A DNA stretch of 64,000 nt, from assembly GCA_017433415.1 (NCBI GenBank), contig JAFRHI010000027.1, positions 20,615 through 84,614 of the forward strand, in the 5' to 3' direction. The notes beneath the pieces were generated by a model. That model saw only the letters and a list, made by a program, of their open reading frames with translations, ran no database searches and was not told the DNA's origin. Numbering within the stretch: position 1 is the first letter of the stretch; each line of letters starts with the position of its first letter. Both the position numbers and the translations under genes were made by a program. Source of the DNA: Bacilli bacterium. Lineage in GTDB: Bacteria > Bacillota_I > Bacilli_A > RF39 > UBA660. This document shows, one piece after another, positions 1-64,000 of the stretch.

Positions 1-1125
1 TTTAAGGGTAGAACTGGTAATTTTAAAACCATTCTTTTTTATAATAATCTAGATAATAATTTAATATTAGATAAAAGTAATGTTATTACAAAAGAATCTG
101 ATGTAAAAGAAGAAAGATTTGTTCCCAAAAAAGATTTAGAAATGGAAAAGAAAGAAAATTATTTGTTTTCTATAAATCAAGTTTTATTAGTTCCTTCGCT
201 AGAAACTAATACTCATTATTTTGTTAGAATTCCAAATACTGAAGCTAAAGAATATTTTTATGTTCCAAAAGAAGAATGTGAATGGACAGAAAATGGTGAA
301 TTGTTTTATACAAGTTTAAAATATGGCAAGTCATACAAAGTATATGATAAAACTGGTGAATATCTATATGACAAATCTTTTGAAGAATTAAAAAGCAAAT
401 GGGAAGATAAAACAAAGAAGCAATCTTCTCCAAGTAGCGAAGAATTAAAAGAAGTAGTAGACACAAAAGAAGATGAATTCATATATGATAATTCGTATAT
501 ATCTAAGTATAAAGAACCGATAAGCAAAATATATAAATCAAAGATATATTTAGAAACAGAAAAAGGATTTTATATTAAAACAAGTGATTCATCTTCACTA
601 TTATTTGCTACAAGAAAGATATGTTCTTGGACTGATGATAAAAGTTATTTAATTGTATGTCCTAAAAAAGGATTATTTAATTCTGGATTATCAAAGTATT
701 CATTAGATGGATTTAAAAAAACATTTGAAAAAAGAATTAATTATAATGAGATAAATAAATATTTAAAAATGTTTTATCCTAATGAATTAAAAAAGAAAGA
801 TACTTTGTTATTAGATATACCTAAATATAAGTGTAAATTCAATTCTAACTTTATTGAGATACCTTTAAATGTTAATGATATTTCAGGATATATAAATGTA
901 AATATTATTAAGACTAAAATAAATAAGGAATCTGTTGTAGTTGAATTTTCACCGAATGAACAAGTTGGATTTCATAACAAAGAAGGTAAATATATCGATC
1001 ACTATACTGGCAATCAAATATTAGATTTTTATAATCAAATGATTGAGAAAAGTAAAGTAATAGAATTTCCTTCTCCAGAAGTAGATACACAAGATGTTCC
1101 AATATTAGAAAAGGAGGCAGCTTAA
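1..1125 (+). CDS. hypothetical ICE protein, 5' end outside window
   Basis: Frame 1 is open from nt 1 into track ORF 142..1125. The SD of the next gene (aaggagg) is embedded in its last codons. No motif recognised. Confidence 0.5.
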   Translation, partial: FKGRTGNFKTILFYNNLDNNLILDKSNVITKESDVKEERFVPKKDLEMEKKENYLFSINQVLLVPSLETNTHYFVRIPNTEAKEYFYVPKEECEWTENGELFYTSLKYGKSYKVYDKTGEYLYDKSFEELKSKWEDKTKKQSSPSSEELKEVVDTKEDEFIYDNSYISKYKEPISKIYKSKIYLETEKGFYIKTSDSSSLLFATRKICSWTDDKSYLIVCPKKGLFNSGLSKYSLDGFKKTFEKRINYNEINKYLKMFYPNELKKKDTLLLDIPKYKCKFNSNFIEIPLNVNDISGYINVNIIKTKINKESVVVEFSPNEQVGFHNKEGKYIDHYTGNQILDFYNQMIEKSKVIEFPSPEVDTQDVPILEKEAA

Positions 1126-1126
1126 T

Positions 1127-2332
1127 ATGGATGGAAATGCAAAGCATGATTTAGAGCACACAGCAGAGAAAACTGTTGTTGTATCTGAAAAATCAACAAA
1201 AATATTTGCAAGAATTTTTGGAAGGTTTATGAAAAGAGCAAATAGGTATTATCAAAAACATTTTTCGTCTTCCATGAAAGCTCTTAGAAGTGATGGACCT
1301 ACTAAGGAACTTTATGTTTCTCCACCACTTACAAGAGCAGAAGCAAAACAGATTATTACAGCTTGTAGAGAAAATAATGTTTTAATGGGAATTAAGAAGA
1401 TGGATCCGAATGGTGAACAAGGAAGAAATCAATCCCTTCATAAACAAGAAAAACTTGCAAAGAATGAAATTAAATATCATAAATGGGATGATAGAAGGAA
1501 GACATTTAAAAAGATACCTATTATTCATAACTTATGCAAAGGTATGGTTGATAGATACAAAAATTTATCCATTAAAGATGAACAAGATAATTTGGATGAA
1601 AGATATGTTTTAATCTTCAATAAAAGCAAATTATCTTTTTTAAATGAGCAATTAGAAAAAATACCACCTAATAGAGTTAAACAACATGCACAAAATGAAC
1701 TTGCTGATATAAATAAAGATGGTGTAATTGATGAGCGTGATTATGAACCAATGCAACCTAGAGGAATGAATTTAAAAGTATCTGATTTAAGCAAGGTAGG
1801 AGAAGATTTTGGCTCATGTGCTGTAAGAGATTATTTATCAAATTATTGTACACAAAGGATAACAAAAGAACAATACTGTGAAATAAGAGAACAATTATTT
1901 GAATTAAGGAGTCATGGTGCATGTGTATATAATGACAATGAAATGATAATTGCTATTCCTTCAGAAGATTTACAAGAATATAAAACATTTGCTCCACTTG
2001 ATAGACCAATTAAGGAATATGGAACTAATGGTGCAAGGGATATAGAAACAGAAAGCAATTCAAATGATATTATTGAATTAGAATTAAATAATTTTGATGA
2101 TTACAAATTATTTAAAGAAAAATATGAAAAGAAAGATTTTGTTGCTCAACACATGCCAGATGGCAAAACGACAGTTTTGGTTAAAGAAACTGATACGAAG
2201 GAGTTGGTTGAGAATAGTAAAAAAAAATCCAAGACGGCAGATTTAGTAAAAGAGGCAGATGAATTTGCCGAAAAGAATAATCCAATAGAAAAAGTATTAG
2301 ACAAGGAAGAGGAAGTAGAAATTGCTCGTTAA
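1127..2332 (+). CDS. PcfB-like (DUF3801-type) conjugation accessory protein
   Basis: 401 aa. Sits directly 5' of, and overlaps, the coupling-protein gene, as PcfB-type genes do in Gram-positive conjugative elements. Family call is from recall only. Confidence 0.4.
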   Translation: MDGNAKHDLEHTAEKTVVVSEKSTKIFARIFGRFMKRANRYYQKHFSSSMKALRSDGPTKELYVSPPLTRAEAKQIITACRENNVLMGIKKMDPNGEQGRNQSLHKQEKLAKNEIKYHKWDDRRKTFKKIPIIHNLCKGMVDRYKNLSIKDEQDNLDERYVLIFNKSKLSFLNEQLEKIPPNRVKQHAQNELADINKDGVIDERDYEPMQPRGMNLKVSDLSKVGEDFGSCAVRDYLSNYCTQRITKEQYCEIREQLFELRSHGACVYNDNEMIIAIPSEDLQEYKTFAPLDRPIKEYGTNGARDIETESNSNDIIELELNNFDDYKLFKEKYEKKDFVAQHMPDGKTTVLVKETDTKELVENSKKKSKTADLVKEADEFAEKNNPIEKVLDKEEEVEIAR

Positions 2333-4265
2333 GAGAGTTCACAAAGGTAGTAAATGGATTATTTTTATAGTTGTTTTAATTGCCTCGTATTATGCTCTAA
2401 GAGTTAGTAGTCTTGCAGAGATAAATGGTAGTTTTAAATTTGAATATTTAACTGAAGCATTAGATAAACTTCATGTAATTACAACACCAGTTATTTTAAA
2501 TGCTAAAACAATATCTACATCATTATTTGTAGGATTGTTTGTTGCAATGATTGTCTATACTTATTTAATGCAAAATAAAAAGAATATTCAAGAAAATACA
2601 CATGGTAGTGCTGAATGGGAAGATTCGAGCACTACCAAACCATTCAGAGAAAAAGAATTATGTAAGAATCAAATCTTTACATCTACTGAGATGTTTGCAA
2701 AGAATATGCGAATATCCAAAAGAAATAGACATGTGATTTTGGTTGGAAAACCTGGATGTGGGAAAAGTCGTTATTATTTCAAACCTAACATTTTAAATGC
2801 TGATGGTGAAACATTTATAGTAACAGATCCAAAAGGCGAATTACTTCGTGATTGTGGAATGTCATTAATAAATAAAGGTTATGATATTCGTGTTTTGAAT
2901 TTGGTTGATAAATGGAAATCTGATCACTTCAATCCTTTAATGTACATCAAAAAAATCAAAAAGCATAATGCTGATGATAGTGAAGGAGAAGATTGGATAG
3001 CTGAAGATGATGTTATGACACTTATAAATACATTAATGCTTAATACTAAATCCGAAACAATAGAAAGTAATACAGGAGATCCATTTTGGGAAAGATGTGA
3101 ATCTATGTTTCTTCAAGCAATAATCTATTATGTAATTTTTAACTATGATGAAAAAGATAGAAACTTTAAAACTGTACTAGAACTTATTAGATTAGCAGAA
3201 CCAGATAAAGAAGGCAATTCTACTTTAGGCAATATGTTTAAAGCATGGGAATCTAAAGATCCAGATAATATTGGAATTAAGCAATGGAAACATTTTAAAG
3301 TATCTGCTTCATCAACTAAAATGATGAGTACAATTATTATTACAGCATCAGCAAGATTATCTCCGTTTAATATTGCTGAACTTGAAGCTATAACAGTAAA
3401 TGATACTATGGAATTAAATAGAATAGGTGCTAAAGGTGATGAAGGGAAAATTGCATACTTTATTATTAATAGTCCTAATGATTCAACATTTAATTTCTTA
3501 GCAAGTATAATGTATTCGCAAATATTTTCAATAATAGATTATAATGCAAGTCATAACAATGGTTCACTAGCAACCCCAGTACAAATATTTTGCGATGAAT
3601 GGGCACAATTAGGCGTAATACCAAGGTATTTGGAAAATTTGGCTTATGTCCGTGGATTAAATTGTGGTGTAACGACCTGTCTTCAATCCTTATCACAGAT
3701 TAAGAAAGTTTATAAGGAAAATTGGGAAACAGCACTTGACTGTTCAGATTATTTTCTATTCATGGGCTCTGGAAGTAAGGAAACATTGGAATATGTTTCA
3801 TTGATGCTCGGTAAGAAAACATGGTATAAACGATCAACTGGAAGGACTTATGCTAGGCAAGGTTCATCATCGTCCAATTGGGATGTTGTTGGAAGAGAAC
3901 TAGCACAGGTAGATGAGATTTCTAGGATGGAAAAAGGTTATTGTATCTTACTTGTTTCAGGACTTAGACCTTTTTACTCTAAAATGTATGAATTAAAAAA
4001 TCATCCTAGATATAACGAATTGTTTGAAGCGTGGGATGAAAAAAACACGATTCAAAATAGATATGAGCATGTTGAAGAAAGGAGGAAGACAAAGGAAATA
4101 CGAAGAAAGCAGCAATTACTAAATGAATTGGGTTTAAGTTGTGCAAAAGTAAAACCTGAATTTAGAGCAAGAAAACTAACAGCAGATGAAGAGCAAAATA
4201 TTGAAGATAGTGATGTTATGCTATCTACTAAAAGTCTTACTGATGAACTATTAGAATCTATATAG
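2322..4265 (+). CDS. type IV coupling protein, VirD4/TraG/PcfC family
   Basis: 647 aa; N-terminal TM segments; Walker A GKPGCGKS; TDPKGEL motif typical of TraG/VirD4; Walker B-like IFCDEWAQLG. TTG start overlaps the upstream gene. Confidence 0.85.
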   Translation: MLVKRVHKGSKWIIFIVVLIASYYALRVSSLAEINGSFKFEYLTEALDKLHVITTPVILNAKTISTSLFVGLFVAMIVYTYLMQNKKNIQENTHGSAEWEDSSTTKPFREKELCKNQIFTSTEMFAKNMRISKRNRHVILVGKPGCGKSRYYFKPNILNADGETFIVTDPKGELLRDCGMSLINKGYDIRVLNLVDKWKSDHFNPLMYIKKIKKHNADDSEGEDWIAEDDVMTLINTLMLNTKSETIESNTGDPFWERCESMFLQAIIYYVIFNYDEKDRNFKTVLELIRLAEPDKEGNSTLGNMFKAWESKDPDNIGIKQWKHFKVSASSTKMMSTIIITASARLSPFNIAELEAITVNDTMELNRIGAKGDEGKIAYFIINSPNDSTFNFLASIMYSQIFSIIDYNASHNNGSLATPVQIFCDEWAQLGVIPRYLENLAYVRGLNCGVTTCLQSLSQIKKVYKENWETALDCSDYFLFMGSGSKETLEYVSLMLGKKTWYKRSTGRTYARQGSSSSNWDVVGRELAQVDEISRMEKGYCILLVSGLRPFYSKMYELKNHPRYNELFEAWDEKNTIQNRYEHVEERRKTKEIRRKQQLLNELGLSCAKVKPEFRARKLTADEEQNIEDSDVMLSTKSLTDELLESI

Positions 4266-4299
4266 TTCTTTTTTTAATTTAAACAAAGAAAGGGAGAAT

Positions 4300-4629
4300 A
4301 TGATGAAAAAAAATAATGTTTTATTAAAAGTAAAAAATTCATTAAAAAAAGTAGTTAGTGGTTTAAATATAGTATTATGCAGTTTGATTTTAAGTACAAA
4401 TAGCGTATATGCTGCTGGAAGTAATACAAGTAGCATTGACGGATTTATCACATTTGTATGTGATTGGCTATTAAAAATTGGTGGTGTAGTTGCCTTAATT
4501 GGTGCTGTAATGTTTGCACTAGGATGGCAAAGAGATGATGCAGAAGGTAAATCAAGAGGTTTAATGACTATGATGGCTGGATTTATGGTAATAGCTATTA
4601 GTCAATCAAAAGGATTATTTGGTCTATAA
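4300..4629 (+). CDS. small T4SS membrane protein (Maff2/VirB2-like)
   Basis: 109 aa; basic N-terminus plus signal-like TM, two further TM helices; SD agggag upstream; positioned after the coupling protein. Confidence 0.4.
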   Translation: MMKKNNVLLKVKNSLKKVVSGLNIVLCSLILSTNSVYAAGSNTSSIDGFITFVCDWLLKIGGVVALIGAVMFALGWQRDDAEGKSRGLMTMMAGFMVIAISQSKGLFGL

Positions 4630-4652
4630 AATTAATCTAAAGGAGGATACGA

Positions 4653-5471
4653 ATGGCTAAATTGATTGAAAATCTATTTAAAATATCCTTCAAAATATTA
4701 GGATTTAAAATAGATATAAGTGATTTTGTTGGAACTATTCGTAGTCTTTGCAATTGGAATACTATTACTAATACAACAATATGGACACTAGCAACTAAGA
4801 TACATTCTATTATTGTTCCGATAGGACTGAGTTTATTAACTCTGTTCTTCCTGATAGATATAACAAAGAAAGTAATGGATTATGAGAGAATGAGCTGGGA
4901 GCGAATCGTTTTCACATGTATTCGCTTTCTTATCTTTAAAATGCTTATTGAAAATTCATTTGAATTGTTATCATCTATCATGACTATAACAAATGATATA
5001 TTAAATAAAGTAACAGCATCAATATCTTCAACAGGCTCACTTCCTAATTTATCAACTCAAATGGGTGATTTAGTAAGAAATGCAGGAGGATTAATTGACC
5101 GTGGCTTTATGGGTGTTATTATCTTAATCTTATATATTCCGTTTATGGGAACAATGATTGGTGTTCTTGTTCAAGTGTTCTTACGAATAGGAAAGTTAAT
5201 ATTAAGTTTTGCTTTCTCACCAATACCAATTGCTATTGGAACTTGGGAAGATGGTCAAAATGTATGTAAAAGATTTATAATGTCTACCATTGCACTTGGA
5301 ATTGAAGCATCTATGATAGTAGTAGCAACAGCAATTTATTCGCTATCATTATCAACATTATCTGATGCAAGTTCAATAAGTTCTATGATTGCTATTATGT
5401 TCTTAAATGGATTCTTAATGGCAATGATTTCAATGACAAGTAGTATGGCAGAGAAATGGACAGGAGGATAA
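4653..5471 (+). CDS. polytopic T4SS membrane protein (VirB6/TrbL-like)
   Basis: 272 aa with multiple hydrophobic helices; SD aaggagg; lies in the T4SS gene order. Confidence 0.45.
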   Translation: MAKLIENLFKISFKILGFKIDISDFVGTIRSLCNWNTITNTTIWTLATKIHSIIVPIGLSLLTLFFLIDITKKVMDYERMSWERIVFTCIRFLIFKMLIENSFELLSSIMTITNDILNKVTASISSTGSLPNLSTQMGDLVRNAGGLIDRGFMGVIILILYIPFMGTMIGVLVQVFLRIGKLILSFAFSPIPIAIGTWEDGQNVCKRFIMSTIALGIEASMIVVATAIYSLSLSTLSDASSISSMIAIMFLNGFLMAMISMTSSMAEKWTGG

Positions 5472-5472
5472 G

Positions 5473-6099
5473 ATGGATAGAATAGAACCTAGAATTCATG
5501 ATGAGATAAAAGATTATAAAGAAAAGTTTTATAATTTTACTTTAAGACAATGGATATTTGGAATTCTTATTCTTATAACTACTGTGCCTTTATATCTTGT
5601 GTTATCTCCAAAAGTTGGAAGTAATATTGCAGGATGGTTAGTTATATTAATTGCTATTCCTATTGGATTTGTTGGATTCATTCCAATACAAGGACTAAAT
5701 GCAGAAAGAATAATGTTTTTCTGGAAAAGAAACTACATTAATTTTGCTAAACCTATTCTTTATAAAACTGAAGAAGAAATTCTTCAAGAAAAGAATGGTA
5801 AAAAGAAAAAAACAGTAGTTAGTAATTTAAGTAAGAAAGAACAGAAAAATATTCAAAAGTTAGAAAAACAAAAACAAAAAGAACTTCAAAAGGAAAGAAA
5901 AAAACAAAGAGAAATTGCTCGTGCTAAAAAGAAATTTGGAATTAATAATTTAGAGAACACACAAAGTAATTTCTCATTAAGTCAAGAAGAAGCTCAAGTA
6001 TTACTTAAACTTGCAAGACAGGTAGTAGGGAAGGAGGAAAAAGAGATAAATGGTTCAGAAACAAAAGAAGATACGCCAACAGACAAAGAAGAAGCGTAA
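5473..6099 (+). CDS. PrgI-like membrane protein
   Basis: 208 aa; two TM helices after FTLRQW, then a Lys/Glu-rich tail; immediately precedes and overlaps the VirB4 gene. Confidence 0.45.
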   Translation: MDRIEPRIHDEIKDYKEKFYNFTLRQWIFGILILITTVPLYLVLSPKVGSNIAGWLVILIAIPIGFVGFIPIQGLNAERIMFFWKRNYINFAKPILYKTEEEILQEKNGKKKKTVVSNLSKKEQKNIQKLEKQKQKELQKERKKQREIARAKKKFGINNLENTQSNFSLSQEEAQVLLKLARQVVGKEEKEINGSETKEDTPTDKEEA

Positions 6100-8467
6100 T
6101 CTACTTCCTAAAGTATTTACACCTAAAACAAGTCAAGAAGTAATATCATATATGTTTAAAGAAGTTGATGAAAAAACAAATATATTTAAAATAAGTGATG
6201 AAGAATATTCAATATGTATTGAGTATACTGATGTATCATTTGCTAAAGCTAATGATGAGGAAGCAGAAAATATATTCTTTAAATGGTTAGAGTATTTACA
6301 TTCATTTAGAGAGGATACTCATATTGCTGTTATAAATGCAGGAACTCCTATTAAAACAGAAAAGTATAAAGAAAAATTTATATTTGATACTGATAATATA
6401 AAGGATGAAAAACAATTACAAATAGCAGATGAATTAAATACTATTATTACAAATTCACTTGGTTCTAATGAAGAAACATTACAAACAAAAAGATTTATTG
6501 TAATTTCATTAAGAGCCAAAAACTTCCTTGAAGCCAATGCTTTATTTTTAAATATGTTTATAAAAACTGAACAAAAATTTAAAGAACTAAAATCTAAAGT
6601 AACATTAGTTAGTATTAAAGAAAGGTTAAAGTTTTTATATAATTTCTTTAATGTTGAATCTTTAGAAACTAGAGGCATAGAAAATATTATTACTTATGCT
6701 AAAGATAATAATATGTCTATCTTTGATGTAATTGCTCCAAAAAAGATTTCTATGAGAGAATCTGATTTTATAGAAATTGATGATAAGAAATTTTTAAGAG
6801 TATTATATGTATCTAAACTTCCTAAAAGTCTAACACCAAGATTTTATAATCGTTTAACTACATTAGAAGAGATTAATTTAATTACTACATTAAATATTAA
6901 TCCTACTAATTCAGCTAAGATGATTAAACAAGTTGATAAAAGTTTATCAGCAATGGAAACTGAAAGACTTGAGAAAATCAAAAGAGCTGGTAAAAGTAAT
7001 TTAGATTATGAATGGGTTAAAGATAAGAAGTTAGAAACAAGAATTTCAAATGCAGAACAATTACAATATGACCTTCAAAAGAATAACCAAAAGATATTTC
7101 AAAATAATTTTTTAGTTTGTATATCTGCGAATTCATTTGAAGAGTTAGAAGATCAAACAGTAAAGGTTCAAGAAGTAGCTGCTGAAATGTTAGTTGAAAT
7201 GAAACCATTATTATGGCAACAATTAGAAGGATTACAAAATATTCTTCCGTTAGGTCATAATTCATTACAATTTCAAAGAACTTTAACAAGCGAAGCAACA
7301 GCTGTTAATGTTCCTTTTAATAGTAAAGACTTTAATCATGAAAAGTCTTTATTTTATGGAGTAAATTTAGTTAGTAAAAATGCAATATTTTGTGATAGAA
7401 AACAATTAATCAATGGAAATGGATGTGTTCTAGCAACATCTGGAGCAGGAAAATCATTTAATGTAAAAACATTAATTGAACAAATTTTAATTCGTTATCC
7501 TGCCGATGATGTCTGTATAATAGAACCTCAGGACGAATATTCTAATCTTTTAAAAGTATTTGGTGGACAGAAGATATTTATATCTACAACATCAGATACT
7601 CATATAAATCCATTTGATCTGTCATTAAATTATGGTTGTTCTGATACAGGAAAAAGCGAACCAGTAAAAAGTAAAGTAGAATATATTATTGCTTTCTTAG
7701 AAAGTATAGTAGGAGCAAATGCTCTTACAGGTGGACAAAAGACTATCATTGATAGATGTACTAAAATTATTTTTGAGGATTATGAGAAAAGTAATTTTGA
7801 AGATGATAGTTTACTTCCTACTTTACCAGATTTTTATAATATGCTTTTAAAACAACCAGAAGAAGAAGCAAAGGATTTAGCACTTATAATTGAAAGATAT
7901 GTTAAAGGTTCTATGGATTTGTTTTCTAAAAAGACAAATATTGATATACAAAATAGACTTGTATCATTTGATATTAGTAAATTATCGGCATCTTTACAAA
8001 CTACTGGATATTTAGTTGTTTTGGATCATATTCAAAATAGATTAGCAAAGAACAAAGAATTAGGTAAATATACATGGATATTTATTGATGAATTCCATAT
8101 ATTACTTGCAAATCCTTATTCTGCACAATATGTTGCTAATTTCTATAAAACAGGAAGAAAGCTAAATGCTTTAAATACTGTTATATCGCAACAAATTTCT
8201 CATTTATTGAGGTCAGAATCAGGCAAGGATATTTTATCAAATTCAGAGTTTGCTTTAATATTAAAACAAAAACCATTAGATTTACCGTCTATATGCAGTA
8301 TTTTTAATATAAGTGATGAAGAATCAATGTATGTTCAAGGTGATGCTCCGACAGGACAAGGTTTAGTTGTATTTGGTTCTGATGTAATACCATTTACAAA
8401 TAAAGTACCAAAAGATTATTTAATTTACCAAGTTAATAATACAGATAGTATGGTTCAAGCGAGGTAG
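6050..8467 (+). CDS. VirB4/PrgJ-family conjugative T4SS ATPase
   Basis: 805 aa; Walker A TSGAGKSF; Walker B WIFIDEFHILL; size and position typical. Confidence 0.85.
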   Translation: MVQKQKKIRQQTKKKRNLLPKVFTPKTSQEVISYMFKEVDEKTNIFKISDEEYSICIEYTDVSFAKANDEEAENIFFKWLEYLHSFREDTHIAVINAGTPIKTEKYKEKFIFDTDNIKDEKQLQIADELNTIITNSLGSNEETLQTKRFIVISLRAKNFLEANALFLNMFIKTEQKFKELKSKVTLVSIKERLKFLYNFFNVESLETRGIENIITYAKDNNMSIFDVIAPKKISMRESDFIEIDDKKFLRVLYVSKLPKSLTPRFYNRLTTLEEINLITTLNINPTNSAKMIKQVDKSLSAMETERLEKIKRAGKSNLDYEWVKDKKLETRISNAEQLQYDLQKNNQKIFQNNFLVCISANSFEELEDQTVKVQEVAAEMLVEMKPLLWQQLEGLQNILPLGHNSLQFQRTLTSEATAVNVPFNSKDFNHEKSLFYGVNLVSKNAIFCDRKQLINGNGCVLATSGAGKSFNVKTLIEQILIRYPADDVCIIEPQDEYSNLLKVFGGQKIFISTTSDTHINPFDLSLNYGCSDTGKSEPVKSKVEYIIAFLESIVGANALTGGQKTIIDRCTKIIFEDYEKSNFEDDSLLPTLPDFYNMLLKQPEEEAKDLALIIERYVKGSMDLFSKKTNIDIQNRLVSFDISKLSASLQTTGYLVVLDHIQNRLAKNKELGKYTWIFIDEFHILLANPYSAQYVANFYKTGRKLNALNTVISQQISHLLRSESGKDILSNSEFALILKQKPLDLPSICSIFNISDEESMYVQGDAPTGQGLVVFGSDVIPFTNKVPKDYLIYQVNNTDSMVQAR

Positions 8468-8469
8468 AT

Positions 8470-10353
8470 ATGAATAATAATGCTGAAAGAGATACAAAGA
8501 AGGCGATTGATAGATTATCAACCGTTTCTTCTTCAGCATCATCTAATACATTAGATTTAGTAGATAAAGGTGCAAAGAAGTTATCAGATGTACGAGAAGA
8601 ACGAGAATTAAGGGCATTAGAAGGCGAGAATAATGACAATATAGAAGATACAGGTTCACGATTAAAAACTTCTGAAAATGTCCAAGAAACAGTAAATACA
8701 GAAGGTGTAGAAGTATCTGAAGAATCAACAAGTAGAATAAAAACTAATGTTAATGCTTCAGCATCTAAGGTTAATGTTGAAAAGAGTGAAGGAGTGAGCA
8801 AATCCGAAGCTACTCCTAAGACAAGTAAACTAAAAACTTCTGTTTCAAAAGCTGTTCAAAAGACTTTTAAATTTAATGATAATCAGGGAAAAATTTCTAA
8901 AGCAATGACAGTTGTTAGTAAAACTGGAAGCAAAGCTTCAAAAGCAGGTAGAACTGTTACAAGGACATCAAGAGAATTGAATAAAGCAATGAGTAATGAT
9001 GGAACAGGAACAGAGTATATAAATGATAAGATAGGTCGTAAAGTTAAAACTAAGAGTTATAAAATAGCGAAAAAAGGAGCTAAAAAACTACAAAAAAAAT
9101 TTAATCAAACACTTGGTAAAAAATTAGTTCAAGTTGCTAAGACAGTTTTAATTAAACTTTTAAAATTACTTATTTCAATATTTACAGCAGCAGCTGAATT
9201 TATAATTCCAGTTGCCTTAGTGGTTTTGATTATAGTAGCGATATGTTCAATATTTGGTAGTGGTTCATCTAATGATAAATCAATAACTGATTATTCATCT
9301 TATATGAAATCTGTTCAAGCAGAATACAATAAACAAGTGGATGATTGGAAACGAATGAATCCAACAGGTATTGTTGTAGGTGTTAAAGGTGAATATGGTC
9401 AAATTGATTGGAGAATACCACTTGCGATTATGCAATCAACAGGAGCTGAATTAAGTTTTGATTCTGATGAAAAGAGTTTACTTGATACTTTTAAATCAGC
9501 AGGATTATATGAAAAGCATGAAGTGGTATATCAAGAAGTAGAAGGCAGTAGTTCAACTCCAACACAATCAACTACATTTAACACACCGTCAACCACACCA
9601 CAATATAGTACAGAAATAACTCCAGCAAATAATCAAGCAAATACAATTCCTGTTTTAGTAATTACGAATGGTGTTTATGAAGACTATTTAGAATGGTTAA
9701 ATAAAAATTATTCTAAGATAGCAGATTTTAATAAAAAGAAAAAAGTAACAGATGGATCTGATACTTCGCTCTCATATGATCAAAAAGAAATGTTAGAATT
9801 ATTATATCAATCTGATGATTTTGCTGAATTATTAGGAAATGATTTTGTTACTCATACGCCTGTGTATGGTAAAAATGAAACAAAGGCAGATTTAAAGAGT
9901 GATAATTATAATTCTAAAAATACATTAGCAACATCTGGATTTAAAGGTCAATGTACTTGGTATTCATTTGGTAGGGCACTAGAAATATCAGGAATGAAGA
10001 TGCCTACTGGTAATGCTCAGACTTGGCTTACATCAGCCATTGCTATGGGATATAAAACAGGCACACAACCATCAACAAATTCTGTTGTGGTATTGATGGG
10101 ACACAAGTATGGTCATGTTGCTTATGTTGAAGCTTATGATGGAAAAACTATAACAATTAGTGAAGGAAATGTTGGTAATAAGTGTAGTAGTGATGATACT
10201 TGTAGTCAAGTTGAATATGCTAATGAACACGCTGAAGAATTAGTTAGAACCAAAACTTATTCTTCATTTGATGCTTATAGAAAAGCAAGTAAGAATAGTG
10301 GATTAACAGTAGTAGGATTTATATATTTAGATAAAGAAAAGGAGAAACAATGA
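8470..10353 (+). CDS. PrgK-like cell-wall hydrolase with C-terminal CHAP domain
   Basis: 627 aa; central TM; CHAP catalytic Cys (FKGQCTWYSFGRA) and His (GHKYGHVAYVEAYDG). Confidence 0.8.
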   Translation: MNNNAERDTKKAIDRLSTVSSSASSNTLDLVDKGAKKLSDVREERELRALEGENNDNIEDTGSRLKTSENVQETVNTEGVEVSEESTSRIKTNVNASASKVNVEKSEGVSKSEATPKTSKLKTSVSKAVQKTFKFNDNQGKISKAMTVVSKTGSKASKAGRTVTRTSRELNKAMSNDGTGTEYINDKIGRKVKTKSYKIAKKGAKKLQKKFNQTLGKKLVQVAKTVLIKLLKLLISIFTAAAEFIIPVALVVLIIVAICSIFGSGSSNDKSITDYSSYMKSVQAEYNKQVDDWKRMNPTGIVVGVKGEYGQIDWRIPLAIMQSTGAELSFDSDEKSLLDTFKSAGLYEKHEVVYQEVEGSSSTPTQSTTFNTPSTTPQYSTEITPANNQANTIPVLVITNGVYEDYLEWLNKNYSKIADFNKKKKVTDGSDTSLSYDQKEMLELLYQSDDFAELLGNDFVTHTPVYGKNETKADLKSDNYNSKNTLATSGFKGQCTWYSFGRALEISGMKMPTGNAQTWLTSAIAMGYKTGTQPSTNSVVVLMGHKYGHVAYVEAYDGKTITISEGNVGNKCSSDDTCSQVEYANEHAEELVRTKTYSSFDAYRKASKNSGLTVVGFIYLDKEKEKQ

Positions 10354-10766
10354 AAAAAGGAAAAATAATTTTTATAGCTGTTGTTGCAGTAATCTTTTGT
10401 ATAGCAGTTCCAGTAATTCTAAATAGAGGAGCAATTCAAAGAAAATTAGAAGCAATTAGACAAGAAGAAGCAGAAAAAGAAAAATACGAGGAAATGCTTA
10501 AAGCTGATGAAATTGCTCCTATATTAATTCTTTCTCAAGATAAAGTTATTATGTATCAAGGAGATGAACTTAATTATAAATCATTTATTAAAGAAGCATC
10601 TGACAACTTAGAAGGAGATTTAACAGATAAAGTTAAATATAACGAATTAGATATAAATCAAGTTGGTGAATTTGTTGTAGATTATGAAATAAGTGATACA
10701 GCACTTAATATAACAAAAGCAGAGCTTCAAGTAATTATTAAAGAAAAACCAAACTTTAAATACTAA
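10350..10766 (+). CDS. membrane-anchored DUF5011/Ig-like domain protein
   Basis: 138 aa; N-terminal TM; domain ...GDELNY...EGDLTDKVKY...VGEFVVDYEISD... is paralogous to the next gene; ATGA overlap with the upstream gene. Confidence 0.5.
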   Translation: MKKGKIIFIAVVAVIFCIAVPVILNRGAIQRKLEAIRQEEAEKEKYEEMLKADEIAPILILSQDKVIMYQGDELNYKSFIKEASDNLEGDLTDKVKYNELDINQVGEFVVDYEISDTALNITKAELQVIIKEKPNFKY

Positions 10767-10789
10767 AATAATGAAGGGAGAATTTTACT

Positions 10790-11548
10790 ATGAGTGATGA
10801 AGAATTATTGACTAAATATCGTGAATATAAGAAGAAGAGAATGATTATTATTTCAATTATTGTTCTCTTTTTTATATTGATAGCAGGTTTAATTTTATAT
10901 TTTCATTTTAATAATACTTCATCTACTGATTTAGAAGAAAAACCAAAAGAAGATGTAATAGTAAAGGATGAAGAAGCTCCAATTATTAAATTAAAAATAG
11001 AAGAATTAGAAGTTAAGAAAGGGGATGATATAAACTACATTGAATATGTAGAAAGTGTTGAAGACAAAGTTGATGGTGATTTAATAGAAGAATTAAAATA
11101 CGAAGAGATTGATACTTCAAATGTTGGAGAACAATCTATTGTATATAGTGTTAGTGATAAATCAGGAAACACAAGTCAAGCAGTATTAAAGGTTATTGTT
11201 AAAGAACAAGAAGCACCAGAAGAACCTGAAACTCCTGAAGAAAATAAATCTACTGAAAGTAGAAAAACTCCACCAAAAGAAGAATCTAATAATAAAAATA
11301 CAGGCACAACTCAGCAACCACAACAACAACCAAAACAAGAACAACCTAAGCAAGAAGAACCTCCAAAACAAGAAAATAATACTTCTGGAAAAGTGGTAAA
11401 ATATTTTCTTTTTTCTGATGGATATACAATGCTTAATGTAGCTGATGCTTGTGCTTCTGAATTAAAGAAAACAAATAGAACTGGTATGTGTAGTCCTATA
11501 CAGGATGAAAATGGTATCTATTTAGGAATGAAACTAGAAACAAATTAA
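10790..11548 (+). CDS. membrane-anchored DUF5011/Ig-like domain protein with P/Q/E-rich linker
   Basis: 252 aa; N-terminal TM; ...GDDINY...DGDLIEELKY...VGEQSIVYSVSDKSGN...; low-complexity PQ-rich segment. Confidence 0.5.
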   Translation: MSDEELLTKYREYKKKRMIIISIIVLFFILIAGLILYFHFNNTSSTDLEEKPKEDVIVKDEEAPIIKLKIEELEVKKGDDINYIEYVESVEDKVDGDLIEELKYEEIDTSNVGEQSIVYSVSDKSGNTSQAVLKVIVKEQEAPEEPETPEENKSTESRKTPPKEESNNKNTGTTQQPQQQPKQEQPKQEEPPKQENNTSGKVVKYFLFSDGYTMLNVADACASELKKTNRTGMCSPIQDENGIYLGMKLETN

Positions 11549-11566
11549 TATAGAAAAGGAGAGCAA

Positions 11567-11848
11567 ATGAAAGAAATATTTACAGAAAAAGAATATACTG
11601 AAGCTGTTCAAAAAGCTAATGAAAAAGTCATGAATGATTTTTATAGTAATTTAAATAATTATTCACCTTTTGATAATTATGTGGATTTAAATAATTATGA
11701 AATAACAGATGAAGAATTCAGATTGCTATGGAGATGTCAAGAGTTATTACAATACTATGATGCAAATAAAAAAATGCTTGGTAATAATTGTATTAATATT
11801 TTTGATTCGTTAAAAGAAAAATATATGAATTCATTTAAGGAAGATTAA
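11567..11848 (+). CDS. hypothetical protein
   Basis: 93 aa ORF with SD aaaggag. Confidence 0.5.
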   Translation: MKEIFTEKEYTEAVQKANEKVMNDFYSNLNNYSPFDNYVDLNNYEITDEEFRLLWRCQELLQYYDANKKMLGNNCINIFDSLKEKYMNSFKED

Positions 11849-11850
11849 AA

Positions 11851-12066
11851 ATGAATAACGAATATATAAAAAAATTATTTGAAGAGAATAAAGAAAAGTT
11901 TGTTCAAGCAGGTATGGATATATTATCACCTGAGGATCTAAAAGATACAATGATTTCTTATATTACTTCAAATATGCAATATGATTTTGATATTGATGTT
12001 TTAGAAAGTAAATTATTTAATCAAGATACTATTGAGCAAGACTTAGAAGAAGATTTAGAGAAGTAA
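11851..12066 (+). CDS. hypothetical acidic protein (tail EEDLEK)
   Basis: 71 aa ORF, tightly packed after the previous gene. Confidence 0.5.
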   Translation: MNNEYIKKLFEENKEKFVQAGMDILSPEDLKDTMISYITSNMQYDFDIDVLESKLFNQDTIEQDLEEDLEK

Positions 12067-12083
12067 ATTTTTTTAGTTTAAAT

Positions 12084-12111
12084 GTCTACTATTGTGGACA
12101 AAAGAAAGGAT
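12084..12111 (+). promoter_or_regulatory. conserved 28-nt block, copy 1: imperfect palindrome GTCTAC-TATT-GTGGAC plus SD
   Basis: tgtctactattgtggacaaaagaaagga ends 8 nt before the ATG of the XRE gene; 27/28 identical to 15564..15591. Confidence 0.55.
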
Positions 12112-12119
12112 AAAAATTT

Positions 12120-12497
12120 ATGAAAAATAATTATAGTTTTATTGCTGAAGTATTTAGAAAAAGAAGAGTTGAATTAGGTTATAGTAAAAGAAAACTAGCA
12201 GCCATTATTGGAATTAGTGATACAGAAATATCAAGAATTGAACATGGTGAAAGAGAAAACTACAATTTAGTTACATTAATAAAATTATGTGAAGTTTTAA
12301 AAATAGACTTTATTCATTTGCTAGTATTAGCTGGTTATCTTCCATCAGATCAAATTAATAACGAGGATAATATAACAGAAATGGAATCATTGTTAGATGA
12401 TGAATGTGATGATATTAATGATGAAGAATGTGATGCTTGTCCATTATGTGAACCAATAGAAATTATTATAACTTTAGTATCTGGGAGGGATAAATAA
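12120..12497 (+). CDS. XRE-family helix-turn-helix transcriptional regulator
   Basis: 125 aa; HTH signature LGYSKRKLAAIIGISDTEISRIEHGER; acidic C-terminal part with C-x7-C-x2-C-x2-C. Confidence 0.75.
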   Translation: MKNNYSFIAEVFRKRRVELGYSKRKLAAIIGISDTEISRIEHGERENYNLVTLIKLCEVLKIDFIHLLVLAGYLPSDQINNEDNITEMESLLDDECDDINDEECDACPLCEPIEIIITLVSGRDK

Positions 12498-12835
12498 TGG
12501 ATATTTTAATAATTAGTAATGAGAATAATATTCTTCATATTTTTAATGATGGATATAAATGTGATTATACAATCTATAATTCAAAAGGTCATAACATGGA
12601 TGGTGGTGTATTAGATTTTGATGAAAAAGTATCTAATAAAGAATCAACAGATGAGATTATAAAAATGATTCAAGATAGATTTTTATTTAATGCACCATAT
12701 ACTTGTTTATCTGGTGATAAAGCACAAAATTTATTAGAGCTAATTGAAATGGAAGATTATAAAAATTTACAGCACCAAATAGAGAATAAGTCAGTAAATA
12801 ATAAAGAAGTAAATGATATAGAAATTAATATTTAA
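12497..12835 (+). CDS. hypothetical protein (tail NDIEINI)
   Basis: 112 aa; start overlaps the upstream stop (taATG). Confidence 0.5.
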   Translation: MDILIISNENNILHIFNDGYKCDYTIYNSKGHNMDGGVLDFDEKVSNKESTDEIIKMIQDRFLFNAPYTCLSGDKAQNLLELIEMEDYKNLQHQIENKSVNNKEVNDIEINI

Positions 12836-12852
12836 TAGAAAAGGAGAAAAAT

Positions 12853-13434
12853 ATGAGAAAATTTTATGATGATTTTATTCAACAAAAACCAAAAGAAATG
12901 TCAAAGACGCTTGAGGATATAGTTTTTAAATATACTAATCCTGAAACGCATCAACCAACAAAAGTTCCTGCTTCTCACTTTGAAAAAGAATTTGGACAAG
13001 AAGTAGAAAGGGCAATTAGCCAATCAGTTAATAGACAATTTTTAACAATTATGTATGGACAATTAAATGCTTTAAAGAAAGATAATGAACAACTTTTTTA
13101 TCAAGCTTTAATATGTATTGATAACAATTTAAATCCAAAAGATTTAAGACTATCAGAACAAATCGCAATAAATCATACTTATGATTATATTCAAGATAAA
13201 CAAAGAACTGAGAAAAAAGAATTCCATTTCTTCAATCAAGAAATATCTAATGAATATCATAGAGCAATCACAGATCCTAATATTCAAGCAGAGGCAATGG
13301 AAATATCTAATTTTCTTGAAAATCAAGAATCAATTGAATTAAATCGTATAAAACAGGATACTGAACAACAACTTAATTCAAATTCTAATAATGAATATGA
13401 AATGGAAAATGACGATATGGAAATGGATTATTAA
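12853..13434 (+). CDS. hypothetical protein (tail DDMEMDY)
   Basis: 193 aa; SD aaaggag. Confidence 0.5.
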   Translation: MRKFYDDFIQQKPKEMSKTLEDIVFKYTNPETHQPTKVPASHFEKEFGQEVERAISQSVNRQFLTIMYGQLNALKKDNEQLFYQALICIDNNLNPKDLRLSEQIAINHTYDYIQDKQRTEKKEFHFFNQEISNEYHRAITDPNIQAEAMEISNFLENQESIELNRIKQDTEQQLNSNSNNEYEMENDDMEMDY

Positions 13435-13455
13435 TTTATATGAAAGGAGATTTGT

Positions 13456-14472
13456 ATGTATAGTAAAATAGAAAACTTTTTATTAGATGTAAAGGCAAAT
13501 GATGAAGTCTTTGATTATCAACAAAAAGAGTATAAACTTCATAAAGAGCATTATGATGATAGATTTGATCTTTTATATATTAAAGAAAATCAAAACACTT
13601 TAAGACAAAATCGCAGTTATTATAATTTGTGTGGTTATTATGATAACAAAGACCATTGTATATATAATGCTGAAAATTTTTTAACTGATAAAATACAAGA
13701 AAGTGATGTTATAAGGTTTGACAGATTTGATAATTTAAATCAAAAAATTTTAAATGAAGTAAAACAATATATAAATGACTATTGTTTTGCTCACGAAAAA
13801 GATTTAACTAAATTAGCTCAAGAAAAATATGATACAAAGGATGATACAAGATTATTTGAATATAAAAAAGAAATTAATAAACTTTTTATTACTAAGGATA
13901 ATCCAACAGCAGATTTAACAATCTCAATCAGTAATTATGACATTGATTATGATAATAATATTATTTCATATTTAAATAATCCAAAAAAAGCAATAGAAGA
14001 AATATCTAAAAGATTTATTGAAAGAAACGGAAAAAGTTATGGATTAGAATTATTAATTTATCATGATAAGGTAAGCTATTTAAAAGAATTACAAGAGAAT
14101 AAAGATAATGCTTATGACAATATACATTCTTGTAAAAAAATTCTAGATGCTATTAAGTATGTAGATGCTAAAACAGTTAATATTACAATTCAATATGGTG
14201 AGAAGAGTTTAACATTTAAATATGAACTTGATGATTTAAGAAGTGCATTATCAAGTGGTAAAATGGAAACTTCAACTTATAATAATGGATATGGAATAGT
14301 ATCAGAATTTGTTAAAGCAAATGATCCAAATATTACTGATAAGAATCAATGGAGATGTCCATTTTCAATTCCTACAATTAGTTCTATAACAAGTGGTAGA
14401 AACGAAATATATTCCAAAGAAACCCCAAGCATTGAAAAAGAAGTAGAAGAAGATTTGGAAATAGAAATGTAA
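13456..14472 (+). CDS. hypothetical protein, paralog 1 of a tandem pair (tail EEDLEIEM)
   Basis: 338 aa; colinear similarity to 14494..15549, including an identical 19-aa block DAKTVNITIQYGEKSLTFK. Confidence 0.6.
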   Translation: MYSKIENFLLDVKANDEVFDYQQKEYKLHKEHYDDRFDLLYIKENQNTLRQNRSYYNLCGYYDNKDHCIYNAENFLTDKIQESDVIRFDRFDNLNQKILNEVKQYINDYCFAHEKDLTKLAQEKYDTKDDTRLFEYKKEINKLFITKDNPTADLTISISNYDIDYDNNIISYLNNPKKAIEEISKRFIERNGKSYGLELLIYHDKVSYLKELQENKDNAYDNIHSCKKILDAIKYVDAKTVNITIQYGEKSLTFKYELDDLRSALSSGKMETSTYNNGYGIVSEFVKANDPNITDKNQWRCPFSIPTISSITSGRNEIYSKETPSIEKEVEEDLEIEM

Positions 14473-14493
14473 TTTAAGGGGTGATAATTAAAT

Positions 14494-15549
14494 ATGGATA
14501 TAGAAAGATTTCTTTTAAACTCTGATGTTAATGATTTAATTTTTGAAGGTACTTATAATCATCAAAAAATTCATAAAGAAAAATTTGATGATAGATTTGT
14601 AGTTATATATACAAAAACAAATCATAGTTATTTATCACAAGATAATTATGAAGTAGCTGGATATTTGGATACAAAAGATAGAGTATTATATGATTGCACT
14701 TATTATCTAAATGAATTATTACCTAAAGAAAAGAATTTAATTAAACAAAGTTCTTTTGGCGTTTTAGGTGAAAAACTATGGAATGAAATAGAGGATTATA
14801 TTGAAAAATATTCTTTTGCAAATGAAGATAAACTAAAAGAAATCGCTACTGAAAAATATGACAATTTAGAAGATTATAGAAAAGAAGTTTACAAACGAGA
14901 TGTCAGGCAACAATTTGTTCAAGAAATGAAACCAATAATAAAACTTCAAAGATCATATTCCAGTTATGAGTTTACTAATCTTCCAGAGTATAGAGGTCAT
15001 TATATAGATGTGGAATATTTAAATAGTCCTCAAGAAACTGTTGAAAAATATTCTAATAAAATAATAGAAACTATTGATGATTATAGAAATAATAAAGAAA
15101 ATTTAGGATTAGAATTATTAATCTTTCGTGATAAAATCAAATATTTAGATGTTATAAAAGATAATAAAAATAATGAATTCAAGGATCTATATATTAAAAG
15201 AGAAATATATAATTCTATCAAAGATATAGATGCTAAGACAGTTAATATTACAATTCAATACGGTGAGAAGAGTTTAACATTTAAATTTGATTATAGTGCA
15301 TTAAAGAGAGATTTAACAAATGATAGTAAAGGTAGCTGTGGATATGGTAAATCGTATGAAGAAGTATCAAATTTTATTAAGGAGAATTCTGATAAAGAAG
15401 TGAATAGATGGACAGAAGACTTTAATTTTTCAAATATAACTTCTATTACCTATGGAAAGAATGAATTATATCATCACGATTTATCATCTTCAAAAAATAT
15501 GGAAGAAGATATTCAGGAACAAGAGGAAGACATTGAAATAGAAATGTAA
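14494..15549 (+). CDS. hypothetical protein, paralog 2 of a tandem pair (tail EEDIEIEM)
   Basis: 351 aa; see paralog 1. Confidence 0.6.
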   Translation: MDIERFLLNSDVNDLIFEGTYNHQKIHKEKFDDRFVVIYTKTNHSYLSQDNYEVAGYLDTKDRVLYDCTYYLNELLPKEKNLIKQSSFGVLGEKLWNEIEDYIEKYSFANEDKLKEIATEKYDNLEDYRKEVYKRDVRQQFVQEMKPIIKLQRSYSSYEFTNLPEYRGHYIDVEYLNSPQETVEKYSNKIIETIDDYRNNKENLGLELLIFRDKIKYLDVIKDNKNNEFKDLYIKREIYNSIKDIDAKTVNITIQYGEKSLTFKFDYSALKRDLTNDSKGSCGYGKSYEEVSNFIKENSDKEVNRWTEDFNFSNITSITYGKNELYHHDLSSSKNMEEDIQEQEEDIEIEM

Positions 15550-15563
15550 TATTTTACTCAAGG

Positions 15564-15591
15564 TGTCTACTATTGTGGACTAAAGAAAGGA
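15564..15591 (+). promoter_or_regulatory. conserved 28-nt block, copy 2
   Basis: tgtctactattgtggactaaagaaagga ends 7 nt before the TTG start at 15599. Confidence 0.55.
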
Positions 15592-15598
15592 GGATTTA

Positions 15599-15979
15599 TT
15601 GATAAATAAAGAGAATAAGTGGTTAGATTTTATTGCAGGAATAAATACAATCATGGTATCTAATGAAGAAGAATTTAATAAGTTTCGGAAATTCTTAGAT
15701 GATTTGGGTATAGGAAAAATATTAAATGATTATAGAACATTTTCAGATTGGCAGCATTTATCTGAAATAAATAATAAGAATCCAAATTATATTGTTTTTG
15801 AATTTCAAATAACAAAAGGTTTGACATTTGGATATACAAAAGAATCATCTAAAGATTGGTTTGGCGTAGAACCATTAAATGTTAAAGATTTGGAATCGTT
15901 TTATAAGAATAGTAAATTATTAAGTATGAAATTTGAAAAGAAAAATGAATTAGATTTAGATGAAGAAATAGAAAAATAG
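15599..15979 (+). CDS. hypothetical protein (TTG start; tail LDEEIEK)
   Basis: 126 aa; SD aggagga upstream of the TTG. Confidence 0.5.
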   Translation: MINKENKWLDFIAGINTIMVSNEEEFNKFRKFLDDLGIGKILNDYRTFSDWQHLSEINNKNPNYIVFEFQITKGLTFGYTKESSKDWFGVEPLNVKDLESFYKNSKLLSMKFEKKNELDLDEEIEK

Positions 15980-15995
15980 AAAAGGAGAAATTTAT

Positions 15996-16367
15996 ATGTT
16001 TAATCAAACTTTACTTGTAGGTAGAATTGTAGCAAATCCAGAAATAAGACAAACAGAAGCAGGAAAAAATTATGCTAGTATTACAATAGCAGTTCCAAAA
16101 CCATACACCAATGAAGAAGGAGTTCATGAAGCTAATTTTATAGATTTAACAGCGTGGAATGATAGGGTAGTAAAAAAATCAGATCATTTATTAAAGGGTG
16201 ATTTAGTTCTTATCGAAGCATCAATACAAACTAGATTAGTAGAAAAAGATGGACAAAAAATTAAATATACTGATATTGTTGCTGATAATATTAATTATTT
16301 AAATCATAGCAAAAACCAAGACAAAACATTACAAAACGATGAGGTTGAAGAGGAGATGGATATATGA
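15996..16367 (+). CDS. ssb: single-stranded DNA-binding protein
   Basis: 123 aa; OB-fold N-terminus MFNQTLLVGRIVANPEIRQTEAGKNYASITIAV; acidic C-terminal tip EVEEEMDI. Confidence 0.8.
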   Translation: MFNQTLLVGRIVANPEIRQTEAGKNYASITIAVPKPYTNEEGVHEANFIDLTAWNDRVVKKSDHLLKGDLVLIEASIQTRLVEKDGQKIKYTDIVADNINYLNHSKNQDKTLQNDEVEEEMDI

Positions 16368-16567
16368 TAATTAGAGATGATATTGAACTTGAAATAGTAT
16401 ATTCAAAAGAAGAAAAAATTGTTTATATTGGTACACCTTCATCTTCTGGTGCTAAGTATAAATGCGAAACAATTGATGATTTAAAAAAATCAATTGATAG
16501 TTATATTGAAAGCTATGTAGAATATGATAAAATTCCAACACATGAAGATATTGAAATAGATAAATAA
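16364..16567 (+). CDS. hypothetical protein (tail EDIEIDK)
   Basis: 67 aa; ATGA overlap with ssb; GGAG SD lies inside the ssb tail. Confidence 0.5.
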   Translation: MIIRDDIELEIVYSKEEKIVYIGTPSSSGAKYKCETIDDLKKSIDSYIESYVEYDKIPTHEDIEIDK

Positions 16568-16570
16568 TTA

Positions 16571-17128
16571 ATGAAAACTAGAATTTTTATTGATATGGAT
16601 GGTACTCTTGCTGAATGGAGAGATATAAAATCAAATAGTGAACTTTATGAAAAAGGTTATTATGAATCTTTAAAACCTAATAATTTTTTGTTAGAAGAAG
16701 TAAAGAATCTTATTAAAGAGGGAAAGGATATTTATATTCTTTCTTCTTTTTTAAGTGATAGTAATTATGCTCTAAAAGAAAAAAATCTTTGGTTAAATAA
16801 ATATCTTCCAGAGTTACCAATTCAAAAAAGAATTTTTGTTCCTTATGGTGATGTTAAATATAAGTATTTACCAAGTAAGATAACAGCGTTTGATTATTTA
16901 GTTGATGATCATACAAAAAATCTTCTTGATTGGAAAGATGCAGGAGGAACTGGAATAAAGTTTTTAAACGGAATAAATCATATTAAAGGAGTGTGGCAAG
17001 GATTACTTTTAAGAGAAGATGAAGATATATCTAAGAATTTTAACTGGATTCTTGATAATTGTTTTAAAGAACCTATAAAGTCTTTTGAATTTCAAAATTT
17101 AGAAGAAGATTTAGAAGTGGAAATATGA
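16571..17128 (+). CDS. HAD-superfamily 5'(3')-deoxyribonucleotidase (NT5C-like)
   Basis: 185 aa; HAD motif I FIDMDGTLAEW; length and layout resemble NT5C-type enzymes; tail EEDLEVEI. Confidence 0.6.
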   Translation: MKTRIFIDMDGTLAEWRDIKSNSELYEKGYYESLKPNNFLLEEVKNLIKEGKDIYILSSFLSDSNYALKEKNLWLNKYLPELPIQKRIFVPYGDVKYKYLPSKITAFDYLVDDHTKNLLDWKDAGGTGIKFLNGINHIKGVWQGLLLREDEDISKNFNWILDNCFKEPIKSFEFQNLEEDLEVEI

Positions 17129-17340
17129 AAGGAGAATATAAATTGAATAAAGCATTAGAAAAGAAAATTGAAAAATTAGAAGGTTTAAAAAAGAAGGAAT
17201 TAGAAAAAATAGATGCGATTAATGTTGTAATATCTGACTATGATAAGCAATTAAAAGTTTTATATGATTATAAAAAGCAACAAGAAAAAATTTATCAAAT
17301 GCAACAAGATCTTGATACCAAAATTTTAGGAGATAAATAA
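17125..17340 (+). CDS. hypothetical coiled-coil protein
   Basis: 71 aa, Lys/Glu heptad-like sequence; ATGA overlap upstream. An in-frame TTG at 17143 after aaaggag is an alternative start. Confidence 0.45.
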   Translation: MKGEYKLNKALEKKIEKLEGLKKKELEKIDAINVVISDYDKQLKVLYDYKKQQEKIYQMQQDLDTKILGDK

Positions 17341-18284
17341 TGAATTTAGTTCGTGAAAAAATATCTCCGAACGGATATAGAAGATTAAATGTTGATATAA
17401 ATATTCAAGAAAATGAAGAACCTAACCACGATAATGTGTTTTGGTATGGAGGAGAAGTAGCAAGTATAAAGTCTTCAGAAGGAGAATATAAAATTGTTGC
17501 TAGAGGAATAGTATCGTGTAATTTAATTGCAAAAAAAGATTATATAATGCCTGATGGTGAAGAAATAAAAGCAGGTAATATAATAGCTCATGTTAAAGAT
17601 AAAAATGAAGTAGGAGCATTTAAAAAAGAAATGTCATTATATATAAAAAATGACAAAGAATTATCTGATATTATATATAACAAACACAAATTATTTAAAT
17701 TAGAAGTTGATAATAATAATTGGTTTGAATTGTCTTTTTATAATAATGAAGGAGAAATTGAGTATGATGATGTTATGAGTTCATTGTATTTAAAAGATGC
17801 AGTAGAAGAAGTTTTAGATATGATTTGGGAACAAAATAAAGATAATAAATTATATTCAATTTACTGTCGTGTAGCAAATTCAGATGGTGGAACATTAAAT
17901 GCAATAAAAAGCCAAATCGATAAATGTTTATATTCAATCAATCAAAATGCTAAAGGAAATACAGAACTAATTAGAATTTATTTTGATAGATGTTCTGGAT
18001 TAAAGAATCATGAAAAAGCATTTGGAAAAGCATTAGAAGATATAAAGAATAATAAGACACTAGATTTATATTCTGTTAATATTTCACGATTATCAAGAGA
18101 TGTAAAAAGAATGATAGATATAAGGGAAATATTAAAAGATAGTGAATCAGATATATTTGTTGTTAATGAAAATGCTTATGTATATAAAGAATTATTTAAT
18201 CAAATTACCATTCCAATATTTTATGAAATGACAGATAAAGAAATAGCTGAAGAACCTGAAATGGATGAAATAGAATATGAGTAA
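17340..18284 (+). CDS. unknown N-terminal domain fused to a resolvase-like (serine recombinase catalytic) domain lacking the nucleophile Ser
   Basis: 314 aa. The C-terminal half aligns by eye with gamma-delta resolvase: YCRVANSD (vs Y-x-RVS-T), FDRCSG (vs D-K-ASG), ISRLSRD (vs LDRLGRD). The catalytic Ser position is Ala. Confidence 0.6.
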   Translation: MNLVREKISPNGYRRLNVDINIQENEEPNHDNVFWYGGEVASIKSSEGEYKIVARGIVSCNLIAKKDYIMPDGEEIKAGNIIAHVKDKNEVGAFKKEMSLYIKNDKELSDIIYNKHKLFKLEVDNNNWFELSFYNNEGEIEYDDVMSSLYLKDAVEEVLDMIWEQNKDNKLYSIYCRVANSDGGTLNAIKSQIDKCLYSINQNAKGNTELIRIYFDRCSGLKNHEKAFGKALEDIKNNKTLDLYSVNISRLSRDVKRMIDIREILKDSESDIFVVNENAYVYKELFNQITIPIFYEMTDKEIAEEPEMDEIEYE

Positions 18285-19224
18285 ACTTCCTAAAACAAGA
18301 CAAGAATTAATTGATATGTATATCAAAAGTTTAGAGGAAGGAAATATTCCATGGGAGCAAATGTGGAAGACTTCCATTCCTGAAAATGCTATTTCTGGAA
18401 TAAAATATAGAGGTGTAAATAATTTATATTTATCATACATTGCATATAAAAGAGGATATAAAGATAATAGATGGATAACATTTAATCAAATGGGAAAAAA
18501 GCATTGGAAGTTTATTAATTCTGCAAAAGGTCAAGGTGTACCAGTAGAATGGTGGGCAATGAAAAATAAAAGAGATAATAAGATAATTAGTTTTGAAGAA
18601 TATAATAAAATAATAGAAGAAAATCCAGATAAAGAAAAAGAATTTAAAATAAGTAAAATGAGTTATACAGTTTTTAATGGTGATTTAGTTGATGGATTAG
18701 TTAATGATAAAGTAGAACAAAAACAAGAAATTATTAGCAATGATTATATTCAAAATATTATTGATAATATTGGTGTAGGATATAAAGAAGAAGGAGAAGA
18801 AGCTTATTATAGTCCTTCTAAAGATATGGTTGTTTTACCACCATCAAATAGTTTCAAAACAAGCAATTCTTATTATGCTACACAGCTTCATGAACTTGCT
18901 CATTCAACAGGACATGAAACAAGATTAGCAAGAAATCTTAAAGATCATTTTGGAACAGAGGGTTATGCTAAAGAAGAATTAAGAGCAGAGATTAGTTCTT
19001 CTTTTTTAATGCAAAAGTTTCATCTAGAAGAAGATACAAGACATTTAAATAATCATAAAAGTTATGTTAAAAACTGGTTAGAAATATTAAAAAACAATCC
19101 ACAAGAATTATTTAATGCAATAACTGATGCTAATAAAATTGTTGATTATTTAGAAGAAAATAGTATTAAAAAAGAGAAAAATCAAACCATTGATTTAGAA
19201 CAAGAAATGGAGATGGATATATGA
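18277..19224 (+). CDS. ardC: ArdC-like antirestriction protein (ssDNA-binding N-domain + zincin metalloprotease domain)
   Basis: 315 aa; N-terminal ...EEGNIPWEQMW...YRGVNNLYL...; C-terminal HExxH QLHELAHSTGHE. Confidence 0.8.
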   Translation: MSKLPKTRQELIDMYIKSLEEGNIPWEQMWKTSIPENAISGIKYRGVNNLYLSYIAYKRGYKDNRWITFNQMGKKHWKFINSAKGQGVPVEWWAMKNKRDNKIISFEEYNKIIEENPDKEKEFKISKMSYTVFNGDLVDGLVNDKVEQKQEIISNDYIQNIIDNIGVGYKEEGEEAYYSPSKDMVVLPPSNSFKTSNSYYATQLHELAHSTGHETRLARNLKDHFGTEGYAKEELRAEISSSFLMQKFHLEEDTRHLNNHKSYVKNWLEILKNNPQELFNAITDANKIVDYLEENSIKKEKNQTIDLEQEMEMDI

Positions 19225-19562
19225 TTGAAGAATTTAATAAAATAAAAGAATATTCGGCATCATTTAATAATTATAATATTTATGATTATTGTTTCTTCAT
19301 AGGATTAACAAATGTAAAAGAAAATATACCTAATGATGAACTTGAATTATTAATAAAAAAATGTGGAGAAGTTCATAGTGATTATACAGATCCAATTGAA
19401 TTAGGTCAATCACTTGCAAACGAAATATATACAGAAAAAAATATAACAATAGATGATATAAAGTCATTGACGGTGGATGAATTCTATAACTGGTACGATG
19501 ATGGAAGAGAAGTTGGAAATCCAATTGAAATAGATTCTTTAGATGAAAGGGAGATTGATTAA
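19221..19562 (+). CDS. hypothetical protein (tail LDEREID)
   Basis: 113 aa; ATGA overlap with ardC. Confidence 0.5.
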   Translation: MIEEFNKIKEYSASFNNYNIYDYCFFIGLTNVKENIPNDELELLIKKCGEVHSDYTDPIELGQSLANEIYTEKNITIDDIKSLTVDEFYNWYDDGREVGNPIEIDSLDEREID

Positions 19563-19563
19563 T

Positions 19564-19896
19564 ATGAATGTATTCTCTATATATAAAGCAATGCCAGAAG
19601 TTCATAGAAATAATTTAAAATCTTATTATATTCTTGAAGGAATATATGATTGTTTTCCTGATATAGCTGAAGAAGATGCTAAATTTATTCATAACATTTC
19701 ATTAAAAGTTGAAAATGAAAATATAAATCCTTATTCAATTTCGCATTATTTGACAGATCATTATACAAGAGGAAATATAACAAAAGAAGATTTAGAAAAA
19801 GCATCCTCTGGTGAAATTTGTGAAGCAGTATATTTTAATAATTTAGATTATATGAATTTAGAAAAAGAGTTAAATGAGGAGGAAAAAGAGATATGA
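19564..19896 (+). CDS. hypothetical protein (tail EEEKEI)
   Basis: Track ORF starts at 19543. The ATG at 19564 follows SD agggag and sits 1 nt after the upstream stop. Weakly similar to the preceding ORF (NITKEDLEKAS vs NITIDDIKSLT). Confidence 0.5.
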   Translation: MNVFSIYKAMPEVHRNNLKSYYILEGIYDCFPDIAEEDAKFIHNISLKVENENINPYSISHYLTDHYTRGNITKEDLEKASSGEICEAVYFNNLDYMNLEKELNEEEKEI

Positions 19897-20291
19897 AATC
19901 ATATAAATCAGATAGAAAAAATAATAAAAAAGCGATTAGAAAAATTCAAAAATTAATTGATTCTTCAAAATTAAATCCTTTTATTTTATTTCATTATACA
20001 GCTCTAAAAGAATCAGAATTAGAAAGTAATAGAGAATCAATGGTAAGTTTAATTAAATATAATAATAAGGTTATTTCACAATTAAAAGAAGAAATAAAAG
20101 ATAAAAATATTTGCGAAGTTCATAAAGAAATTGTTAAAAAATATATTGATGAATTGGAGTATTCTAATGGAACTTCTAAGGAAGTTATTAGAATAATAAA
20201 TCTTAAAAAAAGAGAATTTTATCATAAAAAATTACAAAAAAATTACAATAAATTTTTCAAAAAAAATACTAAACTGTCAGCGACTATTTAG
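19893..20291 (+). CDS. hypothetical basic protein adjacent to the candidate oriT
   Basis: 132 aa, Lys-rich; ATGA overlap upstream. Confidence 0.5.
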   Translation: MKSYKSDRKNNKKAIRKIQKLIDSSKLNPFILFHYTALKESELESNRESMVSLIKYNNKVISQLKEEIKDKNICEVHKEIVKKYIDELEYSNGTSKEVIRIINLKKREFYHKKLQKNYNKFFKKNTKLSATI

Positions 20292-20406
20292 TGGGTTTTA
20301 GGGATATTCCCTAACAAGCTTAGGGGTGTGTCAACACCATGCTTGATAGATTATATTTCTATACTCTGTAAGGGGTACTTTCTACTGAAGTTAGAAAGGA
20401 GCAAAT
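20292..20406. other. candidate origin of transfer (oriT)
   Basis: 115-nt, relatively GC-richer intergenic region just upstream of the relaxosome genes. Hairpins: ttaggga-tat-tccctaa (20298-20314); aagc..ggtgt-gtca-acacc..gctt (20316-20344); ctttcta-N7-tagaaag (20378-20398). Confidence 0.45.
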
Positions 20407-20967
20407 ATGGAATTTAAAGTTCAGGAAAAGTGGAGAGTACAGCAAAAATTTAATATGAGTGATAAGCAGATAGATATGGCAATAAAAAAGATGATAAAAA
20501 GACATCCGTTAGAAGAATGGATAGATGAGAGAATAGCATCAAATGGTCAAAGAGTTGTATATTTTAAATTAGAGTTTGTTGAATGGTTAAGAGATGTATA
20601 TTCAAATGGAAAAAAGTATTATTTAGATTTGGATATAGAATTTTTCAAAAGACAAATTTTACGATTAGAAAAAGAACTAGGTATCCCTCATAAAGAGCTA
20701 GAGTATAATCCTATGACGGTTAGAGAATTGTCTGTTTTTTTTGATAGAAGCATTAATACAATATATGTAGCATTAATTCGTATGAGAAAAAATAATTTTT
20801 CTCAACAATATTTAGATGATGGAAAAGTTTTAGTTTCAAAAGAAGGAGTTAAATGGTTAAGTGAAAATTATTTTCGTACTTCATATTTAGAAAATTTAGA
20901 ATTATATAAATTAGATCTTCAAGAAAAGAAAAGGATAATGTATGAACAATCAAGACGAAAAATATAA
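20407..20967 (+). CDS. putative DNA-binding protein, possible relaxosome accessory factor
   Basis: 186 aa; two internally similar segments (...GQRVVYFKLEFVEWLRDVY / ...DGKVLVSKEGVKWLSENYF); HTH-like MTVRELSVFFDRSINTIYVALIRMRK; position between oriT and mobC-like gene. Confidence 0.35.
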   Translation: MEFKVQEKWRVQQKFNMSDKQIDMAIKKMIKRHPLEEWIDERIASNGQRVVYFKLEFVEWLRDVYSNGKKYYLDLDIEFFKRQILRLEKELGIPHKELEYNPMTVRELSVFFDRSINTIYVALIRMRKNNFSQQYLDDGKVLVSKEGVKWLSENYFRTSYLENLELYKLDLQEKKRIMYEQSRRKI

Positions 20968-21742
20968 CAAATTAAGAAGACAAAAGATTAATGTGATGCT
21001 TAATGAAGAAGAACGAAAAATAATTAAAGAAAAAGCTATTAAGTATGGCTTTGGAGATTGCTTAGCTGAATATATAAGAGCAGCCTGTATATATGAAAAT
21101 ATTTATATTGAGGATGTTCATGGAAAAGAAAAAGTTTGCAACAAGGTTAGTGAATATATAAAAGAATTGAGAGAAATATTAAATGCTCAAAGAAAATTAA
21201 TGAAAAATGTTTTTCTGACAAAAGATGATATTGATAAAATAAAAAATCAAAATCAACAAATCATAGAAAAGATAGGCAGATTATCAAGAATAATAATTTC
21301 TTCATTGTCTGTTGTTTCGGAAAAGAAAATTCAACAAAGAATTAATATGATAGAAAAATATGATTCAGATAAACTAATACCTAAGATACAAATAGCTGGT
21401 GAATGGGGATTGGTGTTAAGACCTTCTAATTTATATCATCCTAATGAACCAGCTATATATATTGTTTTTCTACCAGAATACTATGATGAAATTGAAATCA
21501 ATAATTTTGATCCAGATAAGTTTAAAGAAAAAATTGATAACTATCGTCATATTGCTATGAAAAAGGAATTATATATTTCTATATATCATTTCAATGACAA
21601 ATTAAGATATGGTATTGTGATGCCTTTTGTAGATAAAGAATCAGCAACAAAATATGCAGAAGAAATGGAAGCAGATTATGTCTATGATTTATATAGTCAG
21701 CAAGTTGAAATGGATGGTGATATTTATTCCAGCAACAGCTAG
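20942..21742 (+). CDS. MobC-like relaxosome protein with long C-terminal extension
   Basis: 266 aa; N-terminal RRQKINVMLNEEERKIIKEKAIKYGFGDCLAEYIRAA resembles the MobC/RHH mobilisation signature; directly upstream of the relaxase. Confidence 0.55.
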   Translation: MNNQDEKYNKLRRQKINVMLNEEERKIIKEKAIKYGFGDCLAEYIRAACIYENIYIEDVHGKEKVCNKVSEYIKELREILNAQRKLMKNVFLTKDDIDKIKNQNQQIIEKIGRLSRIIISSLSVVSEKKIQQRINMIEKYDSDKLIPKIQIAGEWGLVLRPSNLYHPNEPAIYIVFLPEYYDEIEINNFDPDKFKEKIDNYRHIAMKKELYISIYHFNDKLRYGIVMPFVDKESATKYAEEMEADYVYDLYSQQVEMDGDIYSSNS

Positions 21743-23402
21743 ATGGTCAGTGCACGGAGTGAAGGGAAGAATTGATTGTATTAACTATATTAAAAATCCA
21801 GATAAAACAAAAGACGGAACTTTAGTAACTGGAATAAACTGTTCTTCAGAATTTGCAGCTTATGAGATGCAGATAAATAGTCAAAAATTCCGTATTGAAG
21901 AAGACAATGATAGTAGAACTTGCTATCATGCTTATCAATCATTTGATCCGAAAGAGAAAAATTTAACTCCAGAAGAAGTGCATCAAATGGGAATAGAACT
22001 GGCTAAGAGATTATACCCTGATTTTCAAGTAGTAGTATGTACTCATGTAGACCATTTGCATTTGCATAATCACTTTTGCATATCAGCAGTAAATCTAAAA
22101 GGTAGAAAACTAGAAGACAGATTATCAAATCCTATTGAAGGTTTATATGGATTAAGAGATGTAAGTGATCAGATTGCATTAGAACACGGACTTCATATAA
22201 TTAAAGACGCTCCTAAGATTGGACATTATCATAAGAATAAATACTTATATGATATTGCTAACAAATCTTGGAGGCAACAAATTATAGAAATGATTGATAC
22301 ATTAAAAGATAGATGCTATTCATTTGATGAGCTATTAGAACAACTTGCTTTAGAAGGATATTTAATTAAGCATGGTAAAAATATTCGTATAAAACCTTAT
22401 GGCAAAGAAAGATATGTAACAATGAAAATATTAGGTGATGATTATAGTGAAGAAGCATTAAAACTATTTTTTAGAGAAAAGAGAAAAAATCAAAAGGTTA
22501 TTAATTTTGGAGAATATAAATTAAATGTGAATGATAGTGATATTTTAAATATATATGATCAATTAGCAAGACTATCAAAACATTCAGTTTTATATACTAT
22601 GCAAGATTTGGATTTAAATTCAGATTATTACAAATATTATAATTCTCGCTATTTAGAAGTTAAGCGTTATCATCAATTAGTAGATACTATTAATTTTTTA
22701 AATAATCACGAAATATACAATTATGATTCATTAGAAAATCAAATAGACCAAATAAAGAATGAAATTGAAGAAAGGGAAGAAGAATATCATTCTTTATTAT
22801 CTAAACACGAAACATTACAATTAAGAGTTCCATTATGCAATTTATATATTAAATATTTAGATGATTATAATGGATACTTAGAACAACAAGATATATATCC
22901 AGTTGATGCTGAACTACCTAATGAAGTAAAAGCTTTTTTAGATGTAAAAGCAGAATTGAATGTTGATACTCCTGAAGAAGTAGAAGATATTATCTCAGAA
23001 GCGAATAAGATGAAAATTGATATGAATAAAAAATATGCTTATTTATCTTATTTAAAAAACAAAGCTAGTGAATTAGAGAAAATAAAAGGAATTTCATTAG
23101 AGAACGAAAAAGGATATATTAAAAGTATATCTATTAGTAAAAAGATGATTGATGAAAAACGCTCATCATCAGATGAATATTGTGTCCGTATTCCATATAG
23201 TGAATACTTTTTTTATGTTCCTAAAAAAAGTGTTGCATGGATTAGTTATGACACTAGAGGAATTATTTATTTGGTAGATGATAAAGAGTATATATTATAT
23301 GATCAGTATGATAAAGAAGTAGAAAGAGTAAATGGAGAAGAAGTGGAAAAAATATCACAGGAAGAAAAGAAAAAAGTAAACGAATATTATAAAGGAAAAT
23401 AA
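21714..23402 (+). CDS. MobA/VirD2-family conjugative relaxase
   Basis: His-rich motif HVDHLHLHNHFCISAVN; CYHAYQSFDP motif. The track ORF begins at 21654 inside the upstream gene; ATG 21714 (MVIFIPATARW...) is more plausible. Confidence 0.8.
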   Translation: MVIFIPATARWSVHGVKGRIDCINYIKNPDKTKDGTLVTGINCSSEFAAYEMQINSQKFRIEEDNDSRTCYHAYQSFDPKEKNLTPEEVHQMGIELAKRLYPDFQVVVCTHVDHLHLHNHFCISAVNLKGRKLEDRLSNPIEGLYGLRDVSDQIALEHGLHIIKDAPKIGHYHKNKYLYDIANKSWRQQIIEMIDTLKDRCYSFDELLEQLALEGYLIKHGKNIRIKPYGKERYVTMKILGDDYSEEALKLFFREKRKNQKVINFGEYKLNVNDSDILNIYDQLARLSKHSVLYTMQDLDLNSDYYKYYNSRYLEVKRYHQLVDTINFLNNHEIYNYDSLENQIDQIKNEIEEREEEYHSLLSKHETLQLRVPLCNLYIKYLDDYNGYLEQQDIYPVDAELPNEVKAFLDVKAELNVDTPEEVEDIISEANKMKIDMNKKYAYLSYLKNKASELEKIKGISLENEKGYIKSISISKKMIDEKRSSSDEYCVRIPYSEYFFYVPKKSVAWISYDTRGIIYLVDDKEYILYDQYDKEVERVNGEEVEKISQEEKKKVNEYYKGK

Positions 23403-23416
23403 GGAGATGATAAAAA

Positions 23417-24157
23417 TTGAGTATTGCTAAAAAAATGAATTATTATTTTAAAGGATTAAAAGAACCACCAAAGTTTGTATATAACGCTGAAGATAGAAAA
23501 CTATTTGAAGAATACATTAAAGAGAATATAGGCAATTTTGATAAAGTTTATCATGAATTATATTCTCCAGATGTTCATTTAGATATTTTAATCATTCCAC
23601 CAGATTCTAAAAATAATTTTTATAAATTAGTTACAAGAGGATTAGGTGCTTATAAAATGAATGTTCCAGATGTTATAAAGGATGAAAGATTAGATAGAGC
23701 AGAATTAATTTTATATTTACCACCAGATTGGAATTTTGATTTTGAAAAAGAAGAAAATGGATGGGTTATAAGTCAAATAAAGAATATTGCTAGAACTCCT
23801 ATAATGGAAGATTCTTGGATAGGATTTGGTCATACTTTTTCTGAAGATGAGAAGGCAACAATACCATTTGCAAGTAATACAAAGTTTTCTAGTACACTTT
23901 TGCTCAACGCTTTAAATAAAGATTACGAGTTTTTAGATTTAACATTACCTAGTAAAGGTAGAATTAATTTTTATCAAATATTTCCTTTATATAAGGAAGA
24001 AATGCTATATAAACAACAAAATGGTGTAGAAGCATTGATGGAATTATTTTCCGATGAAGATCTTATTCCTGTTGTAAATATTAGTAGGAAAAACTACTGT
24101 GATGACTTAATAAATAAAAATATAGAAAAAGAAGAGGAGAACGAAATAGAGATATGA
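23417..24157 (+). CDS. SUFU-like (suppressor-of-fused family) immunity-type protein
   Basis: 246 aa; TTG start after aaggag; ...YKLVTRGLGAYKMNVP...AELILYLPPDWNFD...WVISQIKNIARTP... resembles bacterial SUFU-like domains; tail EENEIEI. Confidence 0.5.
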   Translation: MSIAKKMNYYFKGLKEPPKFVYNAEDRKLFEEYIKENIGNFDKVYHELYSPDVHLDILIIPPDSKNNFYKLVTRGLGAYKMNVPDVIKDERLDRAELILYLPPDWNFDFEKEENGWVISQIKNIARTPIMEDSWIGFGHTFSEDEKATIPFASNTKFSSTLLLNALNKDYEFLDLTLPSKGRINFYQIFPLYKEEMLYKQQNGVEALMELFSDEDLIPVVNISRKNYCDDLINKNIEKEEENEIEI

Positions 24158-24444
24158 AATATTTAGATAACGAATTAGATTTAATTGATCATATTCTATA
24201 TAAACACAAAATTTATGATATAAATCTAGAATATGATGATGACAATAATATAATTGCTTATGATGAAGATAATAAATGGAAAGGCAAGGAATTCTATGAT
24301 TTCTTATATGATGAAGTCTTTGTTTATAATAGTCATGGCATGGTTGATTTATTAACTAGAGAAGAATTAAGACATTTAGATGAATATAGAAAGAAATATG
24401 AAATATCGAATGAAAAAGAACTAAATGAGGAGATAGAAAAATAA
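24154..24444 (+). CDS. hypothetical protein (tail NEEIEK)
   Basis: 96 aa; ATGA overlap upstream. Confidence 0.5.
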   Translation: MKYLDNELDLIDHILYKHKIYDINLEYDDDNNIIAYDEDNKWKGKEFYDFLYDEVFVYNSHGMVDLLTREELRHLDEYRKKYEISNEKELNEEIEK

Positions 24445-24446
24445 AT

Positions 24447-25187
24447 ATGAAAAAAATAAAAATACTTTTTTTATTAGTATTATTATCTTCCTTGATATAC
24501 TGTGCATTTAGAATATATAAAATATACAAAGAAGAAAAAGATGCAGTAGATATTAAAGAAGAATTAATTGAGTTAATAGATATTCCTGAGATACCACCTG
24601 AAGAACCATCATTTAGTGTTGACTTTACTGAATTAAAAAATATCAACCCAGATGTTGTTGGTTGGATTGTAGTTGAAGGAACACAAATTAATTATCCTAT
24701 TGTTCAAGGAAAAAATAATTCATTTTATTTAAATCATTCCTATGATAAGAAATGGAGTGGATTTGGAAGTATTTTTATGGATTATAAATCCTCATCTGAT
24801 TTTACTGATTACAATACTTTTATATATGGTCATCACACGAAAGATGGTTCAATGTTTGGCGAATTATATAAATATTTGGATGAGGGATTTTATAATGCTC
24901 AGCCATTTTTTTATTTATATACTCCTACTAAAAATTATAGAGTAGAAGTATTTAGTGCTTATGTTAATAAGAGTGACTCCGATTCATATAAAGATAAATT
25001 CTCTTCAATAGATGATTATCAAATGTATTTAAATTATATAATTGATAAAAGTAATTACAAAACAAATACCAAGATTGATGTCAATAAAGATAAAATAATT
25101 ACATTATATTCTTGTTCAAGAGAAGGTAATTGGGCGAAAAATGACAGGTATTTTATACATGGAAAACTCATAGATTTAAACGAGTAG
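24447..25187 (+). CDS. sortase (class B-like), ICE-encoded
   Basis: 246 aa; N-terminal TM; His motif FIYGHH; Cys motif IITLYSCS. Paralogous to the chromosomal ORF 54563..55549. Confidence 0.75.
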   Translation: MKKIKILFLLVLLSSLIYCAFRIYKIYKEEKDAVDIKEELIELIDIPEIPPEEPSFSVDFTELKNINPDVVGWIVVEGTQINYPIVQGKNNSFYLNHSYDKKWSGFGSIFMDYKSSSDFTDYNTFIYGHHTKDGSMFGELYKYLDEGFYNAQPFFYLYTPTKNYRVEVFSAYVNKSDSDSYKDKFSSIDDYQMYLNYIIDKSNYKTNTKIDVNKDKIITLYSCSREGNWAKNDRYFIHGKLIDLNE

Positions 25188-25212
25188 TGCTATTGCAATG
25201 AAAGGAGATTAA

Positions 25213-25332
25213 ATGAATAAACAATTAAATATTAATTTATATTTTGATGATAAAGGTGAAGATATTAAAGAAGTGTTAGCTCGTGATTTTAAAGAGTTTT
25301 TGAATAGCTATATTAAAAAAGTTTTAAAGTAG
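25213..25332 (+). CDS. small ORF (39 aa) upstream of the recombinase, not in the supplied track
   Basis: ATG at 25213 preceded by aaaggag; MNKQLNINLYFDDKGEDIKEVLARDFKEFLNSYIKKVLK; stop TAG 25330-25332. Confidence 0.35.
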   Translation: MNKQLNINLYFDDKGEDIKEVLARDFKEFLNSYIKKVLK

Positions 25333-25372
25333 TTTTAAGAAGTAGAAGTATTTAGAAGTAAATATTCAAATA

Positions 25373-25464
25373 AGGATTCATTTTTATACTTCTCGTGTTA
25401 TAATAATATTGTAACAAGTAGTTATGAGAGATGGTCTTTAAAATGAATCCTCCAATTATGGAGG
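25373..25464 (+). promoter_or_regulatory. recombinase leader: extended -10 promoter flanked by a 12-nt inverted repeat, plus an SD-sequestering hairpin
   Basis: aggattcatttt (25373-25384) / aaaatgaatcct (25440-25451); TGnTATAAT at 25396-25404; cctcca-atta-tggagg (25449-25464) pairs the SD of the recombinase gene. Confidence 0.45.
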
Positions 25465-25473
25465 AGGAATGAT

Positions 25474-27114
25474 ATGAACTTTGATAGTGCTTCATTAAAA
25501 AACTTATTGAGCATTTATTCACCTGAAGAAATAGCTAAATATATAAGACTGTCTTTGGCTGATGAATATAATCAGAATGATGAAAGTGAGAGTGTTGCCA
25601 ATCAAAGAAGATTATTAAATGAATTTATTGATAGGAATGGAAATGTTGGAGAAAAGTGTAAAGAATTTATAGATGATGGATGTTCTGGAACTAACTTTGA
25701 AAGACCTGGATGGCAAGATTTAATGTCAGAAGCTGAAAGTGGTAAGATAAAAGTAATCATCACCAAAAACCTTTCAAGACTTGGAAGAAGTAATTTTGAG
25801 TGTGGATATTTTATAGATTATTACTTTCCTACAAATAACATTAGATATATTGCTGTTCAAGAACAAATAGATACAGCCAATCAAGAAAATTCTAATAATG
25901 AATATGCTGCATTAAATAACTTTATAAATGAAAAGTATTCAAGAGATTTATCAAAGAATATTAAGAAGGTTTATAAGATTAAGCAATATGCTGGTGAATA
26001 TATGGGAGGACATCCTATATTTGGATATGCAAAAGATCCTAATGATAAACACAAGTTAATTATTGATGAAGAAGCAGCAAAAATTGTAAGAAGAATTTTC
26101 TCATTATATTTAGAACACCGTTCTCAAAATAAAATCAGAACTATTTTCAGTAATGAAAAAATACCAATTCCAGAGGTTTATAAAGGTTCGAGAAGAGGAC
26201 TTAAAGCAAAACAACCCTATGAATGGAATTACAGAACTATAAGAGATATTCTAAGAAATGAAATGTATATTGGTAATATGGTACAAAATGTTTTTTCAAA
26301 GAAAAGTTTTAGAGAAAAGAAAATGACAAAAAATAAAAAAGAAGACTGGATAATAGTTGAAGGAACACATGAACCAATTATTGACAAAGAAACATTTTAT
26401 CAAGTTCAAGAATTATTGGATGCGAATTATAGACAACCTGTAAAACCATATCCACACGAATTTGCTGGATTATTATACTGTCATGAATGTGGTCATAAAA
26501 TTGGTATAGGAAATGTTAAAAGGGATAGGGATGAAAGTAAACAATATTTTTACACTTATTGTAATTATTATAGAAAGAATAGTGCTTATAATAAATGTTC
26601 ACCACATTCTTTAAACTATAATAATTTAGAAGCTCAACTATTAGATATTATAGATGACTTATGTAAGAAATTTATTAAGCAATTAGATTACGACACATTG
26701 GTTAATGAAAGAAAGCAAGGTCTTAATACTTATAGCGATACTTTAATAAAGAAAATTAATAAACTTCATATTGATGTAAAAGAAATAGATCTTAAAATTG
26801 AAAAGATCTATATGGACAGACTTGATGATATTATATCAGCAGACACTTATAAAAAAATGAGTGAAAAATTGGAATCAAAAAAAGCAGAATTAATTAGCGA
26901 AACAAACGAATTACAAAAAAGTTATGATGACTATATGGAAGATAATTCCGTAGAAAAAGTTTTGGAAACAACTAAGATTGTAAAAGAGTATATGAAAGCA
27001 AGAAAAAACGAGAAGAGAGATTTGTTGCTAAAAATAGTGGATAGAGTAGAAATATATCAAGACAAAACAATTGATGTTCATTTTAAACTCAAACCACTAG
27101 GAATTACAATGTGA
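25474..27114 (+). CDS. large serine recombinase (ICE integrase/excisionase)
   Basis: 546 aa; resolvase domain YIRLSLADE, DDGCSGTNFERPG, NLSRLGRS; recombinase domain; Cys-rich zinc ribbon CHECGHK...CNYY...C; C-terminal coiled coil. Terminal gene of the element. Confidence 0.9.
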   Translation: MNFDSASLKNLLSIYSPEEIAKYIRLSLADEYNQNDESESVANQRRLLNEFIDRNGNVGEKCKEFIDDGCSGTNFERPGWQDLMSEAESGKIKVIITKNLSRLGRSNFECGYFIDYYFPTNNIRYIAVQEQIDTANQENSNNEYAALNNFINEKYSRDLSKNIKKVYKIKQYAGEYMGGHPIFGYAKDPNDKHKLIIDEEAAKIVRRIFSLYLEHRSQNKIRTIFSNEKIPIPEVYKGSRRGLKAKQPYEWNYRTIRDILRNEMYIGNMVQNVFSKKSFREKKMTKNKKEDWIIVEGTHEPIIDKETFYQVQELLDANYRQPVKPYPHEFAGLLYCHECGHKIGIGNVKRDRDESKQYFYTYCNYYRKNSAYNKCSPHSLNYNNLEAQLLDIIDDLCKKFIKQLDYDTLVNERKQGLNTYSDTLIKKINKLHIDVKEIDLKIEKIYMDRLDDIISADTYKKMSEKLESKKAELISETNELQKSYDDYMEDNSVEKVLETTKIVKEYMKARKNEKRDLLLKIVDRVEIYQDKTIDVHFKLKPLGITM

Positions 27115-27128
27115 TATAGATGATTGCC

Positions 27129-27151
27129 ATGGTGATAATTTTTTTATCACC
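27129..27151. repeat. perfect palindrome TGGTGATAA-TTTTT-TTATCACCA overlapping repeat copy 1
   Basis: Read directly; 15 nt after the recombinase stop. Candidate recombinase binding or att half-sites. Confidence 0.6.
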
Positions 27152-27160
27152 AACGGTAAT
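27139..27160 (+). repeat. 22-nt direct repeat, copy 1 (ttttttatcaccaacggtaatc)
   Basis: Identical to 27199-27220; start-to-start spacing is 60 nt. Confidence 0.9.
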
Positions 27161-27187
27161 CGGTAATGTGCTTACTATTAGTGATAA

Positions 27188-27631
27188 ATAGTAATATATT
27201 TTTTATCACCAACGGTAATCACTCATGATTTTAATGGGACTAAAACTGATAATCAAATAAATATTAATGGTAGTTATGATGTTAATATTTGGTATTCTTA
27301 TGATAATGATACAAAAACAGATGTTGTTAGAGAAACTAATACTTATAATGAAGTAATAAAAATGCATAATCGAGAAGATGTAAGTGGAGAGGAAGTTATT
27401 GTTAGAAGTTTGAGACAACCTAATTGTATAAAAGTAGATATAGATGGTAATAGAATTAATTATGTAGTCGAAAAGGAATTGGGTATAGAATTAGTTGGTG
27501 ATATAAAAGTAAAGATTGAAGCTAATATGGATGAGGATCCATGGGATGAAATTGTTGAAGAAGAAACAGAAAAAAATATAGAAGAAGGCGTTAATTCTGT
27601 TGATGAAAATTTTATTTCTGAGACGTTATAA
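27188..27631 (+). pseudogene. cotE: cotE 3' portion (outer spore coat protein E), split by the ICE; ~35 N-terminal codons missing
   Basis: The translation ...SPTVITHDFNGTKTDNQININGSYDVNIWYSYDNDTKTDVVRETNTYNEVIKM...EVIVRSLRQPNCIKVDIDGNRINYVVEKELGIELVGDIKVKIEAN...acidic tail...ENFI matches B. subtilis CotE from recall. In-frame stop at 27185-27187; no start or SD. Confidence 0.8.
27199..27220 (+). repeat. 22-nt direct repeat, copy 2; lies at the ICE/cotE junction (candidate attR core)
   Basis: In the cotE frame it encodes F-L-S-P-T-V-I, colinear with CotE residues ~35-41. Confidence 0.9.
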
Positions 27632-27660
27632 TTGACAAATTTGACATTTTTTGGTATAAT
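27632..27660 (+). promoter_or_regulatory. consensus sigma-A type promoter TTGACA-17-TATAAT
   Basis: ttgaca 27632-27637, tataat 27655-27660; upstream of ORF 27693. Confidence 0.6.
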
Positions 27661-27692
27661 AACACTCGCTTTAAAAAAAGGGGTGTTATTTT

Positions 27693-28517
27693 ATGTTTAT
27701 GACAAATAATATGGTTGAAGATTTTAATAAAGCAAGTGTTGTAGCAAGTGGTAAAAAGTCAGAAGTAGAATATGATAAGATTTATCATGCTTCAAATGAA
27801 GATTTAAATATGTTATTTAGTAATTTTTCAGTTGAAGGAAAAGATGTATTAACTGTTTGTGGTTCTGGTGATCAAGCATTTTATTCTTGTCTTGGTGCTG
27901 CAAAGGATGTTGATATCTTTGATATTAATAAACTTACGTATTATTATTTTTTACTTCGTAAATGGTTAATTGAGTATTTAGGAGAGTATTATCCACCAAA
28001 GGATATTTCTAAAAATAGAACTTGGCTTAAAAATTTACTTGGACTAGTTCAATGTAAAAATTATGAGGAACAATCTGCATTGCTATTCTGGCATTTGTTT
28101 ATGAAGAGAGCAAGTGAAGATAATAATGCTAATCTATTTTATAATATCTCTAATTATCAGAGAAATAGTATAACAGATGTTCAATCTTTAAGGGAAAGAA
28201 TAGCTGATAAAGATTTTGGGTTTATTAGAGAAGATATTACTGGTGATGTTGAAAAATCTAAAAAATATGATGTTGTTATAGCATCTAATATTTTAGAATA
28301 TTGTCAAAGAAATATTTTAAAACTTATTAGAACTCGTGATAATTTATATTCAATATTAAAACCAGAAGGTATTGTTGTATGTTCTAATTTAATTAGACCA
28401 CAAGACTCTGAATCTGCTACTTGTGAACAAACTTTATTTAGAAGCTTCTTCGATAGATATGATTTTACTGCTGATCAAGATGGTAAATCATGTGGTTATG
28501 TATATCAAAGAAGATAA
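27693..28517 (+). CDS. putative SAM-dependent methyltransferase-fold protein (DUF3419/BtaA-like)
   Basis: 274 aa; Gly-rich loop VLTVCGSGDQAF followed by DIFDIN; later VVIASNILEY; weak recall-based call. Confidence 0.4.
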   Translation: MFMTNNMVEDFNKASVVASGKKSEVEYDKIYHASNEDLNMLFSNFSVEGKDVLTVCGSGDQAFYSCLGAAKDVDIFDINKLTYYYFLLRKWLIEYLGEYYPPKDISKNRTWLKNLLGLVQCKNYEEQSALLFWHLFMKRASEDNNANLFYNISNYQRNSITDVQSLRERIADKDFGFIREDITGDVEKSKKYDVVIASNILEYCQRNILKLIRTRDNLYSILKPEGIVVCSNLIRPQDSESATCEQTLFRSFFDRYDFTADQDGKSCGYVYQRR

Positions 28518-28526
28518 AAAGTATAT

Positions 28527-28565
28527 GATGTCAACAAAAAATAGTTGACATCATTTTATTTTTTT
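28527..28565 (+). terminator. rho-independent terminator
   Basis: gatgtcaac-N8-gttgacatc followed by a T-rich run. Confidence 0.6.
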
Positions 28566-28573
28566 ATTATAAT
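28545..28573 (+). promoter_or_regulatory. promoter TTGACA-17-TATAAT for rpsP
   Basis: ttgaca 28545-28550 (inside the terminator 3' arm), tataat 28568-28573. Confidence 0.55.
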
Positions 28574-28603
28574 ATCTATGTTATTAGAAATGGAGGGAAA
28601 TAA

Positions 28604-28882
28604 ATGGCTGTTAAATTAAGATTAACAAGAATGGGTGCTAAGAAGAAACCTACTTATAGAATTGTTGCTACTGATTCACGTAGTCCTAGAGATGGAGAAT
28701 ATTTAGAATTAATAGGTACTTATGCTCCAGTTGGAGATTGTAAAGTTAATATTAATGAAGAAGTTGCTTTAAAATGGTTAAATAGGGGAGCAATTCCTAC
28801 AGATACTGTTAGAAACTTATTAAGCAAAGAAGGAATCATGAAAAAATTTGCAGATTCTAAAAACGAGAAAAAGGATAAGTAA
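28604..28882 (+). CDS. rpsP: 30S ribosomal protein S16
   Basis: [31 protein letters not shown]... Confidence 0.95.
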
Positions 28883-28884
28883 TT

Positions 28885-29133
28885 ATGAATTTAGTAGAAT
28901 TAACTGAAGAGATAGTTAAGTCACTTGTTACTAATCCTGATAGTGTTAGCGTTAAGGAATTTCCTACAGAAGAAGAAAATGTTATGCTTATTCAAGTTAT
29001 GGTTGAAGAATCTGATATTGGTAAAGTAATAGGAAAAGATGGGCGTACTGCTAATGCAATTAGGACTTTAGTACAAGCAAGTAGTGCTTTAAAAGATAAT
29101 AAATATGTAAAAATTGACATTGATAAATTTTAA
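28885..29133 (+). CDS. KH domain RNA-binding protein (YlqC-like)
   Basis: 82 aa; GKVIGKDGRTANAIRTLV KH motif; conserved position after rpsP. Confidence 0.85.
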   Translation: MNLVELTEEIVKSLVTNPDSVSVKEFPTEEENVMLIQVMVEESDIGKVIGKDGRTANAIRTLVQASSALKDNKYVKIDIDKF

Positions 29134-29156
29134 GAAGTATTAACTTCTTTTTTTTT
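29133..29156 (+). terminator. rho-independent terminator
   Basis: agaagt-atta-acttct followed by T8. Confidence 0.6.
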
Positions 29157-29277
29157 GCAACTTTTTACATGTTAGCTTATAACTAAAAAAATTTTTTTCT
29201 AATTGTAATTGGAATATTTGTAGATATAACTTTTAATTTGTGAAACTTTGTTATATAATTTTGTATGAGGTAGATTT

Positions 29278-29988
29278 ATGGATAAAGATATTATTATACC
29301 TAACCATATTGGAATAATTATGGATGGTAATGGTAGATGGGCACAAGAGCGTGGTCAAATTAGAACTATGGGTCATAAGAAGGCAGTTTCTACTCTGAAA
29401 GATTTATGTATTCATATGGCTGATATAGGTGTTAAATATGTTTCTTTATATGCTTTTTCTACAGAGAATTTTAAAAGAGACATTAAAGAAGTGGACTTTT
29501 TAATGAAGTTGTTTATAAATACTTTTAATAAGGAATTTGATTTTATTAAAAAACGTCATGTTAAAGTTATCTTTTCAGGTCGTAGAGATCCTTTGCCTGA
29601 AGGGGTTTTGAAAGCAATGGATGCCTTAGTAGATGAGACTAAAAATAATGATAAATTAGTTCTTAATATTTGTCTTAATTATGGTAGTCATGCTGAGATA
29701 GTAGATATGACAAAAAAAGTATGTTCTTTGTATAAATCGGGTAAAATAGATTTGAATGATATAGATGAAGAATTTATTCAAAGAAATTTGTATAATGATT
29801 TGCCACCACTTGATTTTGTAATTCGTACTAGTGGTGAATATCGTTTAAGTAATTTTATGATGTATCAAGCAAGTTATGCTGAGTTCTATTTTCCAAAAAT
29901 TTATTTTCCAGATTTTACAGTGGAAGAGTTTGATAAAGCTATTTTGGAATTTAATAAAAGAAATAGAAGATTTGGAGGAGTAAAATGA
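29278..29988 (+). CDS. uppS: undecaprenyl diphosphate synthase (isoprenyl transferase)
   Basis: IIMDGNGRWA, ...LYAFSTENFKR..., RTSGEYRLSNF. Confidence 0.95.
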   Translation: MDKDIIIPNHIGIIMDGNGRWAQERGQIRTMGHKKAVSTLKDLCIHMADIGVKYVSLYAFSTENFKRDIKEVDFLMKLFINTFNKEFDFIKKRHVKVIFSGRRDPLPEGVLKAMDALVDETKNNDKLVLNICLNYGSHAEIVDMTKKVCSLYKSGKIDLNDIDEEFIQRNLYNDLPPLDFVIRTSGEYRLSNFMMYQASYAEFYFPKIYFPDFTVEEFDKAILEFNKRNRRFGGVK

Positions 29989-30788
29989 AAACTAGAGTAA
30001 TTAGTGCAATTATTATAATAGCTATATTTGTACCATTTTTGTTGATTGGTGGTATTCCTTTTGCGGCATTTATGTCTTGTATGAGTGTTTGTGGCCTTTA
30101 TGAGTTGTTTAAAGTTAGAGAGGTGCAAAAACCGTTTCCAACATTTCTTAAGCTAATAGCTTATATAATGGTTGTTCTTTTCTGTCTGAATAATTTTACT
30201 TCCTTGGAATTTAAAACTAGCTTTGAGTATAAGACTATGGCATTTATAATATTTATATTTTTATCACCTATGGTATTTATTAATGATTTAAAAAGATATA
30301 GATTTAATGATGCATTATTTTTAATTGGTTCAGTATTGTTTATTGGACTTAGTTTTAATTTGATTATTATTACACGTAATTTTGATCTTAGTTATGTCAT
30401 ATATTTATTATTGATAACAGTTATTAGTGATACTTTTGCTCTTGTTACAGGAATGCTAATTGGTAAAAATAAATTGTGTCCGAAGATTAGTCCAAATAAG
30501 ACAGTAGAAGGTCTTATTGGTGGATTGGCTATGGGAACTTTTGTATCTACGGCGTTTTATATTACAGTTATTAATTCGCAAATATCATTGGTTTTAATTG
30601 CATTTATTTCATTAATATTATGTTTAGTTGCAGAGCTTGGTGATCTTGTGTTCTCTGCTATAAAGAGAGATTATGCAATTAAAGATTTTTCAAAGTTAAT
30701 TCCTGGACATGGAGGGATACTTGATAGATTTGATAGTTTGATTTTTGTTACTTTAGCATTTATTGTAATAATGCAAGTGCTTTTATAG
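29985..30788 (+). CDS. cdsA: phosphatidate cytidylyltransferase
   Basis: Polytopic; C-terminal signature KRDYAIKDFSKLIPGHGGILDRFDS. Confidence 0.9.
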   Translation: MKTRVISAIIIIAIFVPFLLIGGIPFAAFMSCMSVCGLYELFKVREVQKPFPTFLKLIAYIMVVLFCLNNFTSLEFKTSFEYKTMAFIIFIFLSPMVFINDLKRYRFNDALFLIGSVLFIGLSFNLIIITRNFDLSYVIYLLLITVISDTFALVTGMLIGKNKLCPKISPNKTVEGLIGGLAMGTFVSTAFYITVINSQISLVLIAFISLILCLVAELGDLVFSAIKRDYAIKDFSKLIPGHGGILDRFDSLIFVTLAFIVIMQVLL

Positions 30789-30797
30789 GAGGATAAA

Positions 30798-31847
30798 ATG
30801 AGTGTTATTGTAAATTTATTGATATTTGTTCTTGTTCTTGGTGTAATAGTTTTTATTCATGAATTAGGACATTTTACCTGGGCAAAATTGACAGGTGTAT
30901 ATGTTTATGAATTTGCACTTGGAATGGGACCTAAATTATTTAGCAAAAAAGGGAAAGAAACTGAGTATACTATCAGGGCTATTCCAATTGGTGGTTTTTG
31001 TCAAATGGCTGGTGAAGATCTTGATGATGATGACTTGAAGAAAATACCAAAGAAGAAAAGATTACAAAATAAAACAGCTTGGCAAAGATTTTTAATAATG
31101 GTATTTGGTCCAGTTAATAACTTTTTATTAGCAATTGTTTTACTTTTCTTTATTGCTTTGATCTGGGGTGGTTCTACAATGAGCCCTACAATTACAGCAT
31201 TAAGTGATGGTAGTGCTGCTGAAAAAGCAGGATTACTTGCTGGAGATAAGATAGTACAAATAAATAGACACAAGATTTCTACTAGTGATGATATTTCACT
31301 TTATTTAGCAATAGCTGATCCTAAAGTGAAAAATGATATATTAATTCTACGTGATAATAAAGAAATTTTATATCAAATAAAACCAGATAAGATTGGTAGT
31401 GGTGATAAAGCTACTTATAGATATGGTATAGAAATTAAACAGGAAAAGACTAGAGGATTGTTAGCAGCCTGTGCTTATACGTATAAGAAGACTAAATCAA
31501 TTTTTAAACAGATGTTTATTACAGTAGGTTATTTGTTTTCAGGAGGAATTAAAGTTACACAATTATCTGGACCAGTAGGAATATATTCAATAGTAGGGGA
31601 ACAGAGTAAGGGTGGATTAGCAAATATTTTATATTTGACAGCATTCTTAAGTATTAATGTTGGATTTATTAATTTATTACCAATTCCTGCTTTTGATGGA
31701 GGTCATATTTTATTTATAGTAATTGAAAAAATAAAGGGTTCTCCAGTAAATCCAGAACTAGAAAATAAGATTCATATGATATTTTTAATACTCTTAATGC
31801 TTTTAATGGTTGTTATTACATTTAACGATATTTTACGTTTATTCTAA
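30798..31847 (+). CDS. rseP: RIP metalloprotease RseP/RasP (site-2 protease)
   Basis: HELGH at the N-terminus, central PDZ-like segment, NLLPIPAFDGGH. Confidence 0.9.
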   Translation: MSVIVNLLIFVLVLGVIVFIHELGHFTWAKLTGVYVYEFALGMGPKLFSKKGKETEYTIRAIPIGGFCQMAGEDLDDDDLKKIPKKKRLQNKTAWQRFLIMVFGPVNNFLLAIVLLFFIALIWGGSTMSPTITALSDGSAAEKAGLLAGDKIVQINRHKISTSDDISLYLAIADPKVKNDILILRDNKEILYQIKPDKIGSGDKATYRYGIEIKQEKTRGLLAACAYTYKKTKSIFKQMFITVGYLFSGGIKVTQLSGPVGIYSIVGEQSKGGLANILYLTAFLSINVGFINLLPIPAFDGGHILFIVIEKIKGSPVNPELENKIHMIFLILLMLLMVVITFNDILRLF

Positions 31848-31876
31848 AGAAAAAGTTTTTCTTTTTCTTTTTTTTG
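31847..31876 (+). terminator. rho-independent terminator
   Basis: aagaaaaag-ttttt-ctttttctt followed by a T-run. Confidence 0.6.
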
Positions 31877-31916
31877 TTATACTATAATATTAGAAGATAG
31901 AAAAAGAGGAATGTTT

Positions 31917-32192
31917 ATGGATTTAATATATATAATTTTAATATCTATAGCAGTTGTTTCATTTATAACAGGATCTATTATTAGAGCTGTTCAAAAGAAA
32001 TATGGTATTGTTGAAGCTGTTAATGGGTTGGAAAATAGTGGTAATCCAGAATTAAGTAATTTAGAAAAAACGCTTAATCCAGAGAATACATTAAGTGTTA
32101 ATATTGATAGTAATAATAAGGCTGTTACTTTTGATGAGCCAGTTATAGTGAGTAGTGTTGTTTTAGACTCTTATGATGATGAAATATTGTAA
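31917..32192 (+). CDS. small membrane-anchored hypothetical protein
   Basis: N-terminal TM. ATG 31917 has better SD spacing than the track start 31911. Confidence 0.45.
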   Translation: MDLIYIILISIAVVSFITGSIIRAVQKKYGIVEAVNGLENSGNPELSNLEKTLNPENTLSVNIDSNNKAVTFDEPVIVSSVVLDSYDDEIL

Positions 32193-32236
32193 AATATTTC
32201 TTTTTTTTTGTATAATAATAGTGATGAGGTGATAAT

Positions 32237-34411
32237 TTGATAGCTGGAGTTTTGGTTGAAATATCTAATAAAAATGTTGATAGAATATTTGAATATATAG
32301 TACCTCAAAAATTTATTGAAAATATCAAAATAGGTATTAGAGTCTTGGTACCATTTGGAAATATGGTTTTAGAGGGATTTGTACTTACAATTAGCAATAA
32401 TAAAACAACTGACAAAGAGCTAAGAGAAATAATGGATGTAGTTGATTCAGAAGTTGTTTTAAATAAGGAATTATTAGAATTGGGTAAGGTAATGCAGAAA
32501 GAAACTCTTTCTACATTGATTAGTTGCTATCAAGTTATGTTACCTAAAGCCTTAAAAGCTAAGAATGGTTCTTCTGTAAGTATAAAATATGATTATTTTT
32601 ATACCTTTAATAATAAGAAAGATAATTTAAAAAGAGTTGGTGCTAAGCAACAAGAAATAATTGATTTAGTGAGGAAAAAAGGTACTGTCTCTCGTCAAGA
32701 ATTAACTGACATATCTTTAGCTAGTTTGAAACGATTAATAGAACTTGATGTTTTAATTGAGAGTAAGAAGGAGCATTATAGACTTGATTATGATGACGTT
32801 GAATATGAAAAGAAGGATTTAACATTTGAGCAACAAAATGTAGTTAATCAAGTAATAAATAATTTTTGTAATACTTTTTTACTATATGGTGTAACTGGTT
32901 CTGGTAAAACAGAAGTTTATATGGAAATAATAGATTATTATTTAAAACTTGGTAAAACAAGTATTGTACTTGTTCCAGAAATAAGTTTAACTCCTCAAAT
33001 GATAAATCGTTTTCAAAGAAGATTTGGGAAGAGAATAGCTGCTATTCATTCGGGATTGAGTGTAAGTGAAAAGTATGATGAGTGGCGAAGAATTTGTAAA
33101 GCAGAAGCAGAAATTGTAATTGGAGCTCGCAGTGCTATTTTTGCACCTCTTAAAAATATTGGGATAATTATTATTGATGAAGAACATAGTGATTCGTATA
33201 AGCAAAGTGATCCTAATCCAAGATATAATGCTAAAGATATTGCGCTTATTAGAGCAAAGTATCATGGTGCATCTGTTTTAATGGGTAGTGCAACTCCTTC
33301 TTTAGAGTCAATGGCTAGAGCAAAAAAAGGAGTTTATAAACTGTTAGAATTATCACATCGTGTTAATGGCAAAGCATTACCTGATGTTAATATTGTTGAT
33401 ATGAATAAGGCAATGAAAAGGAGTAAGGGTCATTTTTCGGAGGAGCTCTTAGATAGTATCAGTGATTGTTTGAATAAAAAGGAACAAATAATTTTGCTTT
33501 TAAATAGACGTGGATATGCTTCTTTTGTTTCTTGCAAAAATTGTGGATATACTTTTAAATGTCCTAATTGTGATATTACATTAACTTATCATAAGAGTAG
33601 TAATACTTTAAGGTGTCATTATTGTGGATATGGTGATCGTAATCCTGTTATGTGTCCTAGTTGTAAAGAAGCAAGTTTAAATAGTTTGGGTTTAGGAACA
33701 GAAAAAGTAGAGGAAGAATTAAAAAGTATTTATCCACATGCCAAAATACTTAGAATGGATTATGATACTACTAGTAGAAAAGGTATGCATAAAAAAATAA
33801 TTGAGCAATTTCGTATGGGTGAATATGATATTTTGCTTGGGACTCGGATGGTTGCGAAAGGACTTGATTTTGACAATGTTACTTTAGTTGGAGTAATAAA
33901 TGCGGATACATCACTTAATATTCCGGATTTTAGAAGTAGTGAAAATACTTTTTCTTTACTTAGTCAAGTTGCGGGTAGGAGTGGTAGAAATAGTAAAGAA
34001 GGTCATGTTGTTATTCAAACGTTTAATCCGGATCATTATGCAATAAAATTAGCTAGTAAGCATGATTATTTATCTTTTTATAATGAAGAGATGGCAATAA
34101 GGAAGAAACTTAGTTATCCACCATATTATTATTTATGTTCTCTAAGAATAAGTGGGAAAGATTCTAGTTATATTTATAATGAAGCGTTAAAGATTAAGCG
34201 TAGTCTTATGAGAAATCTAAAGACAGTAAGTGTTTTAGGACCTAGTAGTGCGACTATTTTTAAGCTTAATAATATTTATAGGTATAATATAATTTTGAAG
34301 TATAAAAATATTCAAGAAATATATAATCTATTAGTTAAAATAGTTGATCATTATAAGGTAGATAATAAAATAAAAATAGATATTGATTTTAATCCTAGTC
34401 AAATGGTGTAA
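32237..34411 (+). CDS. priA: primosomal protein N' (replication restart helicase PriA)
   Basis: Walker A GVTGSGKTEVY; IIIDEEHSDSYKQ; Cys-rich zinc fingers CKNCGY..CPNC..CHYCGY..CPSC; TTG start. Confidence 0.95.
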   Translation: MIAGVLVEISNKNVDRIFEYIVPQKFIENIKIGIRVLVPFGNMVLEGFVLTISNNKTTDKELREIMDVVDSEVVLNKELLELGKVMQKETLSTLISCYQVMLPKALKAKNGSSVSIKYDYFYTFNNKKDNLKRVGAKQQEIIDLVRKKGTVSRQELTDISLASLKRLIELDVLIESKKEHYRLDYDDVEYEKKDLTFEQQNVVNQVINNFCNTFLLYGVTGSGKTEVYMEIIDYYLKLGKTSIVLVPEISLTPQMINRFQRRFGKRIAAIHSGLSVSEKYDEWRRICKAEAEIVIGARSAIFAPLKNIGIIIIDEEHSDSYKQSDPNPRYNAKDIALIRAKYHGASVLMGSATPSLESMARAKKGVYKLLELSHRVNGKALPDVNIVDMNKAMKRSKGHFSEELLDSISDCLNKKEQIILLLNRRGYASFVSCKNCGYTFKCPNCDITLTYHKSSNTLRCHYCGYGDRNPVMCPSCKEASLNSLGLGTEKVEEELKSIYPHAKILRMDYDTTSRKGMHKKIIEQFRMGEYDILLGTRMVAKGLDFDNVTLVGVINADTSLNIPDFRSSENTFSLLSQVAGRSGRNSKEGHVVIQTFNPDHYAIKLASKHDYLSFYNEEMAIRKKLSYPPYYYLCSLRISGKDSSYIYNEALKIKRSLMRNLKTVSVLGPSSATIFKLNNIYRYNIILKYKNIQEIYNLLVKIVDHYKVDNKIKIDIDFNPSQMV

Positions 34412-34448
34412 AATATGATATTCTTATAGTTAGAATAGAGGTGTTTGT

Positions 34449-34652
34449 ATGGATAATAAGAACAATCAAGAATTAGAAGTTAATAAAAAAAATAGAGAAG
34501 ATTATGAAAATCTTATGGAAAAATCTTCTACACAATTAGATGGTTATTGGGATAAGAATAATGCTTTTGTTAAATTGCTTCTTTTAGTTCTTGGAGCAAT
34601 TATAGTACTTGGCGTTATTTATTATGCTGGGGTATATTTTGGTAATAAATAG
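34449..34652 (+). CDS. small membrane protein
   Basis: 67 aa; C-terminal TM. Confidence 0.45.
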   Translation: MDNKNNQELEVNKKNREDYENLMEKSSTQLDGYWDKNNAFVKLLLLVLGAIIVLGVIYYAGVYFGNK

Positions 34653-34680
34653 ATAATCTAAAGAATAGGAGGTGTCAGTG

Positions 34681-35847
34681 ATGTTAGATGATATATTAGA
34701 AAATAGTAGTGTTGTTAATTTAATTAAAGAGATTAAGTCTAATGACCGATATTTTAATAAAAATCGCGATAAATTTGTTATACCTGATTTATATGTATCT
34801 AATGAATTGGCACTTTATGTTTTGTATGATGCTTTATTAAAATATAAAATAATATTAGATGATATTTATTTGTTTGATGAGTTTTTAGAGCAAATAGAAA
34901 AGCTTTATAAAAAAATAGATAATATTGAAGATATAGCTGTTGGAATAAATAAACTAATATGTAGGATGGTTTCAATAAAATTAGATTTGAAGGATGTTAA
35001 TAGTCCTGAATCAAAAGTAAAAATTGTTGAATATGTATATGATAAATATGTTGTTTCAGGATATTATGTACACGGATTTAATTATAGTTATGTTGATAGC
35101 ATAAAAAAAGATGGCTATGTACCAGAAGTTTATGAAAACTATTATTCAAGATTTTTAAAAGTTAATGAAATATTTAAGAGACATAATAAGAAGTATTCTT
35201 TAGATAAGGATTTTTCTAATAGTAGTAGTTTCTTTACAGATGATTTTGTAATGGGGTGCTATTACTCAGCATATGCACCATTATTTTTTAGTAAGTTTTT
35301 ACTTGGGAATGATTTGTTTAAAGCAAGTCATAAAGATGCTTATTTGATAGATGATTATGATTTGTTAGTTGGACCATTGAAAAGGTTTTTGAATGATTCG
35401 TTTGATAGTAAAGAAAGTAAATATATCTTGGAACTTGTTAAAGATGAATGGGATTTGTTGCATAGAAAAGATAAAAAGATTAGTTTGTTATTGGTGAAGA
35501 GAGATATTATTGATAATGAGGTAATAGATATTAATGAGTATTTAAATGATTCCGATGATGTTTATACTGTTATTGATCGATTACTTAGTTCTAAGTATAA
35601 TAAAATTCCTTGTGCTAATGCAATTAAAGCAGAAGATATGGAAATTGTTGTTTTTGATTGCTACTACGATAATAGTAAAAGAAAACGTGAGGAAGCAGTG
35701 GAAGAAGAATTAACTAAGTATCGAAGAAGAGAAGCAAATAATGAATTTTTAGATAAATATGGAACAGCATCAATATTTATGTTGCTGGGATCATTGTTAA
35801 TTAGTTTGGGGGTTATTATTAGTATATTTATGCTTTTTAGGGGGTAA
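34681..35847 (+). CDS. hypothetical protein with C-terminal TM anchor
   Basis: The track ORF starts at GTG 34672, inside the SD; ATG 34681 is 8 nt after aggagg. No motif recognised. Confidence 0.55.
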   Translation: MLDDILENSSVVNLIKEIKSNDRYFNKNRDKFVIPDLYVSNELALYVLYDALLKYKIILDDIYLFDEFLEQIEKLYKKIDNIEDIAVGINKLICRMVSIKLDLKDVNSPESKVKIVEYVYDKYVVSGYYVHGFNYSYVDSIKKDGYVPEVYENYYSRFLKVNEIFKRHNKKYSLDKDFSNSSSFFTDDFVMGCYYSAYAPLFFSKFLLGNDLFKASHKDAYLIDDYDLLVGPLKRFLNDSFDSKESKYILELVKDEWDLLHRKDKKISLLLVKRDIIDNEVIDINEYLNDSDDVYTVIDRLLSSKYNKIPCANAIKAEDMEIVVFDCYYDNSKRKREEAVEEELTKYRRREANNEFLDKYGTASIFMLLGSLLISLGVIISIFMLFRG

Positions 35848-35851
35848 TAAA

Positions 35852-36778
35852 ATGAAAATTGTTTTTATGGGAACACCTGATTTTGCTGTTAATGTTTTAC
35901 AAGGATTGATTGATAATTATGAAGTTTCTTTAGTAGTTAGTCAACCGGATAAAATGGTTGGTAGACATAGAGAACTTGTTAATACGCCAGTTAAAGAATT
36001 GGCGATTAAATATAATATTGATGTTTTTCAACCAGAGAAAATTAAAGATAATTATAAAACTATATTGGACTATAAACCAGATTTAATAATTACTTGTGCA
36101 TATGGGCAAATAATACCTAAAGAATTACTTGATTATCCAAAATATGGATGTATTAATGTTCATGCTTCATTACTTCCTAAGTTAAGAGGAGGAGCACCTA
36201 TTCATAAAGCTTTAATTGATGGTTATGAAAAGACGGGTATAACTATTATGTATATGGATGAAAAGATGGATAGTGGAGATATTATTAAACAAGAAGAGGT
36301 AATTATAGAAGATAGTGATAATTTAGAATCTTTGTATAATAAACTTAGTTTGCTTGGTAGTAAGTTGTTAATTGATACTCTTCCTAGTATAATTGCTGGT
36401 ACTAATGATAGAATTAAGCAAGATGAAAAAGAAGTTACCTATGCCTTTAATATTAAACGGGAGGAAGAAAGAATAAATTTTAATTTAGAAAGTCGAGCTA
36501 TTTTTAATTTGGTTCGTGGACTTTCTCCTATTCCGGCTGCTAATGCATTGTTTGATGATAAAGAAATGAAGATTTATAATTGTACTATCTTAGATAAAAA
36601 ATATAGTGGGCAATGTGGAGAAATAGTTGATGTTATAAAAACTGGTATTGTTGTTAAAACTTTAGATGGCGCAATTGTATTAGGTGATATTAAACCATTT
36701 GGTAAAAAGAGAATGGATAGTTATAGTTTTGTTAATGGTATAGGAAAAGATAAAATAATTGGTAAGGTGTTTGAGTAA
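35852..36778 (+). CDS. fmt: methionyl-tRNA formyltransferase
   Basis: MKIVFMGTPDFA..., HASLLPKLRGGAPI. Confidence 0.95.
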   Translation: MKIVFMGTPDFAVNVLQGLIDNYEVSLVVSQPDKMVGRHRELVNTPVKELAIKYNIDVFQPEKIKDNYKTILDYKPDLIITCAYGQIIPKELLDYPKYGCINVHASLLPKLRGGAPIHKALIDGYEKTGITIMYMDEKMDSGDIIKQEEVIIEDSDNLESLYNKLSLLGSKLLIDTLPSIIAGTNDRIKQDEKEVTYAFNIKREEERINFNLESRAIFNLVRGLSPIPAANALFDDKEMKIYNCTILDKKYSGQCGEIVDVIKTGIVVKTLDGAIVLGDIKPFGKKRMDSYSFVNGIGKDKIIGKVFE

Positions 36779-37482
36779 TGAAGGATTTAATTGAAAAACT
36801 TAAAGAAATTAGGAATTCTCCAAAAGGAGGGGCTATCTTTTTCTTTGGTTTTTATTTTTTCTTTTTTGTTTTGGTTTTTTTACTAATGAATGTTGGACAA
36901 CGTAAACCATTATTATTGAAAAACTATGATGATAATAAGAAAAATAGTTTTAATGTTGGTTATTTAACTAATAAGAATTATAATTTTACTTATAATATTT
37001 ATTTGGATAATATTTTATATCAATATGTTGGTAAACAGAATGGTGATAAAGTCTTATTTGATTTTAATGGTAAGAATTATTATGTTGAGGATAATAATTA
37101 TTATGTTTATGAGAATGGTACGTGGACAAACACAGATAATCCATATGTAGTAGATTCTTCTTTTTTTGATGTAGATAAGCTTGTTGATTTGATTACTCTA
37201 TCTAGTTTTGAAGCTAAAACAGAATATGAAAGTGGTAAAGTAGTATATAATTTTTTAATTTCAAGTAATACAATAAATCAATATATGTATAATGTTGATA
37301 GTGATTTTTTAGAAAATCCTAATAAATTAATTGTTAGTGTTGAAAATAATTCTGTTAATAATATTGTGTTTTATTTAGATAGTTTTTGTACTTTAAATAA
37401 TATTTGTAGAGAATCACTTAAAATTGAACTTGATTATAATAATTATGGAGAAATAGAAGAAATTAACAATCCTATTGGCTAG
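36778..37482 (+). CDS. hypothetical membrane-anchored protein
   Basis: 234 aa; N-terminal TM; Asn/Tyr-rich. Confidence 0.5.
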   Translation: MKDLIEKLKEIRNSPKGGAIFFFGFYFFFFVLVFLLMNVGQRKPLLLKNYDDNKKNSFNVGYLTNKNYNFTYNIYLDNILYQYVGKQNGDKVLFDFNGKNYYVEDNNYYVYENGTWTNTDNPYVVDSSFFDVDKLVDLITLSSFEAKTEYESGKVVYNFLISSNTINQYMYNVDSDFLENPNKLIVSVENNSVNNIVFYLDSFCTLNNICRESLKIELDYNNYGEIEEINNPIG

Positions 37483-37533
37483 TTGTTAGTTTTTTTTATT
37501 TTAGTGTTATAATATTGTAAATAGGTGATTATT

Positions 37534-38556
37534 ATGAAAAATATATATGGGTTAACGTTAGATGATATGGAAAAATACTTTTTAGATATTGGCTCTAAAA
37601 AGTTTCATGCTTTACAATTATTTAGTTGGTTGTATGAAAAAAGAATTGAAAATTATGAACAGATTACTGATATTAAGAAAGAAGTACTTGAAAAGATTAG
37701 AAATGATTATTCTATTGATAGATTAAAGATTGTTGATATTCAAGAAGATGTTGATGTTTGTAAATACTTATTTGAACTTTTTGATGGAGAACATATAGAA
37801 GCTGTTTTGATGCGTCATGATTATGGAAATAGTGTTTGTATTTCTAGTCAAGTTGGCTGCAATATGGGATGTAAGTTTTGTGAGTCTGGAAGACGAAAAA
37901 AAGTTAGAAATTTAGAGACATACGAGATGGTTTTACAACTGTTAATGATCGAAGAATTACTTAATGAAAGAATAAGTCATGTTGTTGTTATGGGCATTGG
38001 TGAACCATTTGATAATTATGATAATTTGATTAAGTTTTTTAAGATAATTAATCATCCTAAAGGATTGGCAATAGGAGCTCGTCATATTACAGTATCTACT
38101 TGTGGAGTTGTTCCTAAAATATTAGAGTTTAGTGAATTCCCATTACAAATAAATTTGGCAATAAGTTTGCATGCTCCTAATAATGAAATAAGAAATAAGA
38201 TTATGCCAATTAATAAAGCTTATCCTTTAGATGTTTTAATACCAGCAATAAAAAAATATTTAGAAAAAACAAACAGGAGAGTAACATTTGAGTATATATT
38301 ATTAGATGGTATTAATGATAGTGAACAGTGTGCTCTAGAATTAGCTAAATTAGTATCTAATATTAATTGTTATATTAATCTGATTCCTTATAATGAGACT
38401 AATAATTTAGATTTTAAAAGAACAAAGACTATTCAAATTATGCGGTTTTATGATATACTTAAAAAGAATAATATTAATGTGACAATAAGAAGAGAATTTG
38501 GTGGCAAGATAAGTGCTGCATGTGGACAACTTAGAAGTAAGAAGGAGGAGTTATGA
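37534..38556 (+). CDS. rlmN: 23S rRNA/tRNA (adenine-C2)-methyltransferase RlmN (radical SAM)
   Basis: GCNMGCKFCES radical-SAM cluster motif; C-terminal ...AACGQLR. ATG 37534 follows SD aggtga. Confidence 0.9.
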   Translation: MKNIYGLTLDDMEKYFLDIGSKKFHALQLFSWLYEKRIENYEQITDIKKEVLEKIRNDYSIDRLKIVDIQEDVDVCKYLFELFDGEHIEAVLMRHDYGNSVCISSQVGCNMGCKFCESGRRKKVRNLETYEMVLQLLMIEELLNERISHVVVMGIGEPFDNYDNLIKFFKIINHPKGLAIGARHITVSTCGVVPKILEFSEFPLQINLAISLHAPNNEIRNKIMPINKAYPLDVLIPAIKKYLEKTNRRVTFEYILLDGINDSEQCALELAKLVSNINCYINLIPYNETNNLDFKRTKTIQIMRFYDILKKNNINVTIRREFGGKISAACGQLRSKKEEL

Positions 38557-39296
38557 AATCTTTTTATCTAACAGATTCTGGAAAAGTAAGGGATCATAAT
38601 GAAGATAGTGTTATTATTGTAAAAAATGCTAATAATGATTATTTAATGGCAATTGCTGATGGAATGGGTGGACATTCTGCTGGTGAAGTTGCTTCTTCAA
38701 TAGCAATTAATTATTTAGATAAGCATTTTAATGAGACGTTTAAGGAAATGTCTAAAGTTGAAGCGGTTAATTGGATTAGAGATGCTGTTGATGAAATTAA
38801 TACTTCTATTTTTCAGTATGAAAAAAATCATCCTGAGAGTAAAGGAATGGGGACAACTTTAGTAATGGCAATTTTAACTAAAGAGTACTTACTTTTTGGT
38901 AACGTTGGTGATTCTAGTGGATTTGTTATGAAAGATGATAAACTTCATAAGGTTACGTATGATCATACATTAGTAAATTTGCTTGTTAGTGCAGGCGAAC
39001 TTACTAAAGAAGAAGCTAGTGTTCATCCAAAGAAGAATGTACTTATGAAGGCTTTAGGAGCCTCATTGGAGATTGATGTTGATATTTTTGATTGTGATAT
39101 GGATGTTACAGAAATACTTTTATCTAGTGATGGGCTTACAGGAATGCTTGATAAGGAAAGTATTGAAAAAGTTCTTCTTGGAGAAGGCAGTGTAGAAGAA
39201 AAGGTTTCTAAACTGATTCAGAAGGCTAATAATAGGGGTGGAACAGATAATATTTCGGTTGCTTATTTAGTTCGCGAAGAAGGTGAAGATAAGTGA
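38553..39296 (+). CDS. prpC: PP2C-family Ser/Thr phosphatase (Stp/PrpC)
   Basis: TDSGKVRDHNEDS, ADGMGGH, GGTDNISV. Confidence 0.9.
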   Translation: MKSFYLTDSGKVRDHNEDSVIIVKNANNDYLMAIADGMGGHSAGEVASSIAINYLDKHFNETFKEMSKVEAVNWIRDAVDEINTSIFQYEKNHPESKGMGTTLVMAILTKEYLLFGNVGDSSGFVMKDDKLHKVTYDHTLVNLLVSAGELTKEEASVHPKKNVLMKALGASLEIDVDIFDCDMDVTEILLSSDGLTGMLDKESIEKVLLGEGSVEEKVSKLIQKANNRGGTDNISVAYLVREEGEDK

Positions 39297-41104
39297 TTAC
39301 AAAGGGGCAAAAAATAAATGATCGTTATGAGATAATAAGAGCTATTGGTGAAGGTGGAATGGCTAATGTTTATCTTGGCCATGATACGATTTTAGATAGA
39401 AATGTTGCGATTAAAGTGCTACGTGGTGATTTAGCTAATGATGAGAAGTTTGTTAGAAGATTTCAAAGAGAAGCGTTATCAGCATCATCTCTTGCTCATC
39501 CTAATATTGTTGAAATGTATGATGTTGGTGAAGATGATGGAACATACTATATAGTAATGGAGTATGTTGATGGTAAAACATTAAAGCAATTACTAAAGAA
39601 ACGCGGTACTTTGACACTTAGTGAGGCAATTGATATTATGAGTCAACTTACTGATGGAATGGCTCATGCTCACGATTCATATATTATTCATAGGGATTTA
39701 AAACCACAAAATATTATGATTAAAGATGATGGGCAAATTAAGATTACTGATTTTGGTATTGCTATGGCGCTTAATTCTACACAGCTTACACAAACTAATT
39801 CAGTAATGGGAAGTGTACATTATTTACCACCAGAACAAGCAAGTGGAAAAGGATGTACTATAAAAAGTGATATATACTCTATGGGAATTATTTTCTATGA
39901 GTTATTGAGTGGTTCTTTACCTTTTAGGGGGGAAAATGCAGTTGAAATAGCTTTAAAGCACATGCGTGATCCGCTTCCAAGTTTGAGGGATGAAAATCCA
40001 GCAATACCACAAAGTATTGAAAATATTATCAGGAGAGCTACTGCTAAAAATCCTAAAAACAGATATGAATCAGCGAGAGAAATGCATGAAGATCTACTTA
40101 CAGCTCTTAATGATGAAAGAATGAATGAAGAAGTTTATCAATATAAGTATCCAGAAAATGAAAATGATGGTAAAAAAATTAAAAAGGTAAAAGAAGAGAG
40201 CGAAGAGGAACCATTTTTGGATGAAGAAGAAAAAACTTCTACTGATGAAATTGCGACTAAGATAGAAGATGTTAGTGAAAAGAAAAATAAAAAATTAATT
40301 ATTATTTTATCAATTGTATTTGGGGTAATATTCTTAGCTTTAGTATTTATTTTCTTTATTATGCCAGCACTTTCTAATAAGAAGGCGGTTACAGTTCCTG
40401 ATTGTCAAAATTTAAAAGTAAGTCAATGTGAGAAAAAATTACAGAAATTAGGATTTGAAGTTAATACACAGATAAAGACTGTTAATTCAACGAAAGTTAA
40501 GAAAAATTTAGTAGTTAAAACTGATCCGGCTAAAGGAAGAAGTATTAAAAAAGGTAGTAAAGTTACTATTTATAAGTCTGTTGGAGAAGAGACATTTAAA
40601 TTAGAAGATTATACTGGAATGAACTCTATTGAAGTTAAAACACGTTTAGAAGAAAAAGTAGGTCTTGTTGTTACAATAGAGAAAAAAGAACCAGCCGATA
40701 ATACTAAAGAATATGACGATGATGAAATAATTGGTCAGTCTTTAGCTGAAGGTAGTGAGGTTAAAAAGGGTGATGCTTTAATTCTTTATATACCTAATAT
40801 TGTTGATACTTTCCCAAATATGGCAGAGGAAGGTTGGAGTTTAAGTGATGTAGAAACGTTCTGTAATAAATATGGATTGATTCTTGAGAAAGTTGAACAA
40901 GAGACTAGTGCTTATGCAGAAGGAACAATAATTGGTCAATCTAGAACTGTTGGAAGTACAATAATTAAAGGGACAACATTACGGGTAACTGTTGCGGTTA
41001 AACCAAAAGAAAAACCAAAACCTGTTGTTCCTGATAAAGAGAAGGAACAACCTAGTGATGATTCTTCAGAAGATGATAATGAGGATGATAGTAATACAAA
41101 TTAA
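39293..41104 (+). CDS. prkC: Ser/Thr protein kinase with extracellular PASTA repeats (PrkC)
   Basis: GEGGMANVY, HRDLKPQN, DFGIA; a TM, then three PASTA-like repeats; GTG start overlaps stp. Confidence 0.9.
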   Translation: MITKGQKINDRYEIIRAIGEGGMANVYLGHDTILDRNVAIKVLRGDLANDEKFVRRFQREALSASSLAHPNIVEMYDVGEDDGTYYIVMEYVDGKTLKQLLKKRGTLTLSEAIDIMSQLTDGMAHAHDSYIIHRDLKPQNIMIKDDGQIKITDFGIAMALNSTQLTQTNSVMGSVHYLPPEQASGKGCTIKSDIYSMGIIFYELLSGSLPFRGENAVEIALKHMRDPLPSLRDENPAIPQSIENIIRRATAKNPKNRYESAREMHEDLLTALNDERMNEEVYQYKYPENENDGKKIKKVKEESEEEPFLDEEEKTSTDEIATKIEDVSEKKNKKLIIILSIVFGVIFLALVFIFFIMPALSNKKAVTVPDCQNLKVSQCEKKLQKLGFEVNTQIKTVNSTKVKKNLVVKTDPAKGRSIKKGSKVTIYKSVGEETFKLEDYTGMNSIEVKTRLEEKVGLVVTIEKKEPADNTKEYDDDEIIGQSLAEGSEVKKGDALILYIPNIVDTFPNMAEEGWSLSDVETFCNKYGLILEKVEQETSAYAEGTIIGQSRTVGSTIIKGTTLRVTVAVKPKEKPKPVVPDKEKEQPSDDSSEDDNEDDSNTN

Positions 41105-41113
41105 AGGAGATTT

Positions 41114-41953
41114 ATGAGAGGACAAATTATTAAAATTAGTAGTGATTTATATTTTGTTAGTGCTGAAGGTGAAGTCTATCCTTGTAAATGTCGTGGTATA
41201 TTTAGAAAAGAACATATTACTCCTGTAGTGGGAGATTATGTTCTTTTCAGTAAAGAAAAAAAATTAATTGAAAATATTTTAGAGAGAAAAAATATATTTG
41301 ATAGACCTAAAGTTAGTAATATAGATCAAGCTTTTTTAGTAACTAGTTTAAAATTACCAGATTTTTCACTTAATCTATTAGATAAATTTATTAGTTTGAT
41401 GGAAATTAATAATGTTGAACCTATAATATGTATAACTAAAAGAGATTTACTTAGTAATGATGAGTTTAATAATATTTTGGAAATATTAAAATATTATCGA
41501 AAGATAGGGTATAAAGTTGTTTATAATACTGATCTTGATAAAATAAAAAGTTTACTTAAAAATAAAACTAGTGTTTTTACGGGTCAAACAGGTGCAGGTA
41601 AGAGTACTTTACTTAATAAACTTAATCCTTCTTGGAATCTTGAAACTGGTGAAGTTTCTTTAGCATTAGGTAGAGGTAAACATACTACTAGGACAGTAGA
41701 ACTTTTTGAGATTATGGGTGGTAAAGTTATGGATACACCAGGTTTTTCTGCACTTGATCTTAATAATTATTCAAAAGAAGAAATTAGAAATTCTTTTGTG
41801 GAGTTTTCTTTATATCCATGTCCTTTTAAAGATTGTAGTCATACAAAAGAAGAGGAATGTTTTGTAAAACGGGAAGTTTTAGCGAATAATATATTAGAAA
41901 GCAGATATTTAAATTATCTTAATTTTATAGGAGGTAATAATGAGAAAAGTTAG
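41114..41953 (+). CDS. rsgA: ribosome small-subunit-dependent GTPase A
   Basis: GQTGAGKSTLLN; C-terminal Cys/His cluster CPFKDCSHTKEEEC. Confidence 0.9.
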   Translation: MRGQIIKISSDLYFVSAEGEVYPCKCRGIFRKEHITPVVGDYVLFSKEKKLIENILERKNIFDRPKVSNIDQAFLVTSLKLPDFSLNLLDKFISLMEINNVEPIICITKRDLLSNDEFNNILEILKYYRKIGYKVVYNTDLDKIKSLLKNKTSVFTGQTGAGKSTLLNKLNPSWNLETGEVSLALGRGKHTTRTVELFEIMGGKVMDTPGFSALDLNNYSKEEIRNSFVEFSLYPCPFKDCSHTKEEECFVKREVLANNILESRYLNYLNFIGGNNEKS

Positions 41954-42569
41954 TGCAACATTTTTAAGTAGTAAGAATATACCTAGGGATTTAACTAAGC
42001 TTAATGAAACTGATGTTGATTATATTCATGTTGATGTCATGGATGGAAAATTTGTTGAAAATAAGACGTTACAGTTTAATGAATTAAAGTATATTTATAA
42101 ATATACTTCTAAGAGATTAGATGTTCATTTAATGGTGGAAAATCCTTCTAAGTATATTCCTTTATATGCGGAATTAAATACTGAGTATATTACTTTTCAT
42201 GTTGAGGTTCTAGAAGATATTGTTAAGGATTTAGAACTTATTAAAAGTTATTCAATTAAATGTGGTTTAGCGATTAATCCAGAAACAAAGGTAAGTGACT
42301 TAGTTCCTTATTTGCCATATTTGGATTTAATCTTAGTGATGGGAGTACATCCTGGTATGGGTGGACAAGAATTTATACCAGAAACAGTGGATAAAGTTAA
42401 AGAAGTTAGAGAATTAATTAAATCATATAATAGTAAAGCTTTAATTAGTGTTGATGGTGGTGTTAATGATAAAGTTAAAGATTTACTTTTAGATGTTGAT
42501 ATTCTTACGTCTGGAAGTTATATTGTTTTGAGTGATAACTTTCAAGAAAAAATTACTAGTTTAAGATAA
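41940..42569 (+). CDS. rpe: ribulose-phosphate 3-epimerase
   Basis: IHVDVMDGKFV..., VMGVHPGMGGQEF, VDGGVN. Confidence 0.85.
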   Translation: MRKVSATFLSSKNIPRDLTKLNETDVDYIHVDVMDGKFVENKTLQFNELKYIYKYTSKRLDVHLMVENPSKYIPLYAELNTEYITFHVEVLEDIVKDLELIKSYSIKCGLAINPETKVSDLVPYLPYLDLILVMGVHPGMGGQEFIPETVDKVKEVRELIKSYNSKALISVDGGVNDKVKDLLLDVDILTSGSYIVLSDNFQEKITSLR

Positions 42570-42611
42570 TATATTATGATATAATTTATTTTAGAATAGG
42601 AGTTGGTAGAT

Positions 42612-43463
42612 GTGAATGAAAATAATTTAGATAATACAAATACTATACCAGATGTTAATCCTAATCCTGATAATACTAATGTGGAGGGTGCTGCTGGTAA
42701 TGATACTGGTGTAAATATGGTTAATCCAGAGAGTATTATTGGTGAAGTGCCTGCTAGTAGTGAAGTAGTTCCTAGGGAAGAAATTGCAAGAATAGATATT
42801 GCTGGAGCTGATAATACGGTTAATATTAATTTAATGCAACAACCAGCGGAAGAGAAAAAAGAAAATAGTGCTTTTAAGGAAAAAATGAAACAAGCAGAAC
42901 TTAATTATAAACCACCAAGTAAATATAGAATGTTTTTATTAGTTGTGTTTTTTGTTTTTTTAATAGCTTTTGTTTTGTTCTTACCAGATATTAATAAGAT
43001 GGTTGTTAAATATAAATCTGGTGAAAAAGAAACTCAAGAAGAAAATATTACTTCAGGTACACTTACTTGTGCTTTATCTTCTGCTAATGCTGATTTAAAT
43101 TTTGATTATACTAATGTATTTACTTTTTCTGATAATAAACTTAAGAAAACACAACTTACTACTATTATTCGTGGAGATATTACATTAGATGAAAAAACTC
43201 TTGATGAAATGAATGAAGAATGTAATTCAATAGATGCAAATTCTAAAGGAATTGAAGGAGTTAGCATTAAATGTGATTATACTGGTGATAAATTAACAAA
43301 GAAACAGATATTTGATCTTTCTGTGCTTGATATTGAGAAAATTACAACGGCTTTTACAGAAGCAGGTGGTCAATATCCTAAGTATTTATATGATCAAGAT
43401 ATAAGAGAGATTGAAAAAGATATGTATGCTAGTGGATTTAGTTGTAAAAAAGAGGCAAGCTAA
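42612..43463 (+). CDS. hypothetical membrane-anchored protein
   Basis: Central TM. The track start TTG 42603 abuts the SD; in-frame GTG 42612 has better spacing. Confidence 0.5.
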   Translation: MNENNLDNTNTIPDVNPNPDNTNVEGAAGNDTGVNMVNPESIIGEVPASSEVVPREEIARIDIAGADNTVNINLMQQPAEEKKENSAFKEKMKQAELNYKPPSKYRMFLLVVFFVFLIAFVLFLPDINKMVVKYKSGEKETQEENITSGTLTCALSSANADLNFDYTNVFTFSDNKLKKTQLTTIIRGDITLDEKTLDEMNEECNSIDANSKGIEGVSIKCDYTGDKLTKKQIFDLSVLDIEKITTAFTEAGGQYPKYLYDQDIREIEKDMYASGFSCKKEAS

Positions 43464-43522
43464 TGCTTCTTTTCTTTTTTTTAGAGATAATTTTTGTTAT
43501 TATATAAAATGAGGTGTTAGTA

Positions 43523-45679
43523 ATGAATGATTTAATTATAGTGGAAATAGCTAATAATTTAGGAATAGATGAGAGAAAAGTTAGAGTTGTTTTAAATTTA
43601 CTTAGTGAAGGTAATACAATACCTTTTATTGCTAGATATAGAAAAGAAGCAACAGGTGCTTTATCAGAAGAAGTAATTAAAAGTATTAATGATGTTTATG
43701 AATATCAAGTTAATCTATTAAAAAGAAAAGAAGATGTAATTAGACTTATTGATGAAAAAGGAATGTTAACTGATGAGATAAGAAACAATATTATGGCTTG
43801 TGTAAAATTAGTAGAAGTTGAAGATATTTATAGACCATATAAGGAAAAGAAGAAAAGTAAAGCAACAGAAGCAATTGCTTTAGGTCTTGAAGGACTTGCG
43901 AAGATTATGATGTCATATCCAGTTAATGGCAATATGGAAGAAATTAGTAAGAAGTTTATTACGGATAAAGTAAAGACAGTTGAACAAGCAATTGAAGGAG
44001 CTTGTTATATAATAGCTGAATGGATAAGTGATAATGCCTTTTATCGCAAGTGGATTAGAAGTTATTTTTATAAGAATGGTATTATTAATTCTAAGATAAA
44101 GAAAGATGCTAAAGATGAAGGAAATATTTATGAGATTTATTATGATTATAATGAACCAGTTAAATATATAAAACCGCATCGTATTTTGGCTTTGAATAGA
44201 GGAGAAAAAGAAAAAATATTAAGTGTTAGTATTGATGTTAATAAGGATGAAATACTTGCTTATTTAGAAAAAAAAGTTATAAAAAATGATAAGAGTTTTG
44301 TTACTAAATATGTTAAGGAAGCTATAGCTGATTCTTATAAAAGACTTATTTGTCCTTCTGTTACTAGAGAGGTTAGAAGTGAACTTACAGAGAAGGGAGA
44401 AGAGGCTGCTATTAATAATTTTGGTAAGAATTTAGAGGCACTTTTACTTACTCCTCCAATTAAAGAAAAGGTTGTTTTAGCGTTTGATCCAGGCTATGTC
44501 AATGGGTGTAAATTGGCAGTTGTTGATAAAAATGGTAAATATCTTGATAGTTGTGTAATTAAGCCTTTTTTGAAAGGTGATGAAGAAAAGAGAATTAAGA
44601 TTTCTAAGGATGAGGTCCTTAAATTAATAAAAAAATATAATGTTGATATAATAGCAATAGGTAATGGTACAGCATCTCGAGAAAGTGAAAAATTGTGTGC
44701 AGAATTGATAAGAGAGAATAATTTGAATTGTAAATATGTAATTGTTAGTGAAGCAGGAGCATCTATTTATTCAGCATCTCCTCAGGCTATTGAAGAATTT
44801 CCTGATTTAGCTGTTGAAAAGCGAAGTGCTGTAAGTATTGGAAGAAGGTTACAAGATCCTCTTGCAGAACTTGTAAAAATTCCACCAGAAGGAATAGGAG
44901 TTGGCTTATATCAACATGATGTTAGTACTACTAAATTGGCAAATTCTTTAGATTTTGTTGTTGAAAAATGTGTTAATAATGTAGGTGTTAATGTAAATAC
45001 GGCATCAGCTTCACTTCTTTCTTATGTATCTGGTATTACAAAAGCTGCAATAAAGAAAATAATAGATTATCGTGAAAATGCTGGAAGAATTTCGTCTAGA
45101 GATGAAATAAAAAAGAAAAAATTATTATCTGATAAAGCTTATGAACAAGCAATTGGATTCTTGAGAATTACTGAAGGAGATAACATTTTAGATACAACAG
45201 CAATTCATCCAGAAAGTTATCAAGTTGCGATTAATTTACTTAAATCTTTAGGTATGACAATAAATGATGTTGGTAAAAAAAGTTTAATAGATGCATTAGA
45301 TAAAATTGATTTAAATATTTATAAAGATATGCTTAATACTGATATTTATACTCTTCAGGATGTTGTTAATTCATTAAAAAAGCCAAATCTTGATCCAAGA
45401 GATGAATATCCACAGCCAATGTTAAGGAGTGATATTTTAGATATAAAAGATTTAACTGTAGGAATGAAGTTACAAGGTACTGTTAGAAATGTTGTTGATT
45501 TTGGACTGTTTATTGACATTGGTTTACATGATGATGGCTTGGCACACATATCAAAACTTTCTAATCAATATGTTAAACATCCATCAGATTTGTTTAGTGT
45601 TGGTGATATAGTAGATTGCTATGTAGATGATATTTCTTTAGAAAAGAATAAAGTAAGTTTAAGCTTGCTTCCTAGATAG
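43523..45679 (+). CDS. tex: Tex-like transcription accessory protein (YqgF + S1 domains)
   Basis: ...TIPFIARYRKEATG..., C-terminal S1 domain GTVRNVVDFGLFIDIG. ATG 43523 follows SD gaggtg. Confidence 0.9.
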   Translation: MNDLIIVEIANNLGIDERKVRVVLNLLSEGNTIPFIARYRKEATGALSEEVIKSINDVYEYQVNLLKRKEDVIRLIDEKGMLTDEIRNNIMACVKLVEVEDIYRPYKEKKKSKATEAIALGLEGLAKIMMSYPVNGNMEEISKKFITDKVKTVEQAIEGACYIIAEWISDNAFYRKWIRSYFYKNGIINSKIKKDAKDEGNIYEIYYDYNEPVKYIKPHRILALNRGEKEKILSVSIDVNKDEILAYLEKKVIKNDKSFVTKYVKEAIADSYKRLICPSVTREVRSELTEKGEEAAINNFGKNLEALLLTPPIKEKVVLAFDPGYVNGCKLAVVDKNGKYLDSCVIKPFLKGDEEKRIKISKDEVLKLIKKYNVDIIAIGNGTASRESEKLCAELIRENNLNCKYVIVSEAGASIYSASPQAIEEFPDLAVEKRSAVSIGRRLQDPLAELVKIPPEGIGVGLYQHDVSTTKLANSLDFVVEKCVNNVGVNVNTASASLLSYVSGITKAAIKKIIDYRENAGRISSRDEIKKKKLLSDKAYEQAIGFLRITEGDNILDTTAIHPESYQVAINLLKSLGMTINDVGKKSLIDALDKIDLNIYKDMLNTDIYTLQDVVNSLKKPNLDPRDEYPQPMLRSDILDIKDLTVGMKLQGTVRNVVDFGLFIDIGLHDDGLAHISKLSNQYVKHPSDLFSVGDIVDCYVDDISLEKNKVSLSLLPR

Positions 45680-45713
45680 TATATTAGTATAATGTTATCA
45701 TAGGAGATAGTAT

Positions 45714-46196
45714 ATGAAAGTTATTAAGTTTATTTTAAAAATTATTAAGAGTATTCTTGGGTTGTTTTCAGATATTTGTTTTATTTTATTATTTGTCTAT
45801 GGAGTTACTTTTCTACCATTTATAATGGGATATAAAGCAGATACAGTTACTTCTAATGATACAGTTTATAAGGATGGAACACTTATCTATTATAAGCATG
45901 TTGATTTGGAAGAATTAAGAGTATCTGATAGATTGTTAGAGAAAAAAGACGCTCAAAATAAAATTTATACAATCACTGACTTGGTTGATGATAATGTGTT
46001 TGTTGGTGATGATAAAATTGTATATGATGAAAATGTTTATAAAATAGCTTCAATTAGTATTCCATATCTTGGTAAATATGTATATTTTATGAATCATAAT
46101 AAGATGGTTTTCTTCTTCTTATTAGCTATAATTGTTGGAGATCTTGTTTTAAGTGGTATTTTTAATAAAATAAAAAGTAGTATTCAAAAAAAGTAA
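45714..46196 (+). CDS. hypothetical membrane protein
   Basis: 160 aa; N- and C-terminal TM. Confidence 0.5.
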   Translation: MKVIKFILKIIKSILGLFSDICFILLFVYGVTFLPFIMGYKADTVTSNDTVYKDGTLIYYKHVDLEELRVSDRLLEKKDAQNKIYTITDLVDDNVFVGDDKIVYDENVYKIASISIPYLGKYVYFMNHNKMVFFFLLAIIVGDLVLSGIFNKIKSSIQKK

Positions 46197-46221
46197 ATCT
46201 TTAGTGATTTAATAAAGTGAA

Positions 46222-46791
46222 GTGATATTTATTTTATATATAGTATTATTTTTGATAGTTGTACCAGCAATTTTCTTGTTTCTTATGCCAGAACTTTTAT
46301 CGGTGGTATCTTTTGCTTGGCTGCCATCTCTTATAATTTATTTTATTAATAATGAAAAGTTTCGAAAAAAAGCTTTTCTTGTGTATCTTGGCTTGTTTCT
46401 GTTGGTAATAGTTTTGGAACTGATACTTGGTAATTATACTGCTTGGGATGGTGAATGTCTTTTTGGATGCTATGATCGTGGATATGCTGTTCCAGAAATT
46501 TTCTATTATTTACTTTCTATACTTATTGGGTCAGTGATTTCTTTAGTATTTTGGCTTTTAAGTTTTATAGATAGTAATATGACTAGTGAAGTGAAAAAGA
46601 AGAAAATATTTTATATTATTTTATTCTTATTAGGTGCAATACCAGAATACAGTGTTTTATATTATTGTATTTTGGTTGGTGATGGTTTTAAAGATCCTTG
46701 GCGGCTTATTGTTTTATTCTTATTTGCCGCACCATTTATACTAGTTGGAATTCTTTTTAAGATTATTGCTTATGTAAAATTAAAAAAGTAA
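46222..46791 (+). CDS. hypothetical polytopic membrane protein
   Basis: 189 aa; GTG start, weak SD. Confidence 0.45.
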   Translation: MIFILYIVLFLIVVPAIFLFLMPELLSVVSFAWLPSLIIYFINNEKFRKKAFLVYLGLFLLVIVLELILGNYTAWDGECLFGCYDRGYAVPEIFYYLLSILIGSVISLVFWLLSFIDSNMTSEVKKKKIFYIILFLLGAIPEYSVLYYCILVGDGFKDPWRLIVLFLFAAPFILVGILFKIIAYVKLKK

Positions 46792-46808
46792 TGTTAACAT
46801 TACTTTTT

Positions 46809-47438
46809 TTAGTATAAAAGAGTAATTCTTCGACCATTGGTTTTGATAAAGCCTTCTTTTTTTAAGCTACTTATTTCTCTAGTCATGGCACTTCTATCAA
46901 CAGATAAATAATTAGCTAATTCTGTATATGATAGAGGAATAGTAAATATTTTACTTCCTTTACTTTGTGATTGAATTTTAAAATACTCTAAGATTTTATC
47001 ACGAGTAGTTTTTTTTGTTAGAATCTCGATTCTATTATTTTTTGCTTCTAATTGTTCACTTAATAATTTAATTAGATTTTTTATGAAAATGATGTAAAAG
47101 TCATTTTTAAATATTTCATCATTTGTAATTTCTGTATACTCAATGAAGGTTATTTGTGTTGGTTCTTTAGTGATGCAACTTACTTCTTCATTTTTAATGT
47201 AGGATGTTAAACTACCAAATATTTCACCGCTACTAAGTTCATCAATAATAGTTTTATTACCTTCATAATCACTAAAAGTTAGTTGGACACTACCAGTGTC
47301 AATTAAAGCAATAAAGTTATCTTGATTTACATTTGACAGTACATTGACATTTTTACGATAATTTATGGTGTTAGCTTTTAAAATTCGTTTTAATTTCTCT
47401 ATATTTTTGTCATTAATATTTTCAAATAAATTAGTCAT
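46809..47438 (-). CDS. Crp/Fnr-family transcriptional regulator
   Basis: cNMP-binding-like N-domain; C-terminal HTH SYTELANYLSVDRSAMTREISSLKKEGFI. ATG at 47438 (MTNLFENI...) is preceded by agaggtg; the track start 47495 is probably too long. Confidence 0.8.
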   Translation of the reverse strand: MTNLFENINDKNIEKLKRILKANTINYRKNVNVLSNVNQDNFIALIDTGSVQLTFSDYEGNKTIIDELSSGEIFGSLTSYIKNEEVSCITKEPTQITFIEYTEITNDEIFKNDFYIIFIKNLIKLLSEQLEAKNNRIEILTKKTTRDKILEYFKIQSQSKGSKIFTIPLSYTELANYLSVDRSAMTREISSLKKEGFIKTNGRRITLLY

Positions 47439-47479
47439 TTTTACACCTCTAAAAATTATTTTATCAAATTCTGTAAAAT

Positions 47480-47493
47480 GTTGCAAATGCAAC
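47480..47493. promoter_or_regulatory. perfect 14-bp palindrome GTTGCA-AA-TGCAAC in the crp-like/nrdD divergent region
   Basis: Read directly; candidate operator. Confidence 0.3.
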
Positions 47494-47557
47494 AAATATA
47501 ATTATAATTAATGTTCTATAATCAAATTGTAATTTAAAGATAGGGAGAATTTAGATT

Positions 47558-49747
47558 ATGAAAGTAATAAAAAGAGATGGGCATATTGTCGATTGGTGTC
47601 CTGAGAAAATTGAGGAGGCTATTAATAGAGCTAATTTAGAGGTTGAAGAAGAAGAAAAGGCATCTTCAATCCAAATAAAAAATATTATTAAGTATATTGA
47701 GGGTTTAGGTAAAAAAAGAATTTTAGTTGAAGATATTCAAGATATTATTGAAATTAAATTAATGGCTATTGGAAAGTATAGCTTGGCTAAAAAGTATATT
47801 ACATATCGCTATACTAGAGAATTAGTCAGACGTAGTAATACTACTGACCAATCTATTAAGGAATTAATTGATGGAGAAAATGAGTATTGGAATACTGAGA
47901 ATTCTAATAAAGATGCTAAAGTAGTTACTACGCAGAGGGATTATTTAGCAGGTATTACTAGTACGGATATTACAAGACGTTTTTTATTACCTGAAGATAT
48001 AGTTATGGCTCATGATGATGGAATTATACATTTCCATGATGCGGATTATTTTGCTCAAAACGCATTACATAATTGTGATTTAATTAATTTAGATGACATG
48101 TTACAAAACGGTACTAATATGAATGGGGTAATGATTGAAAAACCGCATAGGTTTTTGACTGCTATGACAATTGCAACGCAATTAATTACAGCTGTTACTT
48201 CTTCACAGTATGGTGGAGCAACTATTACCCTTACGCATTTGGCTCCATTTGTAAGATTAAGTCGGGAATTTTATGAGAAGAGGTATAAAAGACGTAAACT
48301 TACTAAAGCGCAAGTTGAAAAATTTGTAAAAGAAGATTTACAGAAGGAAATAACTGATGGTGTTCAAACTTTTCAATATCAGATTAATTCACTAACAAAT
48401 ACTAATGGGCAAGCTCCGTTTTTAAGTGTTAATATGTATTTAGGTGAGACGGAAGAATATAAAGAAGAACTTGCGATGATTATTGAAGAGTTTTTAAAGC
48501 AAAGAATCCAAGGAATGAAAAATGAAAAGGGAGTTTATGTTACTCCAGCTTTTCCTAAGCTTTTATATGTCTTAGAAGAGGATAATATTAAAGAAGGATC
48601 AAAATATTATTATTTAACTAAATTAGCAGCAGAGTGTACGGCAAAAAGAATGGTTCCTGATTATATTTCTGAAAAAGTAATGTTGGAATTAAAGAAAAAT
48701 GAATTTGGTGAAGGAGAATGTTATCCATGTATGGGATGCCGGTCATTTTTGACACCAGATAGAAGTATTAGTTTAGGAAATATTGCTAAGGCAAAGAATT
48801 ATGTTCCTGGTAAGGGTAAATATTATGGTAGATTTAATCAGGGTGTTGTGACAATAAATTTAGTCGATGTTGCTTTGACTAGTGACAAAGATATGGAGCT
48901 TTTTTGGAAGATTTTTGATGAGCGATTGGAGCTTTGTCATCGGGCGTTAAAGATTCGTCATAAACGTCTTTCAAAGGTTACTAGTGATGTGGCACCAATA
49001 CTTTGGCAACATGGTGCACTTGCAAGATTAGAAAAAGGTCAATCAATACATGAATTATTACATCATGGATATTCAACACTTTCTTTGGGCTATGCTGGTC
49101 TTTATGAATGTGTTAAGTATATGACAGGACATTCACATACTGATAATGGTCAAGGTAAAGAATTTGGTCTTCAAGTTATGCAGCACTTAAATGATGCTTG
49201 TAAAAATTGGAAAGAAGATGAAGATATTGATTATTCGGTATATGGTACTCCTATTGAATCTACTACTTATAAATTTGCAAAATGTTTGAAAGAGAGATTT
49301 GGTGTTATTAAAGGAATTACAGATAGGGATTATATTACTAATAGTTATCATGTACCTGTATTTGAGGAAATAGATGCTTTTACTAAATTAAAGCTAGAAA
49401 GTGAATTTCAAAAATTATCTCCAGGTGGGGCTATTTCATATATTGAAACAGCTGATTTACAAAGCAATTTAGATTCTGTATTAGAAGTAATTAAATTTAT
49501 TTATGATAATATTATGTATGCTGAACTTAATACAAAGTCTGATTATTGTCAAGAATGTGGTTATGATGGAGAGATATTAATTGATGAAAATTTAGAATGG
49601 TATTGTCCTAATTGTGGCAATAGGGATCATGATAAGTTAAATGTTGCTCGTCGTACTTGTGGTTATATTGGATCTAATTTCTGGAATAAAGGTCGAACTC
49701 AAGAAATTAAAGAAAGAGTAATTCATTTGGATAATAAGGATTTATAA
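47558..49747 (+). CDS. nrdD: anaerobic ribonucleoside-triphosphate reductase
   Basis: ATP-cone N-terminus; Cys4 CQECGY..CPNCG; glycyl-radical motif RRTCGYIG. Confidence 0.95.
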   Translation: MKVIKRDGHIVDWCPEKIEEAINRANLEVEEEEKASSIQIKNIIKYIEGLGKKRILVEDIQDIIEIKLMAIGKYSLAKKYITYRYTRELVRRSNTTDQSIKELIDGENEYWNTENSNKDAKVVTTQRDYLAGITSTDITRRFLLPEDIVMAHDDGIIHFHDADYFAQNALHNCDLINLDDMLQNGTNMNGVMIEKPHRFLTAMTIATQLITAVTSSQYGGATITLTHLAPFVRLSREFYEKRYKRRKLTKAQVEKFVKEDLQKEITDGVQTFQYQINSLTNTNGQAPFLSVNMYLGETEEYKEELAMIIEEFLKQRIQGMKNEKGVYVTPAFPKLLYVLEEDNIKEGSKYYYLTKLAAECTAKRMVPDYISEKVMLELKKNEFGEGECYPCMGCRSFLTPDRSISLGNIAKAKNYVPGKGKYYGRFNQGVVTINLVDVALTSDKDMELFWKIFDERLELCHRALKIRHKRLSKVTSDVAPILWQHGALARLEKGQSIHELLHHGYSTLSLGYAGLYECVKYMTGHSHTDNGQGKEFGLQVMQHLNDACKNWKEDEDIDYSVYGTPIESTTYKFAKCLKERFGVIKGITDRDYITNSYHVPVFEEIDAFTKLKLESEFQKLSPGGAISYIETADLQSNLDSVLEVIKFIYDNIMYAELNTKSDYCQECGYDGEILIDENLEWYCPNCGNRDHDKLNVARRTCGYIGSNFWNKGRTQEIKERVIHLDNKDL

Positions 49748-50241
49748 TGAATTATAATAAAATTAGGAAAATGGATATTTCAAATGGACCTGGTGTAAGA
49801 GTATCTGTTTTCTTTCAAGGGTGTGCTTTTCACTGTAAGAATTGTTTTAATAAGGAAACATGGGATTTTGAAGCTGGGAACTCTTTTGGTGATGAGCAAA
49901 TAGAAGAAATAATTAAATTAGCAGAACCAGGGCATATTAGTGGTTTATCAATATTAGGTGGTGAACCAATGCATCCTAAAAATATTGAAAATACTACTAA
50001 ACTTGTAAAAAGATTTAAAAAAAGTTATCCAAATAAAACTATTTGGGCTTGGTCAGGATTTTTGTTTGATGATTATTTAAAGGATAAAGAAGTTGTTAAT
50101 TATTTGGATGTTTTGGTGGATGGTCAATTTGTAGATGAGCTTCGTGATCCTAGACTTAAATGGAGAGGGTCTGCTAATCAAAGAGTTATTAATGTTCCAG
50201 AATCGTTGAAGAAAAAAGAAATTATACTTTATTGTGATTAA
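49747..50241 (+). CDS. nrdG: anaerobic RNR activating protein (radical SAM)
   Basis: GCAFHCKNCFN cluster motif; ATGA-type overlap with nrdD. Confidence 0.9.
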   Translation: MNYNKIRKMDISNGPGVRVSVFFQGCAFHCKNCFNKETWDFEAGNSFGDEQIEEIIKLAEPGHISGLSILGGEPMHPKNIENTTKLVKRFKKSYPNKTIWAWSGFLFDDYLKDKEVVNYLDVLVDGQFVDELRDPRLKWRGSANQRVINVPESLKKKEIILYCD

Positions 50242-50253
50242 TAGGAGGTAGTT

Positions 50254-50712
50254 ATGAAAGTTAGGGGATTTGAAATTGCAAAAGACTGGGAAGATAAAGA
50301 TATTCATCTTCCTGTTAGAAAGACTAAGTATTCTGCAGGATATGATTTTGAAGCAGCAGAGGATATTGTTATTCCTAGTTTTAAAAAGGGTACTAATCCC
50401 GTTTTAATCCCAACAGGGATAAAAGCTTATATGGCTGATGATGAGGTTCTATATATTTATAATAGAAGTTCTAATCCAAAGAAAAAGGGATTAATTCTGG
50501 CTAATTCTGTTGGGGTAATTGATAAGGATTATTATGGTAATCCTGATAATGATGGTCATATTATGTTTGCTTTTTTTAATATAAAAGATGAAGATATTAC
50601 TATAAAAAAGGGAGAAGCAATAGGTCAAGGAATATTTTCAAAGTATTTAGTTATTGATAGTGATATGGCTAGTGGTGAAAGAAAAGGTGGTTTTGGATCT
50701 ACTGATAAGTAG
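50254..50712 (+). CDS. dut: dUTP diphosphatase
   Basis: SAGYDF..., IPTGIK..., SVGVIDKDYYG..., GGFGSTDK. Confidence 0.85.
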   Translation: MKVRGFEIAKDWEDKDIHLPVRKTKYSAGYDFEAAEDIVIPSFKKGTNPVLIPTGIKAYMADDEVLYIYNRSSNPKKKGLILANSVGVIDKDYYGNPDNDGHIMFAFFNIKDEDITIKKGEAIGQGIFSKYLVIDSDMASGERKGGFGSTDK

Positions 50713-50774
50713 GTCCTTTTAGTTGCAATTTCTTTTAAAATATGATATAATATGCTTCGCAAAGAGGGGATAGT

Positions 50775-51779
50775 ATGAAGAAAATATTTAATACTAAATT
50801 AATTGCTGGTTTGCTTGCTGCTGGACTTACTTTTACCTTATCTGGTTGTAAAGCTGGAAGTATTAAGGATTGGTTTCCAACTGAAGTAACTTCAGAAGAG
50901 ACAACTTATGATTTACCTGAAGTTAGTGCAGAAATTATTTATGAAACACCAGAACCAGAGGTTGAAGTTACAGAAGTGCCTGTACTAGTTGAACCAGTAG
51001 AGACACCATTTGAAATCAAGGACAATTATTTAGTCCCAGCAGTTAGAACTACTACTTCTGTTAATGTACGTAGTGCTAGTAATACTGAATCAGAAGTATA
51101 TACAACTTTAAATCCTGGAGAAATTTTACCTATTTTTTCTAAATTAGATAATGGTTGGTATGCTGTTAGTTATAATGACCAAGTAGGGTTTGTTTGTGGC
51201 GACTATGTTAATGAGACTTATATTATTAATAAAGATGTGTTATATAATGCTTGTTTAAATAGAGATACATATATTTATGATGAAGTTGGTAATGTTGTTG
51301 CAAATGTGCCATGGTTAGAATTTATAAAAATATATGATGAAGATGATAATAGATATTTTGTTCAATGTGCAGATAATATTGGTTATTTATCTAAAGAAGA
51401 TGTTACTGTTTTAACTGGTACTTATGCAGTTGTTGATATTAGTGATCAAAGACTTGATTTATATAATAATACTAATAAAATATTAAGTACTCCTGTAGTT
51501 ACTGGGAAGGATTCTACGCCATCTGATCTTGGTTTATTTGATATAGATCTTAAGGGTATTGATGTAATACTTAGAGGTGCTGACTATGAATCACATGTTA
51601 ATTATTGGATGCCTTATAATGGTGGAGAAGGACTTCATGATGCAACATGGCGTGATTCTTTTGGTGGAGATATTTATCACTATGGTGGTAGTCATGGTTG
51701 TATAAATATGCCTCTTGAAAAAGTAGCTGAGGCTTATGGTTATCTAAATGTTGGAGATAAAGTTTTAGTAAAGAGATAG
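50775..51779 (+). CDS. L,D-transpeptidase lipoprotein with SH3b-like domain
   Basis: Lipobox LTFTLSGC; SH3b-like VNVRSASNTESEVYTTLNPGEILPI...GWYAV; YkuD motif GGSHGCINMP. Confidence 0.85.
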   Translation: MKKIFNTKLIAGLLAAGLTFTLSGCKAGSIKDWFPTEVTSEETTYDLPEVSAEIIYETPEPEVEVTEVPVLVEPVETPFEIKDNYLVPAVRTTTSVNVRSASNTESEVYTTLNPGEILPIFSKLDNGWYAVSYNDQVGFVCGDYVNETYIINKDVLYNACLNRDTYIYDEVGNVVANVPWLEFIKIYDEDDNRYFVQCADNIGYLSKEDVTVLTGTYAVVDISDQRLDLYNNTNKILSTPVVTGKDSTPSDLGLFDIDLKGIDVILRGADYESHVNYWMPYNGGEGLHDATWRDSFGGDIYHYGGSHGCINMPLEKVAEAYGYLNVGDKVLVKR

Positions 51780-51800
51780 TTCTAGTTTTTGGAACTTTTG

Positions 51801-51828
51801 TCGAATGAGTAGACTCATTCGATTTTTT
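51801..51828 (+). terminator. rho-independent terminator; its 5' arm contains a TGTCGAA (Spo0A-box-like) heptamer at 51799-51805
   Basis: tcgaatgagt-ag-actcattcga followed by T6. Confidence 0.65.
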
Positions 51829-51856
51829 GTTTTATTCTTTTTTTGAAAGGAGGAGA

Positions 51857-52477
51857 ATGGAAGAAGTTTTAGACTATGAAGGGTTAATATATAGTATTAT
51901 AAGTAAATATCCTAAAAGATTTGATAGAGATGATTTATATCAAGTTGGAATGTTGGGCTTAATCGATGCTTATAAGCATTTTGATAGTAGTTATGAAACT
52001 AAATTTTCTACATTTGCTTATTACTATATAGTAGGAGAGGTCAACAAGTATATACGAGAAAGTAGTAGTTTAAAAGTTAGTAAGAATTTAATTGATTTGA
52101 AGAAAAAAATTATTTCTGCTAAAGAAATAATGGCACAAAGATTAGGAAGGGAGCCTACTAATTTAGAAATTTCTTTATATTTAGAAGTGGATGAAGAAAT
52201 GATTGATATGGCTATTCTTGCGACAGATGAAGTTGATTCTCTGGAGAATAGTATATATGATGTAGGAAAAACTTATGATAATACGAGTGCAGAAGTATTA
52301 GATTTAAAAAATGAAATTATGAAGCTTCCTTTAGAAGAGAGAAAACTAATTATTGCAAGATATTTTGATGAACTTACGCAAAGTGAAACATCTAATATTT
52401 TAGGTATTAGTCAAGTACAAGTTTCTAGGAGTGAAGCTAAAGTATTAAAGAAACTTAAGGATAATTTAATTGCTTAA
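51857..52477 (+). CDS. sporulation-type sigma-70 family factor (SigF/SigG-like), N-terminally short
   Basis: DDLYQVGMLGLIDAYKHFD, FSTFAYYYIVGEVNKYIRE, C-terminal HTH TQSETSNILGISQVQVSRSEAKVLKKL. ATG 51857 follows aaaggagg; lies directly upstream of spoVAC-AD-AE, as sigF does in clostridia. Confidence 0.7.
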   Translation: MEEVLDYEGLIYSIISKYPKRFDRDDLYQVGMLGLIDAYKHFDSSYETKFSTFAYYYIVGEVNKYIRESSSLKVSKNLIDLKKKIISAKEIMAQRLGREPTNLEISLYLEVDEEMIDMAILATDEVDSLENSIYDVGKTYDNTSAEVLDLKNEIMKLPLEERKLIIARYFDELTQSETSNILGISQVQVSRSEAKVLKKLKDNLIA

Positions 52478-52529
52478 GTTTTTTTGTATGGTATTTTTTA
52501 TTTTGGATAAACTATTTTTAGGTGATGAA

Positions 52530-52973
52530 ATGAGAAATACTAAATATGACAAAATAGCTAATTTACATAAGGCACCAGAGAATAGATTAAAAAATGCTAT
52601 TATTGCATTTTTTTCTGGTGGAGTAATGGGGTTTTTAGCAGAATTAATAATAGAAGTTTTTTGTATGTATTTACATATTTCAAGAATAGATTCAGCTACT
52701 TTAATGATAATGTTTTTTATTTTTATGGCGGCTTTTTTAACAGCTATAGGTATTTTTGATAAGCTTGTTCAAGTGTTTAAATGTGGTCTTTTAATACCAA
52801 TAACAGGATTTGCTCATTCAATTACTAGTAGTTGTTTAGATAGTAAGAGTGAGGGTTTAATTTATGGAATTGGTTCTAATGCTTTTAAATTAGCTGGTTC
52901 GGTGATTTTATATGGAGTAGTTTCGGCTTGGTTTTTTGGAATGATAAGATTTATTGTTGGAGGGGTAGGATGA
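52530..52973 (+). CDS. spoVAC: stage V sporulation protein AC
   Basis: Four-TM protein of ~147 aa, with a basic N-terminus. Context with spoVAD/AE; ATG 52530 preferred over the track start. Confidence 0.75.
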   Translation: MRNTKYDKIANLHKAPENRLKNAIIAFFSGGVMGFLAELIIEVFCMYLHISRIDSATLMIMFFIFMAAFLTAIGIFDKLVQVFKCGLLIPITGFAHSITSSCLDSKSEGLIYGIGSNAFKLAGSVILYGVVSAWFFGMIRFIVGGVG

Positions 52974-53962
52974 CTTTTTATTATAAACATGTTTATTTAG
53001 ATGATACAGCAACTATAGTTGGACCTTATGAAAAGAAGGGACCTCTTCATAAGTATTTTGATAAGACTTATAATGATTTATATTTTGGGAAATCTTCTTT
53101 CGAAAAAGCAGAAGTGAAATTAGTTAGAGATGCTCTTGTGATGTTAATGAAAAAGACTGGTTTAAAAAAAGAGGAAATTGATTTAGTTATTGGTAGTGAT
53201 TTACTTAATCAAATAACGGCTTCTACTTATGGTTGTAGTGGTGTTGGAAAAAGTTTTATTGGTGTATATGGTGCTTGTAGTAGTAGTGTGTTAGGAATGA
53301 TTATTGCGGCTAATTTTATTGAAGCAAGATTTATAAATAATGCTTTTTGTATAGTGTCATCACACAATATGACAAGTGAAAAGCAATTTAGGTATCCGAC
53401 AGAATATGGAGCATTAAGACCTAATAGTGCAACATTTACTGCGACTGGGGCAGCTGCTAGTTGTTTAACTTATGAAAAAACTAAAGTTAGGATAGAAGCG
53501 GCTACTTTAGGAAGAATTATTGATTATGAACAAAATGATCCAAATGATATGGGTAGAGTAATGGCTCCAAGTGCTATAGATACTCTTGTTACGCATTTTA
53601 ATGATACAGGAAGAACTCCAGAGTATTATGATTTAATTCTTACTGGTGATTTAGGAAAGTATGGGATGGAAATTGTAAAAGATTATTTAAAAGAACTTTA
53701 TCAGATTGATATTTCTAATAATTACAATGATTGTGGAGTTATGCTATATAATCTTAGAGAAGAAAAAGAGGTTAAAGCAGGAGGTAGTGGCCCAGTATGT
53801 AGTGCTTTAGTTGCTTATGGTTATGTTTTTGATTTATTAAAAAAGAAAAGAGTAAAACGTGTTTTACTCTTGGCAACAGGAGCTTTGTTTTCACCATTAT
53901 TTGTTTATCAAAAAGAAAATATTAATTCTATTTGTCATGCGATTAGTTTGGAGGCGATTTAG
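52970..53962 (+). CDS. spoVAD: stage V sporulation protein AD (thiolase-like fold)
   Basis: ...IGVYGACSSS...; ~330 aa. ATG 52970 follows ggagg and makes an ATGA overlap with spoVAC. Confidence 0.8.
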   Translation: MTFYYKHVYLDDTATIVGPYEKKGPLHKYFDKTYNDLYFGKSSFEKAEVKLVRDALVMLMKKTGLKKEEIDLVIGSDLLNQITASTYGCSGVGKSFIGVYGACSSSVLGMIIAANFIEARFINNAFCIVSSHNMTSEKQFRYPTEYGALRPNSATFTATGAAASCLTYEKTKVRIEAATLGRIIDYEQNDPNDMGRVMAPSAIDTLVTHFNDTGRTPEYYDLILTGDLGKYGMEIVKDYLKELYQIDISNNYNDCGVMLYNLREEKEVKAGGSGPVCSALVAYGYVFDLLKKKRVKRVLLLATGALFSPLFVYQKENINSICHAISLEAI

Positions 53963-54313
53963 ATGCTTTTATTAAATTCCTTTTTGTTTTGTGGATTTAT
54001 TTGTTTAATATCACAGATAATACTTGATAATAGTAAATTAACACCTGGTCATATAACATCAATACTAGTTGTAATCGGTGCCTTTTTGGATTCTTTTGGT
54101 ATTTATGATTTTTTAATAAAAAAAATTGGCGGTGGAGCACAATTACCAATATTAAGTTTTGGACATTCTTTAGTGCATGGTGCTTTAGCAAAAGCTAATA
54201 ATGTTGGTTTTTTAGGATTGTTTACTGGTATGTTTGATTTATGTGCAGCTGGAATAGCTGCAGCTATTATTTTTGCTTTTATTTTTACTATTATTTTGCG
54301 CCCAAAAAATTGA
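53963..54313 (+). CDS. spoVAE: stage V sporulation protein AE (SpoVAEb-type)
   Basis: 116 aa membrane protein; GGGAQLPILSFGHSLVHG. Confidence 0.75.
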   Translation: MLLLNSFLFCGFICLISQIILDNSKLTPGHITSILVVIGAFLDSFGIYDFLIKKIGGGAQLPILSFGHSLVHGALAKANNVGFLGLFTGMFDLCAAGIAAAIIFAFIFTIILRPKN

Positions 54314-54377
54314 TTATTTTGACTATACAAAAAAGCTCTTTTTGGTTTATAATATTAGTTAGAATAGAGGTGAGTTT

Positions 54378-54566
54378 ATGTATTTAGTATATAGAATATT
54401 AATTATTATACTTATTATTTCTTTTATTACTGGTATTTTAAATATTATATATGAACATAAACATCGCCTGAAGAAAGAATCTAATAATCTTGATGATGTT
54501 GAGCAACTATCTTTAGAAGATAATTCTATAAATGAGGTTGTAGTAGATGATGAGGAAGTTATATGA
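54378..54566 (+). CDS. small membrane protein
   Basis: 62 aa; SD agaggtg; TM; ATATGA overlap with the sortase gene. The overlapping minus-strand ORF 54359..54613 is rejected. Confidence 0.45.
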   Translation: MYLVYRILIIILIISFITGILNIIYEHKHRLKKESNNLDDVEQLSLEDNSINEVVVDDEEVI

Positions 54567-55549
54567 TAAAAAGAATTGTTAATTTCTTCAAATATATTTA
54601 TGAAACAACGCAACTTGGTTTTTATTATATATGTTTAGTTTTATCTAAAGGATTCTTCTTCTATTTCTATTTATTATTCTATTTATTTGAAAAAATATTT
54701 CATATTAGATTTTTTGAAAATATTAAAAACTTTTTTAAAAGAATACAAAATGAACCTCTTTATTTTTTGGTATTAGTATTTATTTGTACTTCATTTATTT
54801 TTTATCAAAATTATTTATATGTTGATAATAATGATATTACTTATGTTGATACTGATATTGTTAATAAGGATGGTGAAGAAAAAACTGATTCTCCGCCACA
54901 AGAATATATGGATGAACCAGGTAGAGATCCAAATGGTGGATACAGCAATAATGAAACAAATTTATATCGTAAATATGGTAAATATGATATAAATAATCTT
55001 AATTTTGATGAACTTAAGGCAACTAATGGTGATGTTGTTTGTTGGATTACTGTTGATGGTACTAATGTTAATTATCCTGTTGTTCAGACAGCAGATAATG
55101 ATTATTATTTAAAGCATGATATTTTAAAGAATTATCGTTCTAGTGGTTGGGTATTTATGGATTTTAGAAATGAAATAGATCTTACTGATAGTAATACAAT
55201 CTTTTATGGACATAATTTACTTAATAAAACTTCTTTTGGTAGTTTGCAAACTTTATTTACTGATAAATGGTTTAATAATTCTAATCATTATATTGTTGTT
55301 ACAACACCTACAGGGAAATATGTGTATGAAGTATTTTCTGTTTATACGATAGAACCAGAGGTTTATTATTTACAAAATAATTTTTATCTTGATGAAGACT
55401 ATCAGAATTTTCTTAATACGTTAAAATCTAGATCTAAATATAACTTTAATGTTGATTTAAATATAAATGATAGAATAATTACTTTATCTACTTGTACAGA
55501 TGATAATTTAGGTAGAAAAGTATTTCATGCTAAATTAATTAGTAGTTAA
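54563..55549 (+). CDS. sortase (class B-like), chromosomal
   Basis: 328 aa; N-terminal TMs; NTIFYGHN; IITLSTCTDD. Confidence 0.75.
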   Translation: MIKRIVNFFKYIYETTQLGFYYICLVLSKGFFFYFYLLFYLFEKIFHIRFFENIKNFFKRIQNEPLYFLVLVFICTSFIFYQNYLYVDNNDITYVDTDIVNKDGEEKTDSPPQEYMDEPGRDPNGGYSNNETNLYRKYGKYDINNLNFDELKATNGDVVCWITVDGTNVNYPVVQTADNDYYLKHDILKNYRSSGWVFMDFRNEIDLTDSNTIFYGHNLLNKTSFGSLQTLFTDKWFNNSNHYIVVTTPTGKYVYEVFSVYTIEPEVYYLQNNFYLDEDYQNFLNTLKSRSKYNFNVDLNINDRIITLSTCTDDNLGRKVFHAKLISS

Positions 55550-55551
55550 AA

Positions 55552-55578
55552 AAATATCCACAATTTCTGTGGATATTT
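55552..55578. terminator. bidirectional terminator between convergent genes
   Basis: aaatatccaca-atttc-tgtggatattt. Confidence 0.6.
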
Positions 55579-55880
55579 TAATTTATTTTAGATATTTCAA
55601 TAATTTTTTCCATATCATCGTCTTTGGCGATGATGTTTTTATGTTCTTGCTTACATGTTTCACATTTATAAATAATTTTAAAAGTATCCTTGTATTTTTC
55701 AATACCTATAGGTTTTAGTAATCCAAGACAAGTATTTTGTCTATCTCCGGGATTTATATCAACATGTTTTGAATAAAGGCAATAAGGGCAATGATCACGA
55801 GATGAATATATTAATGGTTCTACTTTTTTATGACAGTTTTCACAAATAAAGCCTTCATCTAATTCATTAAATCTTTTCAT
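55578..55880 (-). CDS. RNHCP domain-containing protein
   Basis: 100 aa; CENC...SRDHCPYC...HVD...C..C zinc-binding pattern. Confidence 0.7.
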   Translation of the reverse strand: MKRFNELDEGFICENCHKKVEPLIYSSRDHCPYCLYSKHVDINPGDRQNTCLGLLKPIGIEKYKDTFKIIYKCETCKQEHKNIIAKDDDMEKIIEISKIN

Positions 55881-55973
55881 AAACTCACCAAATTCATTAT
55901 AGCATTATAGTTTGGATTTGACAAAAGTAACACATTTTGTTAGGATGTTGTTTAGTGAGGAGATATAAATAAT

Positions 55974-56061
55974 TTGTTTTATGAGCTATCTCGGGTATAA
56001 TAATACTTACACAAAGCAATTTGGAGTCACGAGAATAGATTCGTGATTTTTTTTGTCACGA
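55974..56061 (+). promoter_or_regulatory. promoter plus short attenuator-like leader
   Basis: ttgttt-16-tataat (55974-56001). tcacga (56027-32) / tcgtga (56041-46) hairpin + T8. A second tcacga (56056-61) could pair alternatively with tcgtga. Confidence 0.3.
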
Positions 56062-56082
56062 ATTATGAAAGGAGGTTTATTT

Positions 56083-56694
56083 ATGCTTAAAGCTATTTCT
56101 GATTATTCAGAGAATGAAAAACTTTTATTGGTTTTACAGGGTTGTGATTATGCTACTTATGAAGCTAACGATGATATTAAAAAATTTAATAGGTATCAAA
56201 ATAATCAAATAGATGGTTTTTCAGAAAGAACTTTACAGGATATGGAAATATTAGTTATGTTAAAAGATCTTGGTTTTCCTATGCATGAATTAGGTACATA
56301 TTTATATAAAGATTTAATATCAGAAATATGTGAAGTTTTGAAAAAATTATCTGATAGAAGGGATGATATTAATGTTTGTCGTGAATTGTTAGGTAAACTA
56401 AATGATGCATATTCGTCATTTTATCATGCGATAGGTAGAGAGTGGAAAGAATTAGGTATTTCATCATTTCATTTGTATATCATTGACGCATTGGAAAGTA
56501 TTGATTATGATAGTGTTGATCAAGAATTATCTAGTAAAATAAATGGTAATGATTTTTATGATATAAGTTATGGGACACAGGCGTTTATGTTAGCGGCTTA
56601 TGCATTAAAGAAATACTCTTTTAGTGATGCTGAATACAAAAAACCATTGCTGAAAAAATTAAATAATGGTCCAAAGCCTCGTGAATATTGGTAA
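56083..56694 (+). CDS. hypothetical protein, weakly Spo0A C-terminal-domain-like
   Basis: ATG 56083 follows aaaggagg. LKDLGFPMHELGTYLYKDLI resembles the Spo0A_C helix region; low certainty. Confidence 0.3.
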   Translation: MLKAISDYSENEKLLLVLQGCDYATYEANDDIKKFNRYQNNQIDGFSERTLQDMEILVMLKDLGFPMHELGTYLYKDLISEICEVLKKLSDRRDDINVCRELLGKLNDAYSSFYHAIGREWKELGISSFHLYIIDALESIDYDSVDQELSSKINGNDFYDISYGTQAFMLAAYALKKYSFSDAEYKKPLLKKLNNGPKPREYW

Positions 56695-56783
56695 AAAAGA
56701 AGAATGTTTTTATTCTTCTTTTTTACATATAATGAAAAAATAGTGTATAATGATTAAAAGAGTATAGTAAAGGAGTAAAGGAA

Positions 56784-58739
56784 ATGAAGAAAAATTTAAA
56801 GTTATGTATTGTTTTAATTTTACTATTATTAGTGACAGGTGTTGTTTTAATAAATACTAATAAAAGTGAATTAAAAGCAGTAAAGAATGAGAAAGAATTA
56901 TTAAGACTTTGTAATGATTCTAGTTATTCAGAAATGAATTTTTTTGAAAAGATGTTGACGTTACCATTTAGTGTGTTTTTTGATTTAGATCATCACAGAT
57001 ATTATACAAATGGCGCTTGGACAAATGTTGCTGATACTAAAGGTGAATTTTCAATAAATGAAGCAAATAATGATACATCATCAGGATTTAAAGATTATTC
57101 GAAGACAAATATTCAAGTTGAAGGTGTAGATGAAGCTGATATTATTAAAACAGATGGAGATTATATTTATTCAATATCTGGAAATAATGTTGTAATAACT
57201 AATGTAGAAAATCCGGATAATGTAGTGATAGAATCTACTATTTCTAATGAAGCTGTTCCAATGGATTTATTATTGTATAAAGATAATTTAGTTGTGGTTT
57301 TATCAGCTGATTCTAATACTGGACATAGGAAAAATACATTAATAAATATTTATAGTATTAGTGATAAGAAAAAGCCTAGAAAACTTAAAAGTTTTGAATT
57401 ATATCAAGAATATAATACTACAAGATCTATCGATGGAAAGTTGTATGTATTTTCTAATGGCTGGCTAAGAAAAGATGGTGATAAGGTATTAAGAGAATAT
57501 AAAGAAGATTATGATACTCATGAGATACCATTTAAAGATATTAAATATTTAAAAAATAGTCCTACGGATATTCAAACTTTAATTGCTGAAGTAGACTTAA
57601 ATAATCCTAGTAAAGATGTTAGAGTATCAGCATATTTAATCGATATAGCAAATGCCTATATATCTAAAAATAGTATTTATTTACTTGATGATGATTATTA
57701 TACTGATAAGATAAAAATAAGTTCTTTATTTTCTTTAAAAGGGGTAATTGGTGTAATTGAAGAAATAAATGATTATGATTATCAATCAAGGACAAAAATA
57801 TATAAATTTAATATGGATAAAAAGAAAGGTGTAACTTATAAAACTAGTACTACTGTAGAAGGTAATACAATTAATCAGTATTCATTAGATGAAAAAGATA
57901 ATAATTTAAGAGTAGCATTATATGAAGATGATGGTACGAGAGTTGTAGTTTTGAATGATAATTTAAAACTTCTTGGAGAGACGAGTAAAGTTGCGAAGGG
58001 TGAAAGAATGTATGCTTCTAGATTTATGGGTGATAAAGCATACTTAGTAACTTATAAAAATACTGATCCATTATTTGTAATAGATTTAGCTGATTCTAAA
58101 AATCCAAAAGTATTAGGAGAATTAAAAATACCAGGTTATAGTACTTATTTACATCCATATGATGAAACGCATTTAATTGGTATAGGGATGGATAGTGATG
58201 AAGTAATTAATAGAGATATAAATGGTAAAGTTATAAGTACTTGGTCCACTATAACAAGTATGAAAATGTCATTATTTGATGTAAGTGATTTAGAAAATCC
58301 AAAAGAAATAGACAATACAAAAATAGGAGATGATAGAACAGTATCGGCAATTTTATCTAATCCAAAAGCTTTGTTATTTTCTAAAGAAAAGAATTTATTA
58401 GCTATACCAGTAAATGATTATCAAAGTGACTTTCAAACTTCTGTTAATGGAGTTGATGAAGAAGAAGATTTTACTACTTTTATGAATGAGAATCGTACGG
58501 GAGAAGGTTATCTAGTATATAATGTTGATTTAAACGGGTTTAAACTAAAGGGACAAATAATTCATAGTAATACTAGTCAAGATAAATATTATTACTATTC
58601 ATATGATTCTAAATTATTAAGAGGTGTCTATATTAATAATAATTTATTTACGGTCTCTGAGGATATGATAAAAGTTAATGCATTAGATGATTTAAAAGAA
58701 ATAAGTAGTATAAATATAAATGATAAAGGAGTAAATTAA
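56784..58739 (+). CDS. secreted beta-propeller domain-containing protein
   Basis: 651 aa; N-terminal signal/TM; YSKTNIQVEGVDEADIIKTDGDYIY, typical of the bacterial/archaeal Beta_propel family. Confidence 0.7.
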   Translation: MKKNLKLCIVLILLLLVTGVVLINTNKSELKAVKNEKELLRLCNDSSYSEMNFFEKMLTLPFSVFFDLDHHRYYTNGAWTNVADTKGEFSINEANNDTSSGFKDYSKTNIQVEGVDEADIIKTDGDYIYSISGNNVVITNVENPDNVVIESTISNEAVPMDLLLYKDNLVVVLSADSNTGHRKNTLINIYSISDKKKPRKLKSFELYQEYNTTRSIDGKLYVFSNGWLRKDGDKVLREYKEDYDTHEIPFKDIKYLKNSPTDIQTLIAEVDLNNPSKDVRVSAYLIDIANAYISKNSIYLLDDDYYTDKIKISSLFSLKGVIGVIEEINDYDYQSRTKIYKFNMDKKKGVTYKTSTTVEGNTINQYSLDEKDNNLRVALYEDDGTRVVVLNDNLKLLGETSKVAKGERMYASRFMGDKAYLVTYKNTDPLFVIDLADSKNPKVLGELKIPGYSTYLHPYDETHLIGIGMDSDEVINRDINGKVISTWSTITSMKMSLFDVSDLENPKEIDNTKIGDDRTVSAILSNPKALLFSKEKNLLAIPVNDYQSDFQTSVNGVDEEEDFTTFMNENRTGEGYLVYNVDLNGFKLKGQIIHSNTSQDKYYYYSYDSKLLRGVYINNNLFTVSEDMIKVNALDDLKEISSININDKGVN

Positions 58740-58740
58740 A

Positions 58741-59004
58741 ATGAAGAATGATAAAGAAAATAAAACAGTAATTCATGTTGTATCTTTAGTATTAGGTATT
58801 ATATCAGTTTTAACAACATTTTTTTGGTATATATCATGGCCAACAGGAATAGTTGCTATTGTACTAGGTGCAAAATCTTATAAGAAGATAAAATCTAAAT
58901 TAGGAATGGCAGGATTAATATTAGGTATAGTAGGTTTAGCAATATCATTATTAATTTATATTACTTTACTAATAATATTAATTTTACATAATGTAACTGT
59001 TTAA
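58741..59004 (+). CDS. small membrane protein (DUF4190-like)
   Basis: 87 aa; two to three TM helices. Confidence 0.5.
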   Translation: MKNDKENKTVIHVVSLVLGIISVLTTFFWYISWPTGIVAIVLGAKSYKKIKSKLGMAGLILGIVGLAISLLIYITLLIILILHNVTV

Positions 59005-59073
59005 CTCTTTTAGAAGAATATTTTTATTCTTCTTTTTTTATGTTATAATTATTATAGTTCGGAGTGATACTTA

Positions 59074-59796
59074 ATGGAGATAGAATTTAGAATTAATGAT
59101 TTTGAAGGTCCACTTGATTTGTTATTACATTTAATAAAAGAAGCTAAGATGGATATTATGAATATTGAAATAGAATCTATTACTAAGCAATATATGGATT
59201 TTTTAGATAAACAAGAGAAAATGAATTTAGAGGTATCTTCAGAATATTTAGTTTTAGCATCAGAATTAATAGAAATTAAATCAAAATTACTTTTACCAAG
59301 TAATAAAAATGCTTTAGAAGAAGAGGAAAAAGATCCAAGAGAAGATTTAGTTAATAGATTATTAGAATATCAAGCTTATAAGGATATTACAGCTATGTTA
59401 CATGAAAAGGAAGCTCTTAGAAAAGATATTTATACTAAATCTCCAGAAAATATAAAACAATATATTGATGAGGTTAAAGAAATTCATGCAGATGTTTCTT
59501 TAGATGATTTAATCAGTGCTTTTCAAAAATATTATCAAAGAAAGATTGATAATAAGCCTTTAAATACTAAAGTTACTGTCAAAGAAATTAGTATTTCATC
59601 AAGAAGGAGAGATATAAAAAAAATATTAAAAAATAAAAAGAAAGTATCTTTCTTTGAATTATTCGAAACTTTTTCTAAGGAATATGTAGTTGCGACTTTT
59701 TTAGCAATACTAGAAATGGCTAAAGATAAGGAATTAGTAATAATCCAGAAAGAAGCATTTGAAGATATAGTTTGTGAGGTGGCAAAAAATGAATAA
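59074..59796 (+). CDS. scpA: segregation and condensation protein A
   Basis: FEGPLDLLLHLI... Confidence 0.9.
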   Translation: MEIEFRINDFEGPLDLLLHLIKEAKMDIMNIEIESITKQYMDFLDKQEKMNLEVSSEYLVLASELIEIKSKLLLPSNKNALEEEEKDPREDLVNRLLEYQAYKDITAMLHEKEALRKDIYTKSPENIKQYIDEVKEIHADVSLDDLISAFQKYYQRKIDNKPLNTKVTVKEISISSRRRDIKKILKNKKKVSFFELFETFSKEYVVATFLAILEMAKDKELVIIQKEAFEDIVCEVAKNE

Positions 59797-60373
59797 GGCA
59801 GTTTTAGAAGGGCTATTATTTGTAGTTGGAGAAGATGGTTTAACTATTGAGCAAATTTGTGATGTTCTAAGTATTAATGAGGAAGAAGCTAAAGGCGTAG
59901 TAATGGAATTGAAGAAAGATTATGAAGATGAGTCTCGGGGACTTAGAATAGATTTTTTAGGAAATAGATTTAAATTAACTACAAAGTTTGAACATAAAGA
60001 ATATTATCAAAAATTAATTGAAAATCCGGAAACAAATTTTTTATCACAAGCAGCACTTGAGACACTTGCCATAATTGCTTATAATGAACCAATAACAAGA
60101 GTACAAGTAGATGCGATAAGAGGAGTTGGGACAACTCAAATAATTAGGAAATTAGTAGCAAAGGGATTTATTAAAGAAAGTGGAAGAAGTGATATGCCAG
60201 GTAGGCCAATTTTATATGAGACAACACATGAGTTTTTAGATTATTTTGGTTTATCTTCAATAGAAGATTTACCTAATATAGAAGAAATTATTGAAGTACA
60301 GGAAAAAGAAGAAGATAAGAATATAGATTTATATTCTTCAAAGTATAGTGAAGAAGAATTTTTAGAAAATTAA
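59789..60373 (+). CDS. scpB: segregation and condensation protein B
   Basis: MNKAVLEGLLFVVGEDGL..., ...LETLAIIAYNEPITR... ATG 59789 preferred over track 59774. Confidence 0.9.
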   Translation: MNKAVLEGLLFVVGEDGLTIEQICDVLSINEEEAKGVVMELKKDYEDESRGLRIDFLGNRFKLTTKFEHKEYYQKLIENPETNFLSQAALETLAIIAYNEPITRVQVDAIRGVGTTQIIRKLVAKGFIKESGRSDMPGRPILYETTHEFLDYFGLSSIEDLPNIEEIIEVQEKEEDKNIDLYSSKYSEEEFLEN

Positions 60374-60377
60374 GTTA

Positions 60378-60405
60378 TTGATTTTAAATTATTTTATGGT
60401 ATAAT
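60378..60405 (+). promoter_or_regulatory. promoter for tRNA-Leu (TTGATT-16-TGgTATAAT)
   Basis: ttgatt 60378-83; extended -10 with tataat at 60400-05. Confidence 0.5.
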
Positions 60406-60418
60406 CTTTCTATACCTT

Positions 60419-60505
60419 GCTTCCATGGCGGAATTGGTAGACGCGGCAGACTCAAAATCTGCTTCTAGTGATAGAGTTCCGGTTCAAGTCCGGATGGAAG
60501 CACCA
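60419..60505 (+). tRNA. tRNA-Leu (anticodon CAA), CCA encoded
   Basis: Acceptor gcttcca/tggaagc; anticodon stem gcaga/tctgc with loop ctCAAaa; long variable arm; T-arm tccgg-ttcaagt-ccgga. Confidence 0.9.
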
Positions 60506-60514
60506 ATTGTTTAT

Positions 60515-60545
60515 AAAATCCAAGTTGAGCTTGGATTTTTATTTT
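60515..60545 (+). terminator. rho-independent terminator
   Basis: aaaatccaag-ttgag-cttggatttt followed by T-rich sequence. Confidence 0.7.
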
Positions 60546-60616
60546 ATGAAAATAGTTGCTTTTGAAAAATCTTTATAGTAGAATATTGATAAAGTTTTGG
60601 AGGAGGTAGGTAGTAT

Positions 60617-61174
60617 ATGTTAAAAATATACAATGCAAGTTACTTTTATGGAGATATAAAATTAGTTGATTACATTGATTTTCATGTTGGAAGATTTGAT
60701 ACTGACTATTTAGGTAATGGTTATGGATATGTAAAATCTGCTACTAATAATGTTAATCGTGCTAATTTTGAATTGACAAAAATGGATGCTTTTTTGGAAT
60801 ATTTATCTAATGTTGATGTTAATGATGGATGGGTTCAAGACTTTAAATTATGGAATCCTCAAAGTTATGAAACGCTTGGGAAAAAGTTGCAGGGTATCGA
60901 GAAAACAGAAGAAAACTATGAACGTTTTGGTTTAAACGAAGAAGCTGTTTTATTCTTTATGGAAGGTCTTATGTTAAGTAATTATGATGAGAAATTAGTA
61001 AAGAGATATTTTGGTAGGAGACCTCTTACGGGTATGTATATATTAAAGCCAGGAGCTAGATTTTCTTTAGCAACTGGTCCATTTGATGAAGATAGAGAAG
61101 ACTATGAAGTGTTTCAAAGTGAAAGCTTAGGTAAACAGCTAGTTCTTACTAAATTGGATAGGAAAATATTTTAA
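60617..61174 (+). CDS. hypothetical protein
   Basis: 185 aa; SD ggaggagg; no motif recognised. Confidence 0.55.
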   Translation: MLKIYNASYFYGDIKLVDYIDFHVGRFDTDYLGNGYGYVKSATNNVNRANFELTKMDAFLEYLSNVDVNDGWVQDFKLWNPQSYETLGKKLQGIEKTEENYERFGLNEEAVLFFMEGLMLSNYDEKLVKRYFGRRPLTGMYILKPGARFSLATGPFDEDREDYEVFQSESLGKQLVLTKLDRKIF

Positions 61175-61229
61175 TCTTTACTATTTTAAATATTAGTGTT
61201 ATAATATGAACTACTTTTGAGGTGATATT

Positions 61230-61760
61230 GTGCTTAAATTAGTTCATGCTGTGGATGTTAATATTGAAAGTGTTAGAGAATATTATGACTGTTTTGATGG
61301 ATTAAAAGATTTAAATTGTTTTACAATAGTTAATGCAAAATTAAATCCAGAAAATTATTTTACTGAAATATCTAATCCTGATAGACCACTATATTACTTG
61401 ATAGATGATGATAACCCAAATTATATTATAGGTTTTGGAAGTATAAATTCTTTTTTCGATTGTCATCAGTATATTGACATAGGTAATATAGGTTATGGTG
61501 TTAGACCTAGTGAAAGATGCAAAGGTTATGGTAGCTTGATACTAAAGCTGTTGCTTTTAGAATGTGAAAAATTAGGTATGCGTGATGTATGTGTTTCATG
61601 TTCTCCTGATAATGTTGCTTCGCAAAAAATAATACTAAAAAATGGTGGTATGTTTGAAAAAGCCTTTTCTGATGATTGGGAAGGGGAAGGACTAAAATAT
61701 TGGATTAAGTTAAGGCCAAGAATAGTGGTTAAAGTTTTAAACTTATTAGGAATAAATTAA
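61230..61760 (+). CDS. GNAT-family N-acetyltransferase
   Basis: GYGVRPSERCKGYGSLILKLLLLECEKLG acetyl-CoA binding-type motif; GTG start after gaggtg. Confidence 0.75.
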   Translation: MLKLVHAVDVNIESVREYYDCFDGLKDLNCFTIVNAKLNPENYFTEISNPDRPLYYLIDDDNPNYIIGFGSINSFFDCHQYIDIGNIGYGVRPSERCKGYGSLILKLLLLECEKLGMRDVCVSCSPDNVASQKIILKNGGMFEKAFSDDWEGEGLKYWIKLRPRIVVKVLNLLGIN

Positions 61761-61783
61761 AAAATAACTGTTTATGTATACAG

Positions 61784-62488
61784 TTATTTTTTAAATGGTA
61801 AGTTATTACAAATATATATTAACTTGTCATTTTTTATTTCTTTATTATCTTTTATTGTCCAAACAAGTATTGGATATTTTTTAGATAGTTTTTGAAATCT
61901 TTTTGTTTTTAATAGTTTTTTAGATATTGCCAGAAAATCTGGTTTGCAATAGTTGATTATTAAAGTTGATTTTAATAAATAACCTAGAAATTTATTAGGA
62001 TATTTATTATGGATTAAGTATCCTACTTCTGTTTTTGGATAATTTGTATTTATATATTTTACTATTTTAGGATTAAATGATTTGATAACATAATTTTTAT
62101 ATTCATTTAATTCATTCATTAATACTTCACAAGTTTCTTTAATTTTTTTAGTATCTTTTATTTCGATATCTATTAGTATTTTATCATTTATTAATTTTAA
62201 TACATCTTCAAATTTAGGTATTGTTTCTTTTGTATCTAGAAGTTTTATTTTTTTTAGTTCAGCATAATCTAAATCTTTTATTTTTTCATCTCTATTAGCC
62301 ATTCTTTTTAAATCTTCATCATGAAAAACTATTAGGATATTATCTTTTGTTAATTGAACATCTAATTCGATTGGATAATTTAATTCTAATGCTTTTTTAA
62401 AAGCTGGCATTGTATTTTCTGGAACTAATTTATTATCAAATACTCCTCGATGAGCAATAATATTATTTTTTATTTTCAAGTTAATCAC
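61784..62488 (-). CDS. glycerophosphodiester phosphodiesterase
   Basis: IAHRG...PENTMPAFKKALE...ELDVQLTKD...VFHD. Confidence 0.85.
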   Translation of the reverse strand: MINLKIKNNIIAHRGVFDNKLVPENTMPAFKKALELNYPIELDVQLTKDNILIVFHDEDLKRMANRDEKIKDLDYAELKKIKLLDTKETIPKFEDVLKLINDKILIDIEIKDTKKIKETCEVLMNELNEYKNYVIKSFNPKIVKYINTNYPKTEVGYLIHNKYPNKFLGYLLKSTLIINYCKPDFLAISKKLLKTKRFQKLSKKYPILVWTIKDNKEIKNDKLIYICNNLPFKK

Positions 62489-62585
62489 CTCATACTAAAA
62501 ATATTATACTACAGATTAAAGTATGTGTAAAAATATAATTAATTATTGGTATTTATTGGTTTTTATGATATATTTTACTAGAGAT

Positions 62586-62660
62586 GCCGATTTAGCTCAG
62601 TGGTAGAGCAACTCTCTCGTAAAGAGTAGGTCGAAGGTTCAAGTCCTTTAATCGGCACCA
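62586..62660 (+). tRNA. tRNA-Thr (anticodon CGU), CCA encoded
   Basis: Acceptor gccgatt/aatcggc; anticodon stem actct/agagt with loop ctCGTaa. Confidence 0.85.
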
Positions 62661-62664
62661 TTTT

Positions 62665-62738
62665 GCCGATATAGTTTAGTGGTAAAACAGGTCCTTGGTA
62701 AGGATCAGAGGTAAGTTCAATTCTCACTATCGGCACCA
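62665..62738 (+). tRNA. tRNA-Thr (anticodon GGU), CCA encoded
   Basis: Acceptor gccgata/tatcggc; anticodon stem ggtcc/ggatc with loop ttGGTaa; one A-C mismatch in the T-stem. Confidence 0.75.
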
Positions 62739-62788
62739 GTGAAGATGATATTGAACTTTGAGTCAATTTAAGTATAAATAATATTGGT

Positions 62789-62812
62789 AGATAGGTAGTC
62801 CTATCTTTTTTT
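62789..62812 (+). terminator. rho-independent terminator after the tRNA pair
   Basis: agatagg-tagt-cctatct followed by T7. Confidence 0.65.
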
Positions 62813-62888
62813 GTGTTTAATTAAAAAAATGCTTGTATTATTAAATCTGTCTGTTATAATATATAACTAAATATTGGAGGTTTGAAAA

Positions 62889-63764
62889 ATGAGGAGAGAA
62901 TTAAATATGGATGGAGATCAATATCGTGATTTACTAAGAATGTTAAATGAAGCTATATATAAATACGCTGAACAACAAGGAATAGACTTAAATGATACAG
63001 AAAAATTAATTCAATATTGTAATACTATGGAAAAAATAAAATTAGGAAAGGAAACTACAGAGATTCTTTTAGATGGTATTATGCATTATGATGTTGGAGA
63101 TCAACGTGTATTAAAGTTTATTGATTTAGAAGGAATTTCTTTTGCAGGTAGAAATGTACGTAGAGTTGATTTTCGTGGAACAAATGCTGATGTAGATCCT
63201 CAAACTGTTGAAGATAAAAATATAGAAGGAGCAAACTTCGAAGGTATTGATATGAGCGATAAATGCTTTGATGGTTGTGTTATATGTCATACTAATTTAG
63301 GTTATACAAATGCAAAAATCAATCCACAAAAAGTTTATGAAAAGGACTTAAATATAACAATATGCGACGGACTTGATTTATCAGATGCAGATTTTACTGA
63401 TGTTTATGTTCAAAGAGCAAGTTTTAAAAATGCTAAGATTAACTTGGATCCTCAAAAAGTTAGCGGTAAATGTTTAGAATGGACAAATCTAGAAAATGTT
63501 GATATGAGTGGAAAAGATTTTAGTGGTTGTGAACTTATGGGTTGCAATTTAACAAATAGTCATGCTGTTTTAGATTTAAATTCACTAGATGTTGCTAGAT
63601 TATGGGGGTGTAAGTTACATGGAACAACACTTATAGTTGGCGAAGATTTTAGTGTTGAGCAATTAGAAAAGCAACGTGTTGAATTAGGTGAAATTAGATT
63701 AGATGATTATAGTGTAGCTAAGAAAAAAATTAAATCTATTTTTGAAAAGATAAATGGTCAATAA
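62889..63764 (+). CDS. pentapeptide repeat-containing protein
   Basis: Repeated A(D/N)LxG-type pentads (FAGRNVRRVDFRGTNADV..., EGANFEGIDMSD..., LSDADFTDVYVQRASFKNAKI...). Confidence 0.75.
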   Translation: MRRELNMDGDQYRDLLRMLNEAIYKYAEQQGIDLNDTEKLIQYCNTMEKIKLGKETTEILLDGIMHYDVGDQRVLKFIDLEGISFAGRNVRRVDFRGTNADVDPQTVEDKNIEGANFEGIDMSDKCFDGCVICHTNLGYTNAKINPQKVYEKDLNITICDGLDLSDADFTDVYVQRASFKNAKINLDPQKVSGKCLEWTNLENVDMSGKDFSGCELMGCNLTNSHAVLDLNSLDVARLWGCKLHGTTLIVGEDFSVEQLEKQRVELGEIRLDDYSVAKKKIKSIFEKINGQ

Positions 63765-63803
63765 ATATTTAATAATATGTTTATTCTTTATGTGACAAAT
63801 TAT

Positions 63804-63835
63804 AAAAAAGTCTCTTGAAATTATTGAGACTTTTT
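63804..63835. terminator. bidirectional terminator
   Basis: aaaaagtctc-N11-gagacttttt between convergent genes. Confidence 0.6.
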
Positions 63836-63847
63836 AATTTAATGTAA

Positions 63848-64000
63848 TTATTGTTTTATTTTAACTTTAGCAGAATTAATAATTTTAAGACTTTCTGCAA
63901 TTTGAGGTTCTAGTTCTTTTATTTCATCAAGTGAATAATAATCTTTACCAGTATGTCCTTCTACGTAGTCACATACATCTTTAAGACAAACATGATAATT
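63848..64000 (-). CDS. 3' end of an unidentified minus-strand gene (runs out of the window)
   Basis: The reverse complement reads ...NYHVCLKDVCDYVEGHTGKDYYSLDEIKELEPQIAESLKIINSAKVKIKQ*. Not in the supplied track because it is truncated by the window edge. Confidence 0.5.
   Translation of the reverse strand, partial: NYHVCLKDVCDYVEGHTGKDYYSLDEIKELEPQIAESLKIINSAKVKIKQ

Follow-up and report, generated by a model that had tools for sequence, protein, structure and literature searches.

An accessory gene block beside a pC221/pCF10-type oriT in an ICE of an uncultured Bacilli bacterium, and the acidic C-terminal tail found on most of its products

The window analysed here, a stretch of 64,000 nucleotides, contains an element that is strongly supported as an ICE of an uncultured low-GC Bacilli gut bacterium (MAG). 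Every ICE gene lies on the + strand; the gene content includes T4CP, VirB4, TrbL_2, PrgI, CHAP, sortase and serine recombinase genes, with a primase, a methyltransferase and adhesins upstream, and the right end is marked by the sortase and the large serine recombinase, beyond which chromosomal rpsP, uppS, cdsA, rseP and priA are found. A block of 17 ORFs at 11567–20291, all on the + strand and spaced by -20 to +53 nt, is flanked by T4SS genes on one side and by a conserved non-coding core on the other, followed by genes for an RHH protein and a PF03432 relaxase (Table 1). The dense coupling of the ORFs, a candidate oriT at about 20.3 kb and a relaxase gene on its far side had all been described in an earlier, sequence-only reading of this DNA, and are confirmed here. 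The same ORF set is annotated in the public record of the contig. Between 142 and 20291, neither a + strand terminator nor a surplus of promoter-like sites was detected, and no two neighbouring genes are more than 53 nt apart. Taken together, there is strong support for the block being the distal accessory part of a long + strand conjugation gene array, situated just upstream of a pC221/pCF10-type (MOBP7) oriT. The block ORFs are real genes, since their order, length and protein sequence (approx. 40–100% identity) are kept in nine related genomes and dozens of metagenome loci; the last of them, 19893, whose 3' end overlaps the oriT core, has a homologue in only one (L015) of the nine genome loci.

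Table 1. Coordinates, assignments and C-termini of the ICE features in the window (ORFs are named in the text by their start)
Feature	Position	Strand	Assignment	C-terminus
Left context	142-11548	+	C-terminal part of DnaG/Toprim primase, 1127 protein, T4CP, TrbL_2, PrgI, VirB4-like ATPase, CHAP hydrolase, two membrane proteins (precomputed Pfam)	
T4CP	2322-4265	+	precomputed Pfam	
VirB4-like ATPase	6050-8467	+	precomputed Pfam	
CHAP hydrolase	8470-10353	+	precomputed Pfam	
ORF, 93 aa	11567-11848	+	no family; L008-L013 homologues 44-82% identity	no acidic tail, SFKED
ORF, 71 aa	11851-12066	+	no family	tail-like, LEEDLEK
XRE-type HTH protein, 125 aa	12120-12497	+	Pfam HTH_3 E 1.9e-10; PHROG transcriptional regulators	no tail
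ORF, 112 aa	12497-12835	+	weak LPD16 match (domain of polyvalent proteins)	tail NDIEINI
Orphan all-alpha protein, 193 aa	12853-13434	+	no family; variable linker before tail	tail DDMEMDY
Orphan protein, 338 aa	13456-14472	+	no family; paralogue of 14494	tail EEDLEIEM
Orphan protein, 351 aa	14494-15549	+	no family; 40% identity to 13456	tail EEDIEIEM
ORF, 126 aa	15599-15979	+	no family	tail DEEIEK
SSB, 123 aa	15996-16367	+	PF00436 E 1.5e-20	family tail EEEMDI
ORF, 67 aa	16364-16567	+	no family	tail EDIEIDK
HAD-type 5'(3')-deoxyribonucleotidase (NT5C), 185 aa	16571-17128	+	PF06941, PHROG 2643	tail EDLEVEI
ORF, 71 aa, Lys/Glu/Leu-rich	17125-17340	+	no family	no tail
Resolvase-like protein, 314 aa	17340-18284	+	unknown N-terminal domain and Resolvase domain	tail MDEIEYE
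ArdC, 315 aa	18277-19224	+	ArdC-N ssDNA-binding domain and HExxH metallopeptidase	tail EQEMEMDI
ORF, 113 aa	19221-19562	+	no family	acidic end LDEREID
ORF, 117 aa (110 aa from start 19564, public gene call)	19543-19896	+	no family	EEEKEI
Basic ORF, 132 aa	19893-20291	+	no family	no tail
Conserved oriT core	20271-20349	+	IR1, CAAGC, IR2, AT, GCTTG; predicted nic 20345|20346	
oriT IR1	20298-20314	+	TTAGGGA-TAT-TCCCTAA	
oriT CAAGC	20315-20319	+		
oriT IR2	20325-20338	+	GGTGT-GTCA-ACACC, then AT	
oriT GCTTG	20341-20345	+		
Protein, 186 aa	20407-20967	+	no family	
NikA/MobC-like RHH relaxosome accessory protein, 266 aa	20942-21742	+	Pfam NikA-like E 5e-6	
Relaxase (MOBP7-like)	21684-23402	+	PF03432, Pfam E 1e-27	
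SUFU-like protein, 246 aa	23417-24157	+	precomputed PF05076 on identical gene; relaxase side of oriT	tail ENEIEI
ORF, 96 aa	24154-24444	+	no family	tail NEEIEK
Right context	24447-27114	+	sortase 24447-25187, large serine recombinase 25474-27114	

Profile searches bore out the ssb, ardC and deoxynucleotidase genes proposed before. The nucleotidase matched PF06941 with 29 bits (cut-off 24.8) and the PHROG 5'-3' deoxyribonucleotidase family (E 6e-15), and carries a DMDGT motif; ArdC matched ArdcN (E 2e-18), MPTase-PolyVal (E 1e-38) and PHROG anti-restriction (E 2e-68). Block members missed by the earlier reading were the HTH_3 protein, a Resolvase domain at residues 174–293 of 17340 (Pfam E 4e-11), in which YCRVANSD aligns to YARVSTSQ of gamma-delta resolvase with the catalytic Ser lost (it is retained only in L015), and a sub-threshold LPD16 match in 12497 (E 1.8e-5, 24.9 bits, cut-off 27). 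Of the block ORFs, 11 have no hit in Pfam, PHROGs or NCBIfam, and 12497 has only the weak LPD16 signal; this agrees with the earlier statement that most of the remaining ORFs have no family, and neither profile nor structure searches characterised most of them. The suggested pairing of 13456 and 14494 was right: they are true paralogues. None of the 42 homologues of 13456 and none of the 167 of 12853 has a Pfam family; the AF2 model of the former (pLDDT 86, pTM 0.75, residues 325–338 disordered) had no match in PDB or BFVD, and that of the latter (pLDDT 81, tail disordered) none in PDB. Judged by what it encodes (ArdC and SSB), and by an orphan methyltransferase gene elsewhere in the ICE, an anti-defence role for the block is plausible, with the orphan ORFs as candidates.

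The oriT candidate is real: its core of approx. 80 nt is nearly invariant in eight elements with divergent flanking genes, and folds as single-stranded DNA with z = -4.4. Downstream of it, the RHH protein scored 26.9 bits against the NikA-like profile (cut-off 27), and its L026 homologue has a precomputed match at E <= 1e-5; the 20407 protein, whose gene in relatives invariably separates oriT from the RHH gene, is possibly a second relaxosome accessory factor. The relaxase is 29% identical to pC221 MobA (E 5e-25) and 30% to pCF10 PcfG; its plasmid relatives are typed MOBP, and pC221/pC223 and pCF10 are grouped in the MOBP7 clade of PF03432 relaxases.

The + strand of the window presents the oriT elements in the order known from pC221, namely IR1, CAAGC, IR2, a spacer of 2–3 nt and GCTTG, with an IR1 of GGGATATTCCC as against GGGATATAATCCC in pC221, and the same order is found in pCF10 (spacer 3 nt) and in a pC221-like Staphylococcus warneri plasmid. 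The pC221 nic was mapped experimentally to GCTTG|CCAAA on the sense strand (Table S1 of PMC5789077 gives the complementary sequence, as also in its entries for RP4, F, R388 and ColE1), and in the pC221 record the nic 10-mer lies on the mobC/mobA strand, 97 nt upstream of mobC; the bases 3' of the predicted ICE nic are ATAGA. In related elements the two arms of IR2 change together (GGTGT/ACACC, GGGGT/ACCCC, GGTCC/GGACC, GGCTC/GAGCC), and the AT-GCT(T/G)G that follows is constant; such constancy is confined to the sense strand, and on the opposite flank of IR2 the spacer varies. Based on this layout, the mapped pC221 nic and the covariation beside a fixed motif, it is probable that + strand cleavage by the relaxase takes place 3' of GCTTG, at 20345|20346, and that the block lies at the trailing end and enters last. 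With every ICE gene on the + strand, a nick there would leave none of them readable from the incoming strand. As caveats, the identity of the relaxase to MobA is only 29%, and GCTTG also follows IR2 on the minus strand, since CAAGC pairs with GCTTG in an outer stem.

The sequence-only reading had placed the nick in the minus strand at the 20.3-kb origin, which would make the block a true leading region, an anti-defence island that enters first and is expressed directly from the incoming strand. The block has features in common with the leading-region islands that Samuel et al. (2024, PMC11541004) described on conjugative plasmids: there, anti-defence and SSB genes are enriched beside oriT on the side opposite a typically lagging relaxase, with the T-strand as template, and the block is co-oriented as needed, has ssb, the anti-restriction gene ardC and many unknown small ORFs, and keeps its position in all relatives. 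The rule that the relaxase lies in the lagging region is also followed by the control, pSK41 nes, although the ArdC gene of pSK41 is on the lagging side. Against this stand the mapped sense-strand nic of pC221, the closest characterised family, the element order and invariant spacer, which fit the + strand only, and the five nucleotides preceding the minus-strand GCTTG, which vary in close relatives. Moreover, the block has no intergenic room or hairpin for an Frpo-like single-strand promoter, tailed accessory ORFs (see below) occur on the relaxase side too, and the predicted nick would make the T-strand of the block coding strand rather than template. We therefore regard a leading-region block as unlikely and the earlier polarity as probably wrong, so that the earlier interpretation as a whole is partly supported.

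A closely comparable arrangement is found in the transfer region of pCF10 from Enterococcus faecalis (T4SS, PcfC, the ArdC-like PcfD, PcfE, oriT, the RHH protein PcfF and the MOBP7 relaxase PcfG), which has the same order and orientation, an ArdC-like gene just upstream of oriT, and IR1, IR2 and GCTTG on the sense strand; T4CP identity is 26%. Unlike the ICE, pCF10 is a plasmid, and no more than two genes separate its T4CP gene from oriT; its recognisable anti-defence genes, of the AcrIIA9 family, and their neighbours are encoded on the opposite strand past the relaxase gene, an arrangement that marks a leading region on that side. The pC221/pC223 module (oriT, mobC, mobA) shares the oriT position upstream of the accessory gene, whereas pC221, a small mobilisable plasmid, has neither a T4SS nor an accessory block.

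At the C-terminus of most block proteins is a disordered tail of alternating acidic and hydrophobic residues (e.g. EDLEIEM, EMEMDI, EEIEK), the ones without it being 11567, 12120, 17125 and 19893. Under a strict rule, the tail was found on 9 of the 17 block ORFs and 2 of 58 elsewhere in the window (p = 8e-6); over eight loci it was present in 99 of 155 accessory ORFs and absent from T4SS, relaxosome and chromosomal proteins (2 of 123, the 31 chromosomal ORFs of the window being placed among these non-accessory ORFs), the internal background rate of the pattern being approx. 1–2%. The same tail is carried by unrelated accessory proteins elsewhere in the ICE, among them the orphan methyltransferase and the products of two ORFs that precede the primase gene, and in relatives, where 19 of 31 accessory ORFs without a homologue in the window have it; in the left context only the 1127 protein does (EEEVEIAR). 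It is retained in 115 of the 120 closest ArdC homologues, in 40 of 42 members of the 13456 family and in 106 of 120 of the 12853 family, even in members of the latter with the linker deleted. pCF10 proteins have no such tail. We read the tail as probably a shared motif for docking on a single partner.

Bacterial SSBs end in an acidic-hydrophobic DDD(I/L)PF tip on a flexible linker, and the ICE SSB has the tail, which follows a different sequence pattern, in its place. The tail might therefore be SSB-C-terminus-like or autoinhibitory, docking on a DNA-metabolism hub (SSB partners, primase, ssDNA-bound complexes) or masking DNA-binding surfaces; with the same polarity, the proteins would function in the donor, or else in the recipient but not before the ICE is double-stranded. 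Acidic C-termini are common in DNA-binding proteins, and plausible DNA binders are tailed here (ArdC, SSB, methyltransferase, resolvase-like protein, L020 primase). However, the alternation is more specific than general acidity, the same patterned tail stands on the nucleotidase, the SUFU-like protein and many unrelated orphans (some 15–20 non-SSB proteins per element), and host-type SSBs in related elements retain the canonical tip (L021 DDDGLPFK, pCF10 DHDLPF); we consider this account improbable. Still less credible is a degron that would render the proteins short-lived and active only briefly around transfer: the tail is terminal, disordered and common to functionally unrelated proteins, and the element encodes the ArdC metallopeptidase, but known bacterial C-terminal degrons such as the ssrA tag are non-polar, not acidic, ArdC is itself tailed, and recognition of the tail by a protease is without support.

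Our preferred reading, to which we assign a probability of roughly 0.5, combines polarity, establishment block and shared tail. After the + strand nick, the relaxosome genes, the SUFU-like gene, sortase and recombinase would enter first, then the left part of the ICE with the T4SS genes, and the block last; as the transferred strand carries every gene as coding strand, there would be no transcription in the recipient until the complementary strand is made. The block products, of establishment or anti-defence type (SSB, ArdC, dNMP nucleotidase, a catalytically dead resolvase-like protein, the HTH regulator and 11 orphans), would be synthesised in the donor alongside the T4SS, and the flexible (acidic-hydrophobic)n tail would dock most of them on one partner. 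More tentatively, this partner may be the coupling protein or the relaxosome, which are the most likely candidates, and the proteins may travel into the recipient with the DNA; if so, the tail would be a shared docking/export tag for donor-made establishment proteins.

Co-transfer of proteins by conjugative T4SSs is documented for pED208 SSB, PsiB and ParA, and reported for RP4 TraC1 and ColIb Sog primases and pSa ArdC, and the transferred classes (SSB, ArdC, primase) are those with the tail here. In F-like systems SSB, PsiB and others are translocated via C-terminal or internal signals; no shared sequence-defined signal exists in these systems, and known C-terminal signals are mostly positively charged or hydrophobic, not acidic, which speaks against export. 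In the Dot/Icm (type IVB) system, a short, disordered, Glu-rich C-terminal signal, the E-block, is found on many unrelated proteins of one secretion system, as the tail is here. The ICE tail differs in its strict alternation over the last 6–8 residues, and the ICE has a Gram-positive conjugative T4SS, not type IVB, and no DotM-like adaptor was found. The polyvalent proteins of conjugative elements and phages, proposed early effectors delivered with DNA (Iyer et al. 2017, PMC5512222), overlap with the ICE in domains (ArdC-N, MPTase, weakly LPD16, and LPD1 in the relative L026), but are giant fused polypeptides, whereas the ICE distributes the functions over individual small proteins, each bearing a tail. 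The tail was also seen on a Toprim/DUF3991 primase and an ArdC of an unrelated MobL element of 53% GC.

The analysis demonstrated an accessory gene array of an integrative conjugative element (ICE) that adjoins a MOBP7-type origin of transfer (oriT) and carries a terminal motif common to unrelated proteins. The right-hand part of this ICE fills the left 27 kb of the window; within the chromosome, the element combines a coupling protein (T4CP), a VirB4-type ATPase, a cell-wall hydrolase and channel proteins with an integrase. On a contig that extends beyond the left edge of the window it also encodes SpaA/Flg_new adhesins, an orphan N6_N4 methyltransferase and a DnaG/Toprim primase of 937 aa. 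The GC content of the window is ~26%, and the + strand holds nearly all genes. Identical proteins are carried by ruminant-gut metagenome contigs, and the MAGs hosting related elements are labelled uncultured Bacilli, "Mollicutes" or "Tenericutes". Between 142 and 20291 neither a + strand terminator nor an excess of promoter-like sites was found, and gaps do not exceed 53 nt; in the donor, the block and the T4SS genes are presumably transcribed together. At the other end of the element, a CotE-like 89-aa ORF (27362-27631), possibly near the attachment site, separates the recombinase gene from the first post-ICE chromosomal gene (27693-28517), which is preceded by a perfect sigma-70 consensus promoter (27632-27660; TTGACA, 17 nt, TGxTATAAT). 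Genes for tRNA-Leu(CAA), tRNA-Thr(CGT) and tRNA-Thr(GGT) at 60419-60505 and 62586-62738 lie in the chromosomal part of the window and are unrelated to the block.

Features of the ICE and its oriT core, in window positions
Feature	Position	Strand, sequence or remark
T4CP gene	2322-4265	
TrbL_2, PrgI, VirB4-type ATPase and CHAP hydrolase genes		between T4CP gene and block
Accessory block	11567-20291	+
Non-coding region, 115 nt		3' of block
oriT core	20271-20349	
Inverted repeat IR1	20298-20314	TTAGGGA-TAT-TCCCTAA
CAAGC	20315-20319	
Inverted repeat IR2	20325-20338	GGTGT-GTCA-ACACC
AT, then GCTTG	20341-20345 (GCTTG)	
186-aa protein and NikA-like RHH protein genes		in this order after the non-coding region
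PF03432 relaxase gene	21684-23402	follows the RHH gene
SUFU-like protein, 96-aa ORF and sortase genes		in this order after the relaxase gene
Large serine recombinase gene	25474-27114	
rpsP, uppS, cdsA, rseP and priA		chromosomal, after the recombinase gene

The block and its recognisable genes are as the sequence-only reading had described them, according to gene calls and to Pfam and PHROGs searches: a dense array of 17 ORFs (named here by their start coordinates), all on the + strand with spacings of -20 to +53 nt, among which an SSB, an ArdC and an NT5C/HAD-type deoxynucleotidase were confirmed. The further claim that most of the remaining ORFs belong to no recognisable family was upheld, as 11 of the 17 had no match in Pfam, PHROGs or NCBIfam; outside these 11, 12497 has a sub-threshold match to LPD16, and Pfam and PHROGs also added an XRE-type HTH protein and a resolvase-like domain in 17340. 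Since order, lengths and sequences are kept in nine related genomes (relaxase 77-93% identical), the block ORFs are real genes, and the conservation extends to more distant metagenome loci (relaxase 31-67% identical). The proposed pair 13456/14494 proved to be paralogues that share 40% identity; their family has only 42 members in the database. The block ArdC is a putative anti-restriction protein by its domain architecture, an ArdC-N ssDNA-binding domain followed by an HExxH metallopeptidase (HELAH in the sequence), whereas the SSB departs from the canonical form: its OB fold is there (PF00436), with the DDD(I/L)PF tip replaced by EEEMDI. Together with the orphan N6_N4 methyltransferase elsewhere in the ICE, ArdC and SSB make up an enrichment in anti-defence, SSB and methyltransferase genes; for the orphan ORFs, Pfam, PHROGs and NCBIfam gave no match to any known anti-defence family. 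The domains occur as separate ORFs of 67-351 aa, not as one fused polypeptide, so that only the domain repertoire overlaps with that of polyvalent proteins. The resolvase-like protein 17340 (17340-18284) is probably not an active recombinase, because it has no DNA-binding C-terminal domain and has lost the catalytic serine (YCRVANSD against YARVSTSQ), as have most relatives, where RVA, RVD or RTD is found at this site; RLS is kept in one related locus (L015). AlphaFold2 models of 13456 and 12853 were confident (pLDDT 86 and 81) and had no PDB match in structure searches, nor did the 13456 model match BFVD; megablast of the block against plasmid and phage collections gave no match.

Most of the block proteins end in a short tail in which acidic and hydrophobic residues alternate, a new feature that the sequence-only reading had not reported, with the approximate consensus E-[EL]-[ED]-[ELMI]-E-[IML]-[ED]-x at the very C-terminus. 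It reads EEDLEIEM and EEDIEIEM in the 13456/14494 paralogues, EEEMDI in the SSB, EDLEVEI in the nucleotidase and EQEMEMDI in ArdC, and MDEIEYE, DDMEMDY, EDIEIDK, DEEIEK and NDIEINI in other block proteins. Under a strict rule, which asks for an uninterrupted alternation of 4 or more residues among the last 8, the tail is present on 9 of the 17 block proteins, against 2 of 58 other proteins of the window (p = 8e-6) and an internal background of 2-3%. Both ORFs that follow the relaxase gene have it as well, and to the left of the window (L003:4499-6947) it was seen on the orphan methyltransferase (DDYELER) and on a pair of small ORFs upstream of the primase (EEDIELDK, DLDLELER), so that tailed proteins are encoded at scattered sites of the ICE and not in the block alone. 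Proteins of the T4SS and the relaxosome, the sortase and the recombinase are without it, except for a tail-like end on the protein encoded at 1127. With a looser rule applied to eight loci, the tail was found in 99/155 accessory ORFs and 2/123 others, counts in which 31 chromosomal ORFs of the window had been moved from the accessory bin to the others; among accessory ORFs with no homologue in the window, 19 of 31 are tailed. It is kept in 115/120 close ArdC homologues, in 40/42 members of the 13456 family and in 106/120 of the 12853 family, where it survives loss of the preceding linker, and the relatives with 31-67% relaxase identity agree with this, FEIEI and IDYDI being among their variants.

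Three origins of the motif were considered and rejected. It is no Shine-Dalgarno or translational-coupling artefact: behind several tailed genes, a gap of 16-21 nt holds a GGAG-type site of its own, two others are followed by gaps of ~50 nt, and the tightly coupled T4SS genes have no tails. Low GC content does not account for the tail either, which is present in an element of 53% GC and nearly absent from the chromosomal proteins of the same window (1/43 under the strict rule). Conservation at the nucleotide level only is contradicted by 69 synonymous and 81 class-preserving changes in the tail codons, which also show 107 class-changing differences, partly register shifts.

The 53% GC element is an unrelated one of MobL type (L020:5703-8771), in which the tail is found only on a Toprim/DUF3991 primase (EEEPDIEMEVDM) and on ArdC (ADDYELEM), the two classes reported to be transferred in Gram-negative conjugation. 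Among distant ArdC representatives, 19/148 have the tail, against ~2% expected, and a further 26/148 end in a basic tail rich in Gly, Lys and Arg. In another low-GC element (L021:7692-11653), basic ends are common to ArdC (IMLGRAR), the products of the adjacent RadC (LGVMKR) and RNase T-like (GGRKR) genes, and a 72-aa ORF (KRGKGL). The basic tail may be a second class of shared C-terminal tag.

That an oriT candidate adjoins the block, with the relaxase gene beyond it, was confirmed by aligning the non-coding region of eight elements, which revealed a near-invariant core between diverging flanks; the block thus lies against oriT, opposite the relaxase gene. The core begins within the 3' end of a basic 132-aa ORF that runs into it (19893-20291). 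Among nine genome loci a homologue of this ORF was seen only in L015, the same DNA being non-coding in the other loci, and the conservation is therefore at the DNA level. As single-stranded DNA, the + strand of the core folds with z = -4.4. The layout is that of MOBP7, with oriT upstream of an accessory gene and an inverted repeat followed by GCTTG on the sense strand. Immediately upstream of the gene for the relaxase, at a conserved position, lies that of an RHH protein (NikA/MobC-like relaxosome accessory protein), NikA-like at 26.9 bits, 0.1 bit under the cut-off, and with no BLASTP match to pC221 MobC. The relaxase itself (PF03432, Pfam E 1e-27) shares 29% identity with pC221 MobA (E 5e-25) and 30% with PcfG, and no solved structure is related to it by sequence. 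Its relatives on plasmids (28-36% identity; mostly from Enterococcus, Lactococcus and Staphylococcus) are typed MOBP. Within the PF03432 relaxases, pC221/pC223 and pCF10 have been assigned to one clade, MOBP7 (PMC12084326). The clade is common in Firmicutes plasmids and ICEs.

As a rule, the relaxase gene lies in the lagging region and the transferred strand (T-strand) is the template of the leading-region genes (PMC11541004). This rule favours the sequence-only reading, according to which the minus strand is nicked and the block enters the recipient first. In pSK41, used as a control, the nicked strand is the template strand of nes, in agreement with the rule; oriT was located there with the sequence of the NES-DNA complex. 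The pSK41 order, with the relaxase entering last, was not carried over to the ICE, as pSK41 is MOBQ and has another nic motif. The ArdC-family gene of pSK41 (L016:2160-5922) lies on the lagging side, convergent with nes, which makes ArdC an unreliable leading-region marker in Gram-positive plasmids.

The mapped nic of pC221 is listed as TTTGG/CAAGC in a table that gives the nics of RP4, F, R388 and ColE1 as the complement of the nicked strand (PMC5789077, Table S1), and its nicked strand therefore reads GCTTG/CCAAA. This 10-mer occurs once in the pC221 record, 97 nt upstream of mobC and on the same strand as mobC and mobA, so that in the MOBP7 clade it is the sense strand that is nicked and the mob genes that enter first. 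Smith and Thomas are said to have placed the pC221 nic, in 2004, "in the sense strand"; the strand assignment made here is based on the table and the pC221 record. The order of elements in pC221, ...ATGGGATATAATCCCAT-CAAGC-...-IR-AAC-GCTTG/CCAAA, is collinear with that on the + strand of the window, TTAGGGATATTCCCTAA-CAAGC-TTAGG-IR2-AT-GCTTG/ATAGA, and pCF10 and a pC221-like Staphylococcus warneri plasmid have it likewise, upstream of the RHH gene and again on the sense strand. The IR2 stems of more distant relatives covary (GGTGT/ACACC, GGGGT/ACCCC, GGTCC/GGACC, GGCTC/GAGCC), and AT-GCT(T/G)G after IR2 is invariant on the sense strand, whereas the spacer between CAAGC and IR2, which would precede a minus-strand GCTTG, is variable in length as well as in sequence. 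Another candidate, a minus-strand nic after IR1 (AACCCAC...TAGTCGCTGACAGTT) that loosely resembles the MOBQ core AAGTGCGCC, was rejected as a weak match with a layout that does not fit.

By homology, the predicted nic is thus probably on the + strand, between 20345 and 20346, with the caveats that the relaxase has low identity to pC221 MobA and that GCTTG also follows IR2 on the minus strand. The sense-strand nic of pC221, the + strand collinearity and the covariation of IR2 beside an invariant AT-GCTKG all speak against a position of the block 3' of nic on the T-strand, and so against its early entry; it would instead be the last DNA to reach the recipient. Nor would the T-strand be the template of the block genes, as had been proposed: a nick in the + strand would make it the coding strand throughout. 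With all ICE genes on the + strand, the incoming strand could be the template of none of them. A check of the block for single-strand promoters (Frpo/ssi) found no gap >53 nt and no excess of promoter-like sites; an Rfam search of the block gave no match, a weak test given that the models searched include no Frpo-type element. In pCF10 (L025:10874-14515), genes for PcfJ, an AcrIIA9-family protein and PcfM lie beyond pcfG on the opposite strand, the orientation expected of a leading region if the sense strand is nicked, and an independent check of consistency. The "leading" assignment is probably inverted for the MOBP7 relaxase clade; the polarity shortcut appears to fail for pC221/pCF10 relatives, and surveys of leading-region anti-defence genes that rely on it would mislabel MOBP7 elements.

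Anti-defence genes beside oriT are a known concept, and the interest of this element comes from the conserved tail, a clear, unexplained and testable feature for which no description was found in the literature searched. It is simple to search for and links ~20 otherwise unrelated accessory proteins per element in a large family of gut ICEs. The tail is disordered in both AlphaFold2 models, 13456 and 12853, and represents an E-block-like situation, a shared disordered terminal motif on many unrelated proteins of one element. We consider it likely, with a probability of roughly 70%, that the tail is a common docking motif. Rival explanations are a hub-binding tail like the SSB tip or an autoinhibitory tail, and a degron. 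As the partner for docking, the coupling machinery is the foremost, albeit tentative, candidate. In an element with the predicted polarity, SSB, ArdC or the methyltransferase could protect the incoming DNA only by travelling with it. It is conceivable, if somewhat doubtful, that the tail is a sequence-defined recognition signal of the Gram-positive conjugative T4SS, marking ~15-20 effectors per ICE that are injected with the DNA, which would compensate for the lack of gene expression from the incoming strand; such a set would comprise SSB, ArdC, the methyltransferase, the nucleotidase, the SUFU-like protein and many orphans. The basic Gly/Lys/Arg tail may be used likewise by the second element family (L021). 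In F-like systems, SSB, PsiB and other proteins are translocated via C-terminal or internal signals (PMC8406263, PMC11288057), and pSa ArdC and the RP4 TraC1 primase have been reported as transferred (PMC5512222). However, most C-terminal signals known from conjugative systems are basic or hydrophobic, unlike the acidic tail, and the pCF10 proteins are without it. No shared signal for Gram-positive conjugation systems was found in the literature searched. Should the tail be a docking or export tag, the proteins that a Gram-positive conjugation system delivers to recipients could be listed and tested directly by means of it, and it would give access to a dozen orphan families with a possible role against the defences of the recipient.

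The 401-aa protein encoded at 1127-2332, whose gene is translationally coupled to that of T4CP, has no family, and a BLASTP comparison with ten pCF10 proteins, among them PcfB, gave no counterpart. Its N-terminal region is very basic and it ends in EEEVEIAR; it could be a partner or adaptor of the coupling protein.

Follow-up and report, generated by a model that had tools for sequence, protein, structure and literature searches.

Genes of the element and their C-terminal ends

The window, the whole stretch of 64,000 nucleotides analysed here, contains an integrative conjugative element (ICE) and chromosomal genes. All of the genes described lie on the forward strand. ORFs were scored as tail-positive when [DE][ILMVFYC][DE] occurred in the last 7 residues together with at least three D/E in the last 8. 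Fractions given in brackets with a gene are the tail-positive members of its protein family.

A VirD4-type coupling protein (T4CP) is encoded at 2322..4265. It contains the Pfam domains T4SS-DNA_transf and TraG-D_C, has no tail, and its homologues carry the name 'CD1115 family'. Its start is overlapped by the stop of the gene for a 401-aa uncharacterised protein (1127..2332), which had no PDB or Pfam match and ends in EEEVEIAR (2306-2329). This is a sixteenth tail-like end, outside the range covered by a preliminary description that had listed 15. The gene at the same position upstream of the coupling protein also has a tail-like end in the elements L091, L093 and L094. The 401-aa protein is a candidate adaptor or substrate.

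The 15 listed tails all read exactly as claimed when we translated them, but two of them were weaker than the rest. The 71-aa uncharacterised protein at 11851..12066 ends in DLEEDLEK (12040-12063; 10/10), with a 53-nt spacer after the gene. The next, a 112-aa LPD16-like protein (12497..12835), has one of the weak tails, VNDIEINI (12809-12832). Only one of the 16 members of its family passed the strict rule, and ends such as IELDK, IEIER and NIEK keep the core. Two uncharacterised proteins follow, one of 193 aa (12853..13434; NDDMEMDY, 13408-13431; 12/12) and one of 338 aa (13456..14472; EEDLEIEM, 14446-14469; 17/17), for the latter of which no PDB fold match was found. A 351-aa paralogue of the latter (14494..15549; EEDIEIEM, 15523-15546) precedes a 49-nt spacer and a 126-aa uncharacterised protein (15599..15979; DLDEEIEK, 15953-15976; 4/4). 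The single-strand DNA-binding protein (SSB), an OB-fold protein matching Pfam SSB (15996..16367), ends in EVEEEMDI (16341-16364; 6/9). It is followed by a 67-aa uncharacterised protein (16364..16567; HEDIEIDK, 16541-16564; 4/4) and an NT5C-like nucleotidase (Pfam NT5C, 16571..17128; EEDLEVEI, 17102-17125). A 314-aa protein whose C-terminal half contains the catalytic domain of a serine recombinase (17340..18284; EMDEIEYE, 18258-18281; 8/8) lies before the anti-restriction protein ArdC (18277..19224), in which Pfam recognised ArdC-N and a zincin MPTase domain and which ends in EQEMEMDI (19198-19221). Of the two uncharacterised proteins after ArdC, the 113-aa one (19221..19562) ends in SLDEREID (19536-19559; 6/6). 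The 117-aa one (19543..19896) has the second weak tail, a borderline LNEEEKEI (19870-19893; 7/13), whose end EEEKEI fails the rule.

An intergenic gap at 20292..20406 contains the inverted repeat TAGGGATATTCCCTA and is a candidate oriT. Downstream of it are genes for a NikA-like protein and a MobA/VirD2 relaxase. Transcription of the cargo genes on its upstream side runs towards it, the geometry of a leading region. The primase and two basic proteins beside the putative oriT (19893, pI 9.8; 20407, pI 9.4) are conserved and tail-less. Farther on are a SUFU-like protein (Pfam SUFU, 23417..24157; EEENEIEI, 24131-24154; 4/4) and a 96-aa uncharacterised protein (24154..24444; LNEEIEK, 24418-24441).

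Enrichment and physical character of the tail

Roughly half of the soluble proteins that the conjugative element encodes end in one common, short and floppy tail of acidic and greasy residues. It follows the consensus ...[DE]-hydrophobic-[DE]-hydrophobic-[DE]-x, with a final residue that is hydrophobic, Tyr or Lys/Arg. No description of such a tail was found in the literature searched. By the rule, 13 of the 21 cargo ORFs (11567-24444) were tail-positive, compared with none of the 45 chromosomal ORFs beyond 27114 in the 64-kb window (Fisher p = 1e-8), a stronger signal than had been claimed. Interior 8-residue segments of the same proteins matched in 1.9-3.3% of cases, and the background in other sequence was about 2-3%. 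Three outside controls gave similarly low values: 63 other ArdC-containing loci (21/952 ORFs, 2.2%), a Fusobacterium conjugative plasmid of 26-29% GC (2/73) and viral contigs containing ArdC (5/180). Runs of at least five alternating acidic and hydrophobic residues numbered 86 at C-termini, no more than two residues from the end, and 154 across the roughly 99,000 interior positions, an enrichment of about 40-fold. We also used a rule-free comparison, in which the last six residues of non-homologous proteins within one locus were scored pairwise with BLOSUM62. In the window, 11.8% of the C-terminal pairs reached a score of at least 10, versus 0.7% for internal hexamers.

The tail is predicted to be intrinsically disordered and lies at the extreme C-terminus. 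In AlphaFold models, residues 301-315 of ArdC had a pLDDT of 21-27 beside a well-folded body, and the 13456 protein had a pLDDT of 90 with values below 50 for tail residues 324-338. Docking of the ArdC tail in cis was not predicted. Only proteins lacking membrane segments carry the tail: a TM-like segment was absent from 159 of the 160 tail-positive proteins and present in 82 of the 244 tail-minus proteins. Each polypeptide carries one copy, polyvalent proteins included. For instance, a methylase-SNF2 polyvalent protein of 2542 aa in L028 ends in DEAELEM, and its earlier domain borders are free of copies. Where polyvalent-type domains are encoded as separate genes, each has its own tail.

Conservation by family and tail dialects

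We surveyed protein families in the window and 17 related elements (L001-L017) from low-GC gut Bacilli, and the tail was conserved by family, close to all-or-none. About 13 unrelated families with at least three members were 100% tail-positive. The families of type IV secretion system (T4SS) parts, the HTH regulator, the NikA-like protein, the relaxase, the sortase and the recombinase were 0% tail-positive, in agreement with the earlier statement that T4SS structural proteins, relaxase and recombinase lack the tail. The pattern persists in families at 30-50% identity. Among 120 ArdC homologues, down to 53% identity, nearly all had an alternating tail; its residues vary, and E312 is at least 90% conserved. 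Tails were also present in elements of 51-55% GC, namely L028 and, from the cultured Faecalibaculum rodentium, L091 (EEEIEK, EREMEL, FDFEYEM and TEMEMEL in L091), and thus are not an effect of composition. A DNA methyltransferase is tagged in L083, which is a sister element within this ICE family, and Fic, ToxN-like and LPD-domain proteins are tagged in the more distant L028 and L091. The primase bears a tail in some elements. Tails are also present at the T4CP-anchored loci L091 and L093, in regions where the 22 kb read showed no ArdC.

The tail behaves as a module. In the SSB of the element, the canonical ...D[IL]PF tip (acidic, of the ...DDIPF type) is swapped for the element tail. The [IL]PF tip is still present at the C-terminus of five SSBs from tail-less elements, and the SSB of L022 has ELPF followed by an appended tail. 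That a docking tip has been replaced speaks for a role of the tail as a docking motif between proteins. Pro-Phe, the defining feature of the SSB tip, is missing from the tail, which therefore is no mimic directed at the SSB partners of the host. The earlier suggestion of SSB-tip mimicry is thus correct only in part.

Close homologues of NT5C have an E-x-E-x-E-I tail or ELDICDEMY, the orthologue in L022 ends in EIDDEMDL, and distant homologues mostly have neither. Orthologues in the 13456 family have acidic, KNKEMER-type or ...GFELSM tails, with other dialects in distant ones. These dialects are lineage-specific, each common to unrelated neighbours within its own element: ...ER in L088, ...G.M in L090, ...LGKGR in L026 and ...G[LM]ER in L021/L024. 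The window and L088 both have about 25% GC and yet use different dialects, which favours a co-evolving reader encoded by the element over a conserved host target, assuming that similar GC means related hosts.

Possible functions of the tail

Three readings of the tail, as a product of translational coupling, a polyvalent-protein linker or a recombination boundary, were rejected. Under the first, Glu codons would serve as the Shine-Dalgarno (SD) sequence of the next gene in an AT-rich composition where E, I, K and D are the commonest residues, which seems very improbable to us. The five ATATGA overlaps with GGAG inside the tail are correct as reported, and where the next start lay within 8 nt, an SD-like tetramer was found in 70 of 86 tails, with GAG at 32%. 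However, 67 of 74 tails with a more distant next gene had no SD-like sequence and GAG at only 8%, spacers longer than 30 nt followed 35 of 159 tails, and the spacer distributions were equal (medians of 5 nt for tail-positive and 6 nt for tail-minus ORFs). SD sequences are merely overlaid on the tail through synonymous GAG codons, so that the earlier caveat about coupling is right but concerns a minor effect. Nor does an SD explain the alternating hydrophobic positions. The tails at 51-55% GC and the low values for equally AT-rich and equally coupled ORFs of the chromosome (0/45) and the Fusobacterium plasmid (2/73) also speak against this reading. A vestigial linker or cleavage site from the break-up of polyvalent proteins is just as hard to credit. 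ArdC-N, MPTase, LPD16, LPD1, N6 methylase and SNF2 do belong to the polyvalent-protein repertoire (PMC5512222), but intact polyvalent proteins of tail-bearing elements have the tail only at the very C-terminus, with no internal copies at domain borders, and a vestige would decay rather than keep its pattern in families at 30-50% identity. Least probable of all is a conserved cassette boundary for modular DNA recombination. The match between two unrelated gene ends (14446-14469 and 17102-17125) is indeed 20/24, but it results from six of eight identical residues and a strong GAA/ATA codon bias. Orthologues retain the residue pattern and neither the residues nor the nucleotides (EEDLEIEM, NDDFDLER, EQDIELEI), GC-rich elements use other codons for the motif, and no shared repeat is longer than the tail itself.

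Because the loci of our main collection were all anchored on ArdC, a link of the tail to the ArdC metallopeptidase is possible. The tail might be a turnover tag for this zincin or a host protease, allowing joint processing or removal after establishment. Processing by an ArdC-type peptidase has been proposed for polyvalent proteins (PMC5512222), and ArdC with its MPTase-PolyVal domain is present in every main-collection locus, by construction. An alternating strand would suit a zincin, as zincins bind extended substrates. We nevertheless consider this improbable: most ArdC-containing loci lack the shared tail (21/952 ORFs), the tail of ArdC is not predicted to dock in cis, tails occur at L091 and L093 with no ArdC in the 22 kb read, and acidic C-termini are not known as typical bacterial degrons. 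Somewhat less unlikely is that the tail tethers all of the establishment proteins to a single hub that the element encodes and that sits on the incoming DNA, for example a relaxosome protein, the relaxase or the primase, with no translocation involved. Such a role would resemble that of the SSB tip, or of the acidic tails that T7 gp2.5 and gp4 carry. Like SSB tips, the tail combines disorder with acidic and hydrophobic residues, and it stands in place of one such tip. Its dialects suit any element-encoded partner, and the tail-less primase and basic proteins beside the candidate oriT are conserved. Since the tail genes mostly have leading-region geometry, early expression in the recipient could suffice, with no need for translocation. 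However, NT5C, SUFU-like, Fic and ToxN-like proteins are tagged with no obvious need for a location on DNA, the primase itself bears a tail in some elements, and the partner was not found.

Related elements conserve the tail, and other lineages have different shared tails in its place, so it resembles an undescribed address label, whose most likely use is to send proteins through the mating channel. We favour, with about even confidence, a modular C-terminal linear motif by which proteins are delivered to the recipient; its receptor would be encoded by the element itself and would most probably be the coupling protein of the T4SS or else an adaptor. The soluble accessory proteins of the ICE (in the window SSB, ArdC, the NT5C-like nucleotidase, the SUFU-like protein and many uncharacterised ones) would be co-produced with the T4SS in the donor, bind the substrate-docking side of this system and enter the recipient alongside the DNA, where they would protect and establish it. 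Docking could be to the VirD4 coupling protein itself (2322-4265) or to an adaptor, for which the product of the gene immediately before it is a candidate. The suggestion of a T4SS signal had been made before; we infer it still, and it fits the new evidence best, given extreme C-terminal disorder, no membrane segments, one copy per polypeptide, tail-less T4SS structural proteins and lineage-specific tails. SSB, PsiB and other plasmid proteins are translocated by conjugative T4SSs (PMC8406263, PMC11288057), and transfer has been reported for ArdC and primases (PMC5512222). The relaxase, the canonical T4SS substrate, has no tail, which counts against delivery by the T4SS. Unlike the element of the window, pCF10, the best-studied element with the same class of T4SS, has no shared tails; this class of machinery therefore does not generally require one.

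Among the ICE proteins, we found no DotM-like match and no complementary basic/hydrophobic strand for the tail, and the C-terminal 120 aa of the T4CP showed no charge complementarity with the tail dialect. By analogy, the T4CP would be the most likely receptor. In the Dot/Icm coupling complex, DotM reads acidic C-terminal signals, and its gene adjoins that of the coupling ATPase (PMC5802825), just as 1127..2332 adjoins the T4CP gene in the window.

The C-terminal tail and its conservation

All of the acidic tails that the preliminary description had listed at the ends of unrelated cargo proteins were confirmed by translation, and its nucleotide comparison of two gene ends and its five ATATGA junctions proved correct when re-read from the sequence. 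An ORF counted as tail-positive when its final 7 residues included [DE][ILMVFYC][DE] and 3 or more of its final 8 were D/E. Thirteen of the 21 cargo ORFs in the window fitted this definition, compared with none of the 45 chromosomal ORFs (Fisher test, 1e-8). Among 8-residue stretches taken from the interior of these proteins, 1.9-3.3% were positive. As independent backgrounds, 21/952 ORFs were positive in 63 further loci with ArdC, 2/73 in a Fusobacterium conjugative plasmid at 26-29% GC and 5/180 in viral contigs. C-termini were about 40-fold enriched in alternating acid/hydrophobic runs of at least 5 residues. In a motif-free test, the last hexamers reached a BLOSUM62 score of at least 10 in 11.8% of non-homologous pairs from the same locus, versus 0.7% for internal hexamers.

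Eighty loci were gathered around ArdC relatives. In the 17 closest ones (ArdC 54-94% identical, 24-26% GC), 14-53% of the ORFs were tail-positive, with most loci at 30-50%, and all of the positive ORFs were on the coding strand of the element. Clustering showed a nearly all-or-none distribution of the tail among families: about 13 unrelated ones with at least 3 members were 100% positive; the T4SS components, HTH regulator, 71-aa protein, NikA-like protein, relaxase, sortase and recombinase were 0% positive. Within families the residues varied (EEDLEIEM, NDDFDLER, EQDIELEI) but the pattern was kept. Nearly all of 120 ArdC homologues, to 53% identity, kept the alternating tail, and position E312 in the ArdC tail was at least 90% conserved. 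In the tail logo, position -4 was acidic in 67%, -3 hydrophobic in 59% and -2 acidic in 63%, and position -1 was K/R, I, Y, M or E. Across 120 distinct tails, D/E made up 54-67% at positions -8 to -2, except -3 (33%). The tail is under selection.

The nearest relatives were metagenome-assembled genomes of uncultured gut 'Bacilli'. Public plasmids held no close relatives (best ArdC match below 40% identity), and phage contexts held distant ArdC relatives only, with tails at background. A GC-rich element, L028 (55% GC), kept the tail on its Fic protein (EEELEP), methylase-SNF2 protein (DEAELEM) and ArdC (DDYEMEL). So did an element of the cultured species Faecalibaculum rodentium at 51% GC, on a ToxN-like protein (EEEIEK), a primase (EREMEL), an LPD1 protein (FDFEYEM) and others; its coupling protein is 48% identical to that of the window.

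Translational coupling, to which part of the signal had previously been attributed, was contradicted by the data as the source of the tail, and so was base composition. Tail-positive and tail-negative genes were equally far from the gene that follows them, and the tail was also kept at 51-55% GC. An embedded SD does not define the tails, as 74 of 160 are separated from the following start codon by more than 8 nt. Where the next start was within 8 nt, 70 of 86 tails contained an SD-like tetramer and GAG stood at 32%; where it was farther, 67 of 74 lacked such a tetramer and GAG stood at 8% (12.6% in gene bodies). The SD was thus superimposed on a tail that already existed, by the choice of synonymous codons. 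Two other proposals were contradicted as well. A vestigial polyvalent linker did not agree with the lack of internal tail copies at domain borders, and a recombination boundary did not agree with a nucleotide conservation no greater than shared residues and codon bias give.

In AlphaFold models of ArdC (pLDDT 85.7) and the 338-aa protein encoded at 13456-14472 (pLDDT 90.2), the last 15 residues were below 50 in both. Thus, the tail is predicted to be a free, disordered C-terminal peptide. Docking of the ArdC tail in cis on its own peptidase was also considered and rejected, because AlphaFold predicts a disordered tail instead. Among the tail-positive proteins, 159/160 had no membrane-like segment; of the element proteins that lack the tail, one in three had such a segment. 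The tail was present on about half of the element's proteins without membrane segments. Taken together, the tail is conserved, disordered, strictly terminal and portable; each polypeptide has a single copy, however many domains it contains, and proteins with membrane segments lack it.

Two of the tail-bearing genes (13456-15549) are tandem paralogues of a ~340-aa family, 39% identical and modelled at a pLDDT of 90. This family had no match in PDB, Pfam, PHROGs or NCBIfam and is a candidate new effector fold. Searches of PHROGs, NCBIfam and PDB sequences, and of PDB structures with Foldseek, yielded no usable names for the cargo of unknown function or for possible receptors. In the 314-aa tail-bearing protein encoded at 17340-18284, a serine-recombinase (resolvase) catalytic domain is restricted to the C-terminal half, at residues 174-293. 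No DNA-binding domain was recognisable after the catalytic domain, an unusual architecture for a recombinase.

Modularity and dialects of the tail

The most informative result is the modularity of the tails and their division into dialects. The SSB of the ICE (15996-16367) ends in EEEMDI, with the tail where the canonical tip should be; throughout this family the tail takes the place of the tip. SSBs next to ArdC in five tail-less elements (L057-L059, L063, L065) had the canonical ends DIPF, ELPF or EIPF, and the SSB of a further locus, L022, retained ELPF with DDGLEP appended after it. NT5C orthologues had one of two tails, E-x-E-x-E-I or ELDI[CVA]DE[MF][YFC], and distant homologues mostly had neither. 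Members of the 13456 family at 30-43% identity had acid tails or K.K[DE][ML]ER tails, and more distant members ended in ...GFELSM or ...GMSMSM.

Each dialect was common to unrelated neighbours within its own element. The ends DNYLER, KEQER, KNKEMER and SERDER were found in locus L088, and NMGGM, GFELSM and GMGMRM in L090. In L026, seven of the 10 + strand ORFs had a Gly-containing basic ...R tail, four of these being [LM]xGK[GS]R. In L021, L024 and L020 the dialect was ...G[LM]ER. The window and L088 have different dialects at an equal GC of about 25%. 

The second tail, ...D-I-[TCVA]-D-[DE]-[MF]-[YFC] (DITDDMY, DICDEMY, DIVDEMFE), was seen in loci L010, L012, L013, L016 and L017 and in P0151-P0178. 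Some elements have it alongside the main tail, and in some NT5C orthologues it stands in the main tail's place. Because it ends in an aromatic residue, it is closer in appearance to the SSB tip. Shared tails of other kinds (LGKGR, G.GR, G[LM]ER, GINSKR/GGNGKR, KNKEMER, G.x[ST]M) occurred on unrelated neighbouring proteins in L026, L043, L021, L024, L020, L031, L046, L088 and L090, and one conjugative lineage with its own shared tails was binned to Bacteroidaceae. On the evidence of these loci, the shared-tail phenomenon is much wider than the window.

Proposed recognition of the tail

A tail that is conserved, disordered, terminal, portable and present once per polypeptide, and that changes as a block from lineage to lineage, behaves like a recognition signal for a partner that the element itself encodes. 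That it is a shared recognition tag of some kind is very probable. The partner would read it as a recruitment signal of the T4SS. We infer this further step by analogy and regard it as an even call. It is favoured because C-terminal type IV secretion signals are the known systems that behave like the tail, because conjugative systems transfer proteins, and because DotM sets a precedent. Plasmid-encoded SSB, PsiB and other proteins of the F 'conjutome' are delivered to recipients and carry C-terminal signals (PMC11288057; PMC8406263), and ArdC and primases have been reported as transferred (PMC5512222).

The Dot/Icm (T4BSS) E-block is a Glu-rich C-terminal signal of Legionella effectors. Its reader is DotM, a member of the coupling complex that partners the coupling ATPase and is encoded beside it. 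Across species, the presence of the signal is reported to co-vary with basic residues on the DotM surface that binds it (PMC5802825). Like the E-block, the tail is an acidic, unstructured C-terminal stretch on many unrelated proteins, Glu-rich and net acidic within the last ~30 residues. Unlike it, the tail is strictly terminal and alternates with hydrophobics, whereas DotM-binding peptides are longer, Glu-rich and set back from the end. The putative substrates in the window are conjugation accessory proteins rather than eukaryote-directed effectors, and the T4SS is of the Gram-positive VirB4/VirD4/PrgI type. Pfam matches among the ICE proteins were to VirD4-type T4SS-DNA_transf/TraG-D_C, VirB4-like, PrgI, VirB6-like and CHAP, with none to DotM or DotN; the type IVB coupling complex (DotL/DotM/DotN) is absent.

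Signals of the F system are heterogeneous, being positive, hydrophobic or internal as well as C-terminal (PMC11288057; PMC8406263). They differ from the acidic tail of the window, where a single motif marks about half of the soluble proteins. The net positive, Arg-rich C-terminal ~20 residues of VirB/D4 substrates were not seen in the window, whose tails are net acidic. The LGKGR and G.GR tails of L026 and L043 do resemble the positive/hydrophobic signals of VirB/D4 and conjugative T4SSs. A receptor was not found among the ICE proteins. Strands of alternating basic and hydrophobic residues complementary to the tail were limited to three short runs in these proteins, none of them in the coupling protein (2322-4265), and the net charge of the C-terminal 120 residues of coupling proteins showed no pattern across dialects. 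Plasmid pCF10, with a T4SS of the same class, had no shared tails.

The main rival is a docking motif by which establishment proteins would be assembled on a hub in the recipient, and we consider it unlikely. Such docking is known from the SSB C-terminal tip (acidic, ...D-D-[IL]-P-F), which is likewise acidic and hydrophobic, disordered and at the extreme C-terminus. However, the tail lacks Pro-Phe, none of the window's tails having PF as its last two residues, and it is carried by at least 15 non-SSB proteins; the only OB-fold SSB under the tail is 15996-16367 (Pfam SSB). In phage T7, the acidic C-terminal tails of gp2.5 (SSB) and gp4 (helicase-primase) bind the same polymerase site. There too, unrelated proteins of one mobile genome dock on one hub through acidic tails whose last residue is aromatic or hydrophobic, but two proteins are involved instead of about fifteen, the setting is a phage replisome and the sequences are unrelated. 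A proteolytic tag tied to the ArdC peptidase ranks below the hub and seems improbable.

Polyvalent proteins, described by Iyer, Burroughs, Anand, de Souza and Aravind in 2017, share their ArdC-N, MPTase, LPD, methylase and SNF2 domains with these elements; they were proposed to be early effectors delivered with DNA (PMC5512222), the role that we also propose for the cargo here. The window contains ArdC-N, MPTase-PolyVal and LPD16 (below the gathering cut-off). Beyond it, N6_N4 methylase occurs in the sister element L083, LPD1 in the F. rodentium element and methylase-SNF2 in L028. Unlike polyvalent proteins, the cargo of the window consists of separate ORFs of 67-351 aa, each domain being a small protein with its own tail, and ArdC alone has the usual two-domain fusion. 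A shared C-terminal tail is not mentioned for polyvalent proteins (PMC5512222).

Extending the T4SS recruitment signal to all dialects, we tentatively suggest, with rather less than even confidence, that Gram-positive conjugative elements mark their injected protein set with short lineage-specific C-terminal address tags, each dialect co-evolving with its own T4SS receptor. The acid/hydrophobic tail would be the tag of the window element, and KNKEMER, G[LM]ER, LGKGR and G.x[ST]M would be those of others. Full-text literature searches turned up no description of such a tail, and the papers covered had nothing comparable for Gram-positive systems. A C-terminal recruitment signal is of a known kind; the tail is new in its sequence, host range and coverage. 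The choice of protein substrates by conjugative type IV systems is poorly understood, and the known signals are heterogeneous. If the suggestion is true, sequence alone would reveal all the proteins that an uncultured element injects, and tagged proteins that are not fused would be functional counterparts of the giant polyvalent proteins. A single tag would explain why the same domains are fused in some elements and separate in others, would flag dozens of unknown families as candidate anti-defence or establishment factors, and would offer a portable label for engineered protein delivery between gut Firmicutes. As the tag occurs in cultured F. rodentium, the idea is directly testable.

The element and its gene order

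The ICE extends from position 1 to ~27114 of the window (GC ~26%), with every gene on the + strand. Its first gene (142-1125), open to the window start, encodes the C-terminal part of a primase-like protein, for which an exact sequence look-up gave no record. The same C-terminus ends a 937-aa DnaG_N/Toprim primase in the sister element L083 (5991-8804 of that locus); therefore, the left part of the ICE lies outside the window. In L083, which was reached via the coupling protein, three further tagged proteins, including a DNA methyltransferase, are encoded upstream of the point matching the window start. After the primase-like gene come an unknown 401-aa protein (1127-2332) and, as classified by Pfam, a T4SS block of VirD4 coupling protein, VirB2-like, VirB6-like, PrgI-family, VirB4-like ATPase, CHAP hydrolase and two Ig-like proteins. 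The cargo of ~20 small genes follows, with Pfam assignments including an HTH regulator, LPD16-like protein, SSB, NT5C-like nucleotidase, serine-recombinase-domain protein and ArdC.

The sole sizeable gap within the element (20292-20406, 115 nt) contains the inverted repeat TAGGGATATTCCCTA and is a candidate oriT, just upstream of gene 20407 and the genes for a NikA-like protein and a MobA/VirD2 relaxase. The relaxases of this family have a conserved basic C-terminal end (...NEYYKGK, NDYYKNK). The right end encodes a SUFU-like protein, a small ORF, a sortase and, as the last gene, a large serine recombinase (25474-27114). The coupling protein, VirB4 ATPase, cell-wall hydrolase, relaxase and recombinase lie in one block, with an interrupted chromosomal gene adjoining. 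By gene content, the element is an integrative conjugative element of the Gram-positive VirB4/VirD4/PrgI type.

Next to the recombinase, within the region 25474-27631, lies a C-terminal piece of the spore-coat gene cotE that matches residues 97-176 of Pfam CotE and whose reading frame is open upstream as far as ~27215. Between the two genes, the 22-nt sequence TTTTTTATCACCAACGGTAATC is present twice, at ~27136 and ~27207. Like the skin and SPbeta elements, the ICE seems to have inserted into a gene for sporulation, and a candidate attachment site is present.

A 27-nt repeat, GTCTACTATTGTGGAC[A/T]AAAGAAAGGA, occurs at 12084-12110 and 15565-15591 with 26/27 identity and holds the imperfect palindrome TGTCTAC-TATT-GTGGACA. 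The copies lie in two ~50-nt gaps, ahead of the HTH gene 12120 and gene 15599; none was expected by chance. The repeat is probably an operator or promoter that splits the cargo into units.

A chromosomal sortase (54563-55549) is homologous to that of the ICE (24447-25187), and a small ORF with an acidic end precedes each of them (54378, DDEEVI; 24154, NEEIEK). The two chromosomal genes are possibly a remnant or relative of the ICE module.

Follow-up and report, generated by a model that had tools for sequence, protein, structure and literature searches.

A serine-recombinase domain without its nucleophile in a two-module protein encoded next to ardC in a conjugative element of a Bacilli bacterium

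The window analysed here, a 64,000-nucleotide stretch of a Bacilli bacterium genome (assembly GCA_017433415.1, contig JAFRHI010000027.1), contains an ORF whose product is best explained as a two-module, non-catalytic protein of 314 aa, present as a single gene copy in its own 1.21-Mb genome. An N-terminal domain is joined to a C-terminal serine-recombinase domain that is very probably a catalytically dead pseudo-recombinase, and a disordered acidic tail follows (Table 1). As a whole, the protein is best explained as a non-catalytic member of an establishment operon linked to ArdC, a reading to which we give about an even chance.

Table 1. Positions in the window of the ORF, its parts and the two genes that overlap it.
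Feature	Position	Strand	Remarks
Whole ORF, 314 aa plus stop	17340..18284	+	N-terminal domain, dead resolvase core (very probably), acidic tail
N-terminal domain, residues 1-165	17340..17834	+	pI 4.7, net charge -12, beta-rich
Serine-recombinase core lacking the nucleophile (C-terminal), residues 170-290	17847..18209	+	pI 8.7; PF00239 and Foldseek
Active-site motif Y175-C-R177-V-A179	17862..17876	+	Ala codon GCA (17874-17876) replaces the nucleophilic Ser
Motif S249-R250-L-S-R253-D254	18084..18101	+	equivalent of D67-R68...R71 of Tn3 and gamma-delta resolvase; both Arg retained
Alpha-E remnant (with proline), then disordered acidic tail ...EEPEMDEIEYE	18210..18281	+	tail net charge -9; pLDDT 38-45
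o17125, upstream gene, 71-aa basic coiled-coil product	17125..17340	+	stop overlaps next start (TAATG); AGGAG 6 nt upstream
ardC	18277..19224	+	ArdC-N ssDNA-binding domain and zincin-like metallopeptidase; Pfam ArdcN 2.3e-18, MPTase-PolyVal 1e-38

The Pfam Resolvase family (PF00239) matches residues 174-293 over profile positions 3-116 of 145 (E 4.1e-11; 43.6 bits, cut-off 23.3 bits), and an integrase family (9e-10) and an invertase family (6e-9) are matched among the PHROGs. The AF2 model of the protein (pLDDT 86, pTM 0.80) retrieves 3g13 from the PDB in a Foldseek search (E 1e-4), then 3bvp, 3pkz, 5c34, 6dgc and 1zr2; about 30 more resolvase chains are matched beyond 3g13, all of them serine-recombinase catalytic domains. 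Members of this class include 3g13 (a Clostridioides difficile conjugative-transposon recombinase), 3bvp (TP901-1 integrase), Sin and gamma-delta/Tn3 resolvase, and TP901-1 and Sin are both among the Foldseek matches. The window domain shares with them the core beta1-alphaA-beta2-alphaB-beta3-alphaD-beta4 and conserves the equivalents of Y6, R8, D36, S39-G40, R68 and R71. A sequence-only reading of this DNA had assigned residues 170-290 to the serine recombinase catalytic domain by eye, and profile and predicted structure both bear it out. The genome annotation labels the product 'recombinase family protein'.

The same reading had placed Ala at the position of the nucleophile. In a phmmer alignment with 3g13, YCRVAnsd pairs with YCRVStds, and in an 86-row MAFFT alignment that includes bona fide large serine recombinases the nucleophile column holds Ser in every one of the latter and Ala179 in the window protein. 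Across the family of dead domains this column is A, D, N or G, with S confined to one nested subgroup of 468-aa proteins. The question raised earlier, whether orthologues conserve the Ala, receives a mixed answer: it is the commonest residue in the deep branches, but it is not fixed, and most close orthologues have Asp. A sequencing error at Ala179 is ruled out, as independent assemblies carry either Ala (GCA, GCT) or Asp (GAT) at this position; P0001, P0020 and L016 (codon GCT) are among those with Ala. In the tree, a branch with support 100/96 separates all the nucleophile-less domains from the true recombinases. The Ser-bearing subgroup is nested within Ala, Gly and Asp lineages and has its S-G motif altered to P-S. 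The literature searched describes no serine-recombinase domain that lacks its nucleophile.

Other active-site residues are retained in the alignment (Y175, R177, D216, S219-G220, R250 and R253), including the conserved Arg residues that the sequence-only reading had described as kept. Six residues, R68 and R71 among them, are essential in the active site of Tn3 resolvase (PMC2794168), and five of the six (Y175, R177, D216, R250 and R253) have been kept here. Among the homologues Y175 and R177 do not vary, R250 and R253 hardly vary (alignment A1), and D216 too is invariant or nearly so. Such a set of residues could belong to a recombinase or nuclease that is still active through a different nucleophile, for example Ser181 or a residue contributed in trans. 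The Ser two residues downstream of Ala179 is indeed present, as had been noticed, and in the nested subgroup Ser occupies the canonical column. Ser181 as a displaced nucleophile is ruled out, its column reading S, V, T, N, F or L in the orthologues, with V in most of the close ones. An enzyme of this kind is also opposed by the A, D, N or G of the canonical column across the family, by the nested position and altered S-G motif of the Ser subgroup, and by the lack of both alpha-E and a DNA-binding domain, and we regard it as barely credible.

The PF00239 match stops at position 116 of 145, alpha-E is truncated, and beta-4 is followed only by short, low-confidence helices over about 20 residues that include a proline, and then by the acidic disordered tail (pLDDT <50). 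The protein ends 24 residues past the Resolvase domain, and searches of Pfam and NCBIfam with the 314-aa protein gave no match to an HTH_7, Recombinase or zinc-ribbon DNA-binding domain, NCBIfam returning nothing but sub-threshold recombinase matches; the earlier statement that no HTH follows the domain is correct. The true large serine recombinase of the window, encoded at 25474-27114, carries all three of its domains (catalytic, Recombinase and zinc ribbon). Unlike serine recombinases, the 314-aa protein has no Ser nucleophile, full alpha-E, HTH or recombinase/zinc-ribbon domain, and its catalytic domain sits C-terminal to an unrelated domain and on a separate branch. Because the nucleophilic Ser, most of alpha-E and every DNA-binding domain have been lost, it is very probably unable to cut DNA or exchange strands as a recombinase does, which agrees with the earlier description of a probably inactive recombinase fold behind an unfamiliar N-terminal domain. 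In S10A-type laboratory mutants of resolvase, alpha-E and HTH are both present, and these mutants can still bind res sites and bring them into synapsis. The window domain resembles such mutants of Tn3 and gamma-delta resolvase (PMC2794168) in keeping the Arg/Tyr pocket without the nucleophile, but differs from them in having neither a full alpha-E nor an HTH, and since these are missing, site-specific DNA binding of the res type is not expected of it.

A protein that has lost nucleophile, alpha-E and DNA-binding domain might simply be a functionless remnant of a recombinase, decaying in the operon that carries it. Of the proteins compared in the block it also evolves fastest, with ArdC, the relaxase and o17125 all slower, and this rate fits a conflict-facing role but also weaker constraint. 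Decay is nevertheless hard to reconcile with a frame that is intact in at least 44 homologues down to 38% identity, with the invariant or nearly invariant Tyr and Arg residues, or with the high confidence of the AF2 model. The dead domain moreover persists as a stand-alone gene (P0065 and P0071, 145 aa) and as a duplicated domain (P0034). Compared with L011, the gene has a dN/dS of 0.16 overall, 0.10 in the C-domain and 0.23 in the N-domain, and values for the C-domain in close pairs are 0.10-0.33. As judged from these comparisons (0.10-0.23), purifying selection acts on the gene, and a decaying remnant is very unlikely.

Conservation in alignment A1 is highest in the N-terminal domain (motifs NVFWYGG, ARG, VKDKN and NNNWFE), which is modelled mostly at pLDDT >88. 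Its relatives include many stand-alone proteins of 140-190 aa and fusions to DUF3848 (P0053), to GNAT (P0165) and to the dead resolvase, and the unnamed, acidic family to which it belongs is widespread among mobile elements. No relatives were found in Pfam, NCBIfam, PHROGs or PADLOC; Foldseek against the PDB and BFVD gave no structural match, hmmsearch of profile A2 against PDB sequences gave no match, and neither did tblastn of the PLSDB plasmids with the whole protein or with a stand-alone N-domain. A search of phage records returned one unannotated 6-kb contig. Stand-alone N-domain genes have mobile-element accessory families as neighbours (DUF3846, DUF4313, DUF1281_C, topoisomerase and SNF2). 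In G089 such a gene is flanked by genes for DarA_C and for an ArdC-N/peptidase protein, the one case of ardC adjacency, with none among the 104 proteins encoded beside such genes in the metagenome loci. Of the 13 metagenome loci in which the N-domain is encoded by itself, none has a separate dead-resolvase gene next to it, and the dead-resolvase gene of L010 has no N-domain within 15 kb.

This modularity resembles that of the domains of polyvalent proteins (Iyer et al. 2017, PMC5512222), in that the N-domain occurs alone or fused and the dead resolvase alone, single or doubled, and that the neighbours include an MPTase-PolyVal peptidase, DUF3846, DUF4314 and LPD16. Recurrence in varied fusions, by which the polyvalent pool is recognised, was found for both domains. 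The family differs from polyvalent proteins in having just two or three domains, and neither the N-domain nor the dead resolvase is mentioned in that paper (0 matches each for 'recombinase' and 'resolvase').

One suggestion, favoured in the earlier reading, is that the protein regulates the large serine recombinase of the element, either as an RDF for excision or as a dominant-negative poison of its own or rival recombinases. In its favour are the homology to a recombinase catalytic domain and the presence of a large serine recombinase at the end of the element in every locus extending that far. No RDF was identified for the element, and the adjacent 71-aa basic protein matches known RDFs in size. 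Comparison between loci does not support the suggestion. Between the window and G401 the 314-aa protein is 87% identical and the large serine recombinase 27%, while between G402 and G404 the recombinase is 98% identical and the homologue of the 314-aa protein 67%; by these identities the two genes evolve independently. Because the recombinase was swapped while its supposed partner stayed at 87%, a role as RDF or dominant-negative subunit is disfavoured. Nor is the dead domain a recent copy: it shares 22-26% identity, over short stretches, with the catalytic domain of the cognate recombinase, and clusters apart from it. Alpha-E, which builds resolvase dimers and tetramers and is the source of all known resolvase subunit interfaces, is truncated, and the gene lies in an ardC-coupled block (ssb-ardC) beside a candidate oriT, 7 kb away from the recombinase gene. 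The known RDFs of this enzyme class bind the C-terminal part of the recombinase, with its DNA-binding and coiled-coil region, not its catalytic core, and to our knowledge none is a resolvase-fold protein. Examples are SprB of SPbeta and CD1234 of the C. difficile skin element (PMC5025042); like them, the 314-aa protein is an accessory protein whose element relies on a large serine recombinase, but it does not co-vary with the recombinase, is encoded far from it and is much larger. The protein is thus probably not a dedicated or specific partner of the element's large serine recombinase, and we consider its regulation of that enzyme unlikely. It may instead bind DNA structures or target other proteins, as the earlier reading also allowed.

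The ATG of ardC lies within the last codons of the ORF (TATGAGTAA), an overlap of 8 nt, and from these start and stop signals, together with TAATG and AGGAG upstream, the gene is predicted to be translationally coupled both to o17125 and to ardC. A homologue of o17125, for which Pfam gave no match, lies directly upstream in 14 of 14 related loci (65-97% identical to the window copy) and is more conserved there than the 314-aa protein. The order ssb, NT5C, o17125, the gene itself and ardC, with NikA-like and relaxase genes further on, is found in 16 loci and persists down to 35-48% identity of the protein. ardC is directly downstream in 13 of the 16 and is missing from L001, L018 and L019, which carry a three-domain variant. 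The stand-alone 145-aa dead-resolvase genes (P0071 and P0065) occupy the same slot, directly before ardC. All the related loci are of one element family, so this synteny is partly shared ancestry and does not count as independent evidence. No terminator-like site was found between 11 and 21 kb. The ssb gene, the gene for the 314-aa protein and ardC are on one strand, directed at the gap that precedes the NikA-like and relaxase genes. The distance from the gene for the 314-aa protein to the candidate oriT is 2-3 kb.

The acidic tail is conserved in type (...EMDEIEYE) in all homologues, including loci whose stop does not overlap ardC, and comparable tails end the stand-alone modules on other contigs (EPEMEME, DEMEKE and DIDYDFEY) and neighbouring proteins in the window. 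If the tail, common to about 15 neighbouring proteins, were a tag for the coupling protein or another shared partner, the 314-aa protein would serve the conjugation machinery as adaptor or passenger, being delivered, or helping to deliver others, to the recipient, and the mildly basic pocket of the C-domain could bind acidic peptides. Part of the tail conservation is, however, forced by the overlapping start of ardC (TATGAG), and acidic ends could partly stem from ribosome-binding sequences embedded in upstream genes. We think this function improbable.

ArdC is an establishment or anti-restriction protein in R388 (PMC7213743), and ardC is likewise an establishment gene of pLS20 and p576 (PMC6294495). 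The gene for the 314-aa protein lies in one operon and orientation with such a gene, similarly close to the candidate oriT, and is coupled to ardC in 13 of 16 loci, but its product has no sequence or fold relationship to ArdC. The literature searched describes no partner gene of ArdC that resembles it, and PADLOC gave no match for the protein. The gene neighbourhood points tentatively, at a little under an even chance, to an establishment or anti-restriction role linked to ArdC. The protein would then be a non-catalytic member of the early 'establishment' operon of a conjugative element, its gene being among the first to enter the recipient if the candidate oriT is correct. It would most likely act as a binding or scaffolding partner that protects and establishes the incoming DNA in functional association with ArdC, its retained Arg/Tyr pocket serving as a ligand-binding site and not as a catalytic one.

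A more specific and rather doubtful form of the establishment role is that the dead core works as a 'substrate trap', in which the Tyr/Arg3/Asp phosphate-binding pocket is kept without reactivity, binds a phosphate-bearing ligand in the recipient and shields the entering DNA together with ArdC and the neighbouring NT5C nucleotidase. Possible ligands would be a nick or the 5' end of the incoming strand, a relaxase-DNA junction or a nucleotide immune signal. Where Asp stands in the nucleophile column beside the three Arg, the pocket might instead be filled and the Arg kept for stability, not for phosphate binding.

Serine recombinases are usually treated as enzymes, and here there is a distinct, selected group of their domains that is, very probably, unable to recombine DNA. 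Serine integrases that are counted or mined by PF00239 will include these proteins, miscounted as recombinases. The dead resolvases are placed away from the integrase, in an ArdC-coupled block that is expected to enter a new host first. A substrate trap, if true, would be the first case of a site-specific recombinase turned into a pseudoenzyme of anti-defence or establishment. Should the connection with ArdC prove functional, the protein would give a handle on the mode of action of ArdC and would add a class of pseudoenzymes to the establishment and anti-defence repertoire of the conjugative elements of gut Firmicutes.

An integrative conjugative element contributes its right part to the window (GC content 26%), where it fills the first 27 kb; the dead-resolvase gene lies there in a closely packed run of genes that all point in the same direction. 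The host assembly (G000), although only 1.21 Mb long with an estimated completeness of 91.5%, carries three or more genes for large serine recombinases (contigs C22, C3 and C16).

Features of the element in the window and of related loci (L handles)
Feature	Locus	Position	Strand	Remarks
VirD4-type coupling protein, VirB6-like protein, VirB4-type ATPase, CHAP hydrolase	window			element part, within first 27 kb
Small-gene block, NikA-like, MobA/VirD2-type relaxase, SUFU-like, sortase, large serine recombinase	window			order downstream of CHAP/transfer genes
ssb	window	15996		close neighbour of dead-resolvase gene
NT5C-type nucleotidase	window	16571		close neighbour
o17125	window	17125-17340		close neighbour; 71 aa
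Dead-resolvase gene	window	17340-18284	+	314 aa
ardC	window	18277		close neighbour; ArdC-N plus MPTase-PolyVal
Large serine recombinase	window	25474-27114		three-domain; end of element
uppS, cdsA, rseP, priA	window			chromosomal, beyond large serine recombinase
NT5C-type gene	L001	6609-7988
NT5C-type gene	L006	1277-2665
NT5C-type gene	L020	8536-9942
NT5C-type gene	L052	243-1649
Three-domain variant	L001	8001-9407
Three-domain variant	L019	9476-10900
Three-domain variant	L018
N-domain locus	L025 (G089:C2:64000-79500)	4890-11227		contig C2, 97.9 kb; other family, same class
DarA_C gene	L025
N-domain gene	L025	7274-7963
IS605 OrfB/TnpB-type insertion	L025	8302-9543
ArdC-N plus Peptidase_M78 gene	L025	10196-11227

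The sequence-only reading of a resolvase-like domain in this protein was confirmed. Pfam Resolvase matches residues 174-293 (E 4.1e-11, far over the curated cut-off), and the PHROGs integrase and invertase families agree. In an AlphaFold2 model resting on 19 homologues (pLDDT 86, pTM 0.80; residues 291-314 not confident), the C-terminal half matched serine-recombinase catalytic domains alone in both PDB and BFVD, the PDB matches being 3g13, TP901-1, Sin, IS607 TnpA and gamma-delta.

Tn3 resolvase has six crucial residues, Y6, R8, S10, D36, R68 and R71 (Olorunniji and Stark, PMC2794168). The window protein keeps Y175, R177, D216, R250 and R253, including the arginines already recognised by eye, and has lost the nucleophile alone. 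The replacement of Ser by Ala held up in an alignment of 86 catalytic-domain segments, comprising family members and true recombinases from an exhaustive profile search, where this column is Ser in 100% of true recombinases, the window's own included, and Ala179 in the window protein. YCRVA also pairs with the YCRVS of 3g13 in phmmer, and the Ala179 codon is GCA, with GCT (Ala) or GAT (Asp) in orthologues. The downstream serine pointed out earlier, Ser181, occupies a column that is not conserved in this alignment. The Asp found in many orthologues is a caution that internal salt bridges may be the reason why the arginines of the Arg/Tyr pocket are retained. The Pfam match ends at profile position 116 of 145, and beyond beta-4 there are about 20 residues, including a proline, and then a disordered acidic tail; alpha-E is therefore truncated and no DNA-binding domain follows, in line with the missing HTH of the first reading. 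The dead-resolvase protein shares its fold with resolvase enzymes but is without nucleophile, alpha-E and DNA-binding domain, three of their defining features.

The family is real and conserved. A word-indexed search returned 44 homologues, each with a Pfam Resolvase match or itself truncated, named in the source, where a name is given, as 'recombinase family protein'; an exhaustive search gave 16 representatives at E < 1e-30 plus many partial relatives. All seven matches of the fused family in species genomes are uncultured gut 'Bacilli'/'Tenericutes' MAGs. Most deep branches have Ala in the nucleophile column and most close orthologues Asp; Asn or Gly occurs elsewhere, and Ser is restricted to a 468-aa subgroup. 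A maximum-likelihood tree separates all nucleophile-less domains from 21 true recombinase domains by a branch supported at 100/96, and the Ser-bearing subgroup sits inside Ala, Asp and Gly lineages; the tree is thus compatible with a single loss of the nucleophile, and the Ser of the nested subgroup looks secondary. Against the 87%-identical orthologue the C-domain has a dN/dS of 0.10 and the N-domain one of 0.23; two further pairs gave 0.24-0.33, more distant pairs being left out as saturated in AT-rich DNA. These ratios indicate a gene under selection, not decaying. The true recombinases nearest to the dead domain are P0061, P0063, P0067, P0069 and P0091 (1100-1350 aa), single polypeptides in which two large serine recombinase units, each complete and with an intact YCRVS-type motif, follow one another in tandem.

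Gene order was compared across 16 loci carrying the dead-resolvase gene, all from one element family, so that synteny among them is not independent evidence. The order ssb, NT5C, o17125, dead-resolvase gene, ardC, and further on NikA-like, relaxase, SUFU-like, sortase and large serine recombinase, recurs, even at no more than 35-48% identity to the window dead-resolvase protein. An o17125 homologue lies upstream in 14 of 14 related loci (phmmer); one further locus, L052, has no gene called from NT5C to the dead-resolvase gene. Directly downstream is ardC in 13 of the 16 loci, the three exceptions being three-domain variants (L001, L018 and L019), where proteins of 300-360 aa with no Pfam match take its place. 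Both stand-alone dead-resolvase genes (P0065 and P0071) are also immediately upstream of ardC, and in an independent element, G089, an N-domain gene is flanked by a DarA_C gene and an ArdC-N/peptidase gene. In the window, the o17125 stop overlaps the dead-resolvase start (TAATG), an AGGAG lying 6 nt upstream, and ardC in turn starts within the final codons of the dead-resolvase ORF (TATGAGTAA). Since these junctions overlap and no terminator-like site was found at 11-21 kb, the three genes are very probably co-translated. The o17125 product is a basic coiled-coil protein (pI 9.0) with no Pfam match, 65-97% identical across loci compared with 35-87% for the dead-resolvase protein, and may be the real partner of the latter. 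The upstream nucleotidase exists in two lengths: 175-185 aa, to which the window copy belongs, and 459-468 aa, the longer form having about 280 additional residues without Pfam match.

The N-terminal 165 residues are acidic (pI 4.7) and are the most conserved part of the family. This domain is related to many acidic stand-alone proteins of 140-190 aa, a broad family with the common motifs WYGG, A-x-GD, VKDK-x-N-x-G-x-F, YIKND-x-EL and NNNWWE, and it also occurs in fusions with DUF3848 or a GNAT domain; no match was obtained in Pfam, PDB sequences or Foldseek searches. Of 399 genomes sampled from the host's class, 3 contain the N-domain; it was seen once in phage records and not found in PLSDB plasmids. 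The 104 proteins neighbouring stand-alone N-domain genes on metagenome contigs show no general ardC link; they include DUF3846, DUF4313, DUF1281_C, topoisomerase, SNF2 and Macro, typical Firmicutes mobile-element accessory families. P0065 and P0071 (145 aa) consist of the dead core alone, and the 449-468-aa variants have two copies of it, one each side of the N-domain. In the three-domain variants the extra copy before the N-domain is more degenerate, with YAKSG in place of YxRxS, and the C-terminal copy has Ser at the canonical column. Acidic tails (E/D-rich, final I, M or Y) occur on many proteins of window block 11851-24444 and on stand-alone dead-resolvase and N-domain proteins of other contigs (P0071, P0144, P0135, P0162 and P0059); because proteins whose gene ends clear of the next one have the tail too, overlapping starts do not fully account for it. 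This modular behaviour resembles that of the 'polyvalent proteins' (Iyer et al. 2017, PMC5512222), but the modules are absent from that paper.

An inactive resolvase might modulate the element's large serine recombinase, as a recombination directionality factor or dominant-negative subunit, as first suggested. This looks unlikely, as the two proteins vary independently: between the window and genome G401 the dead-resolvase proteins are 87% identical and the terminal recombinases 27% (about 546 versus 620 aa), whereas between G402 and G404 the recombinases are 98% and the dead-resolvase proteins 67% identical. The dead domain is only 22-26% identical, over short stretches, to the cognate catalytic domain, alpha-E is missing, and the gene lies in the ssb-ardC block. 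In the comparison of the window with G401, ArdC is 94% and the relaxase 89% identical (L014), and these comparisons indicate that the integrase module has been exchanged; target sites may therefore differ. The recombinases compared (the window's, G401:C33, G402:C6, G404:C4 and G405:C1; L021-L024) include different subfamilies, one with 'YIRLS' (about 546 aa) and one with 'YCRVS' (about 620 aa), on closely similar transfer/leading-region backbones.

On Gram-negative and Gram-positive plasmids, ardC is recognised as a gene for establishment and anti-restriction (PMC7213743, PMC6294495). The block genes all point to the sole sizeable gap ahead of the relaxosome genes, and the block would be the leading region of the element. 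The dead-resolvase protein would belong, as a partner without catalytic activity, to the ssb/ardC set of establishment proteins and do its work early in the recipient. ArdC, the relaxase and o17125 all evolve more slowly than this protein, a difference that fits both a conflict-facing role and weaker constraint. In the library of literature searched, neither a serine-recombinase domain lacking its nucleophile nor an ArdC neighbour of this kind is described.
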